Origin: an uncultured Pseudomonadales bacterium
GTDB taxonomy: Bacteria; Patescibacteriota; Microgenomatia; UBA1400; PJMF01
Reading direction: 5' to 3'
NCBI GenBank assembly: GCA_964511345.1
Contig: CAZEEV010000003.1
Coordinates: 1-41,769, forward strand
Length of the DNA stretch: 41,769 nt
Under the pieces are notes generated by a model, which had not been told where the DNA came from, searched no databases, and worked only from the letters and a program-made list of their open reading frames with translations. The translations under genes and the position numbers were made by a program. This document shows positions 1 through 41,769 of this stretch, one piece after another. Position 1 is the first letter of the stretch; every line of letters starts with the position of its first letter.

Positions 1-63
1 CCAAAGTACATGGCAAAAATGTTCGCCAAATTGGCTTAAGTCAGCTTTCTTGCAAACTAGCTT

Positions 64-72
64 TGTTATAAA
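64..72 (+). promoter_or_regulatory. extended -10 element (TGTTATAAA) 6 nt upstream of the recQ GTG start
   Basis: TGnTAnAAn at 64-72 and start codon at 79. The same geometry recurs more than 12 times in this window. Confidence 0.4.
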
Positions 73-78
73 AGACTA

Positions 79-1554
79 GTGAGTAATCATCAACAAATTG
101 CGCTAGCAACTTTGCAAAAATTCTTTGGTTTTGCTAATTTTCGTCCTGGACAATTAGAGATCGTCTTGGCAATTTTGGAGCAAAAAGATGTCTTAGCCAT
201 TTTACCAACAGGTGGTGGAAAGTCTTTATGTTTTCAAGTTCCCGCTTTGATTTTTCCCGGCACCACTCTCGTTATTTCACCTTTAATTTCACTGATGAAA
301 GATCAGGTTGATCATCTAGAAAAAGTCGGCATTGCCGCTACTTTAGTCAGTAGCAATTTAGAACAAAAAGAAATTGATTTACGTCTAACCAAATTAGCAC
401 AGGGCGAATACAAGTTATTTTATTTAGCACCCGAGCGATTGAGTAATAAAAAAATCATTGAAATTTGCCAAAAAATCAACATTTCTTATCTGGTGGTGGA
501 TGAGGCGCATTGTATTAGTTTGTGGGGACACCAGTTCCGTCCCAGTTATCAAAAAATTCCAGAATTTATCAAAAAAATTCAAAGAAAAAATAAAAAAATT
601 GCTATAGCTGCCTTTACCGCTACAGCCACTTCCTTAGTGATCACAGAAATTAAAAACTTTTTAGAGCTACAAAATCCCCTTACTTTTAGTGGCGGATTCT
701 TGCGTAAAAATCTCATTTTTCATAATTTAATTTGCGACAGTGCTTGGTCAAAAAACCTCTATTTATTTAAACTCCTTAAAGTTCACCAAAAAGAAAATGT
801 TATTATTTACTGTTGTACTAGAGTAGAGTGCGAGCGCTTGGCAAAACTAATTAGGTATTTTGATTTCACTCATCGCTATAGTGTGGACGTTTATCACGGC
901 GGACTGGAAAAGAAAAAAAGAGAAGCAGTTCAAAATGATTTTCTAGTGGGCAAAATTAAAATCATGATTGCAACCAACGCCTTCGGCATGGGCGTTGATA
1001 AGAGCGACGTGCGCGTGGTCATTCATTATCAGATTTCCGCCAACTTAGAAAATTATTATCAAGAAGCTGGCAGAGCAGGCAGAGATGGCGAAACAAGTTT
1101 TGTCTATCTACTTTACTACGAAAAAGACTTGCTGATTCAAGCAGAAATGATCAATAGTAATTATCAAGATTTTGATCATCCAAGACGACAAATCGAACTA
1201 GATAAACTTTTGACCATCAAAAAATATGCCCTCAGCAAAACTTGTTTGCAAGAAAAAATCAGTGCATATTTCGGACAAAATCAAAGCAAAAATGATTGTC
1301 AAAATTGTTATCTCTGCTTGCAGAAAAAAATTGAATTAAACGATCAAGAAAAAGGTTTTATTAAAAATTTAGAAAAAATTAATCAGCTTTATTTAAACAA
1401 ATTGCAGTACGGACAATTGCCGGTCGTCTTTACCATTTCCCAAATTGAACTGATGGCAATCCTGGAACCAAAGACAATTAATGATTTGCAGAAAATTCCT
1501 GGAGTCGGAAGTGGTATAATAAGCTTCTATGCAAATCAAAGAATTAGTGGCTAA
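79..1554 (+). CDS. recQ: RecQ-family ATP-dependent DNA helicase (short form, HRDC-like tail)
   Basis: 491-aa ORF with GTG start. Motifs: PTGGGKSLCFQ (Walker A), VVDEAHCISLWGHQFRPSY (DEAH box), ATNAFGMGVDK, YYQEAGRAGRDG. Has a Cys-rich Zn module (CLQEK...CQNCYLC). The C-terminal IPGVGSG segment resembles the start of an HRDC domain. Confidence 0.9.
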   Translation: MSNHQQIALATLQKFFGFANFRPGQLEIVLAILEQKDVLAILPTGGGKSLCFQVPALIFPGTTLVISPLISLMKDQVDHLEKVGIAATLVSSNLEQKEIDLRLTKLAQGEYKLFYLAPERLSNKKIIEICQKINISYLVVDEAHCISLWGHQFRPSYQKIPEFIKKIQRKNKKIAIAAFTATATSLVITEIKNFLELQNPLTFSGGFLRKNLIFHNLICDSAWSKNLYLFKLLKVHQKENVIIYCCTRVECERLAKLIRYFDFTHRYSVDVYHGGLEKKKREAVQNDFLVGKIKIMIATNAFGMGVDKSDVRVVIHYQISANLENYYQEAGRAGRDGETSFVYLLYYEKDLLIQAEMINSNYQDFDHPRRQIELDKLLTIKKYALSKTCLQEKISAYFGQNQSKNDCQNCYLCLQKKIELNDQEKGFIKNLEKINQLYLNKLQYGQLPVVFTISQIELMAILEPKTINDLQKIPGVGSGIISFYANQRISG

Positions 1555-1864
1555 GTATCAAGAAATTGCTGACTTCTTAAATACCCGTTGGCCTCTCAAA
1601 GATCACAACCAAAGAGTCTTCGCTCGCACCATGAAGATCGTCGAGGAATTAGGTGAATTAGCTGATGAAATTCTAACCAGCATGAACTTACAACGCAATT
1701 CTAAAATTGCTAAGTTTTCTAGAGAAAATTTAGAAGATGAATTTGCTGATGTTTTAGGCTCTCTAATTCTGCTTGGCTGTGAACTAGAAATTGATGTCGA
1801 AGCCATCATTCAGAAAAAAATTGATTTCACTCGCGAACGTTTTGAAATGGACAAAAAAGCTTAA
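1529..1864 (+). CDS. MazG-like all-alpha nucleoside triphosphate pyrophosphohydrolase (small, single domain)
   Basis: 111 aa with the paired acidic motifs EELGELADEI and EDEFADVLGSL typical of the MazG/dimeric-dUTPase-like fold. Its start overlaps the recQ 3' end by 26 nt. Confidence 0.7.
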   Translation: MQIKELVAKYQEIADFLNTRWPLKDHNQRVFARTMKIVEELGELADEILTSMNLQRNSKIAKFSRENLEDEFADVLGSLILLGCELEIDVEAIIQKKIDFTRERFEMDKKA

Positions 1865-1871
1865 GTAATTC

Positions 1872-1900
1872 TTGACTAATTGTGGCATATATGTCACAAT
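1872..1900 (+). promoter_or_regulatory. TA-module promoter with palindromic operator
   Basis: TTGACT (1872-1877), then N17, then CACAAT (1895-1900) preceded by TG (TGTCACAAT). A 22-bp near-perfect palindrome ATTGTGGCATATATGTCACAAT (1879-1900, 2 mismatches) spans the spacer and the -10. This is the typical place for antitoxin autoregulation. Confidence 0.45.
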
Positions 1901-1911
1901 GTCTCTAGAGA

Positions 1912-2226
1912 ATGAAAAAGCAAATAATTTTAAATTACTCCGCAATAAAAGAATTAGAAACTTTTTCAATCGAAATTAAAGCCAGATTTAATGATCTTTT
2001 TCAGATCTTAGGCAAAGAAGGCAAATTAGAAATGCCTTTTGCTAAAAAACTTGATACTAATTTATTCGAAATTAGAATCAAACATAAAGGTCAATGGCGA
2101 GCAACTTACGCCTACATATTAAAAGATAAAATAATTATTTTGTCAGCATTTCTAAAGAAAACTCAAAAGACACCTAAGAAAGAAATCGCTAAAGCTTTAA
2201 GGAGATTACAAAACTATGAAAAATAA
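1912..2226 (+). CDS. type II toxin, RelE/ParE superfamily (HigB / phage Gp49-like)
   Basis: 104 aa. LFEIRIKHKGQWRATYAYILKDKIIILSAFLKKTQKTPKKEIAKALRRL matches the Gp49-like/HigB signature (ElR...yR..y...ivlL..F.KKtqktP..ei..A). The toxin lies upstream of the antitoxin, as in higBA. Confidence 0.7.
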   Translation: MKKQIILNYSAIKELETFSIEIKARFNDLFQILGKEGKLEMPFAKKLDTNLFEIRIKHKGQWRATYAYILKDKIIILSAFLKKTQKTPKKEIAKALRRLQNYEK

Positions 2227-2497
2227 TCAAGATATTTCACTAACAAAATGGAGCAAACAATTTACTCCAGCTCAAAAAAAAGTAGCTAAAAAAGCCAATA
2301 ATTATTTTGAGGTAGTGGCTGAATTCAAAAAAACCCGTCAAGAATTAGGTTTAACTCAAGAAGAAATCGCTAAAAAAGCTGGTATTGATCGTAGCACTAT
2401 TGCTAAAATCGAGACTGGTGCCAGAAACACTACTATTGGTAGCCTGCTGATATTAGCCGAAGCTATGGATAAAAAATTAAAAATTGATTTCGTCTAA
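2216..2497 (+). CDS. XRE-family helix-turn-helix antitoxin (HigA-like)
   Basis: 93 aa. The HTH is LGLTQEEIAKKAGIDRSTIAKIETGARNTTIGSL. There is an 11-nt overlap with the toxin gene, and AGGAG lies 11 nt upstream of the ATG. Confidence 0.8.
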   Translation: MKNNQDISLTKWSKQFTPAQKKVAKKANNYFEVVAEFKKTRQELGLTQEEIAKKAGIDRSTIAKIETGARNTTIGSLLILAEAMDKKLKIDFV

Positions 2498-2498
2498 T

Positions 2499-4352
2499 TT
2501 AGACTTTGAGAAATTGATATAAATCCCCATCTTCAAACCCTCGTTTTCTGTAATATTCTCTCGTGCCAATCGCTGAAATGACCGCTAATTTTTTGTAGCC
2601 AGCTTTTTTACTGAGAACTGCCGCTTTGAGAATGAGTTTTTTACCAAAACCAAAATGCTGAGCTTTCTCCTCACCCTTTTGCCCAATAGATAAACTACGA
2701 CCATAAACATGAATCTCGCGAATCATCGCGGCGCCATCTAGTTCTTCAATCACCTCGTTCTTTTTGGCAATTGGTAAGCTCAAACGCAAGAAAGCTAAAA
2801 TTTTATCACCATAAACAAACTGCAAAAATTTTTCCTGGCTGATGCTGGTTTTGTAATTAGTGATTTTCAGTTTGACTTCTTCTGGTTTGAAAACAGTCGA
2901 GCGGATTTCGCGGGAACGAATGTCCTGCATTTTTTGCTTAGTTTTATTAACGTAAGTTTCGGCGATTTGTCTAAAATTACTTTTAGTATTACCAACTACA
3001 ATGTCTTGAGCGGGAATATCGCGAATCATTCTGGTGATACGACAATAGGCGGGAGTATGAGTAAGAGTGAAAGCCGTGATTTCTAATAATTTTTCGTGAG
3101 TATATGGTTTCCACAAACCTTTTTTGTAATATCTCATCAGTTCCGCTGTTTCGATTAAAGAGCAGGGATAAATTTTTAATTCGTCAGGACAAAAATCTGG
3201 ATCACTAAAAAGTTTTTTAAAATCTCTTTTATCTTTAGCCACACTACCACCATAAAGATTGGCCATAAAATGAATGTGCAATTTGAAACCAGCCTGACGC
3301 AAAAGTACAAAAGCTTTGCGAATTGCGGCGACATCATGGCCACGTTTATTTTTTCTTAAAATTTCATCATCCAAAGATTGAATTCCTAGCTGGACTTTAG
3401 TAGCTCCTAAACGACGAATATTTTTGACACTTTTTGGTGTAATTTCATCTGGTCTGGTTTCAATCACTAAACCCACACAGCGCTGTAGAGCTGTCTCATT
3501 TTTAATTTGTTCTGCTTCTAATTCACTCCACTTAGCTTTTTGATATTCAAGAACTCCCAAAGCATTTTCTGGAGCTAAATAATATTTACTCACTAATTGG
3601 TTATAGGTTTGCGAAATATTTTCACCAGCAATTTGTAGTTTAGCAAAATTAGCTTGGTTTTCTTTAGCATCGGTACTTAAAAAAGTCTTGGTCTGCCATT
3701 TTTTTTCAGTTTCCTTGAATTTTTTTTGAAAAGTTTGGTATTTTTTTATTATTTTTGCTGTGTCATTTTTTGTTTGAAAATCATTCATGGCTCTAAAACA
3801 TTCTTTGACAAACCAAATTTGATAAGCCTCTGGATAAGCCGTCCAAGTTCCACCTAAAATAATTAGTTCAACTTTATCAACTTTGTGACCCATAGAGAAT
3901 AAAGCTTCTAAACGGTTGGTCGTTTGCAAGTATGGATCGAAATAATTTTTTTCTGCGCGTTGCGCACCTGGCTCACTCGCTAAATAACTCTTGGGCATAC
4001 GCAAATCATTAGGACAAAAAATACATTTGCCAGGACAAGGGTAAGGCTTAGTTAAAACCGTCACCGGTGCCACACCGGAGATAGTACGCACTGGTTTGAG
4101 TAAGATTTTTTCAACTAATTTAGGATTGAATTTTTTAAGACCATTGGTGCTAGCTAGTTTTTTGTATTCTTCAATCAACTCAGCATAACCCCAATGAGTA
4201 TTGTCTTCTTTGGGATATTTTTTAATCAAACGCAACAAATCCTCAATCGGCTTATCTAGGTTTTGCTCCAATTCTTTTAGTAAAAAAATAACACTCTTTG
4301 ACATCTGGTGTTTATTATAACGCAAGTCTGACATAAAATAGGCTTGATGCAA
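2499..4352 (-). CDS. elp3: Elp3-type radical-SAM/GNAT tRNA wobble-uridine (cm5U34) modification enzyme
   Basis: RTISGVAPVTVLTKPYPCPGKCIFCPN (radical-SAM Cys cluster). C-terminal GNAT region IREIHVYG...QHFGFGKKL...ISAIGTREYYRKRGF. The longest ORF starts at TTG 4352. ATG 4334 or ATG 4304 are alternatives. 4304 is favoured because a TATAAT lies 9 nt upstream on the minus strand. Confidence 0.85.
   Translation of the reverse strand: MHQAYFMSDLRYNKHQMSKSVIFLLKELEQNLDKPIEDLLRLIKKYPKEDNTHWGYAELIEEYKKLASTNGLKKFNPKLVEKILLKPVRTISGVAPVTVLTKPYPCPGKCIFCPNDLRMPKSYLASEPGAQRAEKNYFDPYLQTTNRLEALFSMGHKVDKVELIILGGTWTAYPEAYQIWFVKECFRAMNDFQTKNDTAKIIKKYQTFQKKFKETEKKWQTKTFLSTDAKENQANFAKLQIAGENISQTYNQLVSKYYLAPENALGVLEYQKAKWSELEAEQIKNETALQRCVGLVIETRPDEITPKSVKNIRRLGATKVQLGIQSLDDEILRKNKRGHDVAAIRKAFVLLRQAGFKLHIHFMANLYGGSVAKDKRDFKKLFSDPDFCPDELKIYPCSLIETAELMRYYKKGLWKPYTHEKLLEITAFTLTHTPAYCRITRMIRDIPAQDIVVGNTKSNFRQIAETYVNKTKQKMQDIRSREIRSTVFKPEEVKLKITNYKTSISQEKFLQFVYGDKILAFLRLSLPIAKKNEVIEELDGAAMIREIHVYGRSLSIGQKGEEKAQHFGFGKKLILKAAVLSKKAGYKKLAVISAIGTREYYRKRGFEDGDLYQFLKV
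4314..4339. promoter_or_regulatory. back-to-back -10 boxes for elp3 (minus) and the Trm9-like gene (plus)
   Basis: Minus-strand TATAAT at 4314-4319, 9 nt before ATG 4304. Plus-strand TAAAAT at 4334-4339, 7 nt before ATG 4347. Confidence 0.4.
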
Positions 4353-5135
4353 AAAGGCTTAATTAAAGCTCTCAATCAACTCAATCAAGATTTTTACGCA
4401 CAAATTAGTGAAGATTTTAGTGCTAGTCGTAATTTTCCTTGGCAAGGTTGGACAGAAATTATTCAATATTTACCCAAACAAAAAAATTTAAAAGTTTTAG
4501 ACGTCGCTTGCGGCAATGGTCGTTTCGTAGAATTTTTAAAGCAAAACTTTCACGATTCTTTTTCTTATTTAGGTTTAGATAATTCTGACAAATTATTAAA
4601 AATCGCCCAAAATAAATTTAAGGAACAGCAATTTGAATTTTTCGATTTGATCAAAAATTATTTAGTAAATGAAAAAATCACCTTCAATACTCGAGAAAAA
4701 TTTGATTTAATTGTTAGCTTTGGACTCAGCCACCATTTACCATCTACCAAACTTAGAGAAGAATTTTTAAAAAGTCTCAAAGATAAATTAAATAAAAATA
4801 GTCTAATCATCATTAGTAATTGGCAGTTCGCCAATGAACAAAATCGCTTTGGGAAAAATACTTTAAATTGGAAAAAAATAATTGAAAACCCAAAAATAAA
4901 TCTGTGGCAAAAAATAAAGTTAATTTTTCTTTTATTAAACTTGGGAAAAAATGATTTTTTAATGGATTGGCGAAAAGGGGATAAAGCCAACCAAGTTTTT
5001 CGCTTTTGCCATTATCTAAGTGACCAAGAAATGACAGAACTCGTTAGAAACAATGGTCTAAAAATAGTAGACAGCTTTTTTGCCGATGGTAAGTCTAAAC
5101 AGCTCAATCAGTATTTTGTACTTAAAGCACTTTGA
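4347..5135 (+). CDS. class I SAM-dependent methyltransferase, Trm9/ALKBH8-methyltransferase-like
   Basis: DFSASRNFPWQGW followed by VLDVACGNGRF (motif I) resembles the Trm9 signature HFSxTRxxPWP...(V/L)D(V/I)GCGNGKY. Divergent from elp3. The ORF track starts at TTG 4344; ATG 4347 is preferred. Confidence 0.6.
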   Translation: MQKGLIKALNQLNQDFYAQISEDFSASRNFPWQGWTEIIQYLPKQKNLKVLDVACGNGRFVEFLKQNFHDSFSYLGLDNSDKLLKIAQNKFKEQQFEFFDLIKNYLVNEKITFNTREKFDLIVSFGLSHHLPSTKLREEFLKSLKDKLNKNSLIIISNWQFANEQNRFGKNTLNWKKIIENPKINLWQKIKLIFLLLNLGKNDFLMDWRKGDKANQVFRFCHYLSDQEMTELVRNNGLKIVDSFFADGKSKQLNQYFVLKAL

Positions 5136-5159
5136 AAAAGCGAAGCTAGAGATTATAAT
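5132..5159 (+). promoter_or_regulatory. sigma70-type promoter for tRNA-Gln
   Basis: TTGAAA (5132-5137), then N16, then TATAAT (5154-5159). The tRNA 5' end is at 5176. Confidence 0.55.
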
Positions 5160-5175
5160 AGTCTTTCTTGCACAT

Positions 5176-5246
5176 TGCCCGATCGTCTAATGGCAGGACA
5201 GAGGCCTTTGAAGCCTTTAATCCTGGTTCGAATCCAGGTCGGGCAT
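5176..5246 (+). tRNA. tRNA-Gln(UUG): tRNA-Gln (anticodon UUG)
   Basis: Hand-folded cloverleaf. Acceptor TGCCCGA/TCGGGCA with the U1-A72 pair typical of bacterial tRNA-Gln. D arm GTCT/GGAC. Anticodon stem GAGGC/GCCTT with loop CTTTGAA. T arm CCTGG-TTCGAAT-CCAGG. CCA is not encoded. Confidence 0.9.
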
Positions 5247-5287
5247 CAAATAAAAAAACTCGCTGATAAGGCGAGTTTTTTTATTTG
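5244..5287 (+). repeat. direct repeat copy 1 (att-like; starts in the last bases of tRNA-Gln)
   Basis: CATCAAATAAAAAAACTCGCTGATAAGGCGAGTTTTTTTATTTG. Copy 2 at 6093-6132 is near-identical, differing only in A/T-tract lengths. Confidence 0.85.
5252..5282 (+). terminator. rho-independent (bidirectional-looking) terminator after tRNA-Gln
   Basis: A-tract, then stem ACTCGC / GCGAGT with loop TGATAAG, then a T7 tract. Confidence 0.7.
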
Positions 5288-5355
5288 CTGTTCATAGCTG
5301 AATTAGAACACTTTAGTTCGCGACGGAAAGTGCGAAGCACCTTCCTAGTACCCGC

Positions 5356-5378
5356 AGGGTGAATCAGAGTCGGGCATC
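5356..5378 (+). other. degenerate tRNA-Gln 3'-end fragment
   Basis: AGGGTGAATCAGAGTCGGGCATCA aligns to the T-arm and acceptor 3' half, GGTTCGAATCCAGGTCGGGCATCA. No matching 5' half is present, so this is not a functional tRNA. Confidence 0.6.
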
Positions 5379-5436
5379 ATTATTCTCTCCCTCAAGTAAT
5401 TTCTCTCAATAAGTAGAACAGTTGGAACTTTTTTTA

Positions 5437-5445
5437 TGTTAAAAT
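5437..5445 (+). promoter_or_regulatory. extended -10 promoter (TGTTAAAAT) 6 nt before ATG 5452
   Basis: TGn + TAAAAT. No Shine-Dalgarno sequence is possible in the 6-nt gap. Confidence 0.5.
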
Positions 5446-5451
5446 CTTAGC

Positions 5452-6066
5452 ATGGATAAGAAAAACGATATCTTTTCTTCTAATGCTGACTATTTCCAAA
5501 CAAAATTCTTAAAATTGATTAAAATAAATGAAAATTTCGAAAATATAAATTTTGAGAACTGCAATTTTGAAGAGTGCGATTTTAGTAATTCTTCTTTCAA
5601 GGAATGCACATTTATTGACTGTGAATTCGCAAATTCAAACCTTAGCTTAATAAAAGTGATTAATTCTAGTTTTAGCAATGTTTCCTTTAAAAATTCAAAA
5701 ACAATGGGAATAGATTGGAGCAAATTAAAAATTGGAATCTTACCAATTAATTTGAGATTCAAAGAATGTATTGTGGACCTGTCAATTTTTAATAGCTTAA
5801 AAGTCGATAAACTAGAAATTATTGATTGTAGTGCCAAAGAAGTAGATTTTAGAGAAGCTAATTTAACTAAAGCTAATTTTTCAAATTCAAATTTAGAAAA
5901 TGCTTTATTTCATAGAACAACATTGGATTCTGCAAATTTTTCACAAGCACAAAATTATTCGATTAATTTTAACAACAATGAAATTAAAAATAGCATTCAC
6001 TCAATTGCTGGAGCTTTAAACTTACTGAATCCTTTAAAAATAAGGATTGAAGGTTTTACAAAATAA
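5452..6066 (+). CDS. pentapeptide-repeat protein (Qnr/MfpA/McbG-sized)
   Basis: 204 aa, almost entirely A(D/N)LxX-type pentapeptides. Example: NFENCNFEECDFSNSSFKECTFIDCEFANSNLS...EANLTKANFSNSNLENALFHRTTLDSANFSQA. Confidence 0.85.
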   Translation: MDKKNDIFSSNADYFQTKFLKLIKINENFENINFENCNFEECDFSNSSFKECTFIDCEFANSNLSLIKVINSSFSNVSFKNSKTMGIDWSKLKIGILPINLRFKECIVDLSIFNSLKVDKLEIIDCSAKEVDFREANLTKANFSNSNLENALFHRTTLDSANFSQAQNYSINFNNNEIKNSIHSIAGALNLLNPLKIRIEGFTK

Positions 6067-6092
6067 ACTCTCATAACTTCATCCACTATTGC

Positions 6093-6132
6093 CATCAAAT
6101 AAAACTCGCTGATAAGGCGAGTTTTTTATTTG
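6093..6132 (+). repeat. direct repeat copy 2
   Basis: CATCAAATAAAACTCGCTGATAAGGCGAGTTTTTTATTTG. See copy 1. Confidence 0.85.
6101..6127 (+). terminator. rho-independent terminator after the pentapeptide-repeat gene
   Basis: Same hairpin as 5252-5282 (ACTCGC-TGATAAG-GCGAGT) followed by a T6 tract. Confidence 0.7.
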
Positions 6133-6139
6133 ATTCTAA

Positions 6140-6148
6140 TGATAAAAT
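6140..6148 (+). promoter_or_regulatory. extended -10 promoter (TGATAAAAT) 8 nt before ATG 6157
   Basis: TGnTAAAAT immediately downstream of the terminator. Confidence 0.45.
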
Positions 6149-6156
6149 ACCAGAGC

Positions 6157-6348
6157 ATGAATGAAGGCGATAAAAGAACACCAGAAGAATTGCGAGCTAG
6201 CGTGATGAATGGAGGGTCTAGTCTAATTACCACAGCTCTTGAATCTGGTAATATAGAGCTATTAAAATGGGCCGTCGATGTACATAATAAAGCACATGAA
6301 GTTGCAGAAAAAGTCATTGCAGAACAAGCAGAAAATAATAGCCCTTAA
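6157..6348 (+). CDS. small hypothetical protein (63 aa; one ankyrin-like helix-turn-helix segment)
   Basis: ORF with its own -10 element. Its stop lies 4 nt before the HAD gene start. GGSSLITTALESGNIELLKWAVD loosely resembles a single ANK repeat. No confident family. Confidence 0.35.
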   Translation: MNEGDKRTPEELRASVMNGGSSLITTALESGNIELLKWAVDVHNKAHEVAEKVIAEQAENNSP

Positions 6349-6352
6349 CCAA

Positions 6353-6994
6353 ATGCCAAATTATCAATACATTTTATTTGACTTTGATGGTTGTCTGGCT
6401 CGTACGTTAGATATTTGGCTTAATGCATATAAAGAAACTTTTGCCGAAGAAAATTTATATCCCTCAGATAGGGAAATCACCACTCAAGTTTTTGGCGATT
6501 GGAATGGACCCAAAAAATTTGGTGCCAAAGATAACGATCAATATACTGAAAAACTGCTAAATAGAGTCAATTCCAATTACCCCAATGCTCAACTTTATGC
6601 AAATTCGGTTGAAATATTAAAATACGTAAAATCTTTAAATAAAAAAATGGCTCTAATAACATCTTCTCAATTAGCAATGATTGATAAAGCACTCATAAAC
6701 AATAAAATTAAAAATTTCTTCGATACTATTTTGACAGCAGAGGACGTAACTAAACACAAACCAGATCCAGAAATAATTTTAAAGGCACTAGAAAGATTGG
6801 GGGGAAGGAAAGAGCAAACACTGGTTATTGGTGATTCAAAAAGCGATTTAGGAGCGGCAAAAAATGCTGGAGTTGACTCTGTACTTTTTTATCCAAAATC
6901 CCACCAATTATTTTATGAATTAGAGTATCTGAAATCTTTTGACCCAAAATATATTATTGGGAATCTTACAGAATTGAAAAAAATTATTTTTTGA
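6353..6994 (+). CDS. HAD-superfamily phosphatase (PGP/PpaX-like subfamily IA)
   Basis: YILFDFDGCLARTL (DxD motif I), LITSS (motif II), KHKPDPE and VIGDSKSDLGAAKNAG (motifs III/IV). Start refined to ATG 6353 from the longer ORF 6278. Confidence 0.8.
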   Translation: MPNYQYILFDFDGCLARTLDIWLNAYKETFAEENLYPSDREITTQVFGDWNGPKKFGAKDNDQYTEKLLNRVNSNYPNAQLYANSVEILKYVKSLNKKMALITSSQLAMIDKALINNKIKNFFDTILTAEDVTKHKPDPEIILKALERLGGRKEQTLVIGDSKSDLGAAKNAGVDSVLFYPKSHQLFYELEYLKSFDPKYIIGNLTELKKIIF

Positions 6995-7000
6995 TATACT
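6992..7000 (+). promoter_or_regulatory. extended -10 element (TGATATACT) 8 nt before ATG 7009
   Basis: TGnTATACT overlapping the HAD stop codon. Confidence 0.4.
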
Positions 7001-7008
7001 AGCACCAT

Positions 7009-7629
7009 ATGCGACACATTCTTTTTGGTGATAGTATCGGCTTCGGCGTAGGAGACTATGAAAACGGTGGCTGGGCCACTCAATTAAGACTTTTCATCGA
7101 TCGCGAAAAAAAATCTAAAGATCACAACTTAATTAATTTAAGCGTTTCAGGTGACGCCACTAGAAATCTCCTCAATCGCATGGAAAGAGAAGCTAAACTT
7201 CGAATCAGAGACAATAAACCAGATGAATTCAAATTTTTAATTGCCATTGGTACTAATGACGCCAGAGTTGATAAAGATAATTTTGATAACAATATTTCAG
7301 CTGAAGAATTTGAAAAAAACATGCTACAAATAAGTGAAATTGCTCAAAACTTATCCAAAGAAGTTATCTTAATTGGTTTAGTTCCTGTTAATGAATTACT
7401 GACTAGACCGTACAAAGAAAACAAACATTACTTAGTAGAGCAATTAAGAAAATATAATCAAGTTTTGAAAAATGTTGCTCTAGAAAAAAACTTAAAATTT
7501 ATCGACATGTTTGATGAGTGGATGGAGAAGGACTTACTATCACTTTTTGCTGATGGACTGCACCCAAATACATTGGGGCACCAAATGATTTTTGAAGCAG
7601 TAAAAAGTTCTCTTTTTAAAAAAGCTTAA
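7009..7629 (+). CDS. SGNH/GDSL-family hydrolase (esterase/lipase-like)
   Basis: ILFGDSIGFGVGD (block I, catalytic Ser), GTNDA (block III), DGLHPNTLGH (block V, D-x-x-H). Confidence 0.8.
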   Translation: MRHILFGDSIGFGVGDYENGGWATQLRLFIDREKKSKDHNLINLSVSGDATRNLLNRMEREAKLRIRDNKPDEFKFLIAIGTNDARVDKDNFDNNISAEEFEKNMLQISEIAQNLSKEVILIGLVPVNELLTRPYKENKHYLVEQLRKYNQVLKNVALEKNLKFIDMFDEWMEKDLLSLFADGLHPNTLGHQMIFEAVKSSLFKKA

Positions 7630-8233
7630 TCAATTCCTCATTCGCTTTTTCAGGCTTTTGGTTATCGTACAAGAATACTTTCCAACCTTGTTTTTCAGCG
7701 GCTTTAGTATTAATTGATAAATTATCAACAAACATAATTTCCTCTGGTTTCAGACCAGTTTTTTGTTGAGCTAAAGCGAAAATTTGTGGATCAGGTTTTT
7801 GCACTTTGACCACGCTGGAATCGATAATTACATCCCATTTAATCTCATTTAGCAAACCAGCTTTTTTGATTGAATTAAGCATTCTTGGATACATGTTGGT
7901 TAGCATACCTACTTTTTTACCCATTTTTTGGGCTTTATCAACTACCGACCAAATAGATTCATTGAAATCAAATCTACGAGTAAAATCAGCCAGCATTGAA
8001 TAATTTTCAGGAAACGTTAGGCCAACTTCACGCTCTAATTCTGGAATCATATCGTCAACATCATAATCAATTCCAATTCTATCCCTATGTTTTTGCCAAA
8101 CTGCTTCAAATGCTTGGTCAGTTGTTTCTGTTACACCCAAATCACTTTTCATTTGCGACCATTTATTAGTGTTGGAAAAATCTAAGATCAAAACTCCACC
8201 TACATCGAAAAAAATAAATTTAGTTTGACTCAT
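7616..8233 (-). CDS. HAD-superfamily hydrolase
   Basis: FIFFDVGGVLI (motif I), MLTNM, KPDPQIF, FVDNLSINTKAAEKQG. Start refined to ATG 8233 (MSQTK...) because the minus-strand TATAAT at 8241-8246 lies 7 nt upstream. Confidence 0.75.
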   Translation of the reverse strand: MSQTKFIFFDVGGVLILDFSNTNKWSQMKSDLGVTETTDQAFEAVWQKHRDRIGIDYDVDDMIPELEREVGLTFPENYSMLADFTRRFDFNESIWSVVDKAQKMGKKVGMLTNMYPRMLNSIKKAGLLNEIKWDVIIDSSVVKVQKPDPQIFALAQQKTGLKPEEIMFVDNLSINTKAAEKQGWKVFLYDNQKPEKANEELIKLF

Positions 8234-8240
8234 ACGATTC

Positions 8241-8246
8241 ATTATA
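8241..8246 (-). promoter_or_regulatory. -10 box (TATAAT) 7 nt before ATG 8233
   Basis: Perfect hexamer in the short gap after the upstream gene. Confidence 0.35.
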
Positions 8247-8257
8247 ATTTAAATCTG

Positions 8258-8875
8258 CTATCTAGTCACAGATTGATTTGCTTTTTCTTTGATGGAAATT
8301 GCTAATTCTTCAGCAAAATCTTCTGGCAAAGGATCAAGGGAAAGATTTTTATTGCGAAGAATAATGCTGGCTATTTGCTGAAAAGCGTATTCTTCAGAAG
8401 AATCAGAACCATCGTATCTTCCAGTAAAATTAATTTCCTTATGATCTAAATTTGGTTTTACATGTTTGTGAAAATAAGCATGAGCTCTTTCTTCTATCCC
8501 AGTAAAAAGAGGCATTAAATTTGGTGTAGTGCATACTCCTAATCTGTTAAGATGAACATTGGTTATCCTAAAGTTTGGTTTTGTTAAATATTTTTTAATG
8601 GCAATTAAATCTGCCTCTACAAATTTAAAACTAACCGCCATAGAATCTAATTCTTCTATATAGCAAGCAACTTTTTCTCTTCCAAGATTTCCTTTGTAAG
8701 ATGGGCAAAGATGAATGTGCGTAATAGGATCTGCATTTCCGACATGCTCATCAAGCATACGTTGTCCTAACACAAAAAGGTTTAGCCATAACAAAAAATC
8801 TTCCTCAGTAAAATTTGGGGTTATTTCTTCTTGCTGTTCGTAAGCAGAATCATAATTTTTTTCAACAGGCAACAT
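8258..8875 (-). CDS. hypothetical protein
   Basis: 205-aa ORF with coding-like composition and its own extended -10 element. No family recognised by eye. Confidence 0.5.
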   Translation of the reverse strand: MLPVEKNYDSAYEQQEEITPNFTEEDFLLWLNLFVLGQRMLDEHVGNADPITHIHLCPSYKGNLGREKVACYIEELDSMAVSFKFVEADLIAIKKYLTKPNFRITNVHLNRLGVCTTPNLMPLFTGIEERAHAYFHKHVKPNLDHKEINFTGRYDGSDSSEEYAFQQIASIILRNKNLSLDPLPEDFAEELAISIKEKANQSVTR

Positions 8876-8881
8876 CCGGTT

Positions 8882-8890
8882 ATTGTATCA
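8882..8890 (-). promoter_or_regulatory. extended -10 promoter (TGATACAAT) 6 nt before ATG 8875
   Basis: The reverse complement of 8876-8890 reads TGATACAAT-AACCGG, then ATG. Confidence 0.5.
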
Positions 8891-8951
8891 AAAAGTATCA
8901 AATTCTAGTTAGCAAATTTTCAATTTTTTCGACAATCAATTTGAATGTGTA

Positions 8952-9755
8952 TCAAAATTCTCTTTTCTTTCTAAACAGAAATTTACCCTGAGACACGTAG
9001 ACTTTCAATCTGAATATCAAATGCAAAATACAACTCACTCCAAATACAACCGACCATTCTACGTGATAATAAATTAAGTTTGGCCCATCTAGATCAATAG
9101 CCATAATGATACCAAAAACAAAAGAGGGAATTAAACCTAATAATAAAACGCTATCCCACACAAAATTGTGGCTGGGCTTGGGCATTAACTTCGCACTTAC
9201 CAAATAGAGAATAATTGTTGCCAGCAATGGTAGCCAAACATTATAGGGGTTAGTTTTGGCAGCTGGTCTTTGCACCGCTGGAGTAGGGGTGATAGTTGCA
9301 GCTACTGTCCCTGCTTTAGTAACGGTTTTTGTTGGTTGTATAACTTCAGTCGGAAATGGTGTTTTGGTTAGGGTCACACTGGTTGGGGTAGCCGTAGCTT
9401 TTGGGGTAGCCGTAGCTTTTGGGGTAGCAGTAGCTAAGGTACCAATTATATAATTTTTCAATAAATCGTCTGCCTTGGAACTATGATCTTTATTTTTTCC
9501 AGCCTTAGTATTGTAATCAGTAGTCGCATCTTGACCACACCAAGAACGAATATCTAGCTTGTCATCATGTGCAGACAAATAGCTTGTGAGATCATAGACA
9601 TTTCCCTCAATCACCATCCAACAATTAGCTGGCGTAGCGTGCTCAACCACTTGAGACAATGTATAAGAACTCATTGCTGCTACACGACTAAGACAAATGA
9701 TGTTTAAAAAAATAGCTAGTAAAAAAGTTGAGAAAAAAGAAAAAAATTTATTCAT
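8952..9755 (-). CDS. membrane-anchored cytochrome b5-like heme/steroid-binding domain protein
   Basis: Signal peptide MNKFFSFFSTFLLAIFLNIICLSRVAA. YTLSQVVEHATPANCWMVIEGNVYDLTSYLSAHD...WCGQDATTDY...DHSSKADDLLKNYIIG gives the cyt-b5 fold pattern. A TP/AT-rich linker and about 3 C-terminal TM helices follow. Start refined to ATG 9755 from the longest ORF 9857. Confidence 0.65.
   Translation of the reverse strand: MNKFFSFFSTFLLAIFLNIICLSRVAAMSSYTLSQVVEHATPANCWMVIEGNVYDLTSYLSAHDDKLDIRSWCGQDATTDYNTKAGKNKDHSSKADDLLKNYIIGTLATATPKATATPKATATPTSVTLTKTPFPTEVIQPTKTVTKAGTVAATITPTPAVQRPAAKTNPYNVWLPLLATIILYLVSAKLMPKPSHNFVWDSVLLLGLIPSFVFGIIMAIDLDGPNLIYYHVEWSVVFGVSCILHLIFRLKVYVSQGKFLFRKKREF
9383..9435. repeat. 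18-bp tandem repeat, about 3 copies, encoding (ATATPK)n linker
   Basis: TTGGGGTAGCCGTAGCTT x2 plus a variant third copy. It translates on the minus strand to TATPKATATPKATATP. Confidence 0.8.
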
Positions 9756-9766
9756 AGCTGATCTTA

Positions 9767-9797
9767 AGTATAGCAGAGTTGAAAATTTTGCTATAAT
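9767..9797. promoter_or_regulatory. back-to-back extended -10 promoters (minus: TGCTATACT 9767-9775; plus: TGCTATAAT 9789-9797)
   Basis: The minus element is 11 nt before ATG 9755. The plus element is 7 nt before GTG 9805. Confidence 0.5.
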
Positions 9798-9804
9798 TTC
9801 ATCA

Positions 9805-10872
9805 GTGATCAAAAACAATAGACTTCCCAACGCAGATTTGGTTCGAGTTTTAGCCATGTTAATGGTGATCTTACTTCACACTATTTTGAATTTTACTATC
9901 AGACCAGATTTTTTTGCCACTAAGTTATATTTTTTGTTTGAACCAATTATCGCTATCGCCAAAACTTGCGTACTCTTGTTTTTCATGTTGAGCGGTTACT
10001 TAGTAATCGCTAAGCAACGCAGCATCAAAGATAATTTCAACAAAACTTGGCAAAAAATTTTATTGCCACTCGCTTTTTTCAGTTTAGTAAACGTAGTCTA
10101 TGCTTGGACGAAGTTCCCTTATAACGGCACTAATCTGCAAGATTTCATCACCAGTCAATTACAAAGCGTAGTAAATTTTCCTAGCTCGCCACTATGGTTT
10201 TTAGTTGTTTTGTTTTTTCTTTATCTACTAAATCCTGTTTGGCAATTAATATTTAAAAATGCTCAAACAAAAAATATCGCCAAATTTGTAACTTTTTTAG
10301 CTTTGATTTTCTCATTGCTAACAACAATTATTGGCTTTCTAGTTAATAGAACCGATTTGTTTTTTAATAACTTTACTGCTTGGACTGGCTTTGCTTTTTT
10401 CTATTTGTACGGTGCTTTAGCAAAAAATAAATGGATAAAAATTGATAAGCAAAAAATCAATATCTCATTGTTACTAATAGGAGTCACATTCACCATGGTG
10501 GGAGATTATTTGACTATGTGGCAAAAAGCGCATTCCATAAACTTTATTTTTAACGATTACACTGGTGATTATTTAAGTATTTCCGTGCTCATGACCGCCG
10601 TCGCTTTGTTTAATATCCTGATGTCATTAGATCTAAGCAAAATAAAAAATAATGTTTTAACTTGGCTAGCTAATTTGTCTTTTGGTATATACCTGATTCA
10701 TACTTACGTGATTAGCTTTTTTACTGACATTGCTGGCTTCGATTTTAATAAGCTGCAAATTAATGTTTATTTATATAATTTTCTAAATGTATTTTTAGTC
10801 TTTAGCATCAGTCTTTTTATGACTATCGTTATCAAAAAAATTCCAAAAGTTAGAAACCTAATTGGTGGATAA
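9805..10872 (+). CDS. acyltransferase family 3 (OafA/YrhL-like) integral membrane O-acyltransferase
   Basis: About 10 TM helices. The N-terminal DLVRVLAMLMVILLHT motif is typical of acyltransferase_3. The longest ORF starts at 9697. GTG 9805 is favoured by promoter geometry and by removing the overlap with the divergent gene. Confidence 0.7.
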   Translation: MIKNNRLPNADLVRVLAMLMVILLHTILNFTIRPDFFATKLYFLFEPIIAIAKTCVLLFFMLSGYLVIAKQRSIKDNFNKTWQKILLPLAFFSLVNVVYAWTKFPYNGTNLQDFITSQLQSVVNFPSSPLWFLVVLFFLYLLNPVWQLIFKNAQTKNIAKFVTFLALIFSLLTTIIGFLVNRTDLFFNNFTAWTGFAFFYLYGALAKNKWIKIDKQKINISLLLIGVTFTMVGDYLTMWQKAHSINFIFNDYTGDYLSISVLMTAVALFNILMSLDLSKIKNNVLTWLANLSFGIYLIHTYVISFFTDIAGFDFNKLQINVYLYNFLNVFLVFSISLFMTIVIKKIPKVRNLIGG

Positions 10873-10932
10873 GCATATCAAACAGTCTTGCTTTTCAAAA
10901 AACCCTTGGTGTATACTTGGCTCCTCTAGATT

Positions 10933-11613
10933 ATGAAAAAAGAAAATATTTTATTCGTCGTTTTAGTCATTTTTTTGTTTTTTGTCGGGGCATTAAGCAT
11001 TAAAAAAATGAGTAAAAAAATCGACAATGCATCAGGAAACAACATTAATATTAATTACAATCAAAAGGAAGAAAGCATGCCAGCTAGTCTGTCAGCTAAC
11101 AAAAAAATGAATCAACCAGAAATGATTATCGACCAAAATAAAAAATATGAAGCCACTCTTCACACAAGTGTTGGCGATATCACTATCAGTCTCAATACCA
11201 AAGAAACTCCTATCACCGCTAATAATTTTCTTTATTTAGCTCAAAATAAATTTTATGATAAAACCATTTTTCATCGTGCCATCAATGGTTTCATGATCCA
11301 AGGTGGCGATCCTCGTGGCGATGGCACTGGTGGACCAGGCTATCAATTTGCTGATGAAGAATTTTCCGGTGAATATAATCGCGGTACAGTTGCCATGGCC
11401 AACGCTGGTCCAAACACCAATGGCAGCCAATTTTTTATCATGCACCAAGACTATGCGCTTCAACCAAATTATGTCATTTTTGGTCAGGTAATTAGTGGCA
11501 TGGAAACCGTCGATAAAATCGCTACAGCTAAGGTTACTAATAGTTTTAGTGGTGAATTATCTAAACCAGTAGAACCAGTAACGATTAATTCTATTACCAT
11601 TAGCGAAAACTAA
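10933..11613 (+). CDS. cyclophilin-type peptidyl-prolyl cis-trans isomerase with N-terminal membrane anchor
   Basis: FHRAINGFMIQGGDPRGDGTGGPGYQFADE, VAMANAGPNTNGSQFFI. The N-terminal hydrophobic helix is ILFVVLVIFLFFVGAL. Confidence 0.9.
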   Translation: MKKENILFVVLVIFLFFVGALSIKKMSKKIDNASGNNININYNQKEESMPASLSANKKMNQPEMIIDQNKKYEATLHTSVGDITISLNTKETPITANNFLYLAQNKFYDKTIFHRAINGFMIQGGDPRGDGTGGPGYQFADEEFSGEYNRGTVAMANAGPNTNGSQFFIMHQDYALQPNYVIFGQVISGMETVDKIATAKVTNSFSGELSKPVEPVTINSITISEN

Positions 11614-11618
11614 AAAAA

Positions 11619-12479
11619 TTAAATAAATTCGGCAATAGCTTGACTTAAGTTGATTTCTTTGGGGAATTGTTCTATTAAAGTTTTTTCTTTTAATTGAGGA
11701 ACTTCTTTGTGGTAAGCGAGACGTTGGTCATTACGATACAGAACTCCTAAACCTAGTTTTTCCTGATTTAGCAATTCCACTAAAGCGTTAGCTTGATTAC
11801 TTGGTTCATATTTTTCATCTAAATCAAAAATATTGTTTTGATACCAGGAATAGTCCTGTTCTTTATTGAAACTCGGGCAAGGCTGCAAAACATCAATCAG
11901 AGAAAAACCTTCATATAAAATTCCAGCCTTAATCAAGGCCACCATTTGCTTGAGTTTGCCAGCATAGGCTCTAGCAACAAAACCAGCCCCATTACTTACC
12001 GCCGTACTCAAAGCAGCAATTGGATCTTCGATTAATCCCTGTGGAGTGGATTTACTAATCGTTCCCTTGGCGGAAGTAGGAGAACTTTGACCAGTAGTTA
12101 AACTATAGCGGTGATTGTTAAAAACTAGAGTAGTGATGTCATGGTTTCCACGACAAGCCGCCACTAAATGGTTAAAGCCTTCACCATAAATGTCCCCATC
12201 ACCACCAATCATGATCACTTTTTGACGATGGTTAGCCAATTTGATACCGATCGCATTGGCCAAGCCTCGCCCATGCAGCGCATGCAGGCCAAAACATTTG
12301 ATAAAGTCTGCCGTGTTGCCACTACAGCCAATACCGAACACAATCGTTACTTCCTCCATTGATAAGTTAAGCTCAACCAAAGCCTGTTTCAAAGCCGTTA
12401 AAATGCTAAAATTGCCACAACCAGGACACCAAGTTGGTTGAACTGGCGACATTAATTTTTCTAAACTAATTTTGTTCAT
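11619..12479 (-). CDS. 2-oxoacid:ferredoxin oxidoreductase, beta (TPP-binding) subunit
   Basis: WCPGCGNFSIL, GIGCSG, IGGDGDIYGEG (TPP GDG motif). There is a 4-nt overlap with the alpha subunit gene. Confidence 0.85.
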   Translation of the reverse strand: MNKISLEKLMSPVQPTWCPGCGNFSILTALKQALVELNLSMEEVTIVFGIGCSGNTADFIKCFGLHALHGRGLANAIGIKLANHRQKVIMIGGDGDIYGEGFNHLVAACRGNHDITTLVFNNHRYSLTTGQSSPTSAKGTISKSTPQGLIEDPIAALSTAVSNGAGFVARAYAGKLKQMVALIKAGILYEGFSLIDVLQPCPSFNKEQDYSWYQNNIFDLDEKYEPSNQANALVELLNQEKLGLGVLYRNDQRLAYHKEVPQLKEKTLIEQFPKEINLSQAIAEFI

Positions 12480-14284
12480 ATTAACTTATATTGTTGATCT
12501 AATTGCTTGGTTTTCAAAAAATCTATTAGGTCTTCACTATAAAAAGGTCGACCATCATAACGCAAAATTGAGCGCAGATTTTGTAACTTAGTTTCTCTCC
12601 TAATTAAAGCCGCCAACTGCCCGGTAGAATTACCTTCTACTACAAAGGTCTCAGCAGTTTTTCCTGCCAATAAAGTTTCTAGTTCTTCGCTTGGGAACGG
12701 ATAAATACAAGGTAAATGAATTACGGCAATATTTTTAGCTGCATCATCAAGTAAAACATCTCTTAAAACATTAATTGTCGAACCAAAAGAAATAAAGATT
12801 TGTTGTGGATTTTTGGCACCTAAATAAAGTGGCTTGGGTAAATCTTGCTTCAAGGCAGTTAACTTAGCTGCTCTTTTTTCCACTGCTTTTTTAGTTTCTT
12901 TAGCATCTTCAGTGGCAAAACCATATTCATCATGCTCATAAGAATTACTTAATTGCAATGCATTATTTTGTCCTGGAATAGAGCGGGAAGAAATGCCGTT
13001 TTCAGTAATGCTGTAGCGTAAATACTCACCCTCTTTCAAACTGTTTTCACCAAGTTGACCATCATTCACCATCGATAAGCGAGAATTTTTTAAATCCATC
13101 ACCATCTTAGGCATGCTCTGCAAAGATTCCAAAATATATTTGTCAGACATAATTAGAACTGGCAATTGATATTTCTCAGCCAATTCCACTGCCAATTTAG
13201 CTAAAATAAAATGTTCGCGCACATCACCAGGAGTAAAAACTACTCGCAAGAATTCACCGTGACCAGCTCCCAAAACAAAATTTAAATCTCCCTGCGAAGT
13301 CCAGGTTGGAAGACCAGTCGCCGGACCTTGTCTGGTTGCCTCCACTACCACTAAAGGAATTTCAGCAACGCCAGCAAAAGACAAAGACTCCACCATAAGT
13401 GCAAAACCTCCACCGGAGCTGCCAGTCATTGCTCTTACGCCAGCAAAGCTTGCTCCAATAGCATGATTTATCGCTCCAATTTCATCTTCAGCATGCTTAA
13501 CTACAATTGGATATTGATCTTGCAAACTTGCTAAATAATGTAGAACACCAGTTGCTGGAGTCATCGGGTAGGCAGAGTAGAACTGCAAACCAGCAGCTAA
13601 AGCACCAAGTCCAATAGCTTCATTGCCACTTAATAAAATTTGTTCGTCTAAACCAGTATTAATTAATTTACCAAGAGATTTTAATTCGCTTTGCTTTAGT
13701 AATTGCTGAGTCATTTCATAGGCTGCTTTGAGCACTGCTAAATTTTGCACTGCTGCATTTTTATTTTTAGCAAATTCTTCCACCACCACTTTACTCATAG
13801 TTTGCAGGTCCATGTCAAATAAGGCCGCACTCAAACCCAAAGCAGCAATGTTAGCTGCCAAGGGGTGAGCACCTTGATCTCGAGCAATTTTAGTTAAATT
13901 AACAGCGAAAACCTTAGATTTAAGATCTGAATACTTACTGACATCAAAAGCATTGGCATTGAGGATTACTAAAGAGTTCTCGTCTAATTCAGACAAATGC
14001 TCGGTGATAAATTTTTCATGAAAAACAATCAATAGATCTAAACGGCGACGATGGCAGCTCGTTCCTTGCAGAGAAGCAACCACTTGGCCACTCTGTAAAC
14101 CACCTTTGATTAAAGAAGGATATTCGTAATAATTAAAAACCGCTAAACCTTGTCTCTTACAAGCTTTGGCAAAGAGTTTGGCACTCACCATCACTCCTTC
14201 ACCAGCCTTAGCAGAAATCTTCCAATTAATACTTTCTAAATCCATAGGTGTAAACATTGTAGGAGAAGTATGCCCAATGGTCAA
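12476..14284 (-). CDS. 2-oxoacid:ferredoxin oxidoreductase, fused gamma-alpha subunit
   Basis: N-terminal gamma-like domain (KISAKAGEGVMVSAKLFAKA). Alpha domain motifs YPMTPATG and GGGFALM. The longest ORF uses TTG 14284. ATG 14257 or ATG 14245 are alternative starts. Confidence 0.85.
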   Translation of the reverse strand: MTIGHTSPTMFTPMDLESINWKISAKAGEGVMVSAKLFAKACKRQGLAVFNYYEYPSLIKGGLQSGQVVASLQGTSCHRRRLDLLIVFHEKFITEHLSELDENSLVILNANAFDVSKYSDLKSKVFAVNLTKIARDQGAHPLAANIAALGLSAALFDMDLQTMSKVVVEEFAKNKNAAVQNLAVLKAAYEMTQQLLKQSELKSLGKLINTGLDEQILLSGNEAIGLGALAAGLQFYSAYPMTPATGVLHYLASLQDQYPIVVKHAEDEIGAINHAIGASFAGVRAMTGSSGGGFALMVESLSFAGVAEIPLVVVEATRQGPATGLPTWTSQGDLNFVLGAGHGEFLRVVFTPGDVREHFILAKLAVELAEKYQLPVLIMSDKYILESLQSMPKMVMDLKNSRLSMVNDGQLGENSLKEGEYLRYSITENGISSRSIPGQNNALQLSNSYEHDEYGFATEDAKETKKAVEKRAAKLTALKQDLPKPLYLGAKNPQQIFISFGSTINVLRDVLLDDAAKNIAVIHLPCIYPFPSEELETLLAGKTAETFVVEGNSTGQLAALIRRETKLQNLRSILRYDGRPFYSEDLIDFLKTKQLDQQYKLI

Positions 14285-14307
14285 ATCGCAAGAGCAATGT
14301 TAGTTCA

Positions 14308-14316
14308 TGTTACAAT
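14308..14316 (+). promoter_or_regulatory. extended -10 promoter (TGTTACAAT) 9 nt before ATG 14326
   Basis: TGnTACAAT in the 41-bp divergent intergenic region. Confidence 0.45.
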
Positions 14317-14325
14317 TTAAATATT

Positions 14326-14784
14326 ATGGCAAATACTTTACTCATTTACGGAAGTTTAACTGGCAATACTGAAGGTATAGCTTATAAATTACAAGAATTT
14401 TGCAAAACCAAGGGCAAAGAAGTAGAAGTTAAAAATGCTCTTGATGCCGATATAGCTGATTTACAAGGTGCTTATAGTACTTTTATTTTTGCTTCTTCTA
14501 CTTGGGACGATGGTTTACCACAGGCTGATTTTGCAGATTTTATTGAAAGAGTTAATAAAAATCAGCTGAGTTTAGCTGGCAAAAAAATTGCTATTCTTGG
14601 TTGCGGCGATAGTAACTACGTACATTTTTGCGGCGCTACGGAGATCATTGAAAAGGTTTTTGTTACTGAAATGGGAGGCAATAAAATCACAGAAAACTTG
14701 CGTATTGATGGATATCCAGAAACTGAAGAAAACCAAGCCCTTCTTAATCATTGGATGGAAAAAGTGGTCACACTTATTGACTAA
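14326..14784 (+). CDS. short-chain flavodoxin
   Basis: LLIYGSLTGNTEGIA (FMN phosphate-binding loop), STWDDG, GCGDSNY. Confidence 0.85.
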   Translation: MANTLLIYGSLTGNTEGIAYKLQEFCKTKGKEVEVKNALDADIADLQGAYSTFIFASSTWDDGLPQADFADFIERVNKNQLSLAGKKIAILGCGDSNYVHFCGATEIIEKVFVTEMGGNKITENLRIDGYPETEENQALLNHWMEKVVTLID

Positions 14785-14798
14785 AAACTCAATAAAAA

Positions 14799-15068
14799 CT
14801 AAGCTTTTTTACCTGATTTAGTCGCCACTTTGCGGCTCATCTTTTTGGCTTCAGCAGTCACTCTAGTTGAAACTTTTTTCGCCATTTTTCTAGCAAAAGC
14901 CTCAGGGTTCTTTTTCGCTTCAGCAGACATTTTCTTGAGCTGGGTTTTGCCTTTAGCTACTACTTTATTAGCTTTCTCACGGTTTTTTTTATCTGAGAAA
15001 AATACTGCTGCAGCACCTGCCACTGCGCCTACTAACATTGGGAAAAGTCCACCTTTTTTATTTGACAT
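14799..15068 (-). CDS. YtxH-like small membrane-associated, Lys/Ala-rich protein
   Basis: GGLFPMLVGAVAGAAAVFFSDKKNREKA followed by a K/A-rich amphipathic tail. Start refined to ATG 15068. Confidence 0.5.
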   Translation of the reverse strand: MSNKKGGLFPMLVGAVAGAAAVFFSDKKNREKANKVVAKGKTQLKKMSAEAKKNPEAFARKMAKKVSTRVTAEAKKMSRKVATKSGKKA

Positions 15069-15076
15069 ATAAAAAA

Positions 15077-15085
15077 AGTATAACA
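15077..15085 (-). promoter_or_regulatory. extended -10 promoter (TGTTATACT) 8 nt before ATG 15068
   Basis: The reverse complement of 15069-15085 reads TGTTATACT-TTTTTTAT, then ATG. Confidence 0.45.
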
Positions 15086-15126
15086 AAAAATAGAACTAAA
15101 AGCCAGTTTTTTTCGCTGATATAAAA

Positions 15127-16530
15127 TTACTTGATATCAACTAGCAATAAGCTGTCAGTTTTTCGACCGGTAATTTTTTCGCCCAAACCAGCAACAATTA
15201 AGACTTTTTGACCAGCTGCAACAATACCATTAGCTTTTAAGTTGGCCACAATATCTTTTTCACTGGCATAGTTGAAACTGTCACCGCAGGAATAGATCGG
15301 TTCTACTCCATAAACCAAAGCTAATTTATTGTAAACAGACTTATCACAAGTGATAGCTTTAATTTTTACTTCTGGTCTAAAGCGAGATAATTGACGAGCA
15401 GTTTTACCACTAGCAGTCAGACAAACCACTAAATCAATTTCTTCTTTAGTTGAATCTAGCAAAGAAAAAGCAGCATGAGTGATAGCGGAAACATCACCAT
15501 CTTCAGCCCAATCCCACAAATAATTCTCAGTGAAGGGTTCATTATAAGCAGCAATTTTTGCCTGAGTTTCGACACATTGGACTGGATATTTACCAATGGT
15601 AGTTTCTTCAGAAAGCATAAGGGCGTCAGTGCCATCATAGATAGCATGAGCGACATCACTAACTTCTGCTCTAGTTGGACGAGGTTCAAAAGTCATGCTC
15701 TTAAGCATTTGAGTAGCAGTAATAACTGGCTTACCTAGGACACGACATTTATCGATGATCATTTTTTGGTAGTAGACCAAGCGTTCAAAAGGTACTTCAA
15801 CAGCCAAATCACCACGAGCAACCATCACTGCGTCAGAAGCTTCAATAATTTCATCTAAATTATCGATAGCAGATTGATTTTCAATCTTAGCAACCACGTC
15901 AGTATGAAGGCCTCTTTTTTTAAGTTCGTCACGCAAAATAGCAATGTCTTTGGTATCACGCACGAAAGATAAACCAACGAAATCGATGTCCTCATCAGTC
16001 ATATTATCTAACTGCACTAAATCATTTTCGATTAAAGATGGCATATCAATCACAATTCCTGGAGTGTTCATGGTCTTACGATGCTTGACAGTTAAGTCGT
16101 TAACGGCCTCAACGGTGGCACTTTCTTTATCTTTCTTAATAACTTTATATTCACAAGCACCATCGTCAGTAGAAACAGTGTCGCCAATTTGCAAGGCTTC
16201 GATCACGTTAGCTGGAATATTCATTTCTTTGTCACCTGGCTCAGCTGAAACAAATTTAGCAGTTTCACCGGCTTTGAGTTCAAAAGAACCACCATCTTTG
16301 ACATTAATACGAATCTCTGGACCTTGTAAATCTAACAGCACACCAACTGATTTGTTTAGTCTTTTAGCTACATTTTTAACGCGATGAATACGCTCTAAAT
16401 GCCATTCTGGGGTACCATGTTTAGTATTGAAACGAGCAATATTCATGCCAGCATTAATTAATGCTTCCATGGTTTCTTCTGTTTCGGTAGCTGGACCTAG
16501 GGTAGCAACGATTTTAGTAAGTTTATTCAT
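15127..16530 (-). CDS. pyk: pyruvate kinase
   Basis: TKIVATLGPA, ARFNTKHG, VLLDLQGPEIR, MVARGDLAVE, ATQMLKSM. Confidence 0.92.
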   Translation of the reverse strand: MNKLTKIVATLGPATETEETMEALINAGMNIARFNTKHGTPEWHLERIHRVKNVAKRLNKSVGVLLDLQGPEIRINVKDGGSFELKAGETAKFVSAEPGDKEMNIPANVIEALQIGDTVSTDDGACEYKVIKKDKESATVEAVNDLTVKHRKTMNTPGIVIDMPSLIENDLVQLDNMTDEDIDFVGLSFVRDTKDIAILRDELKKRGLHTDVVAKIENQSAIDNLDEIIEASDAVMVARGDLAVEVPFERLVYYQKMIIDKCRVLGKPVITATQMLKSMTFEPRPTRAEVSDVAHAIYDGTDALMLSEETTIGKYPVQCVETQAKIAAYNEPFTENYLWDWAEDGDVSAITHAAFSLLDSTKEEIDLVVCLTASGKTARQLSRFRPEVKIKAITCDKSVYNKLALVYGVEPIYSCGDSFNYASEKDIVANLKANGIVAAGQKVLIVAGLGEKITGRKTDSLLLVDIK

Positions 16531-16630
16531 ACTCTGTACTTTCTATTATTTATTTAGTTTTCTAATTGAAGAGTTTATTATCCTTCAAAGGCAGTTTATA
16601 ATCAAGCAGATCTAAAAGTTATTGCATACT

Positions 16631-17269
16631 ATGAAAAAAATTTATTTTGTCAGACACGGCGAAAGCGAGGGTAATTTATTAAAAGTTCATCAATCTCCTC
16701 AAACTCCTTTAACAGAAATTGGATTGTCTCAAGCTAAAATTGTTGCTTTGCGGTTTAGTAAAATTCAAGCTTCTCTAATTATTGCTAGCCCTTGTTTACG
16801 AGCACAACAGACTGCTCAAGCTATTGCAGATAAAAATAATTTACAAATTATCACCAACGATTTGTTTACAGAAAAAAGAGGACCTAGTGAATTAGTAGGG
16901 CTTTCTCAAAACAGTCAGCAATCTAAAACTATTCGCAGTGAAATCGCTCAACATTTTCTTAATCAAGAAGGCCAATGGCGACACTCCGATGAGGAAACTG
17001 CTAGTGAATTCGCACAAAGAGCAAAACAAGCTTTGGATTTTTTGAGTCAAAGACCAGAGGAAAATCTTATTGTTGTTTGTCATTCTTTGGTTTTACACAT
17101 GATTTTTGCTACTATTTTAAGCCAGGGTCAGGATATTAAACTGGAAGATTTGTATGGAATTTATGAAAACTTCAAGATCAATAACACTAGCATTAGTGTT
17201 GCTGTTTATAACGAAGAAAACCATAAATGGAGTGTTGATTGTCTAAATGATTATTCTCATCTTGGCTAG
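16631..17269 (+). CDS. histidine phosphatase family protein (phosphoglycerate-mutase-like)
   Basis: IYFVRHGESEGN (RHG catalytic motif), later VVCHS. ATG 16631 is preferred over TTG 16622. Confidence 0.8.
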   Translation: MKKIYFVRHGESEGNLLKVHQSPQTPLTEIGLSQAKIVALRFSKIQASLIIASPCLRAQQTAQAIADKNNLQIITNDLFTEKRGPSELVGLSQNSQQSKTIRSEIAQHFLNQEGQWRHSDEETASEFAQRAKQALDFLSQRPEENLIVVCHSLVLHMIFATILSQGQDIKLEDLYGIYENFKINNTSISVAVYNEENHKWSVDCLNDYSHLG

Positions 17270-17290
17270 TAATTAGTAATACATCATGCT

Positions 17291-17296
17291 TATAAT
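17291..17296 (+). promoter_or_regulatory. -10 box (TATAAT) 6 nt before ATG 17303
   Basis: Perfect hexamer. The gap is too short for a Shine-Dalgarno sequence. Confidence 0.4.
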
Positions 17297-17302
17297 GAGT
17301 GT

Positions 17303-18547
17303 ATGAAAAAACCATTATTTGTTGTTCTGGCTGGAGGAATTGGTAAAAATTTCGCTCCTTTAGTTACTAGCAAAAGCCTTTTTCCGTTTTTTGGCAAACC
17401 TTTAATTGAACACACTTTAGAGATGATTCAAACTGCCGGAGCTACTGAGGTATTAGTAGTTTGTAATCAAGAAAACCAGCAAGTTGTTGCCAATTTAACT
17501 AGCAAATTGCACATTACCACTATTTTACAAGCAGATGCACTTGGCCAAGCAGATGCTTTAATTTTAGCCAGTCATTTAATTGCAGATGATCAGCCGATTA
17601 TTATAATGAACGCTGTTGATCTGATTGAACCAGAGTTTTTGAAAAAATTTACCAATCAAGCTTCCTCAACTTATGCGCAAATTTTAGGAATGAGAGTCAA
17701 AAAACATTTTTTGGGAGGTTATCTCAAAGTAGATGAGAAGCTCGTGCTTGGTATTGTCGAAAAACCAGCAATAGGAGAAGAACCTAGTGACATGGCTAAT
17801 CTGTTTTTTCATTACTTTTCCAAACCTCAAGAATTTTTTGCTTTATTAACAAAATATACTGAAGGTGACGATGCTTATGAGAGAGCCTTAGATGAATTAA
17901 TACAAAACAAAGATGTTGCTTTTATGGTTTATGAAGGTTATTGGCAAAAACTTAAACAAGCTCATCATGTTCTAGACATGACCCAACTATTTCTCAAATA
18001 TAAACTCAAAAATAAGATTGATAAATCAGTTAAAATTGATAAAACTGCTAGAATTGAAGGACCGGTACAAATCGAGGCTGGAGTAAAAATCGAAGCTGGC
18101 GCTGTCATTAAAGGACCAGCTTACATCGGTGCTAATACTATTATTGGCAATCATTGCTTAGTTAGAAACTCAATTATTGAATCTGGAAATGTCATTGGCT
18201 TTGGTTCTGAAGTCGCTCGTAGTTATATCGGACCAAATTGCAGTCTGCATCACAATTTTATCGGTGATAGTGTATTAGAAGCAGAAGTCAATCCTAGCTA
18301 TGGTACCTGCACTGCAAATCTGCGTTTCGATCAAGCCAAAGTCAAAATGCGTTTGGCTAGTGAAAGTGGCGAGGACATATTGATTGAAACCAACAAAAAT
18401 AAATTAGGAGCGATTATGGCCAAAGGCGTTTTCTTAGGAATTAATTGCTCAATCTTACCTGGAATCACCATCGGAACTAAGGCTCACGCCATGCCAGGAT
18501 CAGTAATTAAAAGAGCAATTAAAAACGAGGAAATGTTTTTAAAATAA
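17303..18547 (+). CDS. sugar-phosphate nucleotidyltransferase with C-terminal left-handed beta-helix (GlmU/GMPP-like architecture)
   Basis: N-terminal VLAGGIGKNFAPL nucleotide-binding loop. C-terminal hexapeptide repeats IEGPVQIEAGVKIEAGAVIKGPAYIGANTIIGNHCLVRNSII. Confidence 0.7.
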   Translation: MKKPLFVVLAGGIGKNFAPLVTSKSLFPFFGKPLIEHTLEMIQTAGATEVLVVCNQENQQVVANLTSKLHITTILQADALGQADALILASHLIADDQPIIIMNAVDLIEPEFLKKFTNQASSTYAQILGMRVKKHFLGGYLKVDEKLVLGIVEKPAIGEEPSDMANLFFHYFSKPQEFFALLTKYTEGDDAYERALDELIQNKDVAFMVYEGYWQKLKQAHHVLDMTQLFLKYKLKNKIDKSVKIDKTARIEGPVQIEAGVKIEAGAVIKGPAYIGANTIIGNHCLVRNSIIESGNVIGFGSEVARSYIGPNCSLHHNFIGDSVLEAEVNPSYGTCTANLRFDQAKVKMRLASESGEDILIETNKNKLGAIMAKGVFLGINCSILPGITIGTKAHAMPGSVIKRAIKNEEMFLK

Positions 18548-19897
18548 CTAGTACCTACCTAATAAATAAAGCTGATGACTATAAGCTTGATTGGAAAATG
18601 TCCAGCTAACCACTATTTGTAAACCAATAATCATTAATAAAAATCCCCAAGTCATAATTTTTTGTAAAGACTTTGATAGCGGCAAATAAACCGCTCCACC
18701 TACTAGTGGCAAAAGCTTGCGAGTTAAAGGAGCAAATGGTTCTAGTTGACCTAAATTGACTGCCCACATTTTAAGTAATGGTAGTGAAAATAACAGCCAT
18801 AATAGCCAAATCGCCGCCTTACTCACATTTTCCAAAATGAACTTTAATACTGGAATAGTACAAATAAATAAGATTGGTAAAAGCGCGTACTCATACCAGC
18901 CATTGATATTGGTTTCATCAAAAGCTGCTAACGCCACAACTAAAAAAGCTAATAAAATTGAACCTAAAATCCTAAAGAATTTATTTTGATATCTGTAAAT
19001 TACAACTCCTATAGTCAAGACAAATAAAATACTTTTTTCACCGGTTGGCCAAATCTCCGCCGCTAAAGAAGGGTAGAAGAAAAAGCGATGCAGAAGTGTG
19101 GTTAAACCAATTTCTCTTGAGGATTGTTCGGCAAAAATCGCCATAAATAAATCCCAATTAAAAAATGCTCCATACAAAGCAAACATGGCAACTGCTAAAA
19201 ACATCGAGGCAAAAATCATAGCTGTTGATCGATATTTTTTCTCTGCGAAAAAGTACAAAGCGATACCAGCCCCAAGAAAAGCACCTTGCATTTTTAAAAG
19301 AATCGCCAAAGCACTCAACAACATTAGCAAAGACAAAGGTGGTTTTTTGAGAGTAAAAAGCAAAGCAACTATTAGCACTAAGGTTGCCAATAAATTATCT
19401 GCCACTACCAGACGACTGCTGGCTACTACCAATGGCGAACTAGCAAAAAGCAAACTCGTTAGTAAGGCAGTTTTTTTATCAGTCAAACGATAAGCAACTA
19501 AAGCAAACAAGAAAACATTTAAAGTACCGATCAAAATCATCGGTAAACGAATCGCTACTTGAGAAGGTAAGTTATAGGTACCCTGGCCACTCAATAAATG
19601 AAATGTTCCAGGAATTAAACTAAAAAGAGGCGGATGGTCAAGCACTGGTCTCACTAAAGGTGCACTACTATTTCGCTCTTGATAAATGTAGCCATTTTCA
19701 TAGCTGTGAAACAGCGACCAACTAGTCGGCTGGCCTTCAGTTAATAACGATGCCCCTAGCCAGGTCCAAGCCTTTTCATCGGCAGTGGCATCATGAGCAG
19801 GAAAAAGTGCGTAGTTGTGAAAACGCAAAATGAAGGCTAAGAAAGTAATCAAAAAAACATTAATTACAAGCGAATGTTTTTTAAACCAAGACCACAT
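18548..19897 (-). CDS. GT-C fold glycosyltransferase (family 39/83, ArnT/PMT-like) polytopic membrane protein
   Basis: 449 aa, more than 10 hydrophobic helices, first extracytoplasmic loop with ATADEKAW. Convergent and abutting the nucleotidyltransferase gene. Confidence 0.6.
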   Translation of the reverse strand: MWSWFKKHSLVINVFLITFLAFILRFHNYALFPAHDATADEKAWTWLGASLLTEGQPTSWSLFHSYENGYIYQERNSSAPLVRPVLDHPPLFSLIPGTFHLLSGQGTYNLPSQVAIRLPMILIGTLNVFLFALVAYRLTDKKTALLTSLLFASSPLVVASSRLVVADNLLATLVLIVALLFTLKKPPLSLLMLLSALAILLKMQGAFLGAGIALYFFAEKKYRSTAMIFASMFLAVAMFALYGAFFNWDLFMAIFAEQSSREIGLTTLLHRFFFYPSLAAEIWPTGEKSILFVLTIGVVIYRYQNKFFRILGSILLAFLVVALAAFDETNINGWYEYALLPILFICTIPVLKFILENVSKAAIWLLWLLFSLPLLKMWAVNLGQLEPFAPLTRKLLPLVGGAVYLPLSKSLQKIMTWGFLLMIIGLQIVVSWTFSNQAYSHQLYLLGRY

Positions 19898-19903
19898 ATT
19901 TTT

Positions 19904-19912
19904 ATTCTAGCA
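19904..19912 (-). promoter_or_regulatory. extended -10 promoter (TGCTAGAAT) 6 nt before ATG 19897
   Basis: The reverse complement of 19898-19912 reads TGCTAGAAT-AAAAAT, then ATG. It sits in the 31-nt gap after tRNA-His. Confidence 0.5.
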
Positions 19913-19928
19913 TTTTTGAGGGAAAAAA

Positions 19929-20006
<78 letters not shown>

Positions 20007-20034
20007 ATTTTTTAATTCCAAACAAACAAAAAAG

Positions 20035-20108
20035 TATGCTGGGTGGGATTCGAACCCACGACCTACTGCTTAGAAGGCAGTTGCTCTATCCAGCTGAGCT
20101 ACCAGCAC
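20035..20108 (-). tRNA. tRNA-Arg(UCU): tRNA-Arg (anticodon UCU)
   Basis: Reverse complement GTGCTGGTAGCTCAGCTGGATAGAGCAACTGCCTTCTAAGCAGTAGGTCGTGGGTTCGAATCCCACCCAGCATA. Anticodon loop CTTCTAA. G1-U72 wobble pair. CCA is not encoded. Confidence 0.88.
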
Positions 20109-20133
20109 TTTTGCATGTTAAAACCTGAGGGGA

Positions 20134-20162
20134 ATTATAAGTAAAAGCACTCCAAAAGTCCA
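20134..20162 (-). promoter_or_regulatory. sigma70-type promoter for the tRNA-Arg/tRNA-His unit
   Basis: Minus strand TGGACT, then N17, then TATAAT, about 25 nt upstream of the tRNA-Arg 5' end. Confidence 0.5.
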
Positions 20163-20227
20163 GACACGCAAAGCAAGACCTAGACTGTCCATTAAAGCTA
20201 AATTGCGGTATAATAACTGACTTTCAA

Positions 20228-22342
20228 ATGCCATTTAAGCTTCATTCATCCTACCAAGCAACCGGCGACCAACCTCAGGCTATTGAGGCACTCGTTGATG
20301 GTTTGAAAAATCAAGTCAAAGATCAAGTCTTACTTGGAGTCACTGGTTCAGGTAAAACTTTCACCATCGCCAATGTGATTGAAAAAACTCAAAAACCAAC
20401 TCTAGTAATTGCTCATAACAAAACTTTGGCTGCTCAACTTTATCAAGAATTGAGAGATTTTTTTCCGAGAAATGCCGTTTCTTATTTTGTTTCTTATTAC
20501 GATTACTATCAACCAGAAGCTTATTTACCAAGTAGCGATACTTACATTGAAAAAGAGGCAACTATTAATGAGGAAATCGATAAATTACGCTTGGCTGCCA
20601 CCACTCACTTAATGACCAGACCAGATGTAATTATCGTTGCTTCTGTCTCTTGTATTTATAGTTTAGGTTCTCCAGTCGATTACAACCGTTTCATTTTAGA
20701 AATTGTTGAAGGGGAAATGATCGATCGTCAAAGTTTATTAATTCAACTCAGCAATTTGCAATATGAACGCAGTGAAACTGATTTATTACGTGGTACTTAT
20801 CGTTTACGCGGCGACACCATCCAAATCTGGCCAGCTTATCAAGATAACGCCGTTAGAATCGAAACTTTAGCTAATCAAATCTTAAGCATTAGAGAAATTG
20901 ATCCCATTTCAGGCAGTATTATCGAAAAACCAGCTAATAAATTTTACAAAAATAACATGGCTCTGATTTATCCAGCCAAACACTATGCGGTAGAAAGTAG
21001 TAGCCAAAAAGAAGCTCTAGCACAAATTCGCCAAGATCTGAAAAACAGAGTAGAAGAATTGCAAAAAGAAGGCAAGACGCTCGAAGCTTATCGTTTGGAA
21101 CATAAAGTTAATTATGATCTAGAAATGATCCAAGAATTTGGTTCAGTCAATGGCATTGAAAATTATTCTCGCTATTTTGACGGCCGCCAGCCAGGTGAGC
21201 CACCTTACACTTTACTTGATTATTTTAAATATAACCAAGAAAAATTTGGTCACGACTCTTTTTTAACCGTCATCGATGAAAGTCACATTAGTTTACCCCA
21301 AATTAAGGGCATGTATTTTGGTGATCAATCTAGAAAAGAAACCTTGATTAAGTATGGTTTTCGTTTGCCCAGTGCTATTGATAATCGACCTTTACAATTA
21401 CACGAATTTTTAACTCGCAAACAACAAACCATTTATGTTTCTGCTACACCTGGAGAATGGGAATTAAAACAAAGTCAAAATCGAGTAGTAGAGCAATTAG
21501 TTCGTCCTACCGGTTTACTTGATCCGATTATTGATCTCCGCCCAACTAGCAACCAAGTTGAAGACTTGACTTTGGAAATTATTAAAAGAAAAAAGCTGGG
21601 TCAAAGAGTGCTAGTGACTACTTTAACTAAAAAAATGGCTGAGGCACTGACAGATTATCTTAATGATCCAGAAAAAATTAATAAATTAATGCAAAAGCAT
21701 GACGAATTTAAACTAAACGAAATCATTTATCCACAAGTTGCTTACCTGCATTCAGACGTTGAAACTCTTGATCGTAGCGATATTTTGGATGACTTACGTA
21801 ACGGGAAATATGACGTTTTAGTAGGTATTAATTTGCTACGCGAAGGTCTAGATTTGCCAGAAGTTAGTTTAGTTGCCATTCTCGATGCTGATAAGGAAGG
21901 CTTTTTACGCTCCAAAACTTCTCTCGTACAAACTATGGGTAGAGCCGCTCGTCACGTCGAAGGACAAGTGATTCTGTATGCTGACAAAATAACTGACTCG
22001 ATGAATTATGCTATTGAAGAAACTAAACGTCGACGTAACATTCAGGAACAATATAATGCCAAACACAGTATTACTCCCACAGGTATTAACAAACCAATCA
22101 GAGAAAAACTCTTACAACGTCAAACCAAAGAAGAACAAGAACGCAACGGTCGTAAAGGTATTTTCCTAAAAATTTCTAGTAAAGAAGAACTTAATTTAAT
22201 GGCTATTAATCCTGAAGAATTGACTCCTGGTGAAAAACAAAATCTAACTAAAAAACTACGCACTCAAATGAAAAAGGCAGCCAATGAACTTGATTTTGAA
22301 TTAGCTGCCATTATTAGAAATAAAATTAGTGAAATAGAATAA
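20228..22342 (+). CDS. uvrB: excinuclease ABC subunit B
   Basis: GVTGSGKTF (Walker A), YYDYYQPEAY, VIDESH, LREGLDLPEV, C-terminal UVR motif ELDFELAAIIRNKI. Confidence 0.95.
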   Translation: MPFKLHSSYQATGDQPQAIEALVDGLKNQVKDQVLLGVTGSGKTFTIANVIEKTQKPTLVIAHNKTLAAQLYQELRDFFPRNAVSYFVSYYDYYQPEAYLPSSDTYIEKEATINEEIDKLRLAATTHLMTRPDVIIVASVSCIYSLGSPVDYNRFILEIVEGEMIDRQSLLIQLSNLQYERSETDLLRGTYRLRGDTIQIWPAYQDNAVRIETLANQILSIREIDPISGSIIEKPANKFYKNNMALIYPAKHYAVESSSQKEALAQIRQDLKNRVEELQKEGKTLEAYRLEHKVNYDLEMIQEFGSVNGIENYSRYFDGRQPGEPPYTLLDYFKYNQEKFGHDSFLTVIDESHISLPQIKGMYFGDQSRKETLIKYGFRLPSAIDNRPLQLHEFLTRKQQTIYVSATPGEWELKQSQNRVVEQLVRPTGLLDPIIDLRPTSNQVEDLTLEIIKRKKLGQRVLVTTLTKKMAEALTDYLNDPEKINKLMQKHDEFKLNEIIYPQVAYLHSDVETLDRSDILDDLRNGKYDVLVGINLLREGLDLPEVSLVAILDADKEGFLRSKTSLVQTMGRAARHVEGQVILYADKITDSMNYAIEETKRRRNIQEQYNAKHSITPTGINKPIREKLLQRQTKEEQERNGRKGIFLKISSKEELNLMAINPEELTPGEKQNLTKKLRTQMKKAANELDFELAAIIRNKISEIE

Positions 22343-22351
22343 AAATTCATC

Positions 22352-25294
22352 ATGTCACAAAATACCATTAAAATTACCGGCGCCCGCGAACATAATTTAA
22401 AAAACATCAATTTAGAATTTGAGAAAAATCAGTTAATTGTCTTTACCGGTTTATCTGGCTCTGGCAAAAGCTCACTCGCTTTTGATACTTTATACGCTGA
22501 AGGTCAACGCCGTTATGTTGAATCACTTAGCTCCTATGCTCGTCAATTTCTAGGAGTAATGAACAAACCAGACGTCGATCAAATTGATGGCTTGTCTCCT
22601 GCAATTTCTATTGACCAGAAAACTACTTCTCATAATCCGCGCTCTACTGTCGGTACTATCACCGAAATTTATGATTACTGTCGCTTATTATTTTCTCGCG
22701 TCGGTCATCCTCATTGTCCTAACTGTGGTAAAGAAATTAGTACTCAAAGTATTGATCAAATTATCAATCAAGTTTTAGAGCGCATCGAAGAGAAATTTAG
22801 CCAAGCTAAAAATCAGCCACAAAAATTGATGATTCTTTCTCCAGTAATTAAAGAGAGAAAAGGGGAATTTGACAAGCTTTTGCAAAATTTAGTCAAAAAA
22901 GGCTATAACAAAGCCAGAATTGATGGGCAGATTTATAATTTAGATCAAGAACTCAATCTAATTAAAACTAACAAGCACAGCATTGAAGCTTTAGTTGATC
23001 GTTTGGTCATTAGTCGTGAACAACTCAAAGATCAAAAAGAACTTAGCACTTTTAAAAGTCGTCTCAATCAGTCTACTGAAGAAGCTTTGAAATTAGCTAA
23101 TGGTTTAGTTATTTTTACTTGGGTTAATGACGCTAGTTTTGCTTTTCCAGAAAATCCTCAAGACACTGAAGATTTTTTATTCAGTGAAAATTTGGCCTGC
23201 AGTGATTGTGGTATTTCGCTGAAAGAGCTCGAACCACGCTCTTTCTCTTTTAACTCTCCTGAAGGAGCTTGTCCAGAATGCCATGGTCTTGGTTCTATTC
23301 TTAAAATTAATACCGATAAAATTATTGCCCCAAGTTTAACCATGAGTGAAGGCGCTGTGATTCCTTTCGCCAGAATGATGGGTAATGAAGGTTGGTTTGC
23401 CCGCTTAGTAAAAATCGTTATTGAAGATCTTGGCGCTGATTTTCGCCTAACTAAATGGGCGGATATGTCAGCTGAATTGCAAGAAGTTATGCTTTATGGC
23501 AGTGAAAAAATTTATGATGTAGTCGGTGAAAATCGTTTTGGTAACATGACCAGCTACCAAAGCAAGTTCGAAGGTTTTATTAAAAACCTAGAACGTCGTT
23601 ATAGTGAAACTGACAGTGAATTTATTCGTCGCGAAATTGGGCAATTTATGCACAAAGAAGTTTGTCCACTTTGTAATGGCGCAAGGCTAAAAGCAGAAGT
23701 ATTATCAGTCACGATCGATCACCTTAATATCGCTCAATTTAGTCAGTTAACTATTGATCGCGCACTTAAATGGGCAGAAAAAATTGCCGATCCAGCAGAA
23801 GCAATTCTATCAGCTAAAGAAAGACAAATTGCCGATCCAATTCTGAAAGAAATTAAAACCCGTTTGCAATTTTTATCAGCAGTGGGTCTCAATTATTTAA
23901 CCATTTCTAGAGAAGCGGCCACACTCGCTGGCGGTGAAGCACAAAGAATTCGTCTTGCTTCACAAATCGGCACTGGCTTAACTGGTGTGCTCTATATTCT
24001 TGATGAGCCAACCATCGGTTTACATCAAAGGGATAACCATCGTTTAATTGAAACTCTTCAAGAATTAAAGAGAAAAGGCAACACGGTGGTAGTAGTAGAA
24101 CACGATCGCGATATCATGATGGCTGCTGATCATATCATCGATTTTGGACCTAAGGCCGGCGGGCAAGGTGGAAAAGTGGTTTTTGCCGGCTCCTATCAAG
24201 AAATTTTAAAAGATAAAGATTCTTTAACTGGTAAATATCTAGCCAGAAAAAAAGAGATTACTAGAAAAACTGCTAAAGAAAGCGATATTAAGAAAAAAGC
24301 CAAGATTGCCATTCACGGTGCAAACCATAATAATTTAAAAAACATTGACGTAGAAATCCCTCTCAACTCTTTAACTTGTATCACCGGTATTTCCGGCTCA
24401 GGTAAATCAACCTTACTACATAATGTTTTACATAATCACTTGGCTAAAAATCTTGGTTACACTTATGAGGGTAAGTTGGCACAAGTTGAAAATATAGCTG
24501 TTCCTCCTCAAGTCAAAAGACTGAGTATGATCGATCAGAGTCCAATCGGCAAAACCCCGCGTTCTAATCCTGCTACTTACACTAAAGCCTTTGATTATAT
24601 TCGCCAGATTTTTGCCCGTACCAAAGATTCTGCAGTACGCGGCTATAATATCGGTCGTTTTAGTTTCAATGTCAAAGGTGGACGTTGTGAAGCTTGTCAA
24701 GGTGAGGGTCAAATTAAAATTGAAATGCAATTTCTACCCGATGTTTATGTAGAATGTGATGTCTGTCACGGTCAGCGTTATAACGAGGAAACTCTACAAG
24801 TTTTGTATCAAGATAAAAATATTGCTCAAGTGCTAGATCTTAGTATTGATGAAGCCACTGAATTTTTCAAAAATCACAGCAACATTCGCCAAAAAATGAA
24901 AACCCTGCAAGATGTTGGCCTAGGCTATTTGAAACTTGGCCAAAGCGCTCCTACACTGAGTGGTGGTGAAGCACAAAGAGTGAAACTCGCTAAAGAATTA
25001 AGCACTCGTTCTCATGACCATGTGATTTATTTATTAGATGAGCCCACCACTGGTTTGCATTTTGCTGATATTCAAAAATTACTTGATGTATTAAATCAAT
25101 TGGTTGAACAAGACAACACTGTTATTTTAATTGAGCATAATTTAGATGTCATTAAAAATGCCGACTGGGTCATTGATCTTGGACCAGAGGGTGGAGAATA
25201 TGGTGGCCAGGTTATTGCCTCAGGTACACCAAGCGAGGTAGCAGCAAACGAGCAATCTTTTACCGGGCATTATTTAAAAGCAGAATTAATGTAA
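22352..25294 (+). CDS. uvrA: excinuclease ABC subunit A
   Basis: Two ABC modules (GLSGSGKSSL and GISGSGKSTL; LSGGEAQRIRLA and LSGGEAQRVKLA) plus Zn-finger Cys pairs (CPNCG, CSDCG...CPEC, CPLCNG, CEACQG...CDVCHG). Confidence 0.95.
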   Translation: MSQNTIKITGAREHNLKNINLEFEKNQLIVFTGLSGSGKSSLAFDTLYAEGQRRYVESLSSYARQFLGVMNKPDVDQIDGLSPAISIDQKTTSHNPRSTVGTITEIYDYCRLLFSRVGHPHCPNCGKEISTQSIDQIINQVLERIEEKFSQAKNQPQKLMILSPVIKERKGEFDKLLQNLVKKGYNKARIDGQIYNLDQELNLIKTNKHSIEALVDRLVISREQLKDQKELSTFKSRLNQSTEEALKLANGLVIFTWVNDASFAFPENPQDTEDFLFSENLACSDCGISLKELEPRSFSFNSPEGACPECHGLGSILKINTDKIIAPSLTMSEGAVIPFARMMGNEGWFARLVKIVIEDLGADFRLTKWADMSAELQEVMLYGSEKIYDVVGENRFGNMTSYQSKFEGFIKNLERRYSETDSEFIRREIGQFMHKEVCPLCNGARLKAEVLSVTIDHLNIAQFSQLTIDRALKWAEKIADPAEAILSAKERQIADPILKEIKTRLQFLSAVGLNYLTISREAATLAGGEAQRIRLASQIGTGLTGVLYILDEPTIGLHQRDNHRLIETLQELKRKGNTVVVVEHDRDIMMAADHIIDFGPKAGGQGGKVVFAGSYQEILKDKDSLTGKYLARKKEITRKTAKESDIKKKAKIAIHGANHNNLKNIDVEIPLNSLTCITGISGSGKSTLLHNVLHNHLAKNLGYTYEGKLAQVENIAVPPQVKRLSMIDQSPIGKTPRSNPATYTKAFDYIRQIFARTKDSAVRGYNIGRFSFNVKGGRCEACQGEGQIKIEMQFLPDVYVECDVCHGQRYNEETLQVLYQDKNIAQVLDLSIDEATEFFKNHSNIRQKMKTLQDVGLGYLKLGQSAPTLSGGEAQRVKLAKELSTRSHDHVIYLLDEPTTGLHFADIQKLLDVLNQLVEQDNTVILIEHNLDVIKNADWVIDLGPEGGEYGGQVIASGTPSEVAANEQSFTGHYLKAELM

Positions 25295-25304
25295 AATAGA
25301 GTCA

Positions 25305-27326
25305 ATGTTGGCTTCTTATTTACGCAAAATAGCAAAAATTAGTTGTTTAGTTGTAAGTTTTTTCAGTTTATTTTTTGCTTCAGCAAGAGACTCTTTAGCT
25401 CAAAGTGGTGTCGAAAATTTTGACATTTCGCTACACAGTACTTATACCATCACTGCCACCGGCAAAGCTTTGGTTGAACAAAAATTCACTATCAAAAATA
25501 AAACCCCAGAACTCTTTGTTAGCAAATATGGCATTGTCGTTAGTTCCACTAATTTGGAAAATATCGCCATCACTCATAATGGTAAAAAGCTAGAACACTC
25601 TATTACCAAACAAAAAGGTCAAACCTCTATTGGTGTGACTTTCGAAGATAAAATCGTGGGCGAGAATAAAACTAACGAGCTTGTGATCAGCTACACTGAC
25701 CAAGACATTGCTCTAATTAGTGGCAAAATTTTGGAAATTAATATTCCTCAACTGGCTGACCATGATCAGTATCAAACTTATCAGCTAGAATTGCGCGTGC
25801 CAAGTATTTTTGACACCCCAAGTCGCATTAATCCCAATAATTTCAGTTTAAAACAAGAGGGAGATTACAATGTTATTACTTACAGCGATCTCGAAAACCA
25901 GTCAGTCTCTGCTATTTTCGGCAATAAACAAGTTTTTGAATTAAAACTCAATTATTATTTGAATAATCCCACCAGTCAAAGTGCCTTGACTCAAATTACT
26001 CTGCCACCAGAAACGCCTTATCAAAAAGTGTACTACTTCAACCTCGATCCAATGCCTAAAAATATCAAGGAAGATGCTGACGGTAACTTTATCGCTACCT
26101 ATGAAATCCCAGCTAATAATTCTTTCAATGTCGAGCTACTGGCACAAGTTTTATTAACTTTATCAGCTGATCCATTAGTACCTTTTAGTTCTGTTCTGCC
26201 AGAACATCTGCAAGAACAAAAATTCTGGGAAGTTGATCAATTTCCTATTATTGAATTAGCTAAAAATTTGCACAACCCCAAAGATATATCTAATTTTGTA
26301 GTCGAAAAACTTACTTATACTAATCAACCTCTAAATCAAGATTTCGTGCGTTTGGGTGCTCTTGGTGCCATCAAAGAAGAAAATTCAAGCAATGCTACCT
26401 GCCAAGAGTTCACTGATCTTTTTGTGACTCTAGCTAGACAAAATAGAATTCCTACTCGCAGAGTAGTGGGCATTGCTTATTCTAATAACGAAGAATTGCG
26501 CCCTAGTAATTTAAATAGCGATATTTTACATACCTGGCCAGAATACTACGATCAAGAACAGCAAGCTTGGCTTAGAATCGATCCAACTTGGGAAGACACC
26601 ACGGGTGGCATCGATTATTTTAATAATTTTGATCTTAACCATATTGCTTTGGCTATCAACGGTGTTTCTAGCTCGTTGCCATATTCAGCCGGGTCTTATT
26701 CTGGTGAGCTTGATGAAAAAAATAAAAAAATTTTTCTAGATTTTTCCAAAGAAAATCTGCCCACAATCAATCCTGAATTTGAAATTAATTTAGTCAATAA
26801 AAAGATTTATGGCTTAAATATACCAGGCAATTATGAGGTGCAAATTTTAAATAAAACCGGCATGGTTTGGTACTTTAAGGAGATTAAGATTGATGGAGAA
26901 AAAGTAGATATTAATATCAACCAAGATCAGGAAATTCAAAAAATCCTGCCATTTGCTAAAATAGTCCTTCCTATCACCGTTTATAATAGAGATGGTAACC
27001 TACAATATCAAACAAAAATTAAAGTTGCTACTGTTCTAAAAGAAGGACAAATCACTAATCATGAGTTCACAGTCAACACTAGCCTCCAATTCAAAATTGC
27101 CAATCCGCAAAAAGCCATTCTTGTGGGAAGCGGTCTTATCATCTTTGCCATCGCTACCTGGAGTTTATTCTTTCTTGGACGAAAACTCGCAAATTCTTTA
27201 CGTAGGCAAGGCCAAAAACTTGAAGAAAAGGATCACCAGCTACAAGCGATCTCCACTGCTCTCAAAGAAAATCAAGAAAATGACGGAGTTGGCAAGAAAA
27301 GTAGAGTATCAAGTTCTCGAAAGTGA
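25305..27326 (+). CDS. secreted, C-terminally TM-anchored transglutaminase-like (papain-fold) protein with intact Cys-His-Asp triad
   Basis: Signal peptide ISCLVVSFFSLFFASARDSLA. NATCQEFTDLFVTLARQNRIPTRRVVG (Cys366), LHTWPEYY (His409), RIDPTWED (Asp426). C-terminal TM AILVGSGLIIFAIATWSLFFLG followed by a basic tail. Confidence 0.75.
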   Translation: MLASYLRKIAKISCLVVSFFSLFFASARDSLAQSGVENFDISLHSTYTITATGKALVEQKFTIKNKTPELFVSKYGIVVSSTNLENIAITHNGKKLEHSITKQKGQTSIGVTFEDKIVGENKTNELVISYTDQDIALISGKILEINIPQLADHDQYQTYQLELRVPSIFDTPSRINPNNFSLKQEGDYNVITYSDLENQSVSAIFGNKQVFELKLNYYLNNPTSQSALTQITLPPETPYQKVYYFNLDPMPKNIKEDADGNFIATYEIPANNSFNVELLAQVLLTLSADPLVPFSSVLPEHLQEQKFWEVDQFPIIELAKNLHNPKDISNFVVEKLTYTNQPLNQDFVRLGALGAIKEENSSNATCQEFTDLFVTLARQNRIPTRRVVGIAYSNNEELRPSNLNSDILHTWPEYYDQEQQAWLRIDPTWEDTTGGIDYFNNFDLNHIALAINGVSSSLPYSAGSYSGELDEKNKKIFLDFSKENLPTINPEFEINLVNKKIYGLNIPGNYEVQILNKTGMVWYFKEIKIDGEKVDININQDQEIQKILPFAKIVLPITVYNRDGNLQYQTKIKVATVLKEGQITNHEFTVNTSLQFKIANPQKAILVGSGLIIFAIATWSLFFLGRKLANSLRRQGQKLEEKDHQLQAISTALKENQENDGVGKKSRVSSSRK

Positions 27327-28431
27327 AATTGAAGCCTTACTAATCGAGGCAGAACTAATCAAAGCTCATCAGCCATATTTTAATAGTCTACTCAAAGATG
27401 ATAAATCTAACATTTATCTTCTAATCACTAATGAGAATTTTCCAAGGATTCTGCGTGTTCGCAGAACTGATTTAAATAAAAAAATCTATCAAAACAAATT
27501 GACTCTCTTTGGACCATTTACCAGTGCTTTTAAGTTGGCAGAACTTTTGAAAATTATTCGCCCCATTTTTAAGTGGTGCAACCAAGCCAATGGCACTAAA
27601 CCAAAAACTTGCTTTTATCATCATCTCGACCTATGTTCTGGCGCTTGTTGCCATGAAATAAACGCCTTAGAGTATCGAAAAGATATCGACCAATTAATCT
27701 TATTTCTCAAAGGACGAAAAAAAGATTTGTTGAAAAAGCTGAAAAAAGAGATGACAACATTAGCTGACACGGAAGCTTTTGAAAAAGCTTTAATCATAAA
27801 AAATAAAATTCAATTAATTGAAGAAATTACCAATCACAAATATAAATTAAAAACTGATCTTATTTTGCCAAATTTTTCTCAAGAAGAAAACCAAGAAGCC
27901 TTGGTACATCTCAGGCACATTTTGCATCAAGAAGGCATAGTTGATGTCAAACAGCAATTTCAGCGTATTGAAGGTTATGACGTTAGTAATACTTCTGGAC
28001 AAAACGCTACTGTTTCCATGGTAGTTTTAACCAATGGTGAAATAGACCAGAGTCAATATAAATTTTTCAAAATTCGCTCTCTAAGCACTCCTAATGATTA
28101 CGGCATGTTGCAAGAAGCCTTAACTCGCAGACAAAAGCACTTAGAGTGGGGTAGTCCTGACCTTGTTTTGATTGATGGTGGTAAAGGACAGGTTAGAGCA
28201 GTAGCAAAAGTTTGGAAGAACCAAACTCCACTAATTGGCTTAGTGAAAAATCCAGACAGATTGGTCGTTCTTATTCCAGAAAAAAATCAAGGACATGGTT
28301 TAGAAACAAAAATTATCCCTCTCCAAGCAAATCATCCTACTCTTAAAATGCTACAAAGATTACGTGATGAAGCCCATCGCTTTGCCAAAAAACAACACTC
28401 TCGACTTAGAACCAAAAATCTTTTACAATGA
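27061..28431 (+). CDS. uvrC: excinuclease ABC subunit C, short form lacking the C-terminal (HhH)2 domain
   Basis: GIY-YIG (PGVYSFLDENSQILYVGKAKNLKKRITSY). UVR domain (LKKLKKEMTTLADTEAFEKALIIKNKIQLIEEI). Endonuclease domain (RIEGYDVSN...LIDGGKGQV...RLRDEAHRFA). Ends 13 aa after DEAHRFA. Overlaps the upstream ORF by 266 nt in another frame. Confidence 0.88.
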   Translation: MSSQSTLASNSKLPIRKKPFLWEAVLSSLPSLPGVYSFLDENSQILYVGKAKNLKKRITSYKRSPLLSKKIKKMTELARKVEYQVLESEIEALLIEAELIKAHQPYFNSLLKDDKSNIYLLITNENFPRILRVRRTDLNKKIYQNKLTLFGPFTSAFKLAELLKIIRPIFKWCNQANGTKPKTCFYHHLDLCSGACCHEINALEYRKDIDQLILFLKGRKKDLLKKLKKEMTTLADTEAFEKALIIKNKIQLIEEITNHKYKLKTDLILPNFSQEENQEALVHLRHILHQEGIVDVKQQFQRIEGYDVSNTSGQNATVSMVVLTNGEIDQSQYKFFKIRSLSTPNDYGMLQEALTRRQKHLEWGSPDLVLIDGGKGQVRAVAKVWKNQTPLIGLVKNPDRLVVLIPEKNQGHGLETKIIPLQANHPTLKMLQRLRDEAHRFAKKQHSRLRTKNLLQ

Positions 28432-28435
28432 ACTT

Positions 28436-28798
28436 ATGAAATTCATTAAAGCAGTCATTACTTCTGTTTTAACTATTGCTATTTTAGCCTGGCTTTTCCC
28501 GAATATTAGTTATAACAATTCTGTCACTCTTATCGTAACTGGTCTTGTTTTAACTTTACTTGAAAAAATCATTAGACCAATTCTTAAAATCTTATTTTTA
28601 CCTATCAATGTAGTTACATTAGGTCTATTTTCTCTAGTGATCAATGTCTTTATTCTTTATTTAGCCACCTATTTTGTCCCGGGGTTTGTCATTGAAAACG
28701 TTGTTATTTTTGGCATTCACCTTAACCAGTTCTTTTCACTACTTTTTGCCTCTGCCTTAATCGGCTTTTTCCAGGGAGTTTTTTCTTTAATTTTATAG
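28436..28798 (+). CDS. small 4-TM membrane protein, phage-holin-4_2/DUF360 (YvlD-like) family
   Basis: 120 aa. IIRPILKILFLPINVVTLGLFSLVINVFILYLATYFVPGF is the characteristic core of this family. ATG 28436 lies 4 nt after the uvrC stop. Confidence 0.55.
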   Translation: MKFIKAVITSVLTIAILAWLFPNISYNNSVTLIVTGLVLTLLEKIIRPILKILFLPINVVTLGLFSLVINVFILYLATYFVPGFVIENVVIFGIHLNQFFSLLFASALIGFFQGVFSLIL

Positions 28799-28816
28799 AA
28801 ATCTAAACTCCCAAAA

Positions 28817-28825
28817 TGCTATAAT
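28817..28825 (+). promoter_or_regulatory. consensus extended -10 promoter (TGCTATAAT) 6 nt before ATG 28832
   Basis: Perfect TGnTATAAT. A transcription start 7 nt downstream would coincide with the A of the ATG, giving a leaderless operon mRNA. Confidence 0.55.
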
Positions 28826-28831
28826 AAACAA

Positions 28832-29848
28832 ATGAAAATCACTAAACCTGCCGTTATTGTATTTTTTCTATTTCAATTTTTTACCAGTGCCTTGATCAGC
28901 GGAAATTTGGTACAGGCTCAATTAGCTCCAGCCAAAAGTGCTAGTATTCCTGCCGTTACTGTTACCAATGAAGCCACTATGGCAGCAGAGGCTACAGATA
29001 GCGCCAAACTTTCCTCGCCCTCAGCCGAGGTTGTCGAGAAATTGCAACAAAAAACTGATCAAGATATTACTGAAACCAGTGGTCAAAAGAAAAGTGTCCT
29101 AGCTGCTTATTTAGATGAGCACCCAGTTGGTAAATTGAGCTGGCACAACTTTTTGCAAAAAGCGATTCGCAAATCTATCGCTAGCGGCATGCCTGCTAAC
29201 ATTATTGTGATTCTATTGATTTTTCCAATCATCGCCTCTCTCGTGGCTTTTTCTAGACATGTAGTTGGTTTGAAAGGTTTTGGTATTTATATTCCTGCCG
29301 TTTTGTCAGTCGCTTTTGTTTCCACTGGCATTGTGCCAGGAATAGTGGTGTTTTTGGCAGTTTTATTAACTGCCTTGTTTACTAGACCAATTCTCAAAAA
29401 ATTTAGACTACCTATTTTACCCAGAACAGCCATGTTACTGATGGGCGTCTCTGTAGCCATATTAGCACTGATGTTGATTGGCTCTATTTACAGCATTGAT
29501 TTGGTGATCGATATTAGTATTTTCCCTCTGTTAATTATTATTCTTTTGACTGAAAATTTTATGGAAACACAACTTTTTAATAGTCAAAAAGAAGCTTTAC
29601 AAATCACTTTTGAAACCTTACTGATTGCCGTACTTTGTTCACTTATTATTGGTTCTGAACCAATTCAAAAATTCGTGATTTTACGACCAGAAATGACTCT
29701 CATTGGTGTGGCTTTAATTAATCTCGCCATCGGCAAATATACCGGATTACGTTTTCTAGAATATCTAAGATTTAAAGACTTGTTAGATCCTAAAACTAAA
29801 TTCAAAGAAAGCTCCTCAGAAAATAATTCGCAAGAAGAAGAGGAATAA
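28832..29848 (+). CDS. 7-TM membrane protein of the 7TM_transglut type, with acidic C-terminal tail -SQEEEE
   Basis: Signal-like N-terminus, about 120-aa exposed segment, then about 7 helices. Motifs SRHVVGLKGFGIYIPAVLSVAF and IGKYTGLRFLEYLRF match my memory of the 7TM module usually fused to an inactive transglutaminase. Confidence 0.6.
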   Translation: MKITKPAVIVFFLFQFFTSALISGNLVQAQLAPAKSASIPAVTVTNEATMAAEATDSAKLSSPSAEVVEKLQQKTDQDITETSGQKKSVLAAYLDEHPVGKLSWHNFLQKAIRKSIASGMPANIIVILLIFPIIASLVAFSRHVVGLKGFGIYIPAVLSVAFVSTGIVPGIVVFLAVLLTALFTRPILKKFRLPILPRTAMLLMGVSVAILALMLIGSIYSIDLVIDISIFPLLIIILLTENFMETQLFNSQKEALQITFETLLIAVLCSLIIGSEPIQKFVILRPEMTLIGVALINLAIGKYTGLRFLEYLRFKDLLDPKTKFKESSSENNSQEEEE

Positions 29849-29853
29849 AACTC

Positions 29854-31140
29854 ATGTTTGTGAATAAAGCTAAAGACCTCTTGGGGATTAACGCACGCAA
29901 TTCGCTGTATTTGAGTCGTAGCTCAAATAAAGTAAAAGCTATTGTGCGTTCCAAATATGCCACGAAAATTTTACTAAGAGACAATAATATTGCTACTGCC
30001 GAAATCTATGGCATTCTTGGCACCCATGAAGATATTACTGATTTCAATTGGCAAAATTTAGTTAAAAATTTTGTGATTAAACCAACTAATGGTTATGCTG
30101 GCACTGGTGTTGTAGCTTTCAGAGAAAAAGTTACTGAAGATACCTGGATTGATATGCTCGGCAATAAATGGAATTTGGCTGACATCAAATTACATTGTGA
30201 CGATATTTTATCAGGACAATATAGCATCCACGGACTCAATCACAATGTAATCATTGAAGAAAGAATTCCTATTCATCCTAAATTATTGAAGTATTCATAC
30301 AAAGGCACTCCAGACATCAGAGTGGTAGTTTTTAATAGCGTACCAGTGATGGCCATGCTGCGTTTACCAACTGAAGAGTCGGGTGGTCGCGCCAATGTAA
30401 CTCAAGGAGCTTTGGCTGTCGGTATAGATATTGCTACAGGTATTACCACTCATGCTGTCGCTCACAAAAGTGAACCTATTAATTATCTCCCCGGAACTAA
30501 AAAAAAGTTAAACGGCATCATTATTCCAGAATGGAACTCTATCTTGGAAACTGCAGTTATCGCTAGTAATGCCGCTGAACTTTATTTTGCTGGAGTTGAC
30601 CTTTTTATTCACAAAGACAAAGGACCCATGGTGGTTGAAATTAATGCTGCTCCGGGATTATCTATTCAGGCAGCCAATCGTGCTGGATTACGCAGAAGAT
30701 TGGAAAGAGTAGAAGATTTAAATATTCAAAATCCTAAACACGGAGTAAAAGTAGCTCAGGCACTATTTGCCAGTGATTTTGCCTCTAAAATAAAAAACAA
30801 GGCAGATTTTCCAATTGTCGGTTTATATGAAGAAATTGTTGTTTGGGGAGACAATAAACAAAAAATGGAAACGATTGCTTTTCTTAATACCGGACGCTTT
30901 AGTAGTGCTATTGCCAAAAAGCTAGCTCAGGAGCTAGGTTTAATCGATGTTGATGATTTATTATGGTTTCAATCTGAACAAGAAGAAGGTAAAGTACCAG
31001 TGGTTGAAGTAAAATTCAAGTTGAAAGAAAAAATTGTTAAAACGACCATGATCGTGAGTAACAAGTTAAATAATAAAAAACAAAAAATTGAAATTGGACG
31101 CAAAGATTTAAAGAACTTTGTGATTCGTTTTGATGAATAA
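29854..31140 (+). CDS. RimK-related ATP-grasp ligase (alpha-L-glutamate ligase-like / ATPgrasp_ST) fused to a degenerate retropepsin-like (RimB/Zn_protease-type) C-terminal domain
   Basis: GINARNSLYL, FVIKPTNGYAGTGV, PDIRVVVFNSVPVMAMLRLPTEESGGRANVTQGALAVGIDIATG, VVEINAAPGLSIQAANRAGLRRRLE. The C-terminal 110 aa has IVGLYEEIVV...IAFLNTGRFSSAI...IEIGRKDLKNFVIRFD. Confidence 0.75.
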   Translation: MFVNKAKDLLGINARNSLYLSRSSNKVKAIVRSKYATKILLRDNNIATAEIYGILGTHEDITDFNWQNLVKNFVIKPTNGYAGTGVVAFREKVTEDTWIDMLGNKWNLADIKLHCDDILSGQYSIHGLNHNVIIEERIPIHPKLLKYSYKGTPDIRVVVFNSVPVMAMLRLPTEESGGRANVTQGALAVGIDIATGITTHAVAHKSEPINYLPGTKKKLNGIIIPEWNSILETAVIASNAAELYFAGVDLFIHKDKGPMVVEINAAPGLSIQAANRAGLRRRLERVEDLNIQNPKHGVKVAQALFASDFASKIKNKADFPIVGLYEEIVVWGDNKQKMETIAFLNTGRFSSAIAKKLAQELGLIDVDDLLWFQSEQEEGKVPVVEVKFKLKEKIVKTTMIVSNKLNNKKQKIEIGRKDLKNFVIRFDE

Positions 31141-31150
31141 GAAATAAAAC

Positions 31151-32116
31151 ATGGCCAAACTCAGCGATCTTATCCCAATTAATCTCGATGAAGAAAAAGC
31201 CAAATTTTTTACTGCTAACTTTGACTATAATCCTCAATTTGTTTATCAAAATAATATTTTGAAAACGGACTTGGAAAAATATGGTAAACCAAAATGGTGG
31301 TATCTATTTCTAGCCAAAAGAATTCTCAATCAGTACTTAAAAAATCAAACAACCGCTCAAACTGCAAATAGTACTAACGAGTTTATTGAACAAAATGTCA
31401 TCGAAGAAAAAATCAAACAAAGATTAGACTATTACGACCTAGCAAATCAATACGAAATTATTTTTTCAAAAAATTTTATTAGTCGCATTGCTATTAATAA
31501 CAGCAAAAAAAATATCAAAATACGTCTGCCCATTAAAATAAATTCAAATGAAATTGAGGCTACTCTCAATCATGAAATTGAGACACACATTTTAAGACAG
31601 CTTAACTATGAGCAGCAACCATGGTTTAGAAAGAAGAAAAAATACGGTTTTAAGCCATACCTGCGCACCGAAGAGGGTTTGGCTGTGATCAACGAATTAA
31701 TTGTTAGCGATAATCAACTCGCTTACAAATCCGCCATGAATTATTTAGCAGTTAATCTTGCTTTGAAAAGTGATTTTAAAACTGTCTTTAATTTTTTTCA
31801 CCAAATCAATCATAATCCTGAACGAGCTTGGACTTGGACTCTAAAAAAGAAAAGAGGTTTAACTGATACTAAACAAAAAGGCGCCTTTACCAAGGATTTA
31901 GTCTACTTTGAAGGATTAATCGAAGTTTTAAACTACCTTAAAAAAAATCAATATGATGCCACTAAACTCTATTATGGGAAAATAAGTGTGAATGATATTA
32001 AAAAAGCTGAAAAAATTGGAGTAAACAAACAACTGATTTTACCCAAATTTTTAACTGAAAATACCAAAGAATATATCAGTGCACTCAAAGAATTACGCAG
32101 TTGCAATTTGCTCTAA
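31151..32116 (+). CDS. DUF1704 / QEGLA-motif family metallopeptidase (MATCAP-like, HExxxH)
   Basis: HEIETH (res 141-146), QQPW, LRTEEGLAVINE (res 171-182). This arrangement is characteristic of DUF1704, the family containing the eukaryotic tyrosine carboxypeptidase MATCAP/KIAA0895L. Confidence 0.7.
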   Translation: MAKLSDLIPINLDEEKAKFFTANFDYNPQFVYQNNILKTDLEKYGKPKWWYLFLAKRILNQYLKNQTTAQTANSTNEFIEQNVIEEKIKQRLDYYDLANQYEIIFSKNFISRIAINNSKKNIKIRLPIKINSNEIEATLNHEIETHILRQLNYEQQPWFRKKKKYGFKPYLRTEEGLAVINELIVSDNQLAYKSAMNYLAVNLALKSDFKTVFNFFHQINHNPERAWTWTLKKKRGLTDTKQKGAFTKDLVYFEGLIEVLNYLKKNQYDATKLYYGKISVNDIKKAEKIGVNKQLILPKFLTENTKEYISALKELRSCNLL

Positions 32117-32118
32117 AA

Positions 32119-33399
32119 TTACGGTGCTTCGATTTCTGCGTACACTGCCTGCTCGACCCACTGCACAAGTTGCTCGTACTCATTTCTGTCGTCACAAGCA
32201 ATAATAAATTCCGCCAAAGCATGACCACCATTTTTAGCCTGATAACAAAACTGTTGCGGCTTAGCAAATAATTTGTACATCACTACTTGTGATTGGGTAA
32301 TTAATTCGTTCCATCCATGCAATTTGACTAGACGCCCCGATTTATCTGGATAAATACTATAAGCTGCGACATACTTCTTTAAGATGTTTGGGATAGTTGG
32401 GGAAAGACCAAGATGAATTTTAATGTCATTATAAGAATGATCTATGTCGTAACCATAAAAATACATATTTTGTCTAAAACGACCAATTCTAGGACCAAGT
32501 TCAATAATTTTCCAGCCACTGCTAGTTAAGATCATTTCAATGTGTGCTGTAGAATTGCGCAAGCCCACTGCTTGAATAGCTTTGCTAGCTGCTAGCTGAC
32601 CAGCCTTAATTTGTTCCTCATTTAATTTGGTCGGTAGAAAGCGTTTGTAAAGAAAAAAATCATCAATACCTAACTGTTTGGCTGGAATATAAGCAATAAG
32701 TGGACAAAAATAAGTAGTTCCAATTGAATCTGTGTAAGTATCGATTGAATAAAAATCTCCTTCCAAGTATTCTTCCACAATGACCTGGGGGGATTCTAAG
32801 CGTTCTTCTTGACAATAAATTTCATTAATTTTGGTAAACGTATCTTGTAAAGAGGTCGTCAGCTCATCAATGTCAAAGCAAGATTGAATCAATAAACTAG
32901 AAGCTAACTGAGCTGGTTTAATAATGACCGGAAATTTTAATTTATTGGTAATCGCAGCGATTGAATTGGCAGAAGCATCGCTCACTTCGATAAACTGAGG
33001 AGTAATCTCCGGATAAAGATTGGTGAAGGCCGTACGCATCATTTTTTTATTAGTACTCACTTCCAAAGCATTTGAGTCAGCTATTAATATGTCTTTTGGC
33101 AAGTAAGGAATCACACGACGCAAATACTGTATTTGTTTATCACCTCTGCAAATCACGCCAACTATTTGATCTCTGTATTTAGACAGAGCTCCAATTATTG
33201 CCTCTTGGTTTGAAAAGTCACATATCAATATATCAGCTAATTGTGTTACATACTCTTGATCAATCTGTTTGTTGGACTCGCTAGTAATTAATAAAAGTTC
33301 AGTGTTTGCATAATCAGCATATTCTTTTTTTAATTTATCTAATGCTGGAAAGATGCTATTGGCTAAATGATCAATGATTAATAAGTATTTTTTCGACAT
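32119..33399 (-). CDS. ATP-grasp enzyme, L-amino-acid-ligase / carboxylate-amine ligase-like
   Basis: 426 aa. A pre-ATP-grasp Rossmann-like N-domain, then KFPVIIKPAQLASSLLI, VIVEEYLEGDFYSIDTY, STAHIEMILTSSGWKIIELGPRIGR. Confidence 0.7.
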   Translation of the reverse strand: MSKKYLLIIDHLANSIFPALDKLKKEYADYANTELLLITSESNKQIDQEYVTQLADILICDFSNQEAIIGALSKYRDQIVGVICRGDKQIQYLRRVIPYLPKDILIADSNALEVSTNKKMMRTAFTNLYPEITPQFIEVSDASANSIAAITNKLKFPVIIKPAQLASSLLIQSCFDIDELTTSLQDTFTKINEIYCQEERLESPQVIVEEYLEGDFYSIDTYTDSIGTTYFCPLIAYIPAKQLGIDDFFLYKRFLPTKLNEEQIKAGQLAASKAIQAVGLRNSTAHIEMILTSSGWKIIELGPRIGRFRQNMYFYGYDIDHSYNDIKIHLGLSPTIPNILKKYVAAYSIYPDKSGRLVKLHGWNELITQSQVVMYKLFAKPQQFCYQAKNGGHALAEFIIACDDRNEYEQLVQWVEQAVYAEIEAP

Positions 33400-33405
33400 G
33401 AAGCA

Positions 33406-33414
33406 AGTTTAACA
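33406..33414 (-). promoter_or_regulatory. extended -10 promoter (TGTTAAACT) 6 nt before ATG 33399
   Basis: The reverse complement of 33400-33414 reads TGTTAAACT-TGCTTC, then ATG. Confidence 0.45.
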
Positions 33415-33434
33415 TTAATATAAAGTTTAGAGAA

Positions 33435-35468
33435 CTAAGTTTTCTTAATTTGTAAGCTAATTTCCTCAATTTTTTTACTTAAATTAAAATTTTGCTTAGT
33501 AATAATTAAGCCTTCTTTTTCCATGGCAAAATTTTTAGCAAAACCAGTAACTGCAATCTGTTTAAAATTATGTTTTATTGGTAATGTTTTAGAAAAATCA
33601 AAACTCGCCACTAAGGATATGGCATTTTTTTGCACTAGATCAAAAATTGAGACAATTAAATTATCAGTAAATTTTTGCTCAACACCCTGATTGGCAATCA
33701 AAATTAAACTCTTTTGTTGTTGAAAAACATTAATTAATTTTGTCAATAGTATTAACACATAAAAAACCAAAGACAATAAGTTACAAGTGCCTCCATAGCG
33801 CAAGACAAAAATTAAAGTAAATAGAAGCATTAAAACTAAAAACCACCAAGGATACTCAAGTAAATATAAAACGAAAATACGCATGCGTTCAATAAACGGT
33901 AATTTTTCTTGACCAGCTGCTTGCAAGGTAGGAATTAGAATTCCCTGACCATGGTAATTTTCTTGATTAAACTCCTGACCTTGATAAAAATGCCAAAAAT
34001 CTAGCTGATTTGGTTTTTGATCGCCAATTGGATAATAAAAATTACTGTCCTTTACTCTGAAAAACCACTCATTTGGAAAATTAAAATCATTGAAGTTGCC
34101 TCGTAAATTGGTAATTGTAAAATCCAAAACCTGCTGATTCCTATCTAGCAGCTCTACTTTAACAAGAGAGCTGGCAATAGTTTTTCCATACTCAAATACT
34201 AAATTTTTCGTTGCTTTAAAAATATTTGGAAATAAAATTAGAGATAATTTTTTCAACAAAGAAAAAGAGAAATCTCTCATAAATTTAGTTAATAATAAGA
34301 AGAAAGCAAACAAGTAAAAAGATAACACAAATAAAAGACCTACTAGGGGAGCTAAATTTAGCCAAAATTCTGATCCTAGAAATGCTCTGATCTGGTCTGC
34401 GGTTGATTTTGGCAGCACCTCAGTGATTTCATCACTAATTTCATGAATAATTTCTTTGGGAGGAACAATTGGAATAATACCTGTTGGTGTAGGGCTAACA
34501 CTTATACTTGGTTTAACGGTTACTGTAGCGCTTAAGGTGGGAGAAATTGGTTGAGTGGGAGTTGGTGAAGTACTAATAGTTGGAGTAGGCGTTGGAGTAG
34601 GTGATGATGTCAAGGTAGCGGTCGGTGTTGGCGTAGTGGTAGGCCAATATTGAAGCTCAATACGAAAATATACTTTTTCTAGAACACTGATGTGTCCAAC
34701 TTTATCAGTAATAATAAAATCAAGCTTAATATCTGTGTTTCTAGGTAAAATCCCCAATTTCAATTCATAGTAACCGTCAGTATCAATTGTTTTGTGAAAA
34801 ACTTGCGTCGCATCACCAGGAATGCTTACTGTTAATTTAACTTCACTACCCACTTCTCCATAGGCAATAAGGGTGGGTTCATTAGCGGTAGCATCATCTT
34901 TGAAAATAATCACCGGACTACTAGGCACTGATCCAGTATTTCCAGCAGAAATATTAACTGCTGTATCACCAATTTTAGTCAATCTAAAACTAGGTGCCAA
35001 AGTATCAATGGTGAAATCCCACACATCTGAAAAAGAACTTAAACCAGCGTAATCAAAAGCAATAATATTCCAAGTATATGATCTATCACTTAAAGCATTC
35101 TTAGGAGTTAAGGTGTAGATACCATTGATAGAATCGTAGATTAAAGTGTAATAACTATTTTCAGTACCAACTAGAGGAATGTTGTTGTAAACAATACTGC
35201 CATTCAAGTAAAAAACATAATGAGACATACCAACATTATCAATTGATTCATACCAGCTAAATGAGGGGGTATTGTCACTCAATAAAGCTCCATCACTAGG
35301 TTCAATTAAAATTGGTGATGAAGGAGCTTGCGAATCTGGTATTCTAGCAGAGATTGTAATATCGGCAGCTGACACTGGAGTTAAATTAGCAAACAACAAG
35401 ACCACCAAGAGGAATAGGCTAAAGAATAATAATTTTACTTTATTTCTGCAAATCATCAGGCTTTTCAT
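33435..35468 (-). CDS. large surface/membrane protein: signal peptide, two Ig/FN3-like beta domains, Pro/Thr linker, polytopic C-terminal half with an embedded beta domain
   Basis: 677 aa. LLFFSLFLLVVLLFANLTPVSA signal. PILIEPSDGALLSDNTPSFSWYES...YTWNIIAFDYAGLSS has an Ig-like pattern. Linker TTTPTPTATLTSSPTPTPTPTISTSPTPTQPISPT. Several TM helices flank VKVELLDRNQQVLDFTITNLRGNF. The 5' end overlaps the upstream gene by 29 nt. Confidence 0.65.
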   Translation of the reverse strand: MKSLMICRNKVKLLFFSLFLLVVLLFANLTPVSAADITISARIPDSQAPSSPILIEPSDGALLSDNTPSFSWYESIDNVGMSHYVFYLNGSIVYNNIPLVGTENSYYTLIYDSINGIYTLTPKNALSDRSYTWNIIAFDYAGLSSFSDVWDFTIDTLAPSFRLTKIGDTAVNISAGNTGSVPSSPVIIFKDDATANEPTLIAYGEVGSEVKLTVSIPGDATQVFHKTIDTDGYYELKLGILPRNTDIKLDFIITDKVGHISVLEKVYFRIELQYWPTTTPTPTATLTSSPTPTPTPTISTSPTPTQPISPTLSATVTVKPSISVSPTPTGIIPIVPPKEIIHEISDEITEVLPKSTADQIRAFLGSEFWLNLAPLVGLLFVLSFYLFAFFLLLTKFMRDFSFSLLKKLSLILFPNIFKATKNLVFEYGKTIASSLVKVELLDRNQQVLDFTITNLRGNFNDFNFPNEWFFRVKDSNFYYPIGDQKPNQLDFWHFYQGQEFNQENYHGQGILIPTLQAAGQEKLPFIERMRIFVLYLLEYPWWFLVLMLLFTLIFVLRYGGTCNLLSLVFYVLILLTKLINVFQQQKSLILIANQGVEQKFTDNLIVSIFDLVQKNAISLVASFDFSKTLPIKHNFKQIAVTGFAKNFAMEKEGLIITKQNFNLSKKIEEISLQIKKT
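34480..34648 (-). repeat. low-complexity Pro/Thr/Ser-rich linker-coding region
   Basis: Translates to WPTTTPTPTATLTSSPTPTPTPTISTSPTPTQPISPTLSATVTVKPSISVSPTPTG. Confidence 0.8.
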
Positions 35469-36432
35469 CTCCGCTTTCTAAATCTTTAGAAATCGCATTA
35501 TTTAGAGTAGAAGCCTTGCGTTTTTTAAGTGAGACAAACAAAATAGTAATTATTAAGACAATAATTAGAACTAATAGAATGATTTTGACTGGAATTAAAT
35601 ATAATCCAGCAACCGCCGTCATCATTCTACCTTGACTACCATAGCTTGCTTCAACTATTGCTTTATAATAACCAAAGCCCCAAACCTTGTTCCATGAACC
35701 AACAAATTCGCGCTCACTTTTAGGAAAAATATTTTTTGCTTCTATCTCAAGATTAGCCACTTCCTTACCAAACAAGTTATAAATTTTCAGTACCGGTTTT
35801 GTATTAATATGAATATCTGATTGGTTATCAATCTTTAAAGAAAAATTAATTGGACCATTTTCCAAAAATTTTGGCCAATTAAAACGGCTGATATAGGCCT
35901 CTTCATTAATTTCTCCTTCAACTACTACATATAACAAAGTACCCACTCGTTGCGATATGCCAGATCCAGATTCCGTTACCGGGGTAGCACTTAAAGGTCG
36001 ATGATAAATCATTGCGTAGTGACCTCCTGGTAGAGCGTCTTTCGGCACCTCAATCAACACATTGACTACTGCTACTTCTTCGCTATTCAATTTATGTTCA
36101 GCTGGTACTAAAGTTAACCAAGAGACTAGGCTCCATCTGGAATCAGCTTGTTTAGTATCAATTAAGACAGGAGTAAAGCCATCTTCAGCAACAATAAAAT
36201 CAGTCGCCTTACTTTCCAAAGCCACCGCCTCTTCAGAACCATTACGTACTTTGATTTGAACTTGTTTTTTCTCACCTGGCTTGAGACGAATACTAAAATC
36301 ATCGCCAAGTCTTACTGGCGTAGCTGTTAAAGACAAATTGGAAACAGCAAAAACTTGAGTAGTTAAAAATAAAAAAAGAAATAAGCTAAAAAAAGCAGAA
36401 ATTATTTTGATATTCGGGCAGATTTTTAACAT
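35440..36432 (-). CDS. DUF916/DUF3324-like two-beta-domain cell-surface protein with C-terminal TM anchor (paralog A2)
   Basis: Signal FFSLFLFLFLTTQVFA. LSLTATPVRLGDDFSIRLKPGEKKQVQIKVRNGSEEAV. Second domain INFSLKIDNQSDIHINTKPVLKIYNLFGKEV. C-terminal helix KIILLVLIIVLIITILFVSLKKRK. Confidence 0.55.
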   Translation of the reverse strand: MLKICPNIKIISAFFSLFLFLFLTTQVFAVSNLSLTATPVRLGDDFSIRLKPGEKKQVQIKVRNGSEEAVALESKATDFIVAEDGFTPVLIDTKQADSRWSLVSWLTLVPAEHKLNSEEVAVVNVLIEVPKDALPGGHYAMIYHRPLSATPVTESGSGISQRVGTLLYVVVEGEINEEAYISRFNWPKFLENGPINFSLKIDNQSDIHINTKPVLKIYNLFGKEVANLEIEAKNIFPKSEREFVGSWNKVWGFGYYKAIVEASYGSQGRMMTAVAGLYLIPVKIILLVLIIVLIITILFVSLKKRKASTLNNAISKDLESGDEKPDDLQK

Positions 36433-36442
36433 ATTTTAAACC

Positions 36443-37888
36443 CTAAAAGGTGGCTGAAGCCGTATATACTAGATAATTCTCATAACTTCCAGCAGCGTTG
36501 GTAGCAGCTGGTGCAATGCGGTAACACACATCAACAATATCGCTGGCAGTAACAGTGGAACGCTCAAAAATAGTTTGCACTGCTTCACCTGCTGCCAAAT
36601 CAGCAAACTGTCTGGCATAGAAAGTGCCACTCTCATTGTAATAAAATGCTGGCGTAAAGGTTGCCCCAGTCGCATCTGGATCTAGAGTATAACCAAACCC
36701 CGGATAAGTTGTTGCATTTGTCCAATCTGCAGAAGCTGTGTGACTAGCACCAGTAACACTGGCGTCAACTATGCAAGTAATACTTCCTGAACCATCTGTC
36801 GCACAGGCATTAGCTTCACGTCCAACCTGATCATTTTCTGCCGCAGTTACAGTGTAGCCACCGATAGCGTTAGTGGTCACCGTCAATCTCTGAGCAGCAT
36901 TAGTAAAAGTGCCAACAATCAAATCACCAAATGGAACAGTTAGCGCAGTAGTTGATACGTCAGTACTAATTCCACAAACACTAGTAGAAGCAGGCAAGCC
37001 AGCGATGGTAAAAGTAATCTGTGGAGCAATATAAGCAGAAACTTTGACTGCATCTACTACACCAATTTTAGTAACAGTTTGATCAATTACCACATCAGAA
37101 CTATCTAAATGTTGAATAATGACGGTATAGGTATCTGCTTGGCCCAAGGTGTGATTATTAGTGCCTGTCTTTGGCGCTGGATTAATCAAGTTAGAAATTA
37201 CAAACGGATCTGCATCGGTGCCATCGAAGTCCGTACCAACTTCTCCCAAGCCACTATAACTACAAACAAAAGAATGATAGGGAACAGTATCAATCACTAT
37301 AGTTGAAGTATCTGCAGGAGTACTAGTGGCTGTAAAAGTACCATAGGCAGTTATAGTAGGGCAAGTAATCGAGGCTGGAGTAGCAGATCCAAAGTCAAAA
37401 CCACCTGTGTCTGGAATATCATTGTGATCACTACCATCGTCAGCCACGGCTGGTACTAAAATGCGAAAAGAACCAGCATTTAAAGCACTAATGGTTTTTA
37501 AGCGCACGGTCAGAGAAGAAGTTTGCGAAGAATAAACAGTAGCATCGTCAGTAATATCACTAACATCTAAGCCAGCAGTGAGATTGAAGGTGTTGTCGTT
37601 TGTGTCATCAATGGTTGTAGCTACCGTATAAACACTATCATTAATTGTGACATCATCACGATTTTGTAACTGTAAAACCGATTCAGATGGATAGTTAGTA
37701 GTATCAATCGTTACCAAAGAAGAACCAGTAGTTTGTGCACCTTCTAGTGCACTTAAAAAAGACAGCCTAGCATTATTAAGCGTAGCTGATGTGTTTTCAA
37801 ATTCGCCAGAAAAAACAACGTATTTCTTAGCAAAAATAAAAACCAAAAATAATAAGGGGAATACAAACAAATATTTTTTCAACTTCAT
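36443..37888 (-). CDS. secreted Thr/Ala/Asp-rich surface (fibre/adhesin-like) protein with C-terminal WxL-like domain (large paralog)
   Basis: 481 aa with N-terminal signal/anchor. C-terminal domain: VPFGDLIVGTFTNAAQRLTVTTNAIGGYTVTAAEN...WTNATTYPGFGY...YARQFADLAAGEAVQ...AAGSYENYLVYTASATF-COOH. Paralogous to 38975-39784. Confidence 0.55.
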   Translation of the reverse strand: MKLKKYLFVFPLLFLVFIFAKKYVVFSGEFENTSATLNNARLSFLSALEGAQTTGSSLVTIDTTNYPSESVLQLQNRDDVTINDSVYTVATTIDDTNDNTFNLTAGLDVSDITDDATVYSSQTSSLTVRLKTISALNAGSFRILVPAVADDGSDHNDIPDTGGFDFGSATPASITCPTITAYGTFTATSTPADTSTIVIDTVPYHSFVCSYSGLGEVGTDFDGTDADPFVISNLINPAPKTGTNNHTLGQADTYTVIIQHLDSSDVVIDQTVTKIGVVDAVKVSAYIAPQITFTIAGLPASTSVCGISTDVSTTALTVPFGDLIVGTFTNAAQRLTVTTNAIGGYTVTAAENDQVGREANACATDGSGSITCIVDASVTGASHTASADWTNATTYPGFGYTLDPDATGATFTPAFYYNESGTFYARQFADLAAGEAVQTIFERSTVTASDIVDVCYRIAPAATNAAGSYENYLVYTASATF

Positions 37889-37930
37889 AATCTTGATTTA
37901 AGAATAACTTACTTTAACTCCTCTAGTCAA

Positions 37931-38971
37931 CTAGGGCTTTTTGTTGGCAGATTTTTGAAAAATTTTTTTTAATAAAGTAAAGAACCAATAAAAAAATGGC
38001 AATAGTATAGCAATCAACAAGATAGAAAATGGTAAAACGATAATTCTTTTTTGTAAAAAATCATCGCCGACTTTAAGCTCCAAATCATAGGCACCAACCA
38101 AAAAACCTTTTTTGTACAAGAATTTATCACGAAGGTTTTCATTAACAAACTTATTTTTTTTAGCTTCGTAATCTTCACCATTGGCAATAGTAATTGCTTT
38201 GGCTTCTTCCATTTGCTCCAAAATCTTTAAATCTGCTTCTGCCATAGCTCGTACCAATCTTTTACTGTCAGCTAAAACCATATCTGGATAAAGCTCATAA
38301 GTTTCCACATTCTGATTGGGCCAATGACTAATTTTGATGTGCCCCTCAACAGGAGTAGCATTCACACCAATATTTTTGACTAAAGCCGAAAAACTAAAAC
38401 CCATAAAACTGTCGGCGATTTTTGGTAAAAAGAACTGTTCAATACTCAACTCGCCACGATTTTGATCATCGGCGCTCACCAACAAAACCACATTGCTTGC
38501 CACCACCGCTGAAACTAGAGTGTTTTCATTAGAAACACTACTATAAGATAATTGCTTAGCTTGAAACAAAATTGACAGGTAATGTTCCTGATATTTCGCT
38601 TCAGAGTGGAGAGCAATTACAAAATTCAGAGGCTTTTCTTCTCCTGGTTTTAGTAAAAAACTTTTACCCCATTTATTGGGATCGCCATCAAGATTTAAGT
38701 AATCAAAATCACTTTTCTGTTCCAAAATTACCGCACCAGTTTTATCATCACTGTGAAAATTTACCAACACTGGAGTAATTTCTAAAGTATAAAGACCACT
38801 ATTGTTAATTTTGATTTGATGATTAATACCAGCTCCTGGTTTAACAGACAAATACGCCACTGGTGGATAAACTTTTAGATCCAAAGCTGATGCAGCCAAA
38901 ACCTCTCGTTTGCAACTAACCAGTGAAAGAAAAAATAAAAAACAAACTAAAAATTTTTTCATATTATTCAA
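37931..38971 (-). CDS. DUF916/DUF3324-like two-beta-domain cell-surface protein with C-terminal TM anchor (paralog A1)
   Basis: Signal FLVCFLFFLSLVSC. LDLKVYPPVAYLSVKPGAGINHQIKINNSGLYTLEI. C-terminal helix ILLIAILLPFFYWFFTLLKKIF. Confidence 0.55.
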   Translation of the reverse strand: MNNMKKFLVCFLFFLSLVSCKREVLAASALDLKVYPPVAYLSVKPGAGINHQIKINNSGLYTLEITPVLVNFHSDDKTGAVILEQKSDFDYLNLDGDPNKWGKSFLLKPGEEKPLNFVIALHSEAKYQEHYLSILFQAKQLSYSSVSNENTLVSAVVASNVVLLVSADDQNRGELSIEQFFLPKIADSFMGFSFSALVKNIGVNATPVEGHIKISHWPNQNVETYELYPDMVLADSKRLVRAMAEADLKILEQMEEAKAITIANGEDYEAKKNKFVNENLRDKFLYKKGFLVGAYDLELKVGDDFLQKRIIVLPFSILLIAILLPFFYWFFTLLKKIFQKSANKKP

Positions 38972-38974
38972 AAA

Positions 38975-39784
38975 CTAATACCCTGGCACTGCTACAAATA
39001 CTATGCTTGTTTGATAATTACCTGCAGCTTGATCACCAGACATAGCAGCTTTATAAGTTACGGTTGCAGAATTATTTAAAGCAACATTGTCCGAACCCAT
39101 AATTAATTGCATGCTTTCTCCTGCTTCATTATTGGCAAACTGGCGAAAATAATTACTATTAATAAAATCATTGGCCACGTCATCATCACCAATGTTAAAA
39201 CTATATCCAGGAGTACTCGAGTCTGACAACACATTAGCAGTAACATTAAAACCAAAACCAGGATTGTTTGGATCAGTCCAAACCCCCGCCACACTCTCAT
39301 CGCAACTAACATCACAATTAGTATCATTAATATCAGTCGTTGAACCCGGTGAATCAACGCTAATATGTCTGAGTGGATGATTCTCAAAAACATAAACACT
39401 GTAACCACTGGCTCCATTAGTGGTTACGCTAATATCATGAGAATCGGTTTTGAAGCTACCAGGAAATAATTCACCCAATTCAATACTTAATTTAGAAATA
39501 CTAAAGAAAAAATAATCAATCTGATAAACATACTGAAAACCACTGCCGATAAAATAATTGTCACTACCATATTGACCATAAGGTCCAGAAGCTAAACCGC
39601 CCATAGTATCAGAAAGAATATAGGTATCTCCATCTCTCCTGCCAGAACCCATATTAAAATTCCCAAACTGAATTTTGTAAGAATCGGATTTCATTTCCTC
39701 TGCAAAAACTTGTCTAGAAAAAAAACTGCATAACCCTGCAAAAAGAAAAAGTAACACAATTGTGAAAAAAATTCTAATTTTCAT
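38975..39784 (-). CDS. secreted surface subunit with WxL-like C-terminal domain (small paralog)
   Basis: 269 aa. Signal IFFTIVLLFLFAGLCSFFSRQVFA. N-terminal triple motif SDSYKI / GDTYIL / SDNYFI. Then LGELFPGSFKTDSHDISVTTNGASGYSVYVFEN...WTDPNNPGFGF...YFRQFANNEAGESMQ...AAGNYQTSIVFVAVPGY-COOH. Confidence 0.55.
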   Translation of the reverse strand: MKIRIFFTIVLLFLFAGLCSFFSRQVFAEEMKSDSYKIQFGNFNMGSGRRDGDTYILSDTMGGLASGPYGQYGSDNYFIGSGFQYVYQIDYFFFSISKLSIELGELFPGSFKTDSHDISVTTNGASGYSVYVFENHPLRHISVDSPGSTTDINDTNCDVSCDESVAGVWTDPNNPGFGFNVTANVLSDSSTPGYSFNIGDDDVANDFINSNYFRQFANNEAGESMQLIMGSDNVALNNSATVTYKAAMSGDQAAGNYQTSIVFVAVPGY

Positions 39785-40592
39785 CTTCTTTTGGAACCAA
39801 TGTGACTGATGCTTCCTGTTCTACTTCTTTAATAAGCACTTCCATCTTTTGATTTTCTTCTTCTTCTAAGGATTTTTCCTTAGAGGAAACTTGAGTAGTT
39901 TTTTTGTCAATTTGACGCAATAAAACACCCAGGTCTTTTTTGAGCACTTGTACTTCAGCATTAATGGCCAGCTTATTTTTTTCAGGAAAACTGAGCAAAA
40001 ACTCCAACATGGGCAAACGTCTATTAATTAAAGATGCCACAAAATCAGCCACAGCTTGATCATCACGTTTAGCCCGATTTAATTCTCGATTCTGTGCATC
40101 CACCAGGAGGTGATTACTATAAGCTTTCTCGTACTGACTTTTGGCAAAAAGATAAAAAACAGTCACAATTGGTAAAGCAATTAAATTAGAGAGTTCAGCC
40201 ATGGATAATACAAAATTATTACTACTGGCAATACTCAGACTAAAATGAAAAACCATAATTTCCAAAGCTAACAATAAAGAGGTTTTGGTGGGCGCAGCTA
40301 AAGCGATAAAAAAAAGCTCAACGAAAGTAATAGCAAAAAAAGGTGAAGCTAATGAGCCACTAGTTCCTGTTAACAACAAAAAAGCAAAGTTAATTAAAGC
40401 TAAATTAGCTGATGAACTGTCTGGTAAAATTAAATAAAAACGCCCTTTTTGTCTTTTTTGTAAAATCAAATATAAAGCGCTACAAAGGGCAAAAACCTGC
40501 AGAGAGTAGTGTTTTAAAAAGGGCACTTGCAGATACAAATAAGCCGCTAAAACACTCATGGTCAATAGAATGGCGTGCTTAATACTACTCAT
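39774..40592 (-). CDS. polytopic membrane protein (about 5-6 TM) with cytoplasmic coiled-coil, acidic tail; first gene of the surface operon
   Basis: 272 aa. Hydrophobic N-terminal 165 aa, then a helical segment LLVDAQNRELNRAKRDDQAVADFVASLINRRLPMLEFLL...EEEENQKMEVLIKEVEQE. There is an 11-nt overlap with the next gene. Confidence 0.5.
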   Translation of the reverse strand: MSSIKHAILLTMSVLAAYLYLQVPFLKHYSLQVFALCSALYLILQKRQKGRFYLILPDSSSANLALINFAFLLLTGTSGSLASPFFAITFVELFFIALAAPTKTSLLLALEIMVFHFSLSIASSNNFVLSMAELSNLIALPIVTVFYLFAKSQYEKAYSNHLLVDAQNRELNRAKRDDQAVADFVASLINRRLPMLEFLLSFPEKNKLAINAEVQVLKKDLGVLLRQIDKKTTQVSSKEKSLEEEENQKMEVLIKEVEQEASVTLVPKEDEN

Positions 40593-40599
40593 ACTAAAA

Positions 40600-40605
40600 A
40601 GTATA
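40600..40605 (-). promoter_or_regulatory. -10 box (TATACT) 7 nt before ATG 40592
   Basis: The reverse complement of 40593-40605 reads TATACT-TTTTAGT, then ATG. A possible -35, TAGTCA, lies 17 nt upstream. Confidence 0.35.
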
Positions 40606-40628
40606 GATGAAATCTCTTAGATTGACTA

Positions 40629-40657
40629 TTGTCTTTTAAGAGGCTTGCCCTTAAAAT
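40629..40657 (+). promoter_or_regulatory. candidate rRNA operon promoter
   Basis: TTGTCT, then N17, then TAAAAT, about 260 nt upstream of the 16S 5' end. Weak evidence only. Confidence 0.25.
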
Positions 40658-40872
40658 AACTCCCACTTCACAATTTTGTTCTTATGGAATAAAATTCTTC
40701 AGCGTCTAGAGGAAGTACGAGAAACAAGAAAGTTTTTCTTTCTTTTTTTTGTCTGCTAGAGCAAATTGATCTTTAACAAGTAAACAGCCAATTGGAAATA
40801 AATATAGTGATAGAAAGTGTGCAAGGATTTTTCCTTTTTAGGAAAAGTCCGTCAATTTTTTAGTAAATTTGG

Positions 40873-40897
40873 CTTTTAGTGATGATTTCACTAAAAG
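40873..40897 (+). other. perfect 10-bp inverted repeat in the 16S leader (probable processing-stem or leader structure)
   Basis: CTTTTAGTGA-tgatt-TCACTAAAAG followed by TTTTTT, about 20 nt upstream of the mature 16S 5' end. Confidence 0.4.
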
Positions 40898-40918
40898 TTT
40901 TTTAGAGCTAAATCAAAC

Positions 40919-41769
<851 letters not shown>

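Follow-up and report, generated by a model that had tools for sequence, protein, structure and literature searches.

Two bacterial routes are known to act on C5 of the wobble uridine (U34) of tRNA: the xm5U34 pathway of MnmE/MnmG (with MnmC), which bacteria usually use, and the Cmo route, in which CmoM performs an analogous carboxyl methyl-ester chemistry on the U34 side chain (the methyl ester of cmo5U34). These enzymes share their target with the Elp3-Trm9 route, but they belong to unrelated enzyme families and make unrelated side chains. In the latter route, cm5U-forming activity has already been demonstrated for archaeal Elp3, and the eukaryotic and archaeal Trm9 enzymes need Trm112 (in archaea, in vivo). 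Archaea such as H. volcanii have a stand-alone Elp3, without Elp1, 2, 4, 5, and 6, together with a Trm9 orthologue (HVO_2888 and HVO_1032), and the H. volcanii Trm9-Trm112 makes mcm5U both in vivo and in vitro (PMC6144793). The genes for Elp3 and Trm9 cluster in the archaeon Sulfolobus solfataricus (PMC2584109). For bacteria, a review from 2017 stated that the Trm112-dependent methyltransferases, among them Trm9, have no detectable relatives there (PMC5372719), and a review from 2020 described bacterial Elp3 as confined to Dehalococcoides and direct evidence for xcm5U derivatives in Elp3-bearing bacteria as lacking (PMC7663514).

In the window analysed in this study, a stretch of DNA of 41,769 nt, an Elp3 gene and the gene of a Trm9-type methyltransferase stand head to head (Table 1). 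The source is a small-genome bacterium, and we consider it likely that this divergent pair encodes a self-contained module of two enzymes for making mcm5U (5-methoxycarbonylmethyl-uridine) at the wobble position of U34 tRNAs. The pair is most likely a new bacterial member of the known mcm5U pathway. No description of a bacterial Elp3-Trm9 pair was found in the literature; the paper on the structure of the Dehalococcoides mccartyi Elp3 (PMC5018218) might mention the neighbouring gene.

Table 1. Features of the Elp3-methyltransferase locus and tRNA genes, with positions in the window.
Feature	Position	Strand	Evidence or remark
Elp3, radical-SAM and GNAT, predicted tRNA U34 carboxymethyl synthase	2499..4352	-	TIGR01211, PDB relatives, conserved residues
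Divergent junction, both start regions and presumed shared control region	4303..4380	.	
Trm9-type class I SAM methyltransferase, predicted tRNA cm5U34 carboxyl methyltransferase, 262 aa	4347..5135	+	
Signature residues of the methyltransferase: Y17, R28, D52-x-x-CGNG, D78, H129-H130, W159, W208, R219, N254			
tRNA-Gln promoter, sigma-70-type, TTGAAA-16 nt-TATAAT, 11/12 positions	5132..5159	+	Overlaps methyltransferase stop codon
tRNA-Gln(UUG), U34 tRNA, separate transcription unit	5176..5247	+	ARAGORN; Rfam tRNA 62.1 bits
Hairpin, 20-nt arms, A and T runs on flanks	5244..5290	.	Repeat finder; unflagged by simple terminator scan
tRNA-Arg(UCU), another U34 tRNA of the window, unlinked to the module	20034..20108	-	ARAGORN

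The ORF call gave a maximal frame of 617 aa for Elp3 and one of 263 aa, at 4344-5135(+), for the methyltransferase, and these maximal frames overlap by 9 bp. Read from the ATG at 4347, the methyltransferase has 262 aa and is identical to a database protein (P0001). The start of Elp3 is likely the ATG at 4334, which gives a protein of 611 aa, because a conserved N-terminal Elp3 motif, R/F-x-(P)-E/K-x-H/Y, which aligns with 'RYN-KHQ' of the window, lies upstream of Met17; about 12 bp would then separate the two start codons. A preliminary description of this DNA had placed the genes 42 bp apart and divergent. The divergent pairing of a full-length Elp3 with the 262-aa class I methyltransferase stands, whereas the spacing presupposes translation of Elp3 from its third in-frame Met (4304). 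The DNA of the junction is 100% identical to that of CP011212.1, while the flanks diverge, and a scan of the junction for a consensus sigma-70 site found none. The very short, strongly conserved junction between the two head-to-head genes points to co-ordinate expression of Elp3 and the methyltransferase.

The Elp3 protein scored 481.8 bits against the NCBIfam model TIGR01211 ELP3 (cut-off 350) over model positions 50-517 of 522, and its best relatives of solved structure were the Elp3 proteins of M. infernus (MinElp3; E = 6.5e-103) and D. mccartyi (DmcElp3; E = 1.1e-95). The alignments with PDB Elp3 proteins fall in two stretches flanking an extra insertion of about 80 aa (aa 196-276), which distinguishes the window Elp3 from archaeal Elp3 and recurs in many paired Elp3 proteins. 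The radical-SAM cysteines C106, C110, and C113 (CPGKCIFC) were invariant in 12 bacterial homologues, with the spacing CX3CX2C in the window protein versus CX4CX2C in the archaeal MinElp3. The acetyl-CoA motif QHFGFGKKL aligns with QHMGYGRML of MinElp3 (Q-H-x-G-x-G, in the C-terminal GNAT/KAT domain), and Q565, H566, and G570 were likewise invariant in these homologues. The earlier recognition of a full-length Elp3 from these two motifs is borne out by the TIGR01211 score above the cut-off and by the motifs being invariant or nearly so. The Zn-binding CxCxxC linker motif is absent from the window protein, which has DIRSREIRS where MinElp3 has CRCIRCREV, and is kept in three short paired Elp3 forms (L053, L070, and L075). 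Since the motif is likewise missing in eukaryotic Elp3 (PMC6367351), it does not define the whole Elp3 family.

For the methyltransferase, Pfam returned only class I families (Methyltransf_31, _23, _25, and _11), a generic "UbiE-like" assignment, and the NCBIfam matches to UbiE, UbiG, BioC, and CmoB were all sub-threshold; these libraries therefore cannot assign its family. Its identity as a UbiE/MenG quinone methyltransferase, the annotation in some records, is not supported, the best match, NF001244, reaching 41.3 bits against a cut-off of 216, and TIGR01934 36.8 against 158. A PDB search with the single sequence placed Yarrowia lipolytica Trm9 (5cm2_Z) first (E = 1.8e-7), and a search with the family profile again returned 5cm2_Z first (70.9 bits, E = 8.7e-19), the next match having 57.9 bits and 8e-15. 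Alignment by hhalign with a fungal Trm9 profile gave a probability of 99.85% and E = 7.5e-31 over 203 columns. The AlphaFold2 model of the protein had a pLDDT of 92.9, and Foldseek against the PDB gave an uncharacterised methyltransferase (1y8c) as the top match and Trm9 (5cm2_Z) as the second, Trm9 exceeding all other matches in target TM-score (0.80) and in identity; this comparison is weakly discriminating, as hundreds of PDB enzymes with the class I fold were matched. By PDB sequence search, hhalign, and Foldseek, the closest characterised relative of the methyltransferase is Trm9, and the protein did not group with UbiE or other non-tRNA families.

Residues were compared in a main alignment of 23 bacterial and 6 fungal sequences and in a second alignment to which three Dehalococcoidia proteins were added. 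The N-terminal resemblance to Trm9 noticed in the preliminary description proved real: Trm9 is the top PDB sequence relative, and in the motif Y...FS-x-(T/S)-R-x-x-(P)-W the residues Y17, F24, R28, and W32 are invariant in the 23 bacterial and 6 fungal sequences, R28 remaining so with the Dehalococcoidia proteins added. Motif I (D52-VA-CGNG), the acidic D78 at the end of beta2, R219 in the R-Y-Y-H strand, and the C-terminal N254 are invariant, also with Dehalococcoidia included, as are the HH dyad after beta4 (H129 and H130), W159, and W208. H222 is invariant in the main alignment, but two of the three Dehalococcoidia proteins have R or Y at this position. The residues Y17, R28, D78, H129, H130, W159, W208, R219, and N254, invariant across the bacterial and fungal alignments, correspond to Y18, R29, D72, H115, H116, W145, W168, R241, and N271 of the yeast enzyme (ScTrm9). 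Mutating ScTrm9 R29, D72, H116, W145, W168, R241, or N271 abolishes or strongly lowers activity, several of these residues are modelled as contacting the cm5U carboxylate or the uracil ring, and Y18 and R29 are proposed ligands of that carboxylate (PMC4678810). Seven of the eight mutationally essential residues of yeast Trm9 are invariant (R28, D78, H130, W159, W208, R219, and N254). At the position of ScTrm9 Y243 the window protein has Cys221, and its homologues have C, Y, V, or L.

The pairing of the two genes is conserved in both directions. Elp3 lies in the 10-kb flank of 57 of the 74 assessable methyltransferase-centred genome loci, which come from about six phyla: in 43 loci it is the immediate, divergent neighbour, and in 14 others it lies no more than 5 kb away. 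The remaining 17 loci have no Elp3 within 10 kb. Conversely, the methyltransferase gene is present and divergent in 58 of the 71 assessable Elp3-centred metagenome loci. The pair was found in Patescibacteria, Chloroflexota, Myxococcota, Acidobacteriota, and Coriobacteriia, and also in Dehalococcoides mccartyi and other Dehalococcoidia. Most homologous loci show the adjacency of Elp3 and the methyltransferase, which puts it far beyond chance. Where the pair is split, the genes in between are heterogeneous, and a search for a third conserved gene, by clustering all ORFs up to 7 kb from the pair in 80 loci, found none in more than nine loci. D. mccartyi is the source of the crystallised bacterial Elp3 (PDB 5L7J), which belongs to the same family and has a divergent Trm9-like methyltransferase gene 43 bp upstream. 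Unlike the window Elp3, DmcElp3 is a short form of 459 aa with neither the N-terminal extension nor the insertion and with the Zn motif present; its partner methyltransferase, of 224 aa, falls on a more divergent branch and is without the insertion seen in other bacterial members. These data point in another direction than both reviews cited above, since bacterial Elp3 mostly has a Trm9-type partner, in distant phyla and in D. mccartyi too, and the earlier statement that Elp3 is only sporadic in bacteria likewise understates its spread. In turn, the two-gene, mcm5U-type pathway that had been proposed for this locus is supported by the Trm9-type family assignment together with the adjacency conserved across phyla.

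The tRNA genes were found as had been described, with tRNA-Gln(UUG) 40 nt past the methyltransferase stop codon under its own promoter and tRNA-Arg(UCU) elsewhere in the window. Both are plausible candidate substrates of the module. The hairpin after tRNA-Gln is probably a bidirectional terminator. Downstream of the methyltransferase, tRNA-Gln(UUG) occurs at nine loci, all in one Patescibacteria subclade and in no other phylum, and tRNA-Gln was therefore rejected as a part of the module; as local synteny, its proximity is not evidence of a functional link.

The bacterial enzyme shares with eukaryotic Trm9-Trm112, a tRNA (carboxymethyluridine34-5-O)-methyltransferase, and with the ALKBH8 methyltransferase domain the class I fold, the Y..FS.(T/S)R..(P)W, DxGCGNG, HH, and W motifs, as well as D..(V)PW, RY(Y)H, and the C-terminal N, and it shares with Trm9 the functional tie to Elp3, which in the bacterial case is seen by gene linkage. 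Its identity to eukaryotic Trm9, however, is only about 20-24%, and it differs in having no N-terminal extension, an extra helical segment of 20-35 aa that follows the strand of W159 (between W159 and D203; absent from fungal Trm9), Cys in place of ScTrm9 Y243, no evident Trm112 partner, and a gene head to head with that of Elp3. Like the archaeal pair, the bacterial pair would combine a Trm9-type enzyme with an Elp3 that stands alone, but it is divergent and far more consistently linked. Pfam detected no Trm112 (PF03966) among the ORFs of the window, and tblastn of 164 related loci with E. coli YcaR and yeast Trm112 queries gave nothing significant. As the pair has no linked Trm112 gene, its methyltransferase may be independent of this activator. 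As for the other U34 pathways, the window contains no MnmE, MnmG, or CmoM-like matches, and tblastn of the loci with E. coli queries found neither MnmE nor MnmG there, and found MnmA in three Elp3 loci, which is about the chance expectation.

In the proposed mechanism, Elp3 would cleave SAM at its [4Fe-4S] cluster to give a 5'-deoxyadenosyl radical, and its GNAT domain would provide the acetyl group from acetyl-CoA, which would become the carboxymethyl group on C5 of U34 (cm5U). The Trm9-type methyltransferase would then use SAM to form the methyl ester on the cm5U carboxylate, yielding mcm5U, and if a 2-thiolase such as MnmA also acted, the product would be mcm5s2U. We infer the synthesis of cm5U from the family membership of Elp3, and the methylation step from two conserved features, the Trm9 active-site residues and the linkage with Elp3.

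The generic class I assignments, the weak UbiE and UbiG matches, the NCBI name of one homologue ('Menaquinone biosynthesis methyltransferase UbiE'), and a fold common to hundreds of PDB enzymes would all suit an ordinary small-molecule or protein methyltransferase of the UbiE/UbiG kind, for which the Elp3 neighbourhood would be functionally meaningless. We regard such an enzyme as very unlikely, as the matches to UbiE, UbiG, and BioC are far under the curated cut-offs, Trm9 is the best characterised relative, and the Trm9-specific residues are invariant; moreover, Elp3 is in divergent adjacency in about 80% of the loci, in distant phyla, whereas the other neighbours all change. The tight genetic linkage would also fit a regulator and its target, and the protein carboxyl methyltransferase LCMT-1 has an active site similar to that of Trm9 (PMC4678810), so that the methyltransferase might modify Elp3 itself or another protein carboxylate and regulate Elp3 instead of acting on tRNA. 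This has no precedent, however, and the invariance of N254, H129, and W159, which in modelling recognise the uracil ring, makes it highly improbable.

A different end product is a less remote idea, although still an unlikely one: the methyltransferase would act with Elp3 on tRNA, and the product would differ from mcm5U in the side chain, the methylated atom, or a further derivative. Consistent with this, xcm5U species have never been reported in bacteria (PMC7663514), the residue aligned with ScTrm9 Y243 is variable, and insertions are present both in the bacterial methyltransferases and in many of the paired Elp3 proteins. Nevertheless, no variation was seen in the residues modelled as holding the uracil ring and the cm5U carboxylate, and the catalytic motifs of Elp3 are canonical, which speaks against a different product.

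The Trm9-type partner beside bacterial Elp3 predicts mcm5U in bacterial tRNA, and the pair makes the purpose of bacterial Elp3 an experimentally simple question. It is also a compact system of two proteins in which the entire pathway from cm5U to mcm5U could be reconstituted, and may supply a Trm112-independent Trm9 for structural work. In the broader sense, we lean slightly towards an autonomous Elp3-Trm9 cassette, present in at least six bacterial phyla, including gut Coriobacteriia, that makes mcm5U or an mcm5U-type nucleoside without the Elongator accessory subunits or Trm112. If this is true, the xcm5U pathway regarded as archaeal and eukaryotic would join MnmEG and Cmo as a third U34 route widespread in bacteria, the cassette might replace MnmEG in reduced genomes, and the bacterial methyltransferase would be the first example of a Trm9 active alone. 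The pair bears on the age of the Elp3/Trm9 route relative to MnmEG, and on the question of a spread by transfer.

The methyltransferase adjoining Elp3 matched only generic class I methyltransferases in curated libraries, and its UbiE, UbiG, BioC and CmoB hits all lay far under their cut-offs. Its best sequence relative in the PDB was Trm9 of Yarrowia lipolytica (5cm2_Z), which was found at E = 1.8e-7 with the single sequence and at E = 8.7e-19 (70.9 bits; second-best, 57.9 bits) with a profile of 23 homologues. A profile built from 14 fungal Trm9 sequences aligned with that of the family over 203 columns that include both termini, at a probability of 99.85% (E = 7.5e-31). The AlphaFold2 model was confident (pLDDT 92.9), and in Foldseek Trm9 ranked second by E-value (2.6e-15), with the top target TM-score (0.80) and the top identity; this result gives weak support to the assignment, since hundreds of enzymes match the class I fold. 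The bacterial proteins differ from eukaryotic Trm9 in that they lack its N-terminal extension and add a helical insertion of 20-35 aa past the W159 strand. The family is represented by 2,543 clusters (50% identity) matching the profile at E <= 1e-30, and its homology has not been wholly unseen, since some JGI automatic annotations name members 'TRM9'.

Létoquart et al. (PMC4678810) showed that yeast Trm9 requires R29, D72, H116, W145, W168, R241, Y243 and N271 for activity; in their model, the cm5U carboxylate is surrounded by Y18, R29, H115/H116 and R241, and the uracil ring is contacted by N271, H115 and W145. When the window protein was aligned with proteins from Patescibacteria, Chloroflexota, Myxococcota, Coriobacteriia and Dehalococcoidia and with fungal Trm9, its residues R28, D78, H129, H130, W159, W208, R219 and N254 were invariant throughout, as was Y17 save in Dehalococcoidia, which carry Phe. 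Among the activity-required residues, the equivalent of Y243 alone varies, being Cys221 in the window. Judged from these alignments, the active site is the most telling evidence for a Trm9-type assignment. The Trm9 resemblance proposed in the preliminary description is thus borne out by the PDB ranking, the fungal profile match and the invariant active-site residues.

Conservation of the pairing was assessed from both genes. The methyltransferase profile, run against a single genome for each GTDB species, yielded 80 loci in Patescibacteria (labelled Pacebacteria, Woesebacteria, Dojkabacteria, Saccharibacteria and WWE3), Chloroflexota (Anaerolineae and Caldilineae), Myxococcota, Acidobacteriota and Coriobacteriia, which were sorted by tblastn with the window Elp3. 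Elp3 lay immediately upstream and divergent in 43 of the 80, with gaps of -5 to 360 bp, and at 0.5-5 kb in 14 more (13 divergent); 17 had no Elp3 in the flank by this search, and six were too short to assess. Inversely, an Elp3-alignment scan of metagenome contigs gave 80 loci, of which 58 carried a partner detectable by the methyltransferase-family HMM, always divergent and upstream; as nine of the loci without a partner had insufficient upstream sequence, the assessable rate is 58/71. The adjacency, previously noted for this contig, is therefore conserved, the linkage recurring from either starting point. Clustering of all neighbouring ORFs revealed no other family in more than nine loci, and the genes intervening where the pair is split are heterogeneous, so the pair is regarded as a two-gene module. 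Several Chloroflexota loci also have a small membrane protein (110-138 aa, starting roughly 'M..LKRI.VGSAFRVG') next to the pair or between its two genes.

The same pairing was found in Dehalococcoides. The sequence of D. mccartyi Elp3 was rebuilt from the PDB alignment and traced through a database entry (P0241) to its locus in D. mccartyi CP019867.1, where the Elp3 gene is preceded, at a distance of 43 bp, by a divergent gene for a 224-aa class I methyltransferase. This protein matches the bacterial family at E = 7e-22 and fungal Trm9 at E = 3e-19, and it contains FHH, VWN, VPW, RYY and the C-terminal Asn. Since its locus carries a divergent Trm9-like methyltransferase, the model organism of bacterial Elp3 has the same partner, and an identical arrangement was found in two further Dehalococcoidia contigs. 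The Dehalococcoidia pair (loci L161, L162 and L164) also adjoins a GNAT acetyltransferase gene and queH, the epoxyqueuosine reductase gene, which is another anticodon-modification gene.

By its sequence, the minus-strand protein is unambiguously Elp3, as it scored 481.8 bits against NCBIfam TIGR01211 (cut-off 350) and has as PDB relatives the Elp3 enzymes of M. infernus (E = 6.5e-103) and D. mccartyi (E = 1.1e-95). It retains intact radical-SAM cysteines (CPGKCIFC) and an intact acetyl-CoA motif (QHFGFGKKL), both of which are conserved. In contrast to archaeal Elp3, the window protein is extended internally by about 80 aa (aa 196-276), inserted exactly between residues 143 and 144 of the M. 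infernus enzyme, and has no Zn-binding CxCxxC motif. Two forms emerged when 12 bacterial Elp3 proteins from such pairs were aligned: a long form with a Lys-rich insertion of about 80 aa and a conserved YNQxV motif but without the Zn-cysteine motif, and a short form without the insertion, in which CxCIRC is present as in the D. mccartyi enzyme. Of the nine sequences with an insertion, eight, including that of the window, also lack the Zn motif; in the ninth (locus L059) the insertion is only partial. The remaining three proteins are short, with the Zn motif, and similar to the D. mccartyi enzyme. One possible role of the insertion is extra tRNA binding.

The ORF scan and ARAGORN confirmed the gene and tRNA layout described earlier (see the table). 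Started from ATG 4347, the methyltransferase has 262 aa and is identical to a database protein (P0001). The earlier spacing of 42 bp presumes an Elp3 start at the third Met; because a conserved N-terminal motif precedes that Met, the start is likely ATG 4334, which leaves about 12 bp up to the ATG of the methyltransferase. Over the junction (4303-4380), the DNA is 100% identical to that of the closest genome (9957-10034 of locus L001, CP011212.1), while the flanking coding sequence has substitutions, which suggests overlapping constraints from start regions and promoters. tRNA-Gln(UUG) does follow the methyltransferase in the window, but not as a feature of the module: it was found 0.2-3 kb downstream in nine Patescibacteria loci only and in no other phylum, so its proximity reflects lineage synteny. 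Its own near-consensus promoter and the hairpin with a T-run behind it indicate a separate transcription unit. The last 19 nt of the tRNA (5230-5248) are imperfectly repeated (16/19) at 5361-5379, 131 bp downstream, which may be the remnant attachment site of an element formerly integrated in the tRNA gene.

Coordinates of the features in the window and in homologous loci
Feature	Sequence	Position	Strand	Remark
Elp3, maximal ORF (617 aa)	window	2499-4352	-	ORF scan
Elp3 form-defining regions	window	aa 196-276 and about 470-485	-	within 2499-4352
Methyltransferase, maximal ORF (263 aa)	window	4344-5135	+	ORF scan
tRNA-Gln promoter, TTGAAA-16 nt-TATAAT	window	5132-5159	+	near-consensus, 11/12 positions
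tRNA-Gln(UUG)	window	5176-5247	+	ARAGORN; 40 nt past methyltransferase stop codon
Hairpin with 20-nt arms and T-run	window	5244-5290		3' of tRNA-Gln
tRNA-His(GUG) and tRNA-Arg(UCU)	window	19929-20108	-	ARAGORN
Toxin-antitoxin pair	window	1912-2497		
Pyruvate:ferredoxin oxidoreductase genes and flavodoxin	window	11619-14784		
Transglutaminase-core and maximal uvrC ORFs (overlapping)	window	25305-27326 and 27061-28431		
ATP-grasp/peptidase cluster	window	28832-33399		
Small membrane protein	L014	9510-9926		
Small membrane protein	L048	9529-9930		
Small membrane protein	L065	9496-9912		
Small membrane protein	L118	3053-3454		
Small membrane protein	L032	8527-8859		
Small membrane protein	L116	4668-5000		
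Dehalococcoidia pair	L161	3140-5957		
MnmA homologue	L086	8-907		
MnmA homologue	L149	12784-13620		
MnmA homologue	L153	8117-8950		

CP011212.1, complete at 853 kb, is the closest genome (identity 92% for Elp3 and 81% for the methyltransferase), NCBI names for the matching protein clusters are Pacebacteria or Patescibacteria, and the window has a G+C content of 36%. The 3' end of Elp3 is separated from a MazG-like gene by genes for a Gp49/HigB-like toxin (PF05973) and an HTH_3 antitoxin; since MazG directly abuts Elp3 in CP011212.1, this toxin-antitoxin pair looks like a recent insertion of about 640 bp. Elsewhere, the alpha/gamma and beta subunits of pyruvate:ferredoxin oxidoreductase adjoin a gene for flavodoxin, the usual reductant of radical-SAM enzymes such as Elp3, with no link to the Elp3 module. 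The uvrA-uvrB-uvrC cluster is interrupted by a gene for a transglutaminase-core protein; since this ORF shares about 266 bp with the maximal uvrC ORF, uvrC probably starts further downstream. In a further cluster, a 7TM inactive-transglutaminase protein is encoded together with a MATCAP/DUF1704-type peptidase and two ATP-grasp enzymes, the first 'sugar-transfer associated' and the second a ligase; the cluster looks like a system for ligating or modifying peptides.

That Elp3 and Trm9 act in one pathway is established for eukaryotes. Among archaea, the two genes form a cluster in Sulfolobus (PMC2584109), and formation of mcm5U by Trm9-Trm112 of H. volcanii has been shown both in vivo and in vitro (PMC6144793). 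In the bacterial module, Elp3 would form cm5U34, which the Trm9-type enzyme would methyl-esterify to mcm5U34, or to mcm5s2U where a thiolase also acts, with both genes expressed from a compact divergent unit. We consider this the most likely mechanism, with good though not full confidence, and the family-assignment and adjacency tests support the original reading as a two-gene mcm5U-type module. Three of the metagenome loci have a homologue of MnmA (tRNA 2-thiouridine34 synthase) no more than about 6 kb from Elp3, which fits an mcm5s2U end product, though at about chance frequency. Neither MnmE nor MnmG was found in the window or in the examined loci. As no Trm112-like gene was found close to the pairs or elsewhere in the window, independence of the bacterial methyltransferase from Trm112 is offered purely as a hypothesis.

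Relatives of the Trm112-dependent methyltransferases were described as undetectable in bacteria in a 2017 review (PMC5372719), and a 2020 review limited bacterial Elp3 to Dehalococcoides and stated that direct xcm5U evidence was lacking (PMC7663514). A 2026 paper reports Elp3 in 'numerous bacteria' and does not mention a partner, and our full-text literature searches turned up no account of Elp3-Trm9 pairs in bacteria. The pair is a bacterial addition to a known pathway and not a separate kind of system; its presence in bacteria contradicts the statements of these reviews and reaches the structurally characterised enzyme of D. mccartyi.

Follow-up and report, generated by a model that had tools for sequence, protein, structure and literature searches.

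The locus examined here raises the question of what six adjacent genes for secreted and membrane proteins build at the surface of a CPR bacterium. An earlier note on this DNA had read them as a highly divergent counterpart of the WxL/Csc clusters of Firmicutes, in which a small and a large WxL protein are encoded together with a WxLIP composed of a DUF916 domain, a DUF3324 domain, and a TM helix (PMC10599100; PMC9772566). All positions refer to the window, the whole stretch of 41,769 nt that was analysed (contig CAZEEV010000003.1), and the genes are numbered g1 to g6 in their order on the minus strand.

Layout and conservation of the six-gene operon

In the ORF listing of the window, all six ORFs lie on the minus strand at 33435-40592, with computed junctions from g1 to g6 of -11, +3, +42, +10, and -29 nt, and hydropathy analysis recovered a signal peptide or TM segments in 6/6 products; coordinates, strand, junctions, and membrane or export signals were all as originally described. 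The 326-bp intergenic region that separates g1 on the minus strand from a 16S rRNA gene on the plus strand (40593..40918; the rRNA gene begins at 40919) presumably holds the operon promoter. Minus-strand promoter-like sites were located there (40628-40600 and 40855-40827), and the number of such sites in this region was not above that in shuffled sequence.

To assess gene order among relatives, HMMs of the six families were applied to 80 species-level genomes, which carry the names Pacebacteria, Woesebacteria, or Microgenomates. The order 1-2-3-4-5-6 was found on a single strand in 59 of the 80 loci; in the remaining 21, either the locus ran into a contig end or stopped no more than a few hundred bases short of one, or a gene was represented by two neighbouring ORFs, a pattern we read as splitting rather than duplication. 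The order is thus effectively invariant across these genomes, while the neighbouring genes vary (five loci examined). Because the order was kept in so many loci, the exceptions were contig ends or split ORFs, and the flanks differ, the arrangement is far beyond chance. Retention of the order in Patescibacteria, which the earlier note had left to be verified, together with the secreted and membrane-bound nature of the products, bears out its proposal of a conserved surface-structure operon in a CPR bacterium.

Subunits, membrane-anchored partners, and polytopic proteins

Two products, g2 (269 aa; 38975..39784, minus strand) and g4 (481 aa; 36443..37888, minus strand), have a sole hydrophobic segment, which is N-terminal and signal-like by hydropathy. 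The former was classed as a secreted, small, PamT-like subunit from NCBIfam matches below cut-off, and the latter as a secreted, two-domain, PamA-like subunit from its AF2 model and the homology of its C-terminal domain (CTD) to that of g2. In g2, a Gly-rich and strongly conserved N-terminal region (~29-95) precedes a Pam-pilin CTD (~97-269) with an invariant Cys157/Cys161 pair; the protein matched NF058581 (Pam_pilin_C) at E=2e-7 and, over its full length, NF058579 (PamT) at E=3.8e-5, in both cases below the cut-off. Within the g2 family, 43 of 46 members matched Pam_pilin_C and 20 of 46 matched PamT; the corresponding counts for diverse small-subunit representatives were 66/87 and 49/87 (best E=7e-16), and NF058581 was also matched by 27 of the 61 g4 relatives. 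All scores against the Pam HMMs fall well short of the curated NCBI cut-offs (31 vs 55 bits, and at most ~60 vs 240 bits).

The AF2 model of g4 (pLDDT 93.7) consists of a large all-beta N-terminal domain (NTD; ~31-278) and a CTD (~300-481), joined by a conserved linker strand (~279-297; AVxVSAxIAPQITFTIxG). Conservation peaks at the N-terminal strand, this linker, and the C-terminal strand; Cys176, 209, 305, 362, 372, and 455 are each at least 98% conserved, and the composition is rich in Thr (15%), Ala (11.4%), and Asp (8.1%), as noted before. The full-length model retrieved only weak, generic Ig-like PDB matches with Foldseek; its CTD is homologous to that of g2 (BLASTP 1e-17; hhalign 99.7%), and the two subunits have a C-terminal Pam-pilin domain in common, in agreement with the original claim of a common domain. 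By these features, g2 is a candidate tip or initiator and g4 a candidate shaft pilin.

The proteins g3 (346 aa, TTG start; 37931..38971, minus strand) and g5 (330 aa; 35440..36432, minus strand) each combine a signal peptide, two beta domains, and a C-terminal TM helix; in g5 these are a DUF916-like domain (35-171), a second beta domain (179-279), and a helix at 282-320. Hydropathy profiles placed an N-terminal signal in both and a strong C-terminal TM segment at 310-328 in g3 and 284-302 in g5, and the g3 orthologues aligned with the g5 family over 263 columns (hhalign 98.8%, E=4e-17), confirming the described architecture and identifying the two as paralogous, divergent two-Ig-domain proteins. 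Their DUF916-like character also held: g5 matched Pfam PF06030 (E=4e-5), as did 45 of 54 g5 relatives, one relative is labelled "DUF916 domain-containing protein" by NCBI, and both aligned with Firmicute WxLIP (g5, hhalign 96.7%, E=4e-10; g3, which is less conserved than g5, 87%, E=4e-6). Pfam DUF3324 matched the second domain in 0/54 relatives. For the AF2 model of g5 (pLDDT 82), the best Foldseek matches were crystal structures of Enterococcus faecium WxLIP (9i1y/9i25, E=1e-13), followed by the chaperone-usher chaperones CfaA, CsuC, DraB, Caf1M, and YadV (E=1e-10 to 1e-7, TMt 0.44-0.57). Thus, g3 and g5 are homologues of WxLIP/DUF916 proteins and resemble chaperone-usher chaperones in structure.

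In the g5 model, a low-confidence loop (~147-162) is followed by a conserved strand, ISQRVGTLLYVV, and the two together are a candidate donor hairpin. Insertion of a WxLIP strand into WxL has been predicted independently (PMC10599100), and the PDB holds a WxLIP-long-WxL complex (9i25). Because g3 and g5 are dedicated, strictly conserved, and interleaved with the subunits, a chaperone function can be argued, with g3 a candidate membrane-anchored chaperone of the adjacent small subunit g2 and g5 a candidate WxLIP/PapD-like membrane-anchored chaperone.

The last gene, g6 (677 aa; 33435..35468, minus strand), encodes a protein that begins with a signal peptide and a conserved strand at the mature N terminus (ADITISARIP...PILIEP), continues with two Ig-like (Big_13) domains and a Pro/Thr linker (~276-335), and further carries a TM segment at ~364-393, two more at 543-582, and a C-terminal tail, consistent with its first description as an Ig-like, PT-linked, polytopic protein. 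A beta-sandwich at ~420-490 is CarboxypepD_reg/SdrD_B-like; Big_13 was matched in 25/25 and CarboxypepD_reg in 17/25 orthologues, and PDB sequence matches were to SdrD and a SiiE-like Ig protein. The N-terminal strand and Ig domains account for most of the conservation, and the membrane half is poorly conserved; by analogy to PamR, g6 may be a terminator and membrane anchor. The conserved first gene of related loci, g1 (272 aa; 39774..40592, minus strand), is a polytopic membrane protein by ORF and hydropathy, with about five TM segments in residues 1-150 and then a charged, probably coiled tail. It matched no Pfam or NCBIfam family, and its only invariant residues (P24, L26, Q32, S83, and P141) are none of them of catalytic type; it may serve as a membrane platform or regulator.

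A probable Pam-type pilus and competing explanations

Our preferred explanation, which we consider probable (about 0.78), is a Pam-type pilus that a Microgenomatia-like CPR bacterium assembles by donor-strand exchange without an usher, the operon being a streamlined version with six genes. PamA and PamB filaments of Ca. Mycosynbacter amalyticus were solved by cryo-EM, and TM-anchored PapD-like chaperones, donor-strand assembly, and the lack of an usher were proposed in the same preprint, which also reports homologues in Microgenomatia, including in its supplement (Fig. S7) (10.64898/2026.03.03.709456, bioRxiv 2026). The remark in the earlier note that no description of such a system in CPR was known to its author is therefore outdated, and its suggestion that the DUF916-like proteins act as chaperone-like assembly factors agrees with the published Pam model. 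The cassette is best read as coding for a tip-like subunit, a shaft pilin with two chaperones beside it, a candidate anchor, and one further polytopic protein; the product is most likely a thin surface filament, with a likely function in contact with a host cell or surface.

We infer donor-strand complementation, the order of subunits, and chaperone-subunit pairing as follows. Sec would carry the subunits across the membrane, where the membrane-tethered chaperones at the outer face, g3 probably with g2 and g5 probably with g4, would cap the incomplete Ig-like CTD with an inserted hairpin strand, which in g5 would be the flexible loop and strand described above. The fibre would begin at the distal tip with the PamT-like g2, and g4 subunits would join at the base, each displacing the chaperone as its conserved strand, which in the PamA/B structures is the NTD-CTD linker, fills the groove of the subunit added before it. 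Disulfides of three conserved Cys pairs in g4 and one in g2 may stiffen the fibre. Growth would stop when the mature N-terminal strand of g6 is inserted into the last g4, and the TM segments of g6 would keep the fibre in the membrane.

A non-filamentous complex of the WxL/Csc type, with divergent WxL subunits held non-covalently at the wall and stabilised one-to-one by WxLIP-like proteins without polymerisation, would account for the profile and structural homology of g3 and g5 and for a composition that mirrors the WxL cluster. In the best hhalign alignment of the diverse small-subunit profile with a WxL profile, the two are even co-linear over the entire domain, pairing GYxV with the first GWxL/V motif and G-Y-xxx-I-x-[YF]-x-A with the second, G-Y-xxx-L-x-W-x-L. 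However, this alignment fell short of significance (probability 1.9-2.8%, P about 0.02, against P about 0.008-0.35 in other negative controls), no subunit alignment with WxL exceeded 2.8%, Pfam WxL was matched by 0/61 g4 relatives and not by g2, a WxL HMM built for this analysis had no match in the window, pilin profiles gave negative bits on SwpA and LwpA, and the long-WxL chain of 9i25 was outside the top 50 Foldseek matches of g4. The subunits instead match models of Pam pilins, whose filaments are known from cryo-EM. [quoted passage not shown]

Self-assembly of the subunits into a chaperone-independent fibre like TasA, archaeal bundling pili, or tafi, with g3 and g5 only as membrane anchors or adhesins, is very unlikely. 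Tafi and related haloarchaeal pili do assemble through strand donation (PMC12337348), TasA (8aur_A) was among the g4 Foldseek matches (probability 0.96, TMt 0.33), and NCBIfam TafC matched a small-subunit superfamily representative (E=8e-6), but the TasA match is weak (rank 26), that to TafC involves 1/87 representatives, a SipW-like signal peptidase or camelysin (M73) signature was present in 0/6 products, and two dedicated, strictly conserved PapD/WxLIP-like proteins are interleaved with the subunits. More improbable still is that secreted Ig-like adhesins and membrane proteins without any relation to one another are merely co-transcribed and build no common structure: an invariant order in about 80 species despite varying flanks, the paralogous pairs g2/g4 and g3/g5, and specific Pam-family HMM matches all argue against it, even though Ig-like folds are generic, the Foldseek matches of g4 to integrins and MSCRAMM adhesins are about as good as those to pilins, and no function can be assigned to g1 or to the membrane half of g6.

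Comparison with known systems

With the Firmicute WxL/Csc clusters, the cassette shares TM-anchored two-Ig-domain proteins homologous to WxLIP, a small subunit and an N-terminally extended large subunit with a common CTD, and a partner predicted to complete the subunit beta-sandwich with a hairpin strand. It differs in its subunits without a detectable WxL domain, in a second domain unmatched by DUF3324, in having two WxLIP-like genes rather than one, and in the lack of an LPXTG protein or sortase; moreover, descriptions of WxL proteins are of peptidoglycan-bound monomers rather than filaments. Periplasmic chaperones of Gram-negative chaperone-usher pili (Pap/Fim, CFA/I, Csu, and Caf1) align with the g5 model, and the mechanism inferred here is theirs as well: donor-strand complementation, then exchange, with the fibre growing tip first from its base. 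The present system differs in lacking an outer membrane and an usher, in tethering its chaperones to the membrane, and in a pilin with a large additional NTD; the donated strand in Pam is an inter-domain linker, and sequence similarity is absent. TasA, archaeal bundling pili, and haloarchaeal tafi are likewise strand-donation polymers of extracellular beta-sandwich subunits in hosts without an outer membrane, with marginal similarity (the weak TasA and single TafC matches); those systems, however, lack PapD/WxLIP-like chaperones and are exported by SipW or Tat.

The closest known system is the Pam pilus, to which the cassette is likened through NCBIfam models and the preprint description. Neither the Foldseek matches nor the PDB sequence searches contained the PamA/B coordinates (25PZ/25QA), which are therefore presumed missing from the PDB copies searched. 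Both systems appear CPR-restricted, Sec-dependent, and usher-free, and the architecture matches the preprint. The pilin has two domains, a conserved linker strand, an Ig-like CTD that is truncated, and paired cysteines; the PamT-like subunit, g2, has a single domain; the two chaperones, g3 and g5, have two domains and a C-terminal TM helix each; and g6 is a membrane-anchored Ig/FnIII-type protein with an extra N-terminal strand. The M. amalyticus set comprises PamA/B/E pilins, PamT, PamC/D chaperones, and PamR (10.64898/2026.03.03.709456), i.e., three two-domain pilins vs one here; PamR is RbmA-like with a single TM segment, whereas g6 is a larger, polytopic Big_13 and CarboxypepD_reg protein with a Pro/Thr linker; the strictly conserved polytopic g1 is extra, without a described Pam counterpart; and no ATP-synthase, CorB, or MFS genes occurred among the flanking genes annotated, which comprise ten ORFs at 17303-33399 and those called in three related loci. 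Because the Pam_pilin_C and PamT matches, significant yet sub-threshold, score far under the equivalog cut-offs, the cassette represents a sister clade to the M. amalyticus Pam, probably in Microgenomatia rather than Saccharimonadia, and its modest novelty is that Pam-type chaperones are members of the WxLIP/DUF916 family.

Organization and Spread of the Cassette

The cassette consists of six minus-strand genes, called g1 to g6 in order of transcription: g1 (39774-40592, 272 aa), g2 (38975-39784, 269 aa), g3 (37931-38971, 346 aa, TTG start), g4 (36443-37888, 481 aa), g5 (35440-36432, 330 aa), and g6 (33435-35468, 677 aa). All coordinates match the ORF listing, as the earlier note had them, and the junctions computed from them are, in order, -11, +3, +42, +10, and -29 nt. 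By hydropathy, the g1 product has ∼5 TM segments, g2 and g4 have an N-terminal signal-like segment and nothing more, g3 and g5 have a signal and a single strong C-terminal TM segment (310-328 in g3), and g6 has a signal and TM segments at ∼364-393 and 543-582. Promoter and terminator scans gave site counts equal to those of shuffles, and a family HMM search of the rest of the window found no further pilin or chaperone paralogues. Divergent from g1 on the plus strand are the 5′ 850 nt of a 16S rRNA gene (40919-41769), truncated at the edge of the window; the ORF calls at 41046-41753 are spurious, being translated from this rRNA.

Searches with the six proteins (tblastn) recovered all six genes in order in loci with g4 identities of 79, 72, 54, and 43%, and g2-g5 in one locus at 32% identity; the flanks of related loci vary, with ArgRS/ComEC/LeuRS, Lon/ClpB, or rRNA. 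A genome scan with the g2 alignment yielded 80 species-level loci, 59 of which keep the order 1-2-3-4-5-6 by HMM assignment, bearing out the conservation in relatives on which the earlier note had made its reading depend. Each of the other 21 loci either reaches a contig end (or stops a few hundred bases short of one) or carries one gene as two adjacent ORFs, which we read as split genes; apparent tandem duplications in four loci (e.g., the pattern 1234556) are likewise most likely split ORFs, each extra copy being a short adjacent fragment. A 426-aa ATP-grasp/LAL-type ligase gene (32119-33399, minus strand), 35 nt downstream of g6, was considered as a seventh member, but it has no counterpart beside the cassette in related loci, and the unit is therefore delimited as six genes. 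The cassette is a real, strongly conserved operon.

Informative titles among the 80 loci, specifically Pacebacteria, Woesebacteria, Microgenomates, and Microgenomatus, suggest that the carriers belong to the class Microgenomatia; many other titles are placeholders. Some cassette-bearing records are titled TM6, Limisphaerales, Methylococcaceae, Vitreimonas sp. (a 1.41-Mb contig), or, in many cases, Pseudomonadales; these are probably placeholder or wrong labels, or mis-binned contigs. The window also represents a superfamily of no fewer than 1,368 clusters at 50% identity.

Chaperone-Like Proteins and Secreted Subunits

The TM-anchored pair, g3 and g5, had been proposed to be DUF916-like, and this held up. 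The g5 product matches Pfam PF06030 (DUF916 = WxLIP_PGBD) with E=4e-5, just under the gathering score, and the same model matches 45 of 54 g5 relatives (best E=2e-8), one relative being labeled by NCBI as ‘DUF916 domain-containing protein’; the Pfam DUF3324 model matched none of the 54. Against profiles of WxLIP proteins from Firmicute WxL loci (Enterococcus, Bacillus, Listeria, Niallia, Lactococcus, Melissococcus, and Companilactobacillus), the g5 family scored 96.7% in hhalign (E=4e-10, 206 columns) and g3 scored 87%; g3 and the g5 family matched each other at 98.8% (E=4e-17, 263 columns), with reversed controls at ≤3% throughout. In the AF2 model of g5 (pLDDT 82), two beta domains precede a TM helix at 282-320. 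The best PDB matches of the model in Foldseek were the Enterococcus faecium WxLIP crystal structures 9i1y and 9i25, aligned over both domains (E=1e-13, TMt 0.55-0.57), followed by RbmA and then by the chaperone-usher chaperones CfaA, CsuC, DraB, Caf1M, and YadV (E=2e-10 to 1e-7, TMt 0.44-0.57). Because of these Pfam, hhalign, and AF2/Foldseek results, g3 and g5 are assigned to the WxLIP/DUF916 family with a predicted PapD-like fold. A low-confidence loop in the g5 model (147-162) is followed by a conserved strand, ISQRVGTLLYVV, that aligns with the WxLIP strand region. The Pam pilus system of Ca. Mycosynbacter amalyticus includes two PapD/FimC-like chaperones with C-terminal TM helices, PamC and PamD, and no usher (10.64898/2026.03.03.709456); g5 and its paralogue g3 share this two-domain, C-terminally anchored architecture.

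The two secreted subunits are related to each other, residues 95-265 of g2 and 312-477 of g4 being 28% identical (E=1e-17) and the C-terminal domains matching at 99.7% at profile level. The g2 product matches NCBIfam NF058581, ‘Pam pilus system pilin subunit’ (31.2 bits, E=2e-7; curated cut-off of 55 bits not reached), and, over its full length (10-269 vs. 6-241 of 241), NF058579, ‘CPR-type pilus protein PamT’ (23 bits, E=3.8e-5; cut-off of 240 bits not reached). Within the g2 family, NF058581 matched 43 and NF058579 matched 20 of 46 sequences; among 87 divergent g2-type representatives from an exhaustive search, the counts were 66 and 49 (best E=7e-16), respectively; across both sets, the best E for NF058581 was 2e-10. 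NF058581 did not match g4 itself and matched 27 of 61 members of its family (best E=1.4e-7). All of these matches lie well under the curated cut-offs, and no listed E-value approaches 55 bits; at the sequence level, the homology of g2 and g4 to the Pam pilin C-terminal domain is significant, membership by the NCBI threshold fails, and g2 is best described as PamT-like, not as a PamT equivalog.

The AF2 model of g4 (pLDDT 93.7) is all-beta, with an N-terminal domain at ∼31-278, a strand at 291-297, and a C-terminal domain at ∼329-479. Three elements stand out as conservation peaks: an N-terminal strand, the linker that joins the two domains (AVxVSAxIAPQITFTIxG), and the C-terminal strand. Each of the six g4 cysteines, like the Cys157/161 pair in g2, is retained in ≥98% of sequences. 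Pam pilins are two-domain proteins with paired cysteines, in which the linker strand completes the truncated Ig-like C-terminal domain of a neighbor (10.64898/2026.03.03.709456). Sequence searches with g4, g2, and two family profiles, in copies of the PDB that presumably lack the PamA/PamB structures (25PZ/25QA), returned nothing relevant, and a phage tail-fiber origin of g4 was rejected at BFVD Foldseek TM-scores of ≤0.2 on long alignments. One representative of the small-subunit superfamily matches NCBIfam NF052521, ‘TafC family fimbrial protein’ (E=8e-6); TafC is a haloarchaeal Tat-fimbriae subunit, and relatives of Tat-fimbriae assemble by strand donation (PMC12337348). The match may point to a deeper relationship of the Pam C-terminal domain with TasA/ABP/tafi-type pilins.

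The earlier note had taken the subunits for WxL proteins with YxV in place of WxL, and a non-filamentous complex of the WxL type was accordingly considered; the WxLIP-like pair is what such a complex would share with the cassette. Pfam WxL matched neither g2 and g4 nor the g4 relatives, a WxL HMM built from 21 Firmicute sequences found nothing in the window at E≤0.1, and SwpA and LwpA drew negative bit scores from the pilin HMMs. Among the top 50 Foldseek matches of g4, which include even p53 core domains, the long-WxL chain of 9i25 was absent, and hhalign comparisons of pilin and WxL profiles (three profiles and a high-diversity one, with reversed controls) reached 0.5-2.8%. With a diverse subunit profile (Neff 5.6), the top WxL alignment is co-linear over the whole domain at P ∼0.03, a level surpassed by unrelated controls, which reach P ∼0.008; in it, FG, GYxV, and G-Y-xxx-I-x-[YF]-x-A fall on the WxL motifs FG, GWxL/V, and G-Y-xxx-L-x-W-x-L, pairing residues as the earlier note had. 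We lean against homology of the subunits to the WxL domain. Two other explanations were weighed, namely a chaperone-free fiber of the TasA/tafi type, to which the TafC match would be congenial and in which the PapD-like pair would not act as chaperones, and unrelated adhesins, which sit poorly with the recurrent matches of both subunit families to the Pam pilin model. In our reading, the cassette belongs to the Pam pilus type described recently, as a divergent new member.

Membrane Components, Proposed Assembly, and Neighboring Genes

Big_13 Ig-like domains were found in all 25 g6 orthologues and a CarboxypepD_reg/SdrD_B-type sandwich in 17 of the 25; conservation covers the Ig domains and the N-terminal strand of the mature protein, not the membrane half. 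PamR is RbmA-like, with two FnIII domains, a C-terminal TM helix, and an extra N-terminal strand (10.64898/2026.03.03.709456), and g6, a candidate counterpart, has a conserved strand at its mature N terminus, a pair of Ig-like domains, and TM segments, but its architecture differs in being polytopic and in having a CarboxypepD_reg domain. Residues 352-357 of g6 (window 34396-34413) read LPKSTA, a few residues before the first hydrophobic segment and with basic residues after it; the resemblance to a sorting signal is loose, and a sortase site is improbable, as LP alone is conserved at ≥50% among orthologues. For g1, neither a family nor invariant catalytic-type residues were found.

By analogy with Pam and chaperone-usher models, which guide every step after export, the following route is proposed. 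Subunits of the g2/g4 type would be exported through Sec and captured at the membrane by the tethered chaperones g3 and g5, with loop 147-162 and the strand ISQRVGTLLYVV as the candidate donor element of g5. Growth would be tip-first, with g2 initiating and g4 added repeatedly by donor-strand exchange; disulfides may stabilize the fiber, and g6 may terminate and anchor it via its N-terminal strand and TM segments.

Downstream of the cassette, genes for Transglut_core (25305-27326), 7TM_transglut (28832-29848), ATPgrasp_ST (29854-31140), and MATCAP-like carboxypeptidase (31151-32116) proteins form, with the ATP-grasp/LAL-type ligase next to g6, a cluster (25305-33399) that looks like a peptide-ligase/modification system; the 7TM_transglut/ATPgrasp_ST/MATCAP trio also adjoins the cassette in the related locus L007. 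Clustered here are also uvrB (20228-22342), uvrA (22352-25294), and, amid the transglutaminase/ATP-grasp genes, uvrC (27061-28431), whose listed ORF shares 266 nt with the transglutaminase-like gene that separates it from uvrA. The stretch 19932-20108 contains two tRNA genes, and a PMT_2/PMT-family protein O-mannosyltransferase-like membrane glycosyltransferase is encoded at 18548-19897 on the minus strand. Extra density at PamA Ser356 is consistent with glycosylation (10.64898/2026.03.03.709456); g4 is very Thr/Ser-rich (Thr/Ala/Asp, 15/11/8%), and glycosylation of this pilin is conceivable. In another related locus (L006, 15800-21476), a giant gene, whose 5,296-aa product carries a Peptidase_S74 chaperone domain of the tail-spike type, is found ∼1.5 kb past the downstream end of the cassette, with one opposite-strand gene between them; it recalls the ‘tail fibre-like protein’ reported as a conserved Pam neighbor (10.64898/2026.03.03.709456).

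Comparison With Known Systems

CPR bacteria (Patescibacteria) are ultrasmall, and their mode of attachment is a central open question; to our knowledge, all cultivated members grow attached to other microbes, and Pam pili, from one cultured species of Saccharimonadia, are so far the sole CPR-specific filament with a solved structure. The cassette adds a compact, strictly conserved six-gene version in ∼80 Microgenomatia-like species, with a minimal parts list: a single tip-like subunit and a single shaft pilin, a pair of chaperones, a candidate anchor, and the g1 membrane protein. It also adds the homology of Pam-type chaperones to the Firmicute WxLIP/DUF916 family, which ties the cassette to a widespread surface-protein system of Gram-positive bacteria whose mechanism is unclear, suggests that strand insertion follows one chemistry in both, and would allow better annotation of CPR proteins that NCBI labels ‘DUF916 domain-containing’.

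Chaperone-usher systems share with the cassette the PapD-like chaperone fold, as seen in the g5 Foldseek matches; no Pfam or NCBIfam usher match was found in the six products, and the membrane parts of g1 and g6 are hydrophobic helical TM segments by hydropathy, not a beta-barrel. WxL/Csc clusters share the WxLIP component, found in g5 by PF06030, hhalign, and Foldseek over both domains; their definition requires at least two adjacent WxL-domain proteins (PMC10599100), which were not detected in the cassette. Hassan et al. predicted that a WxLIP hairpin becomes a strand completing the WxL beta-sandwich (PMC10599100), and the WxLIP-long-WxL complex 9i25 was deposited in the PDB in 2026. We found no paper linking WxL with donor-strand assembly, and the Pam preprint makes no mention of WxL, DUF916, or DUF3324 (10.64898/2026.03.03.709456). 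A tentative idea, which we think rather unlikely as it stands, is that Pam pili and Firmicute WxL/Csc clusters go back to a single ancient donor-strand system, chaperone-assisted and usher-free, in single-membrane bacteria, and share the TM-anchored WxLIP/DUF916 protein as a tethered chaperone and as the demonstrably homologous part, with the Pam C-terminal domain (GYxV … Y/FxA) and the WxL domain (GWxL … WxL) as divergent homologues. If so, WxL proteins may be chaperone-delivered and perhaps oligomerizing, not simple peptidoglycan binders, and PamC/D should be annotated as WxLIP-family.

The closest known system is the Pam pilus. Two Ca. Mycosynbacter amalyticus filaments, made of PamA and PamB, have been solved, and the operon also encodes PamE and the single-domain PamT; homologues occur in no bacteria but CPR, for the most part in Saccharimonadia and Microgenomatia, the latter recovered by a language-model search that included a Roizmanbacteria PamA homologue at ∼21% identity (10.64898/2026.03.03.709456). 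Named homologues of the cassette are likewise restricted to CPR (Patescibacteria, Pacebacteria, Woesebacteria, Microgenomates, or Paceibacterota), apart from a few records titled Pseudomonadales, Vitreimonas, or TM6, which we take to be mislabeled. Of the earlier interpretation, the DUF916-like chaperone or anchor proteins stand and a surface fiber is probable; the WxL subunits are not supported, and the view that such a system was undescribed in CPR is given up, since the Pam pilus has already been described (10.64898/2026.03.03.709456). Compared by description and HMM, the cassette fits the published system part by part in reduced form, differing from the type system in g1 and in the polytopic g6.
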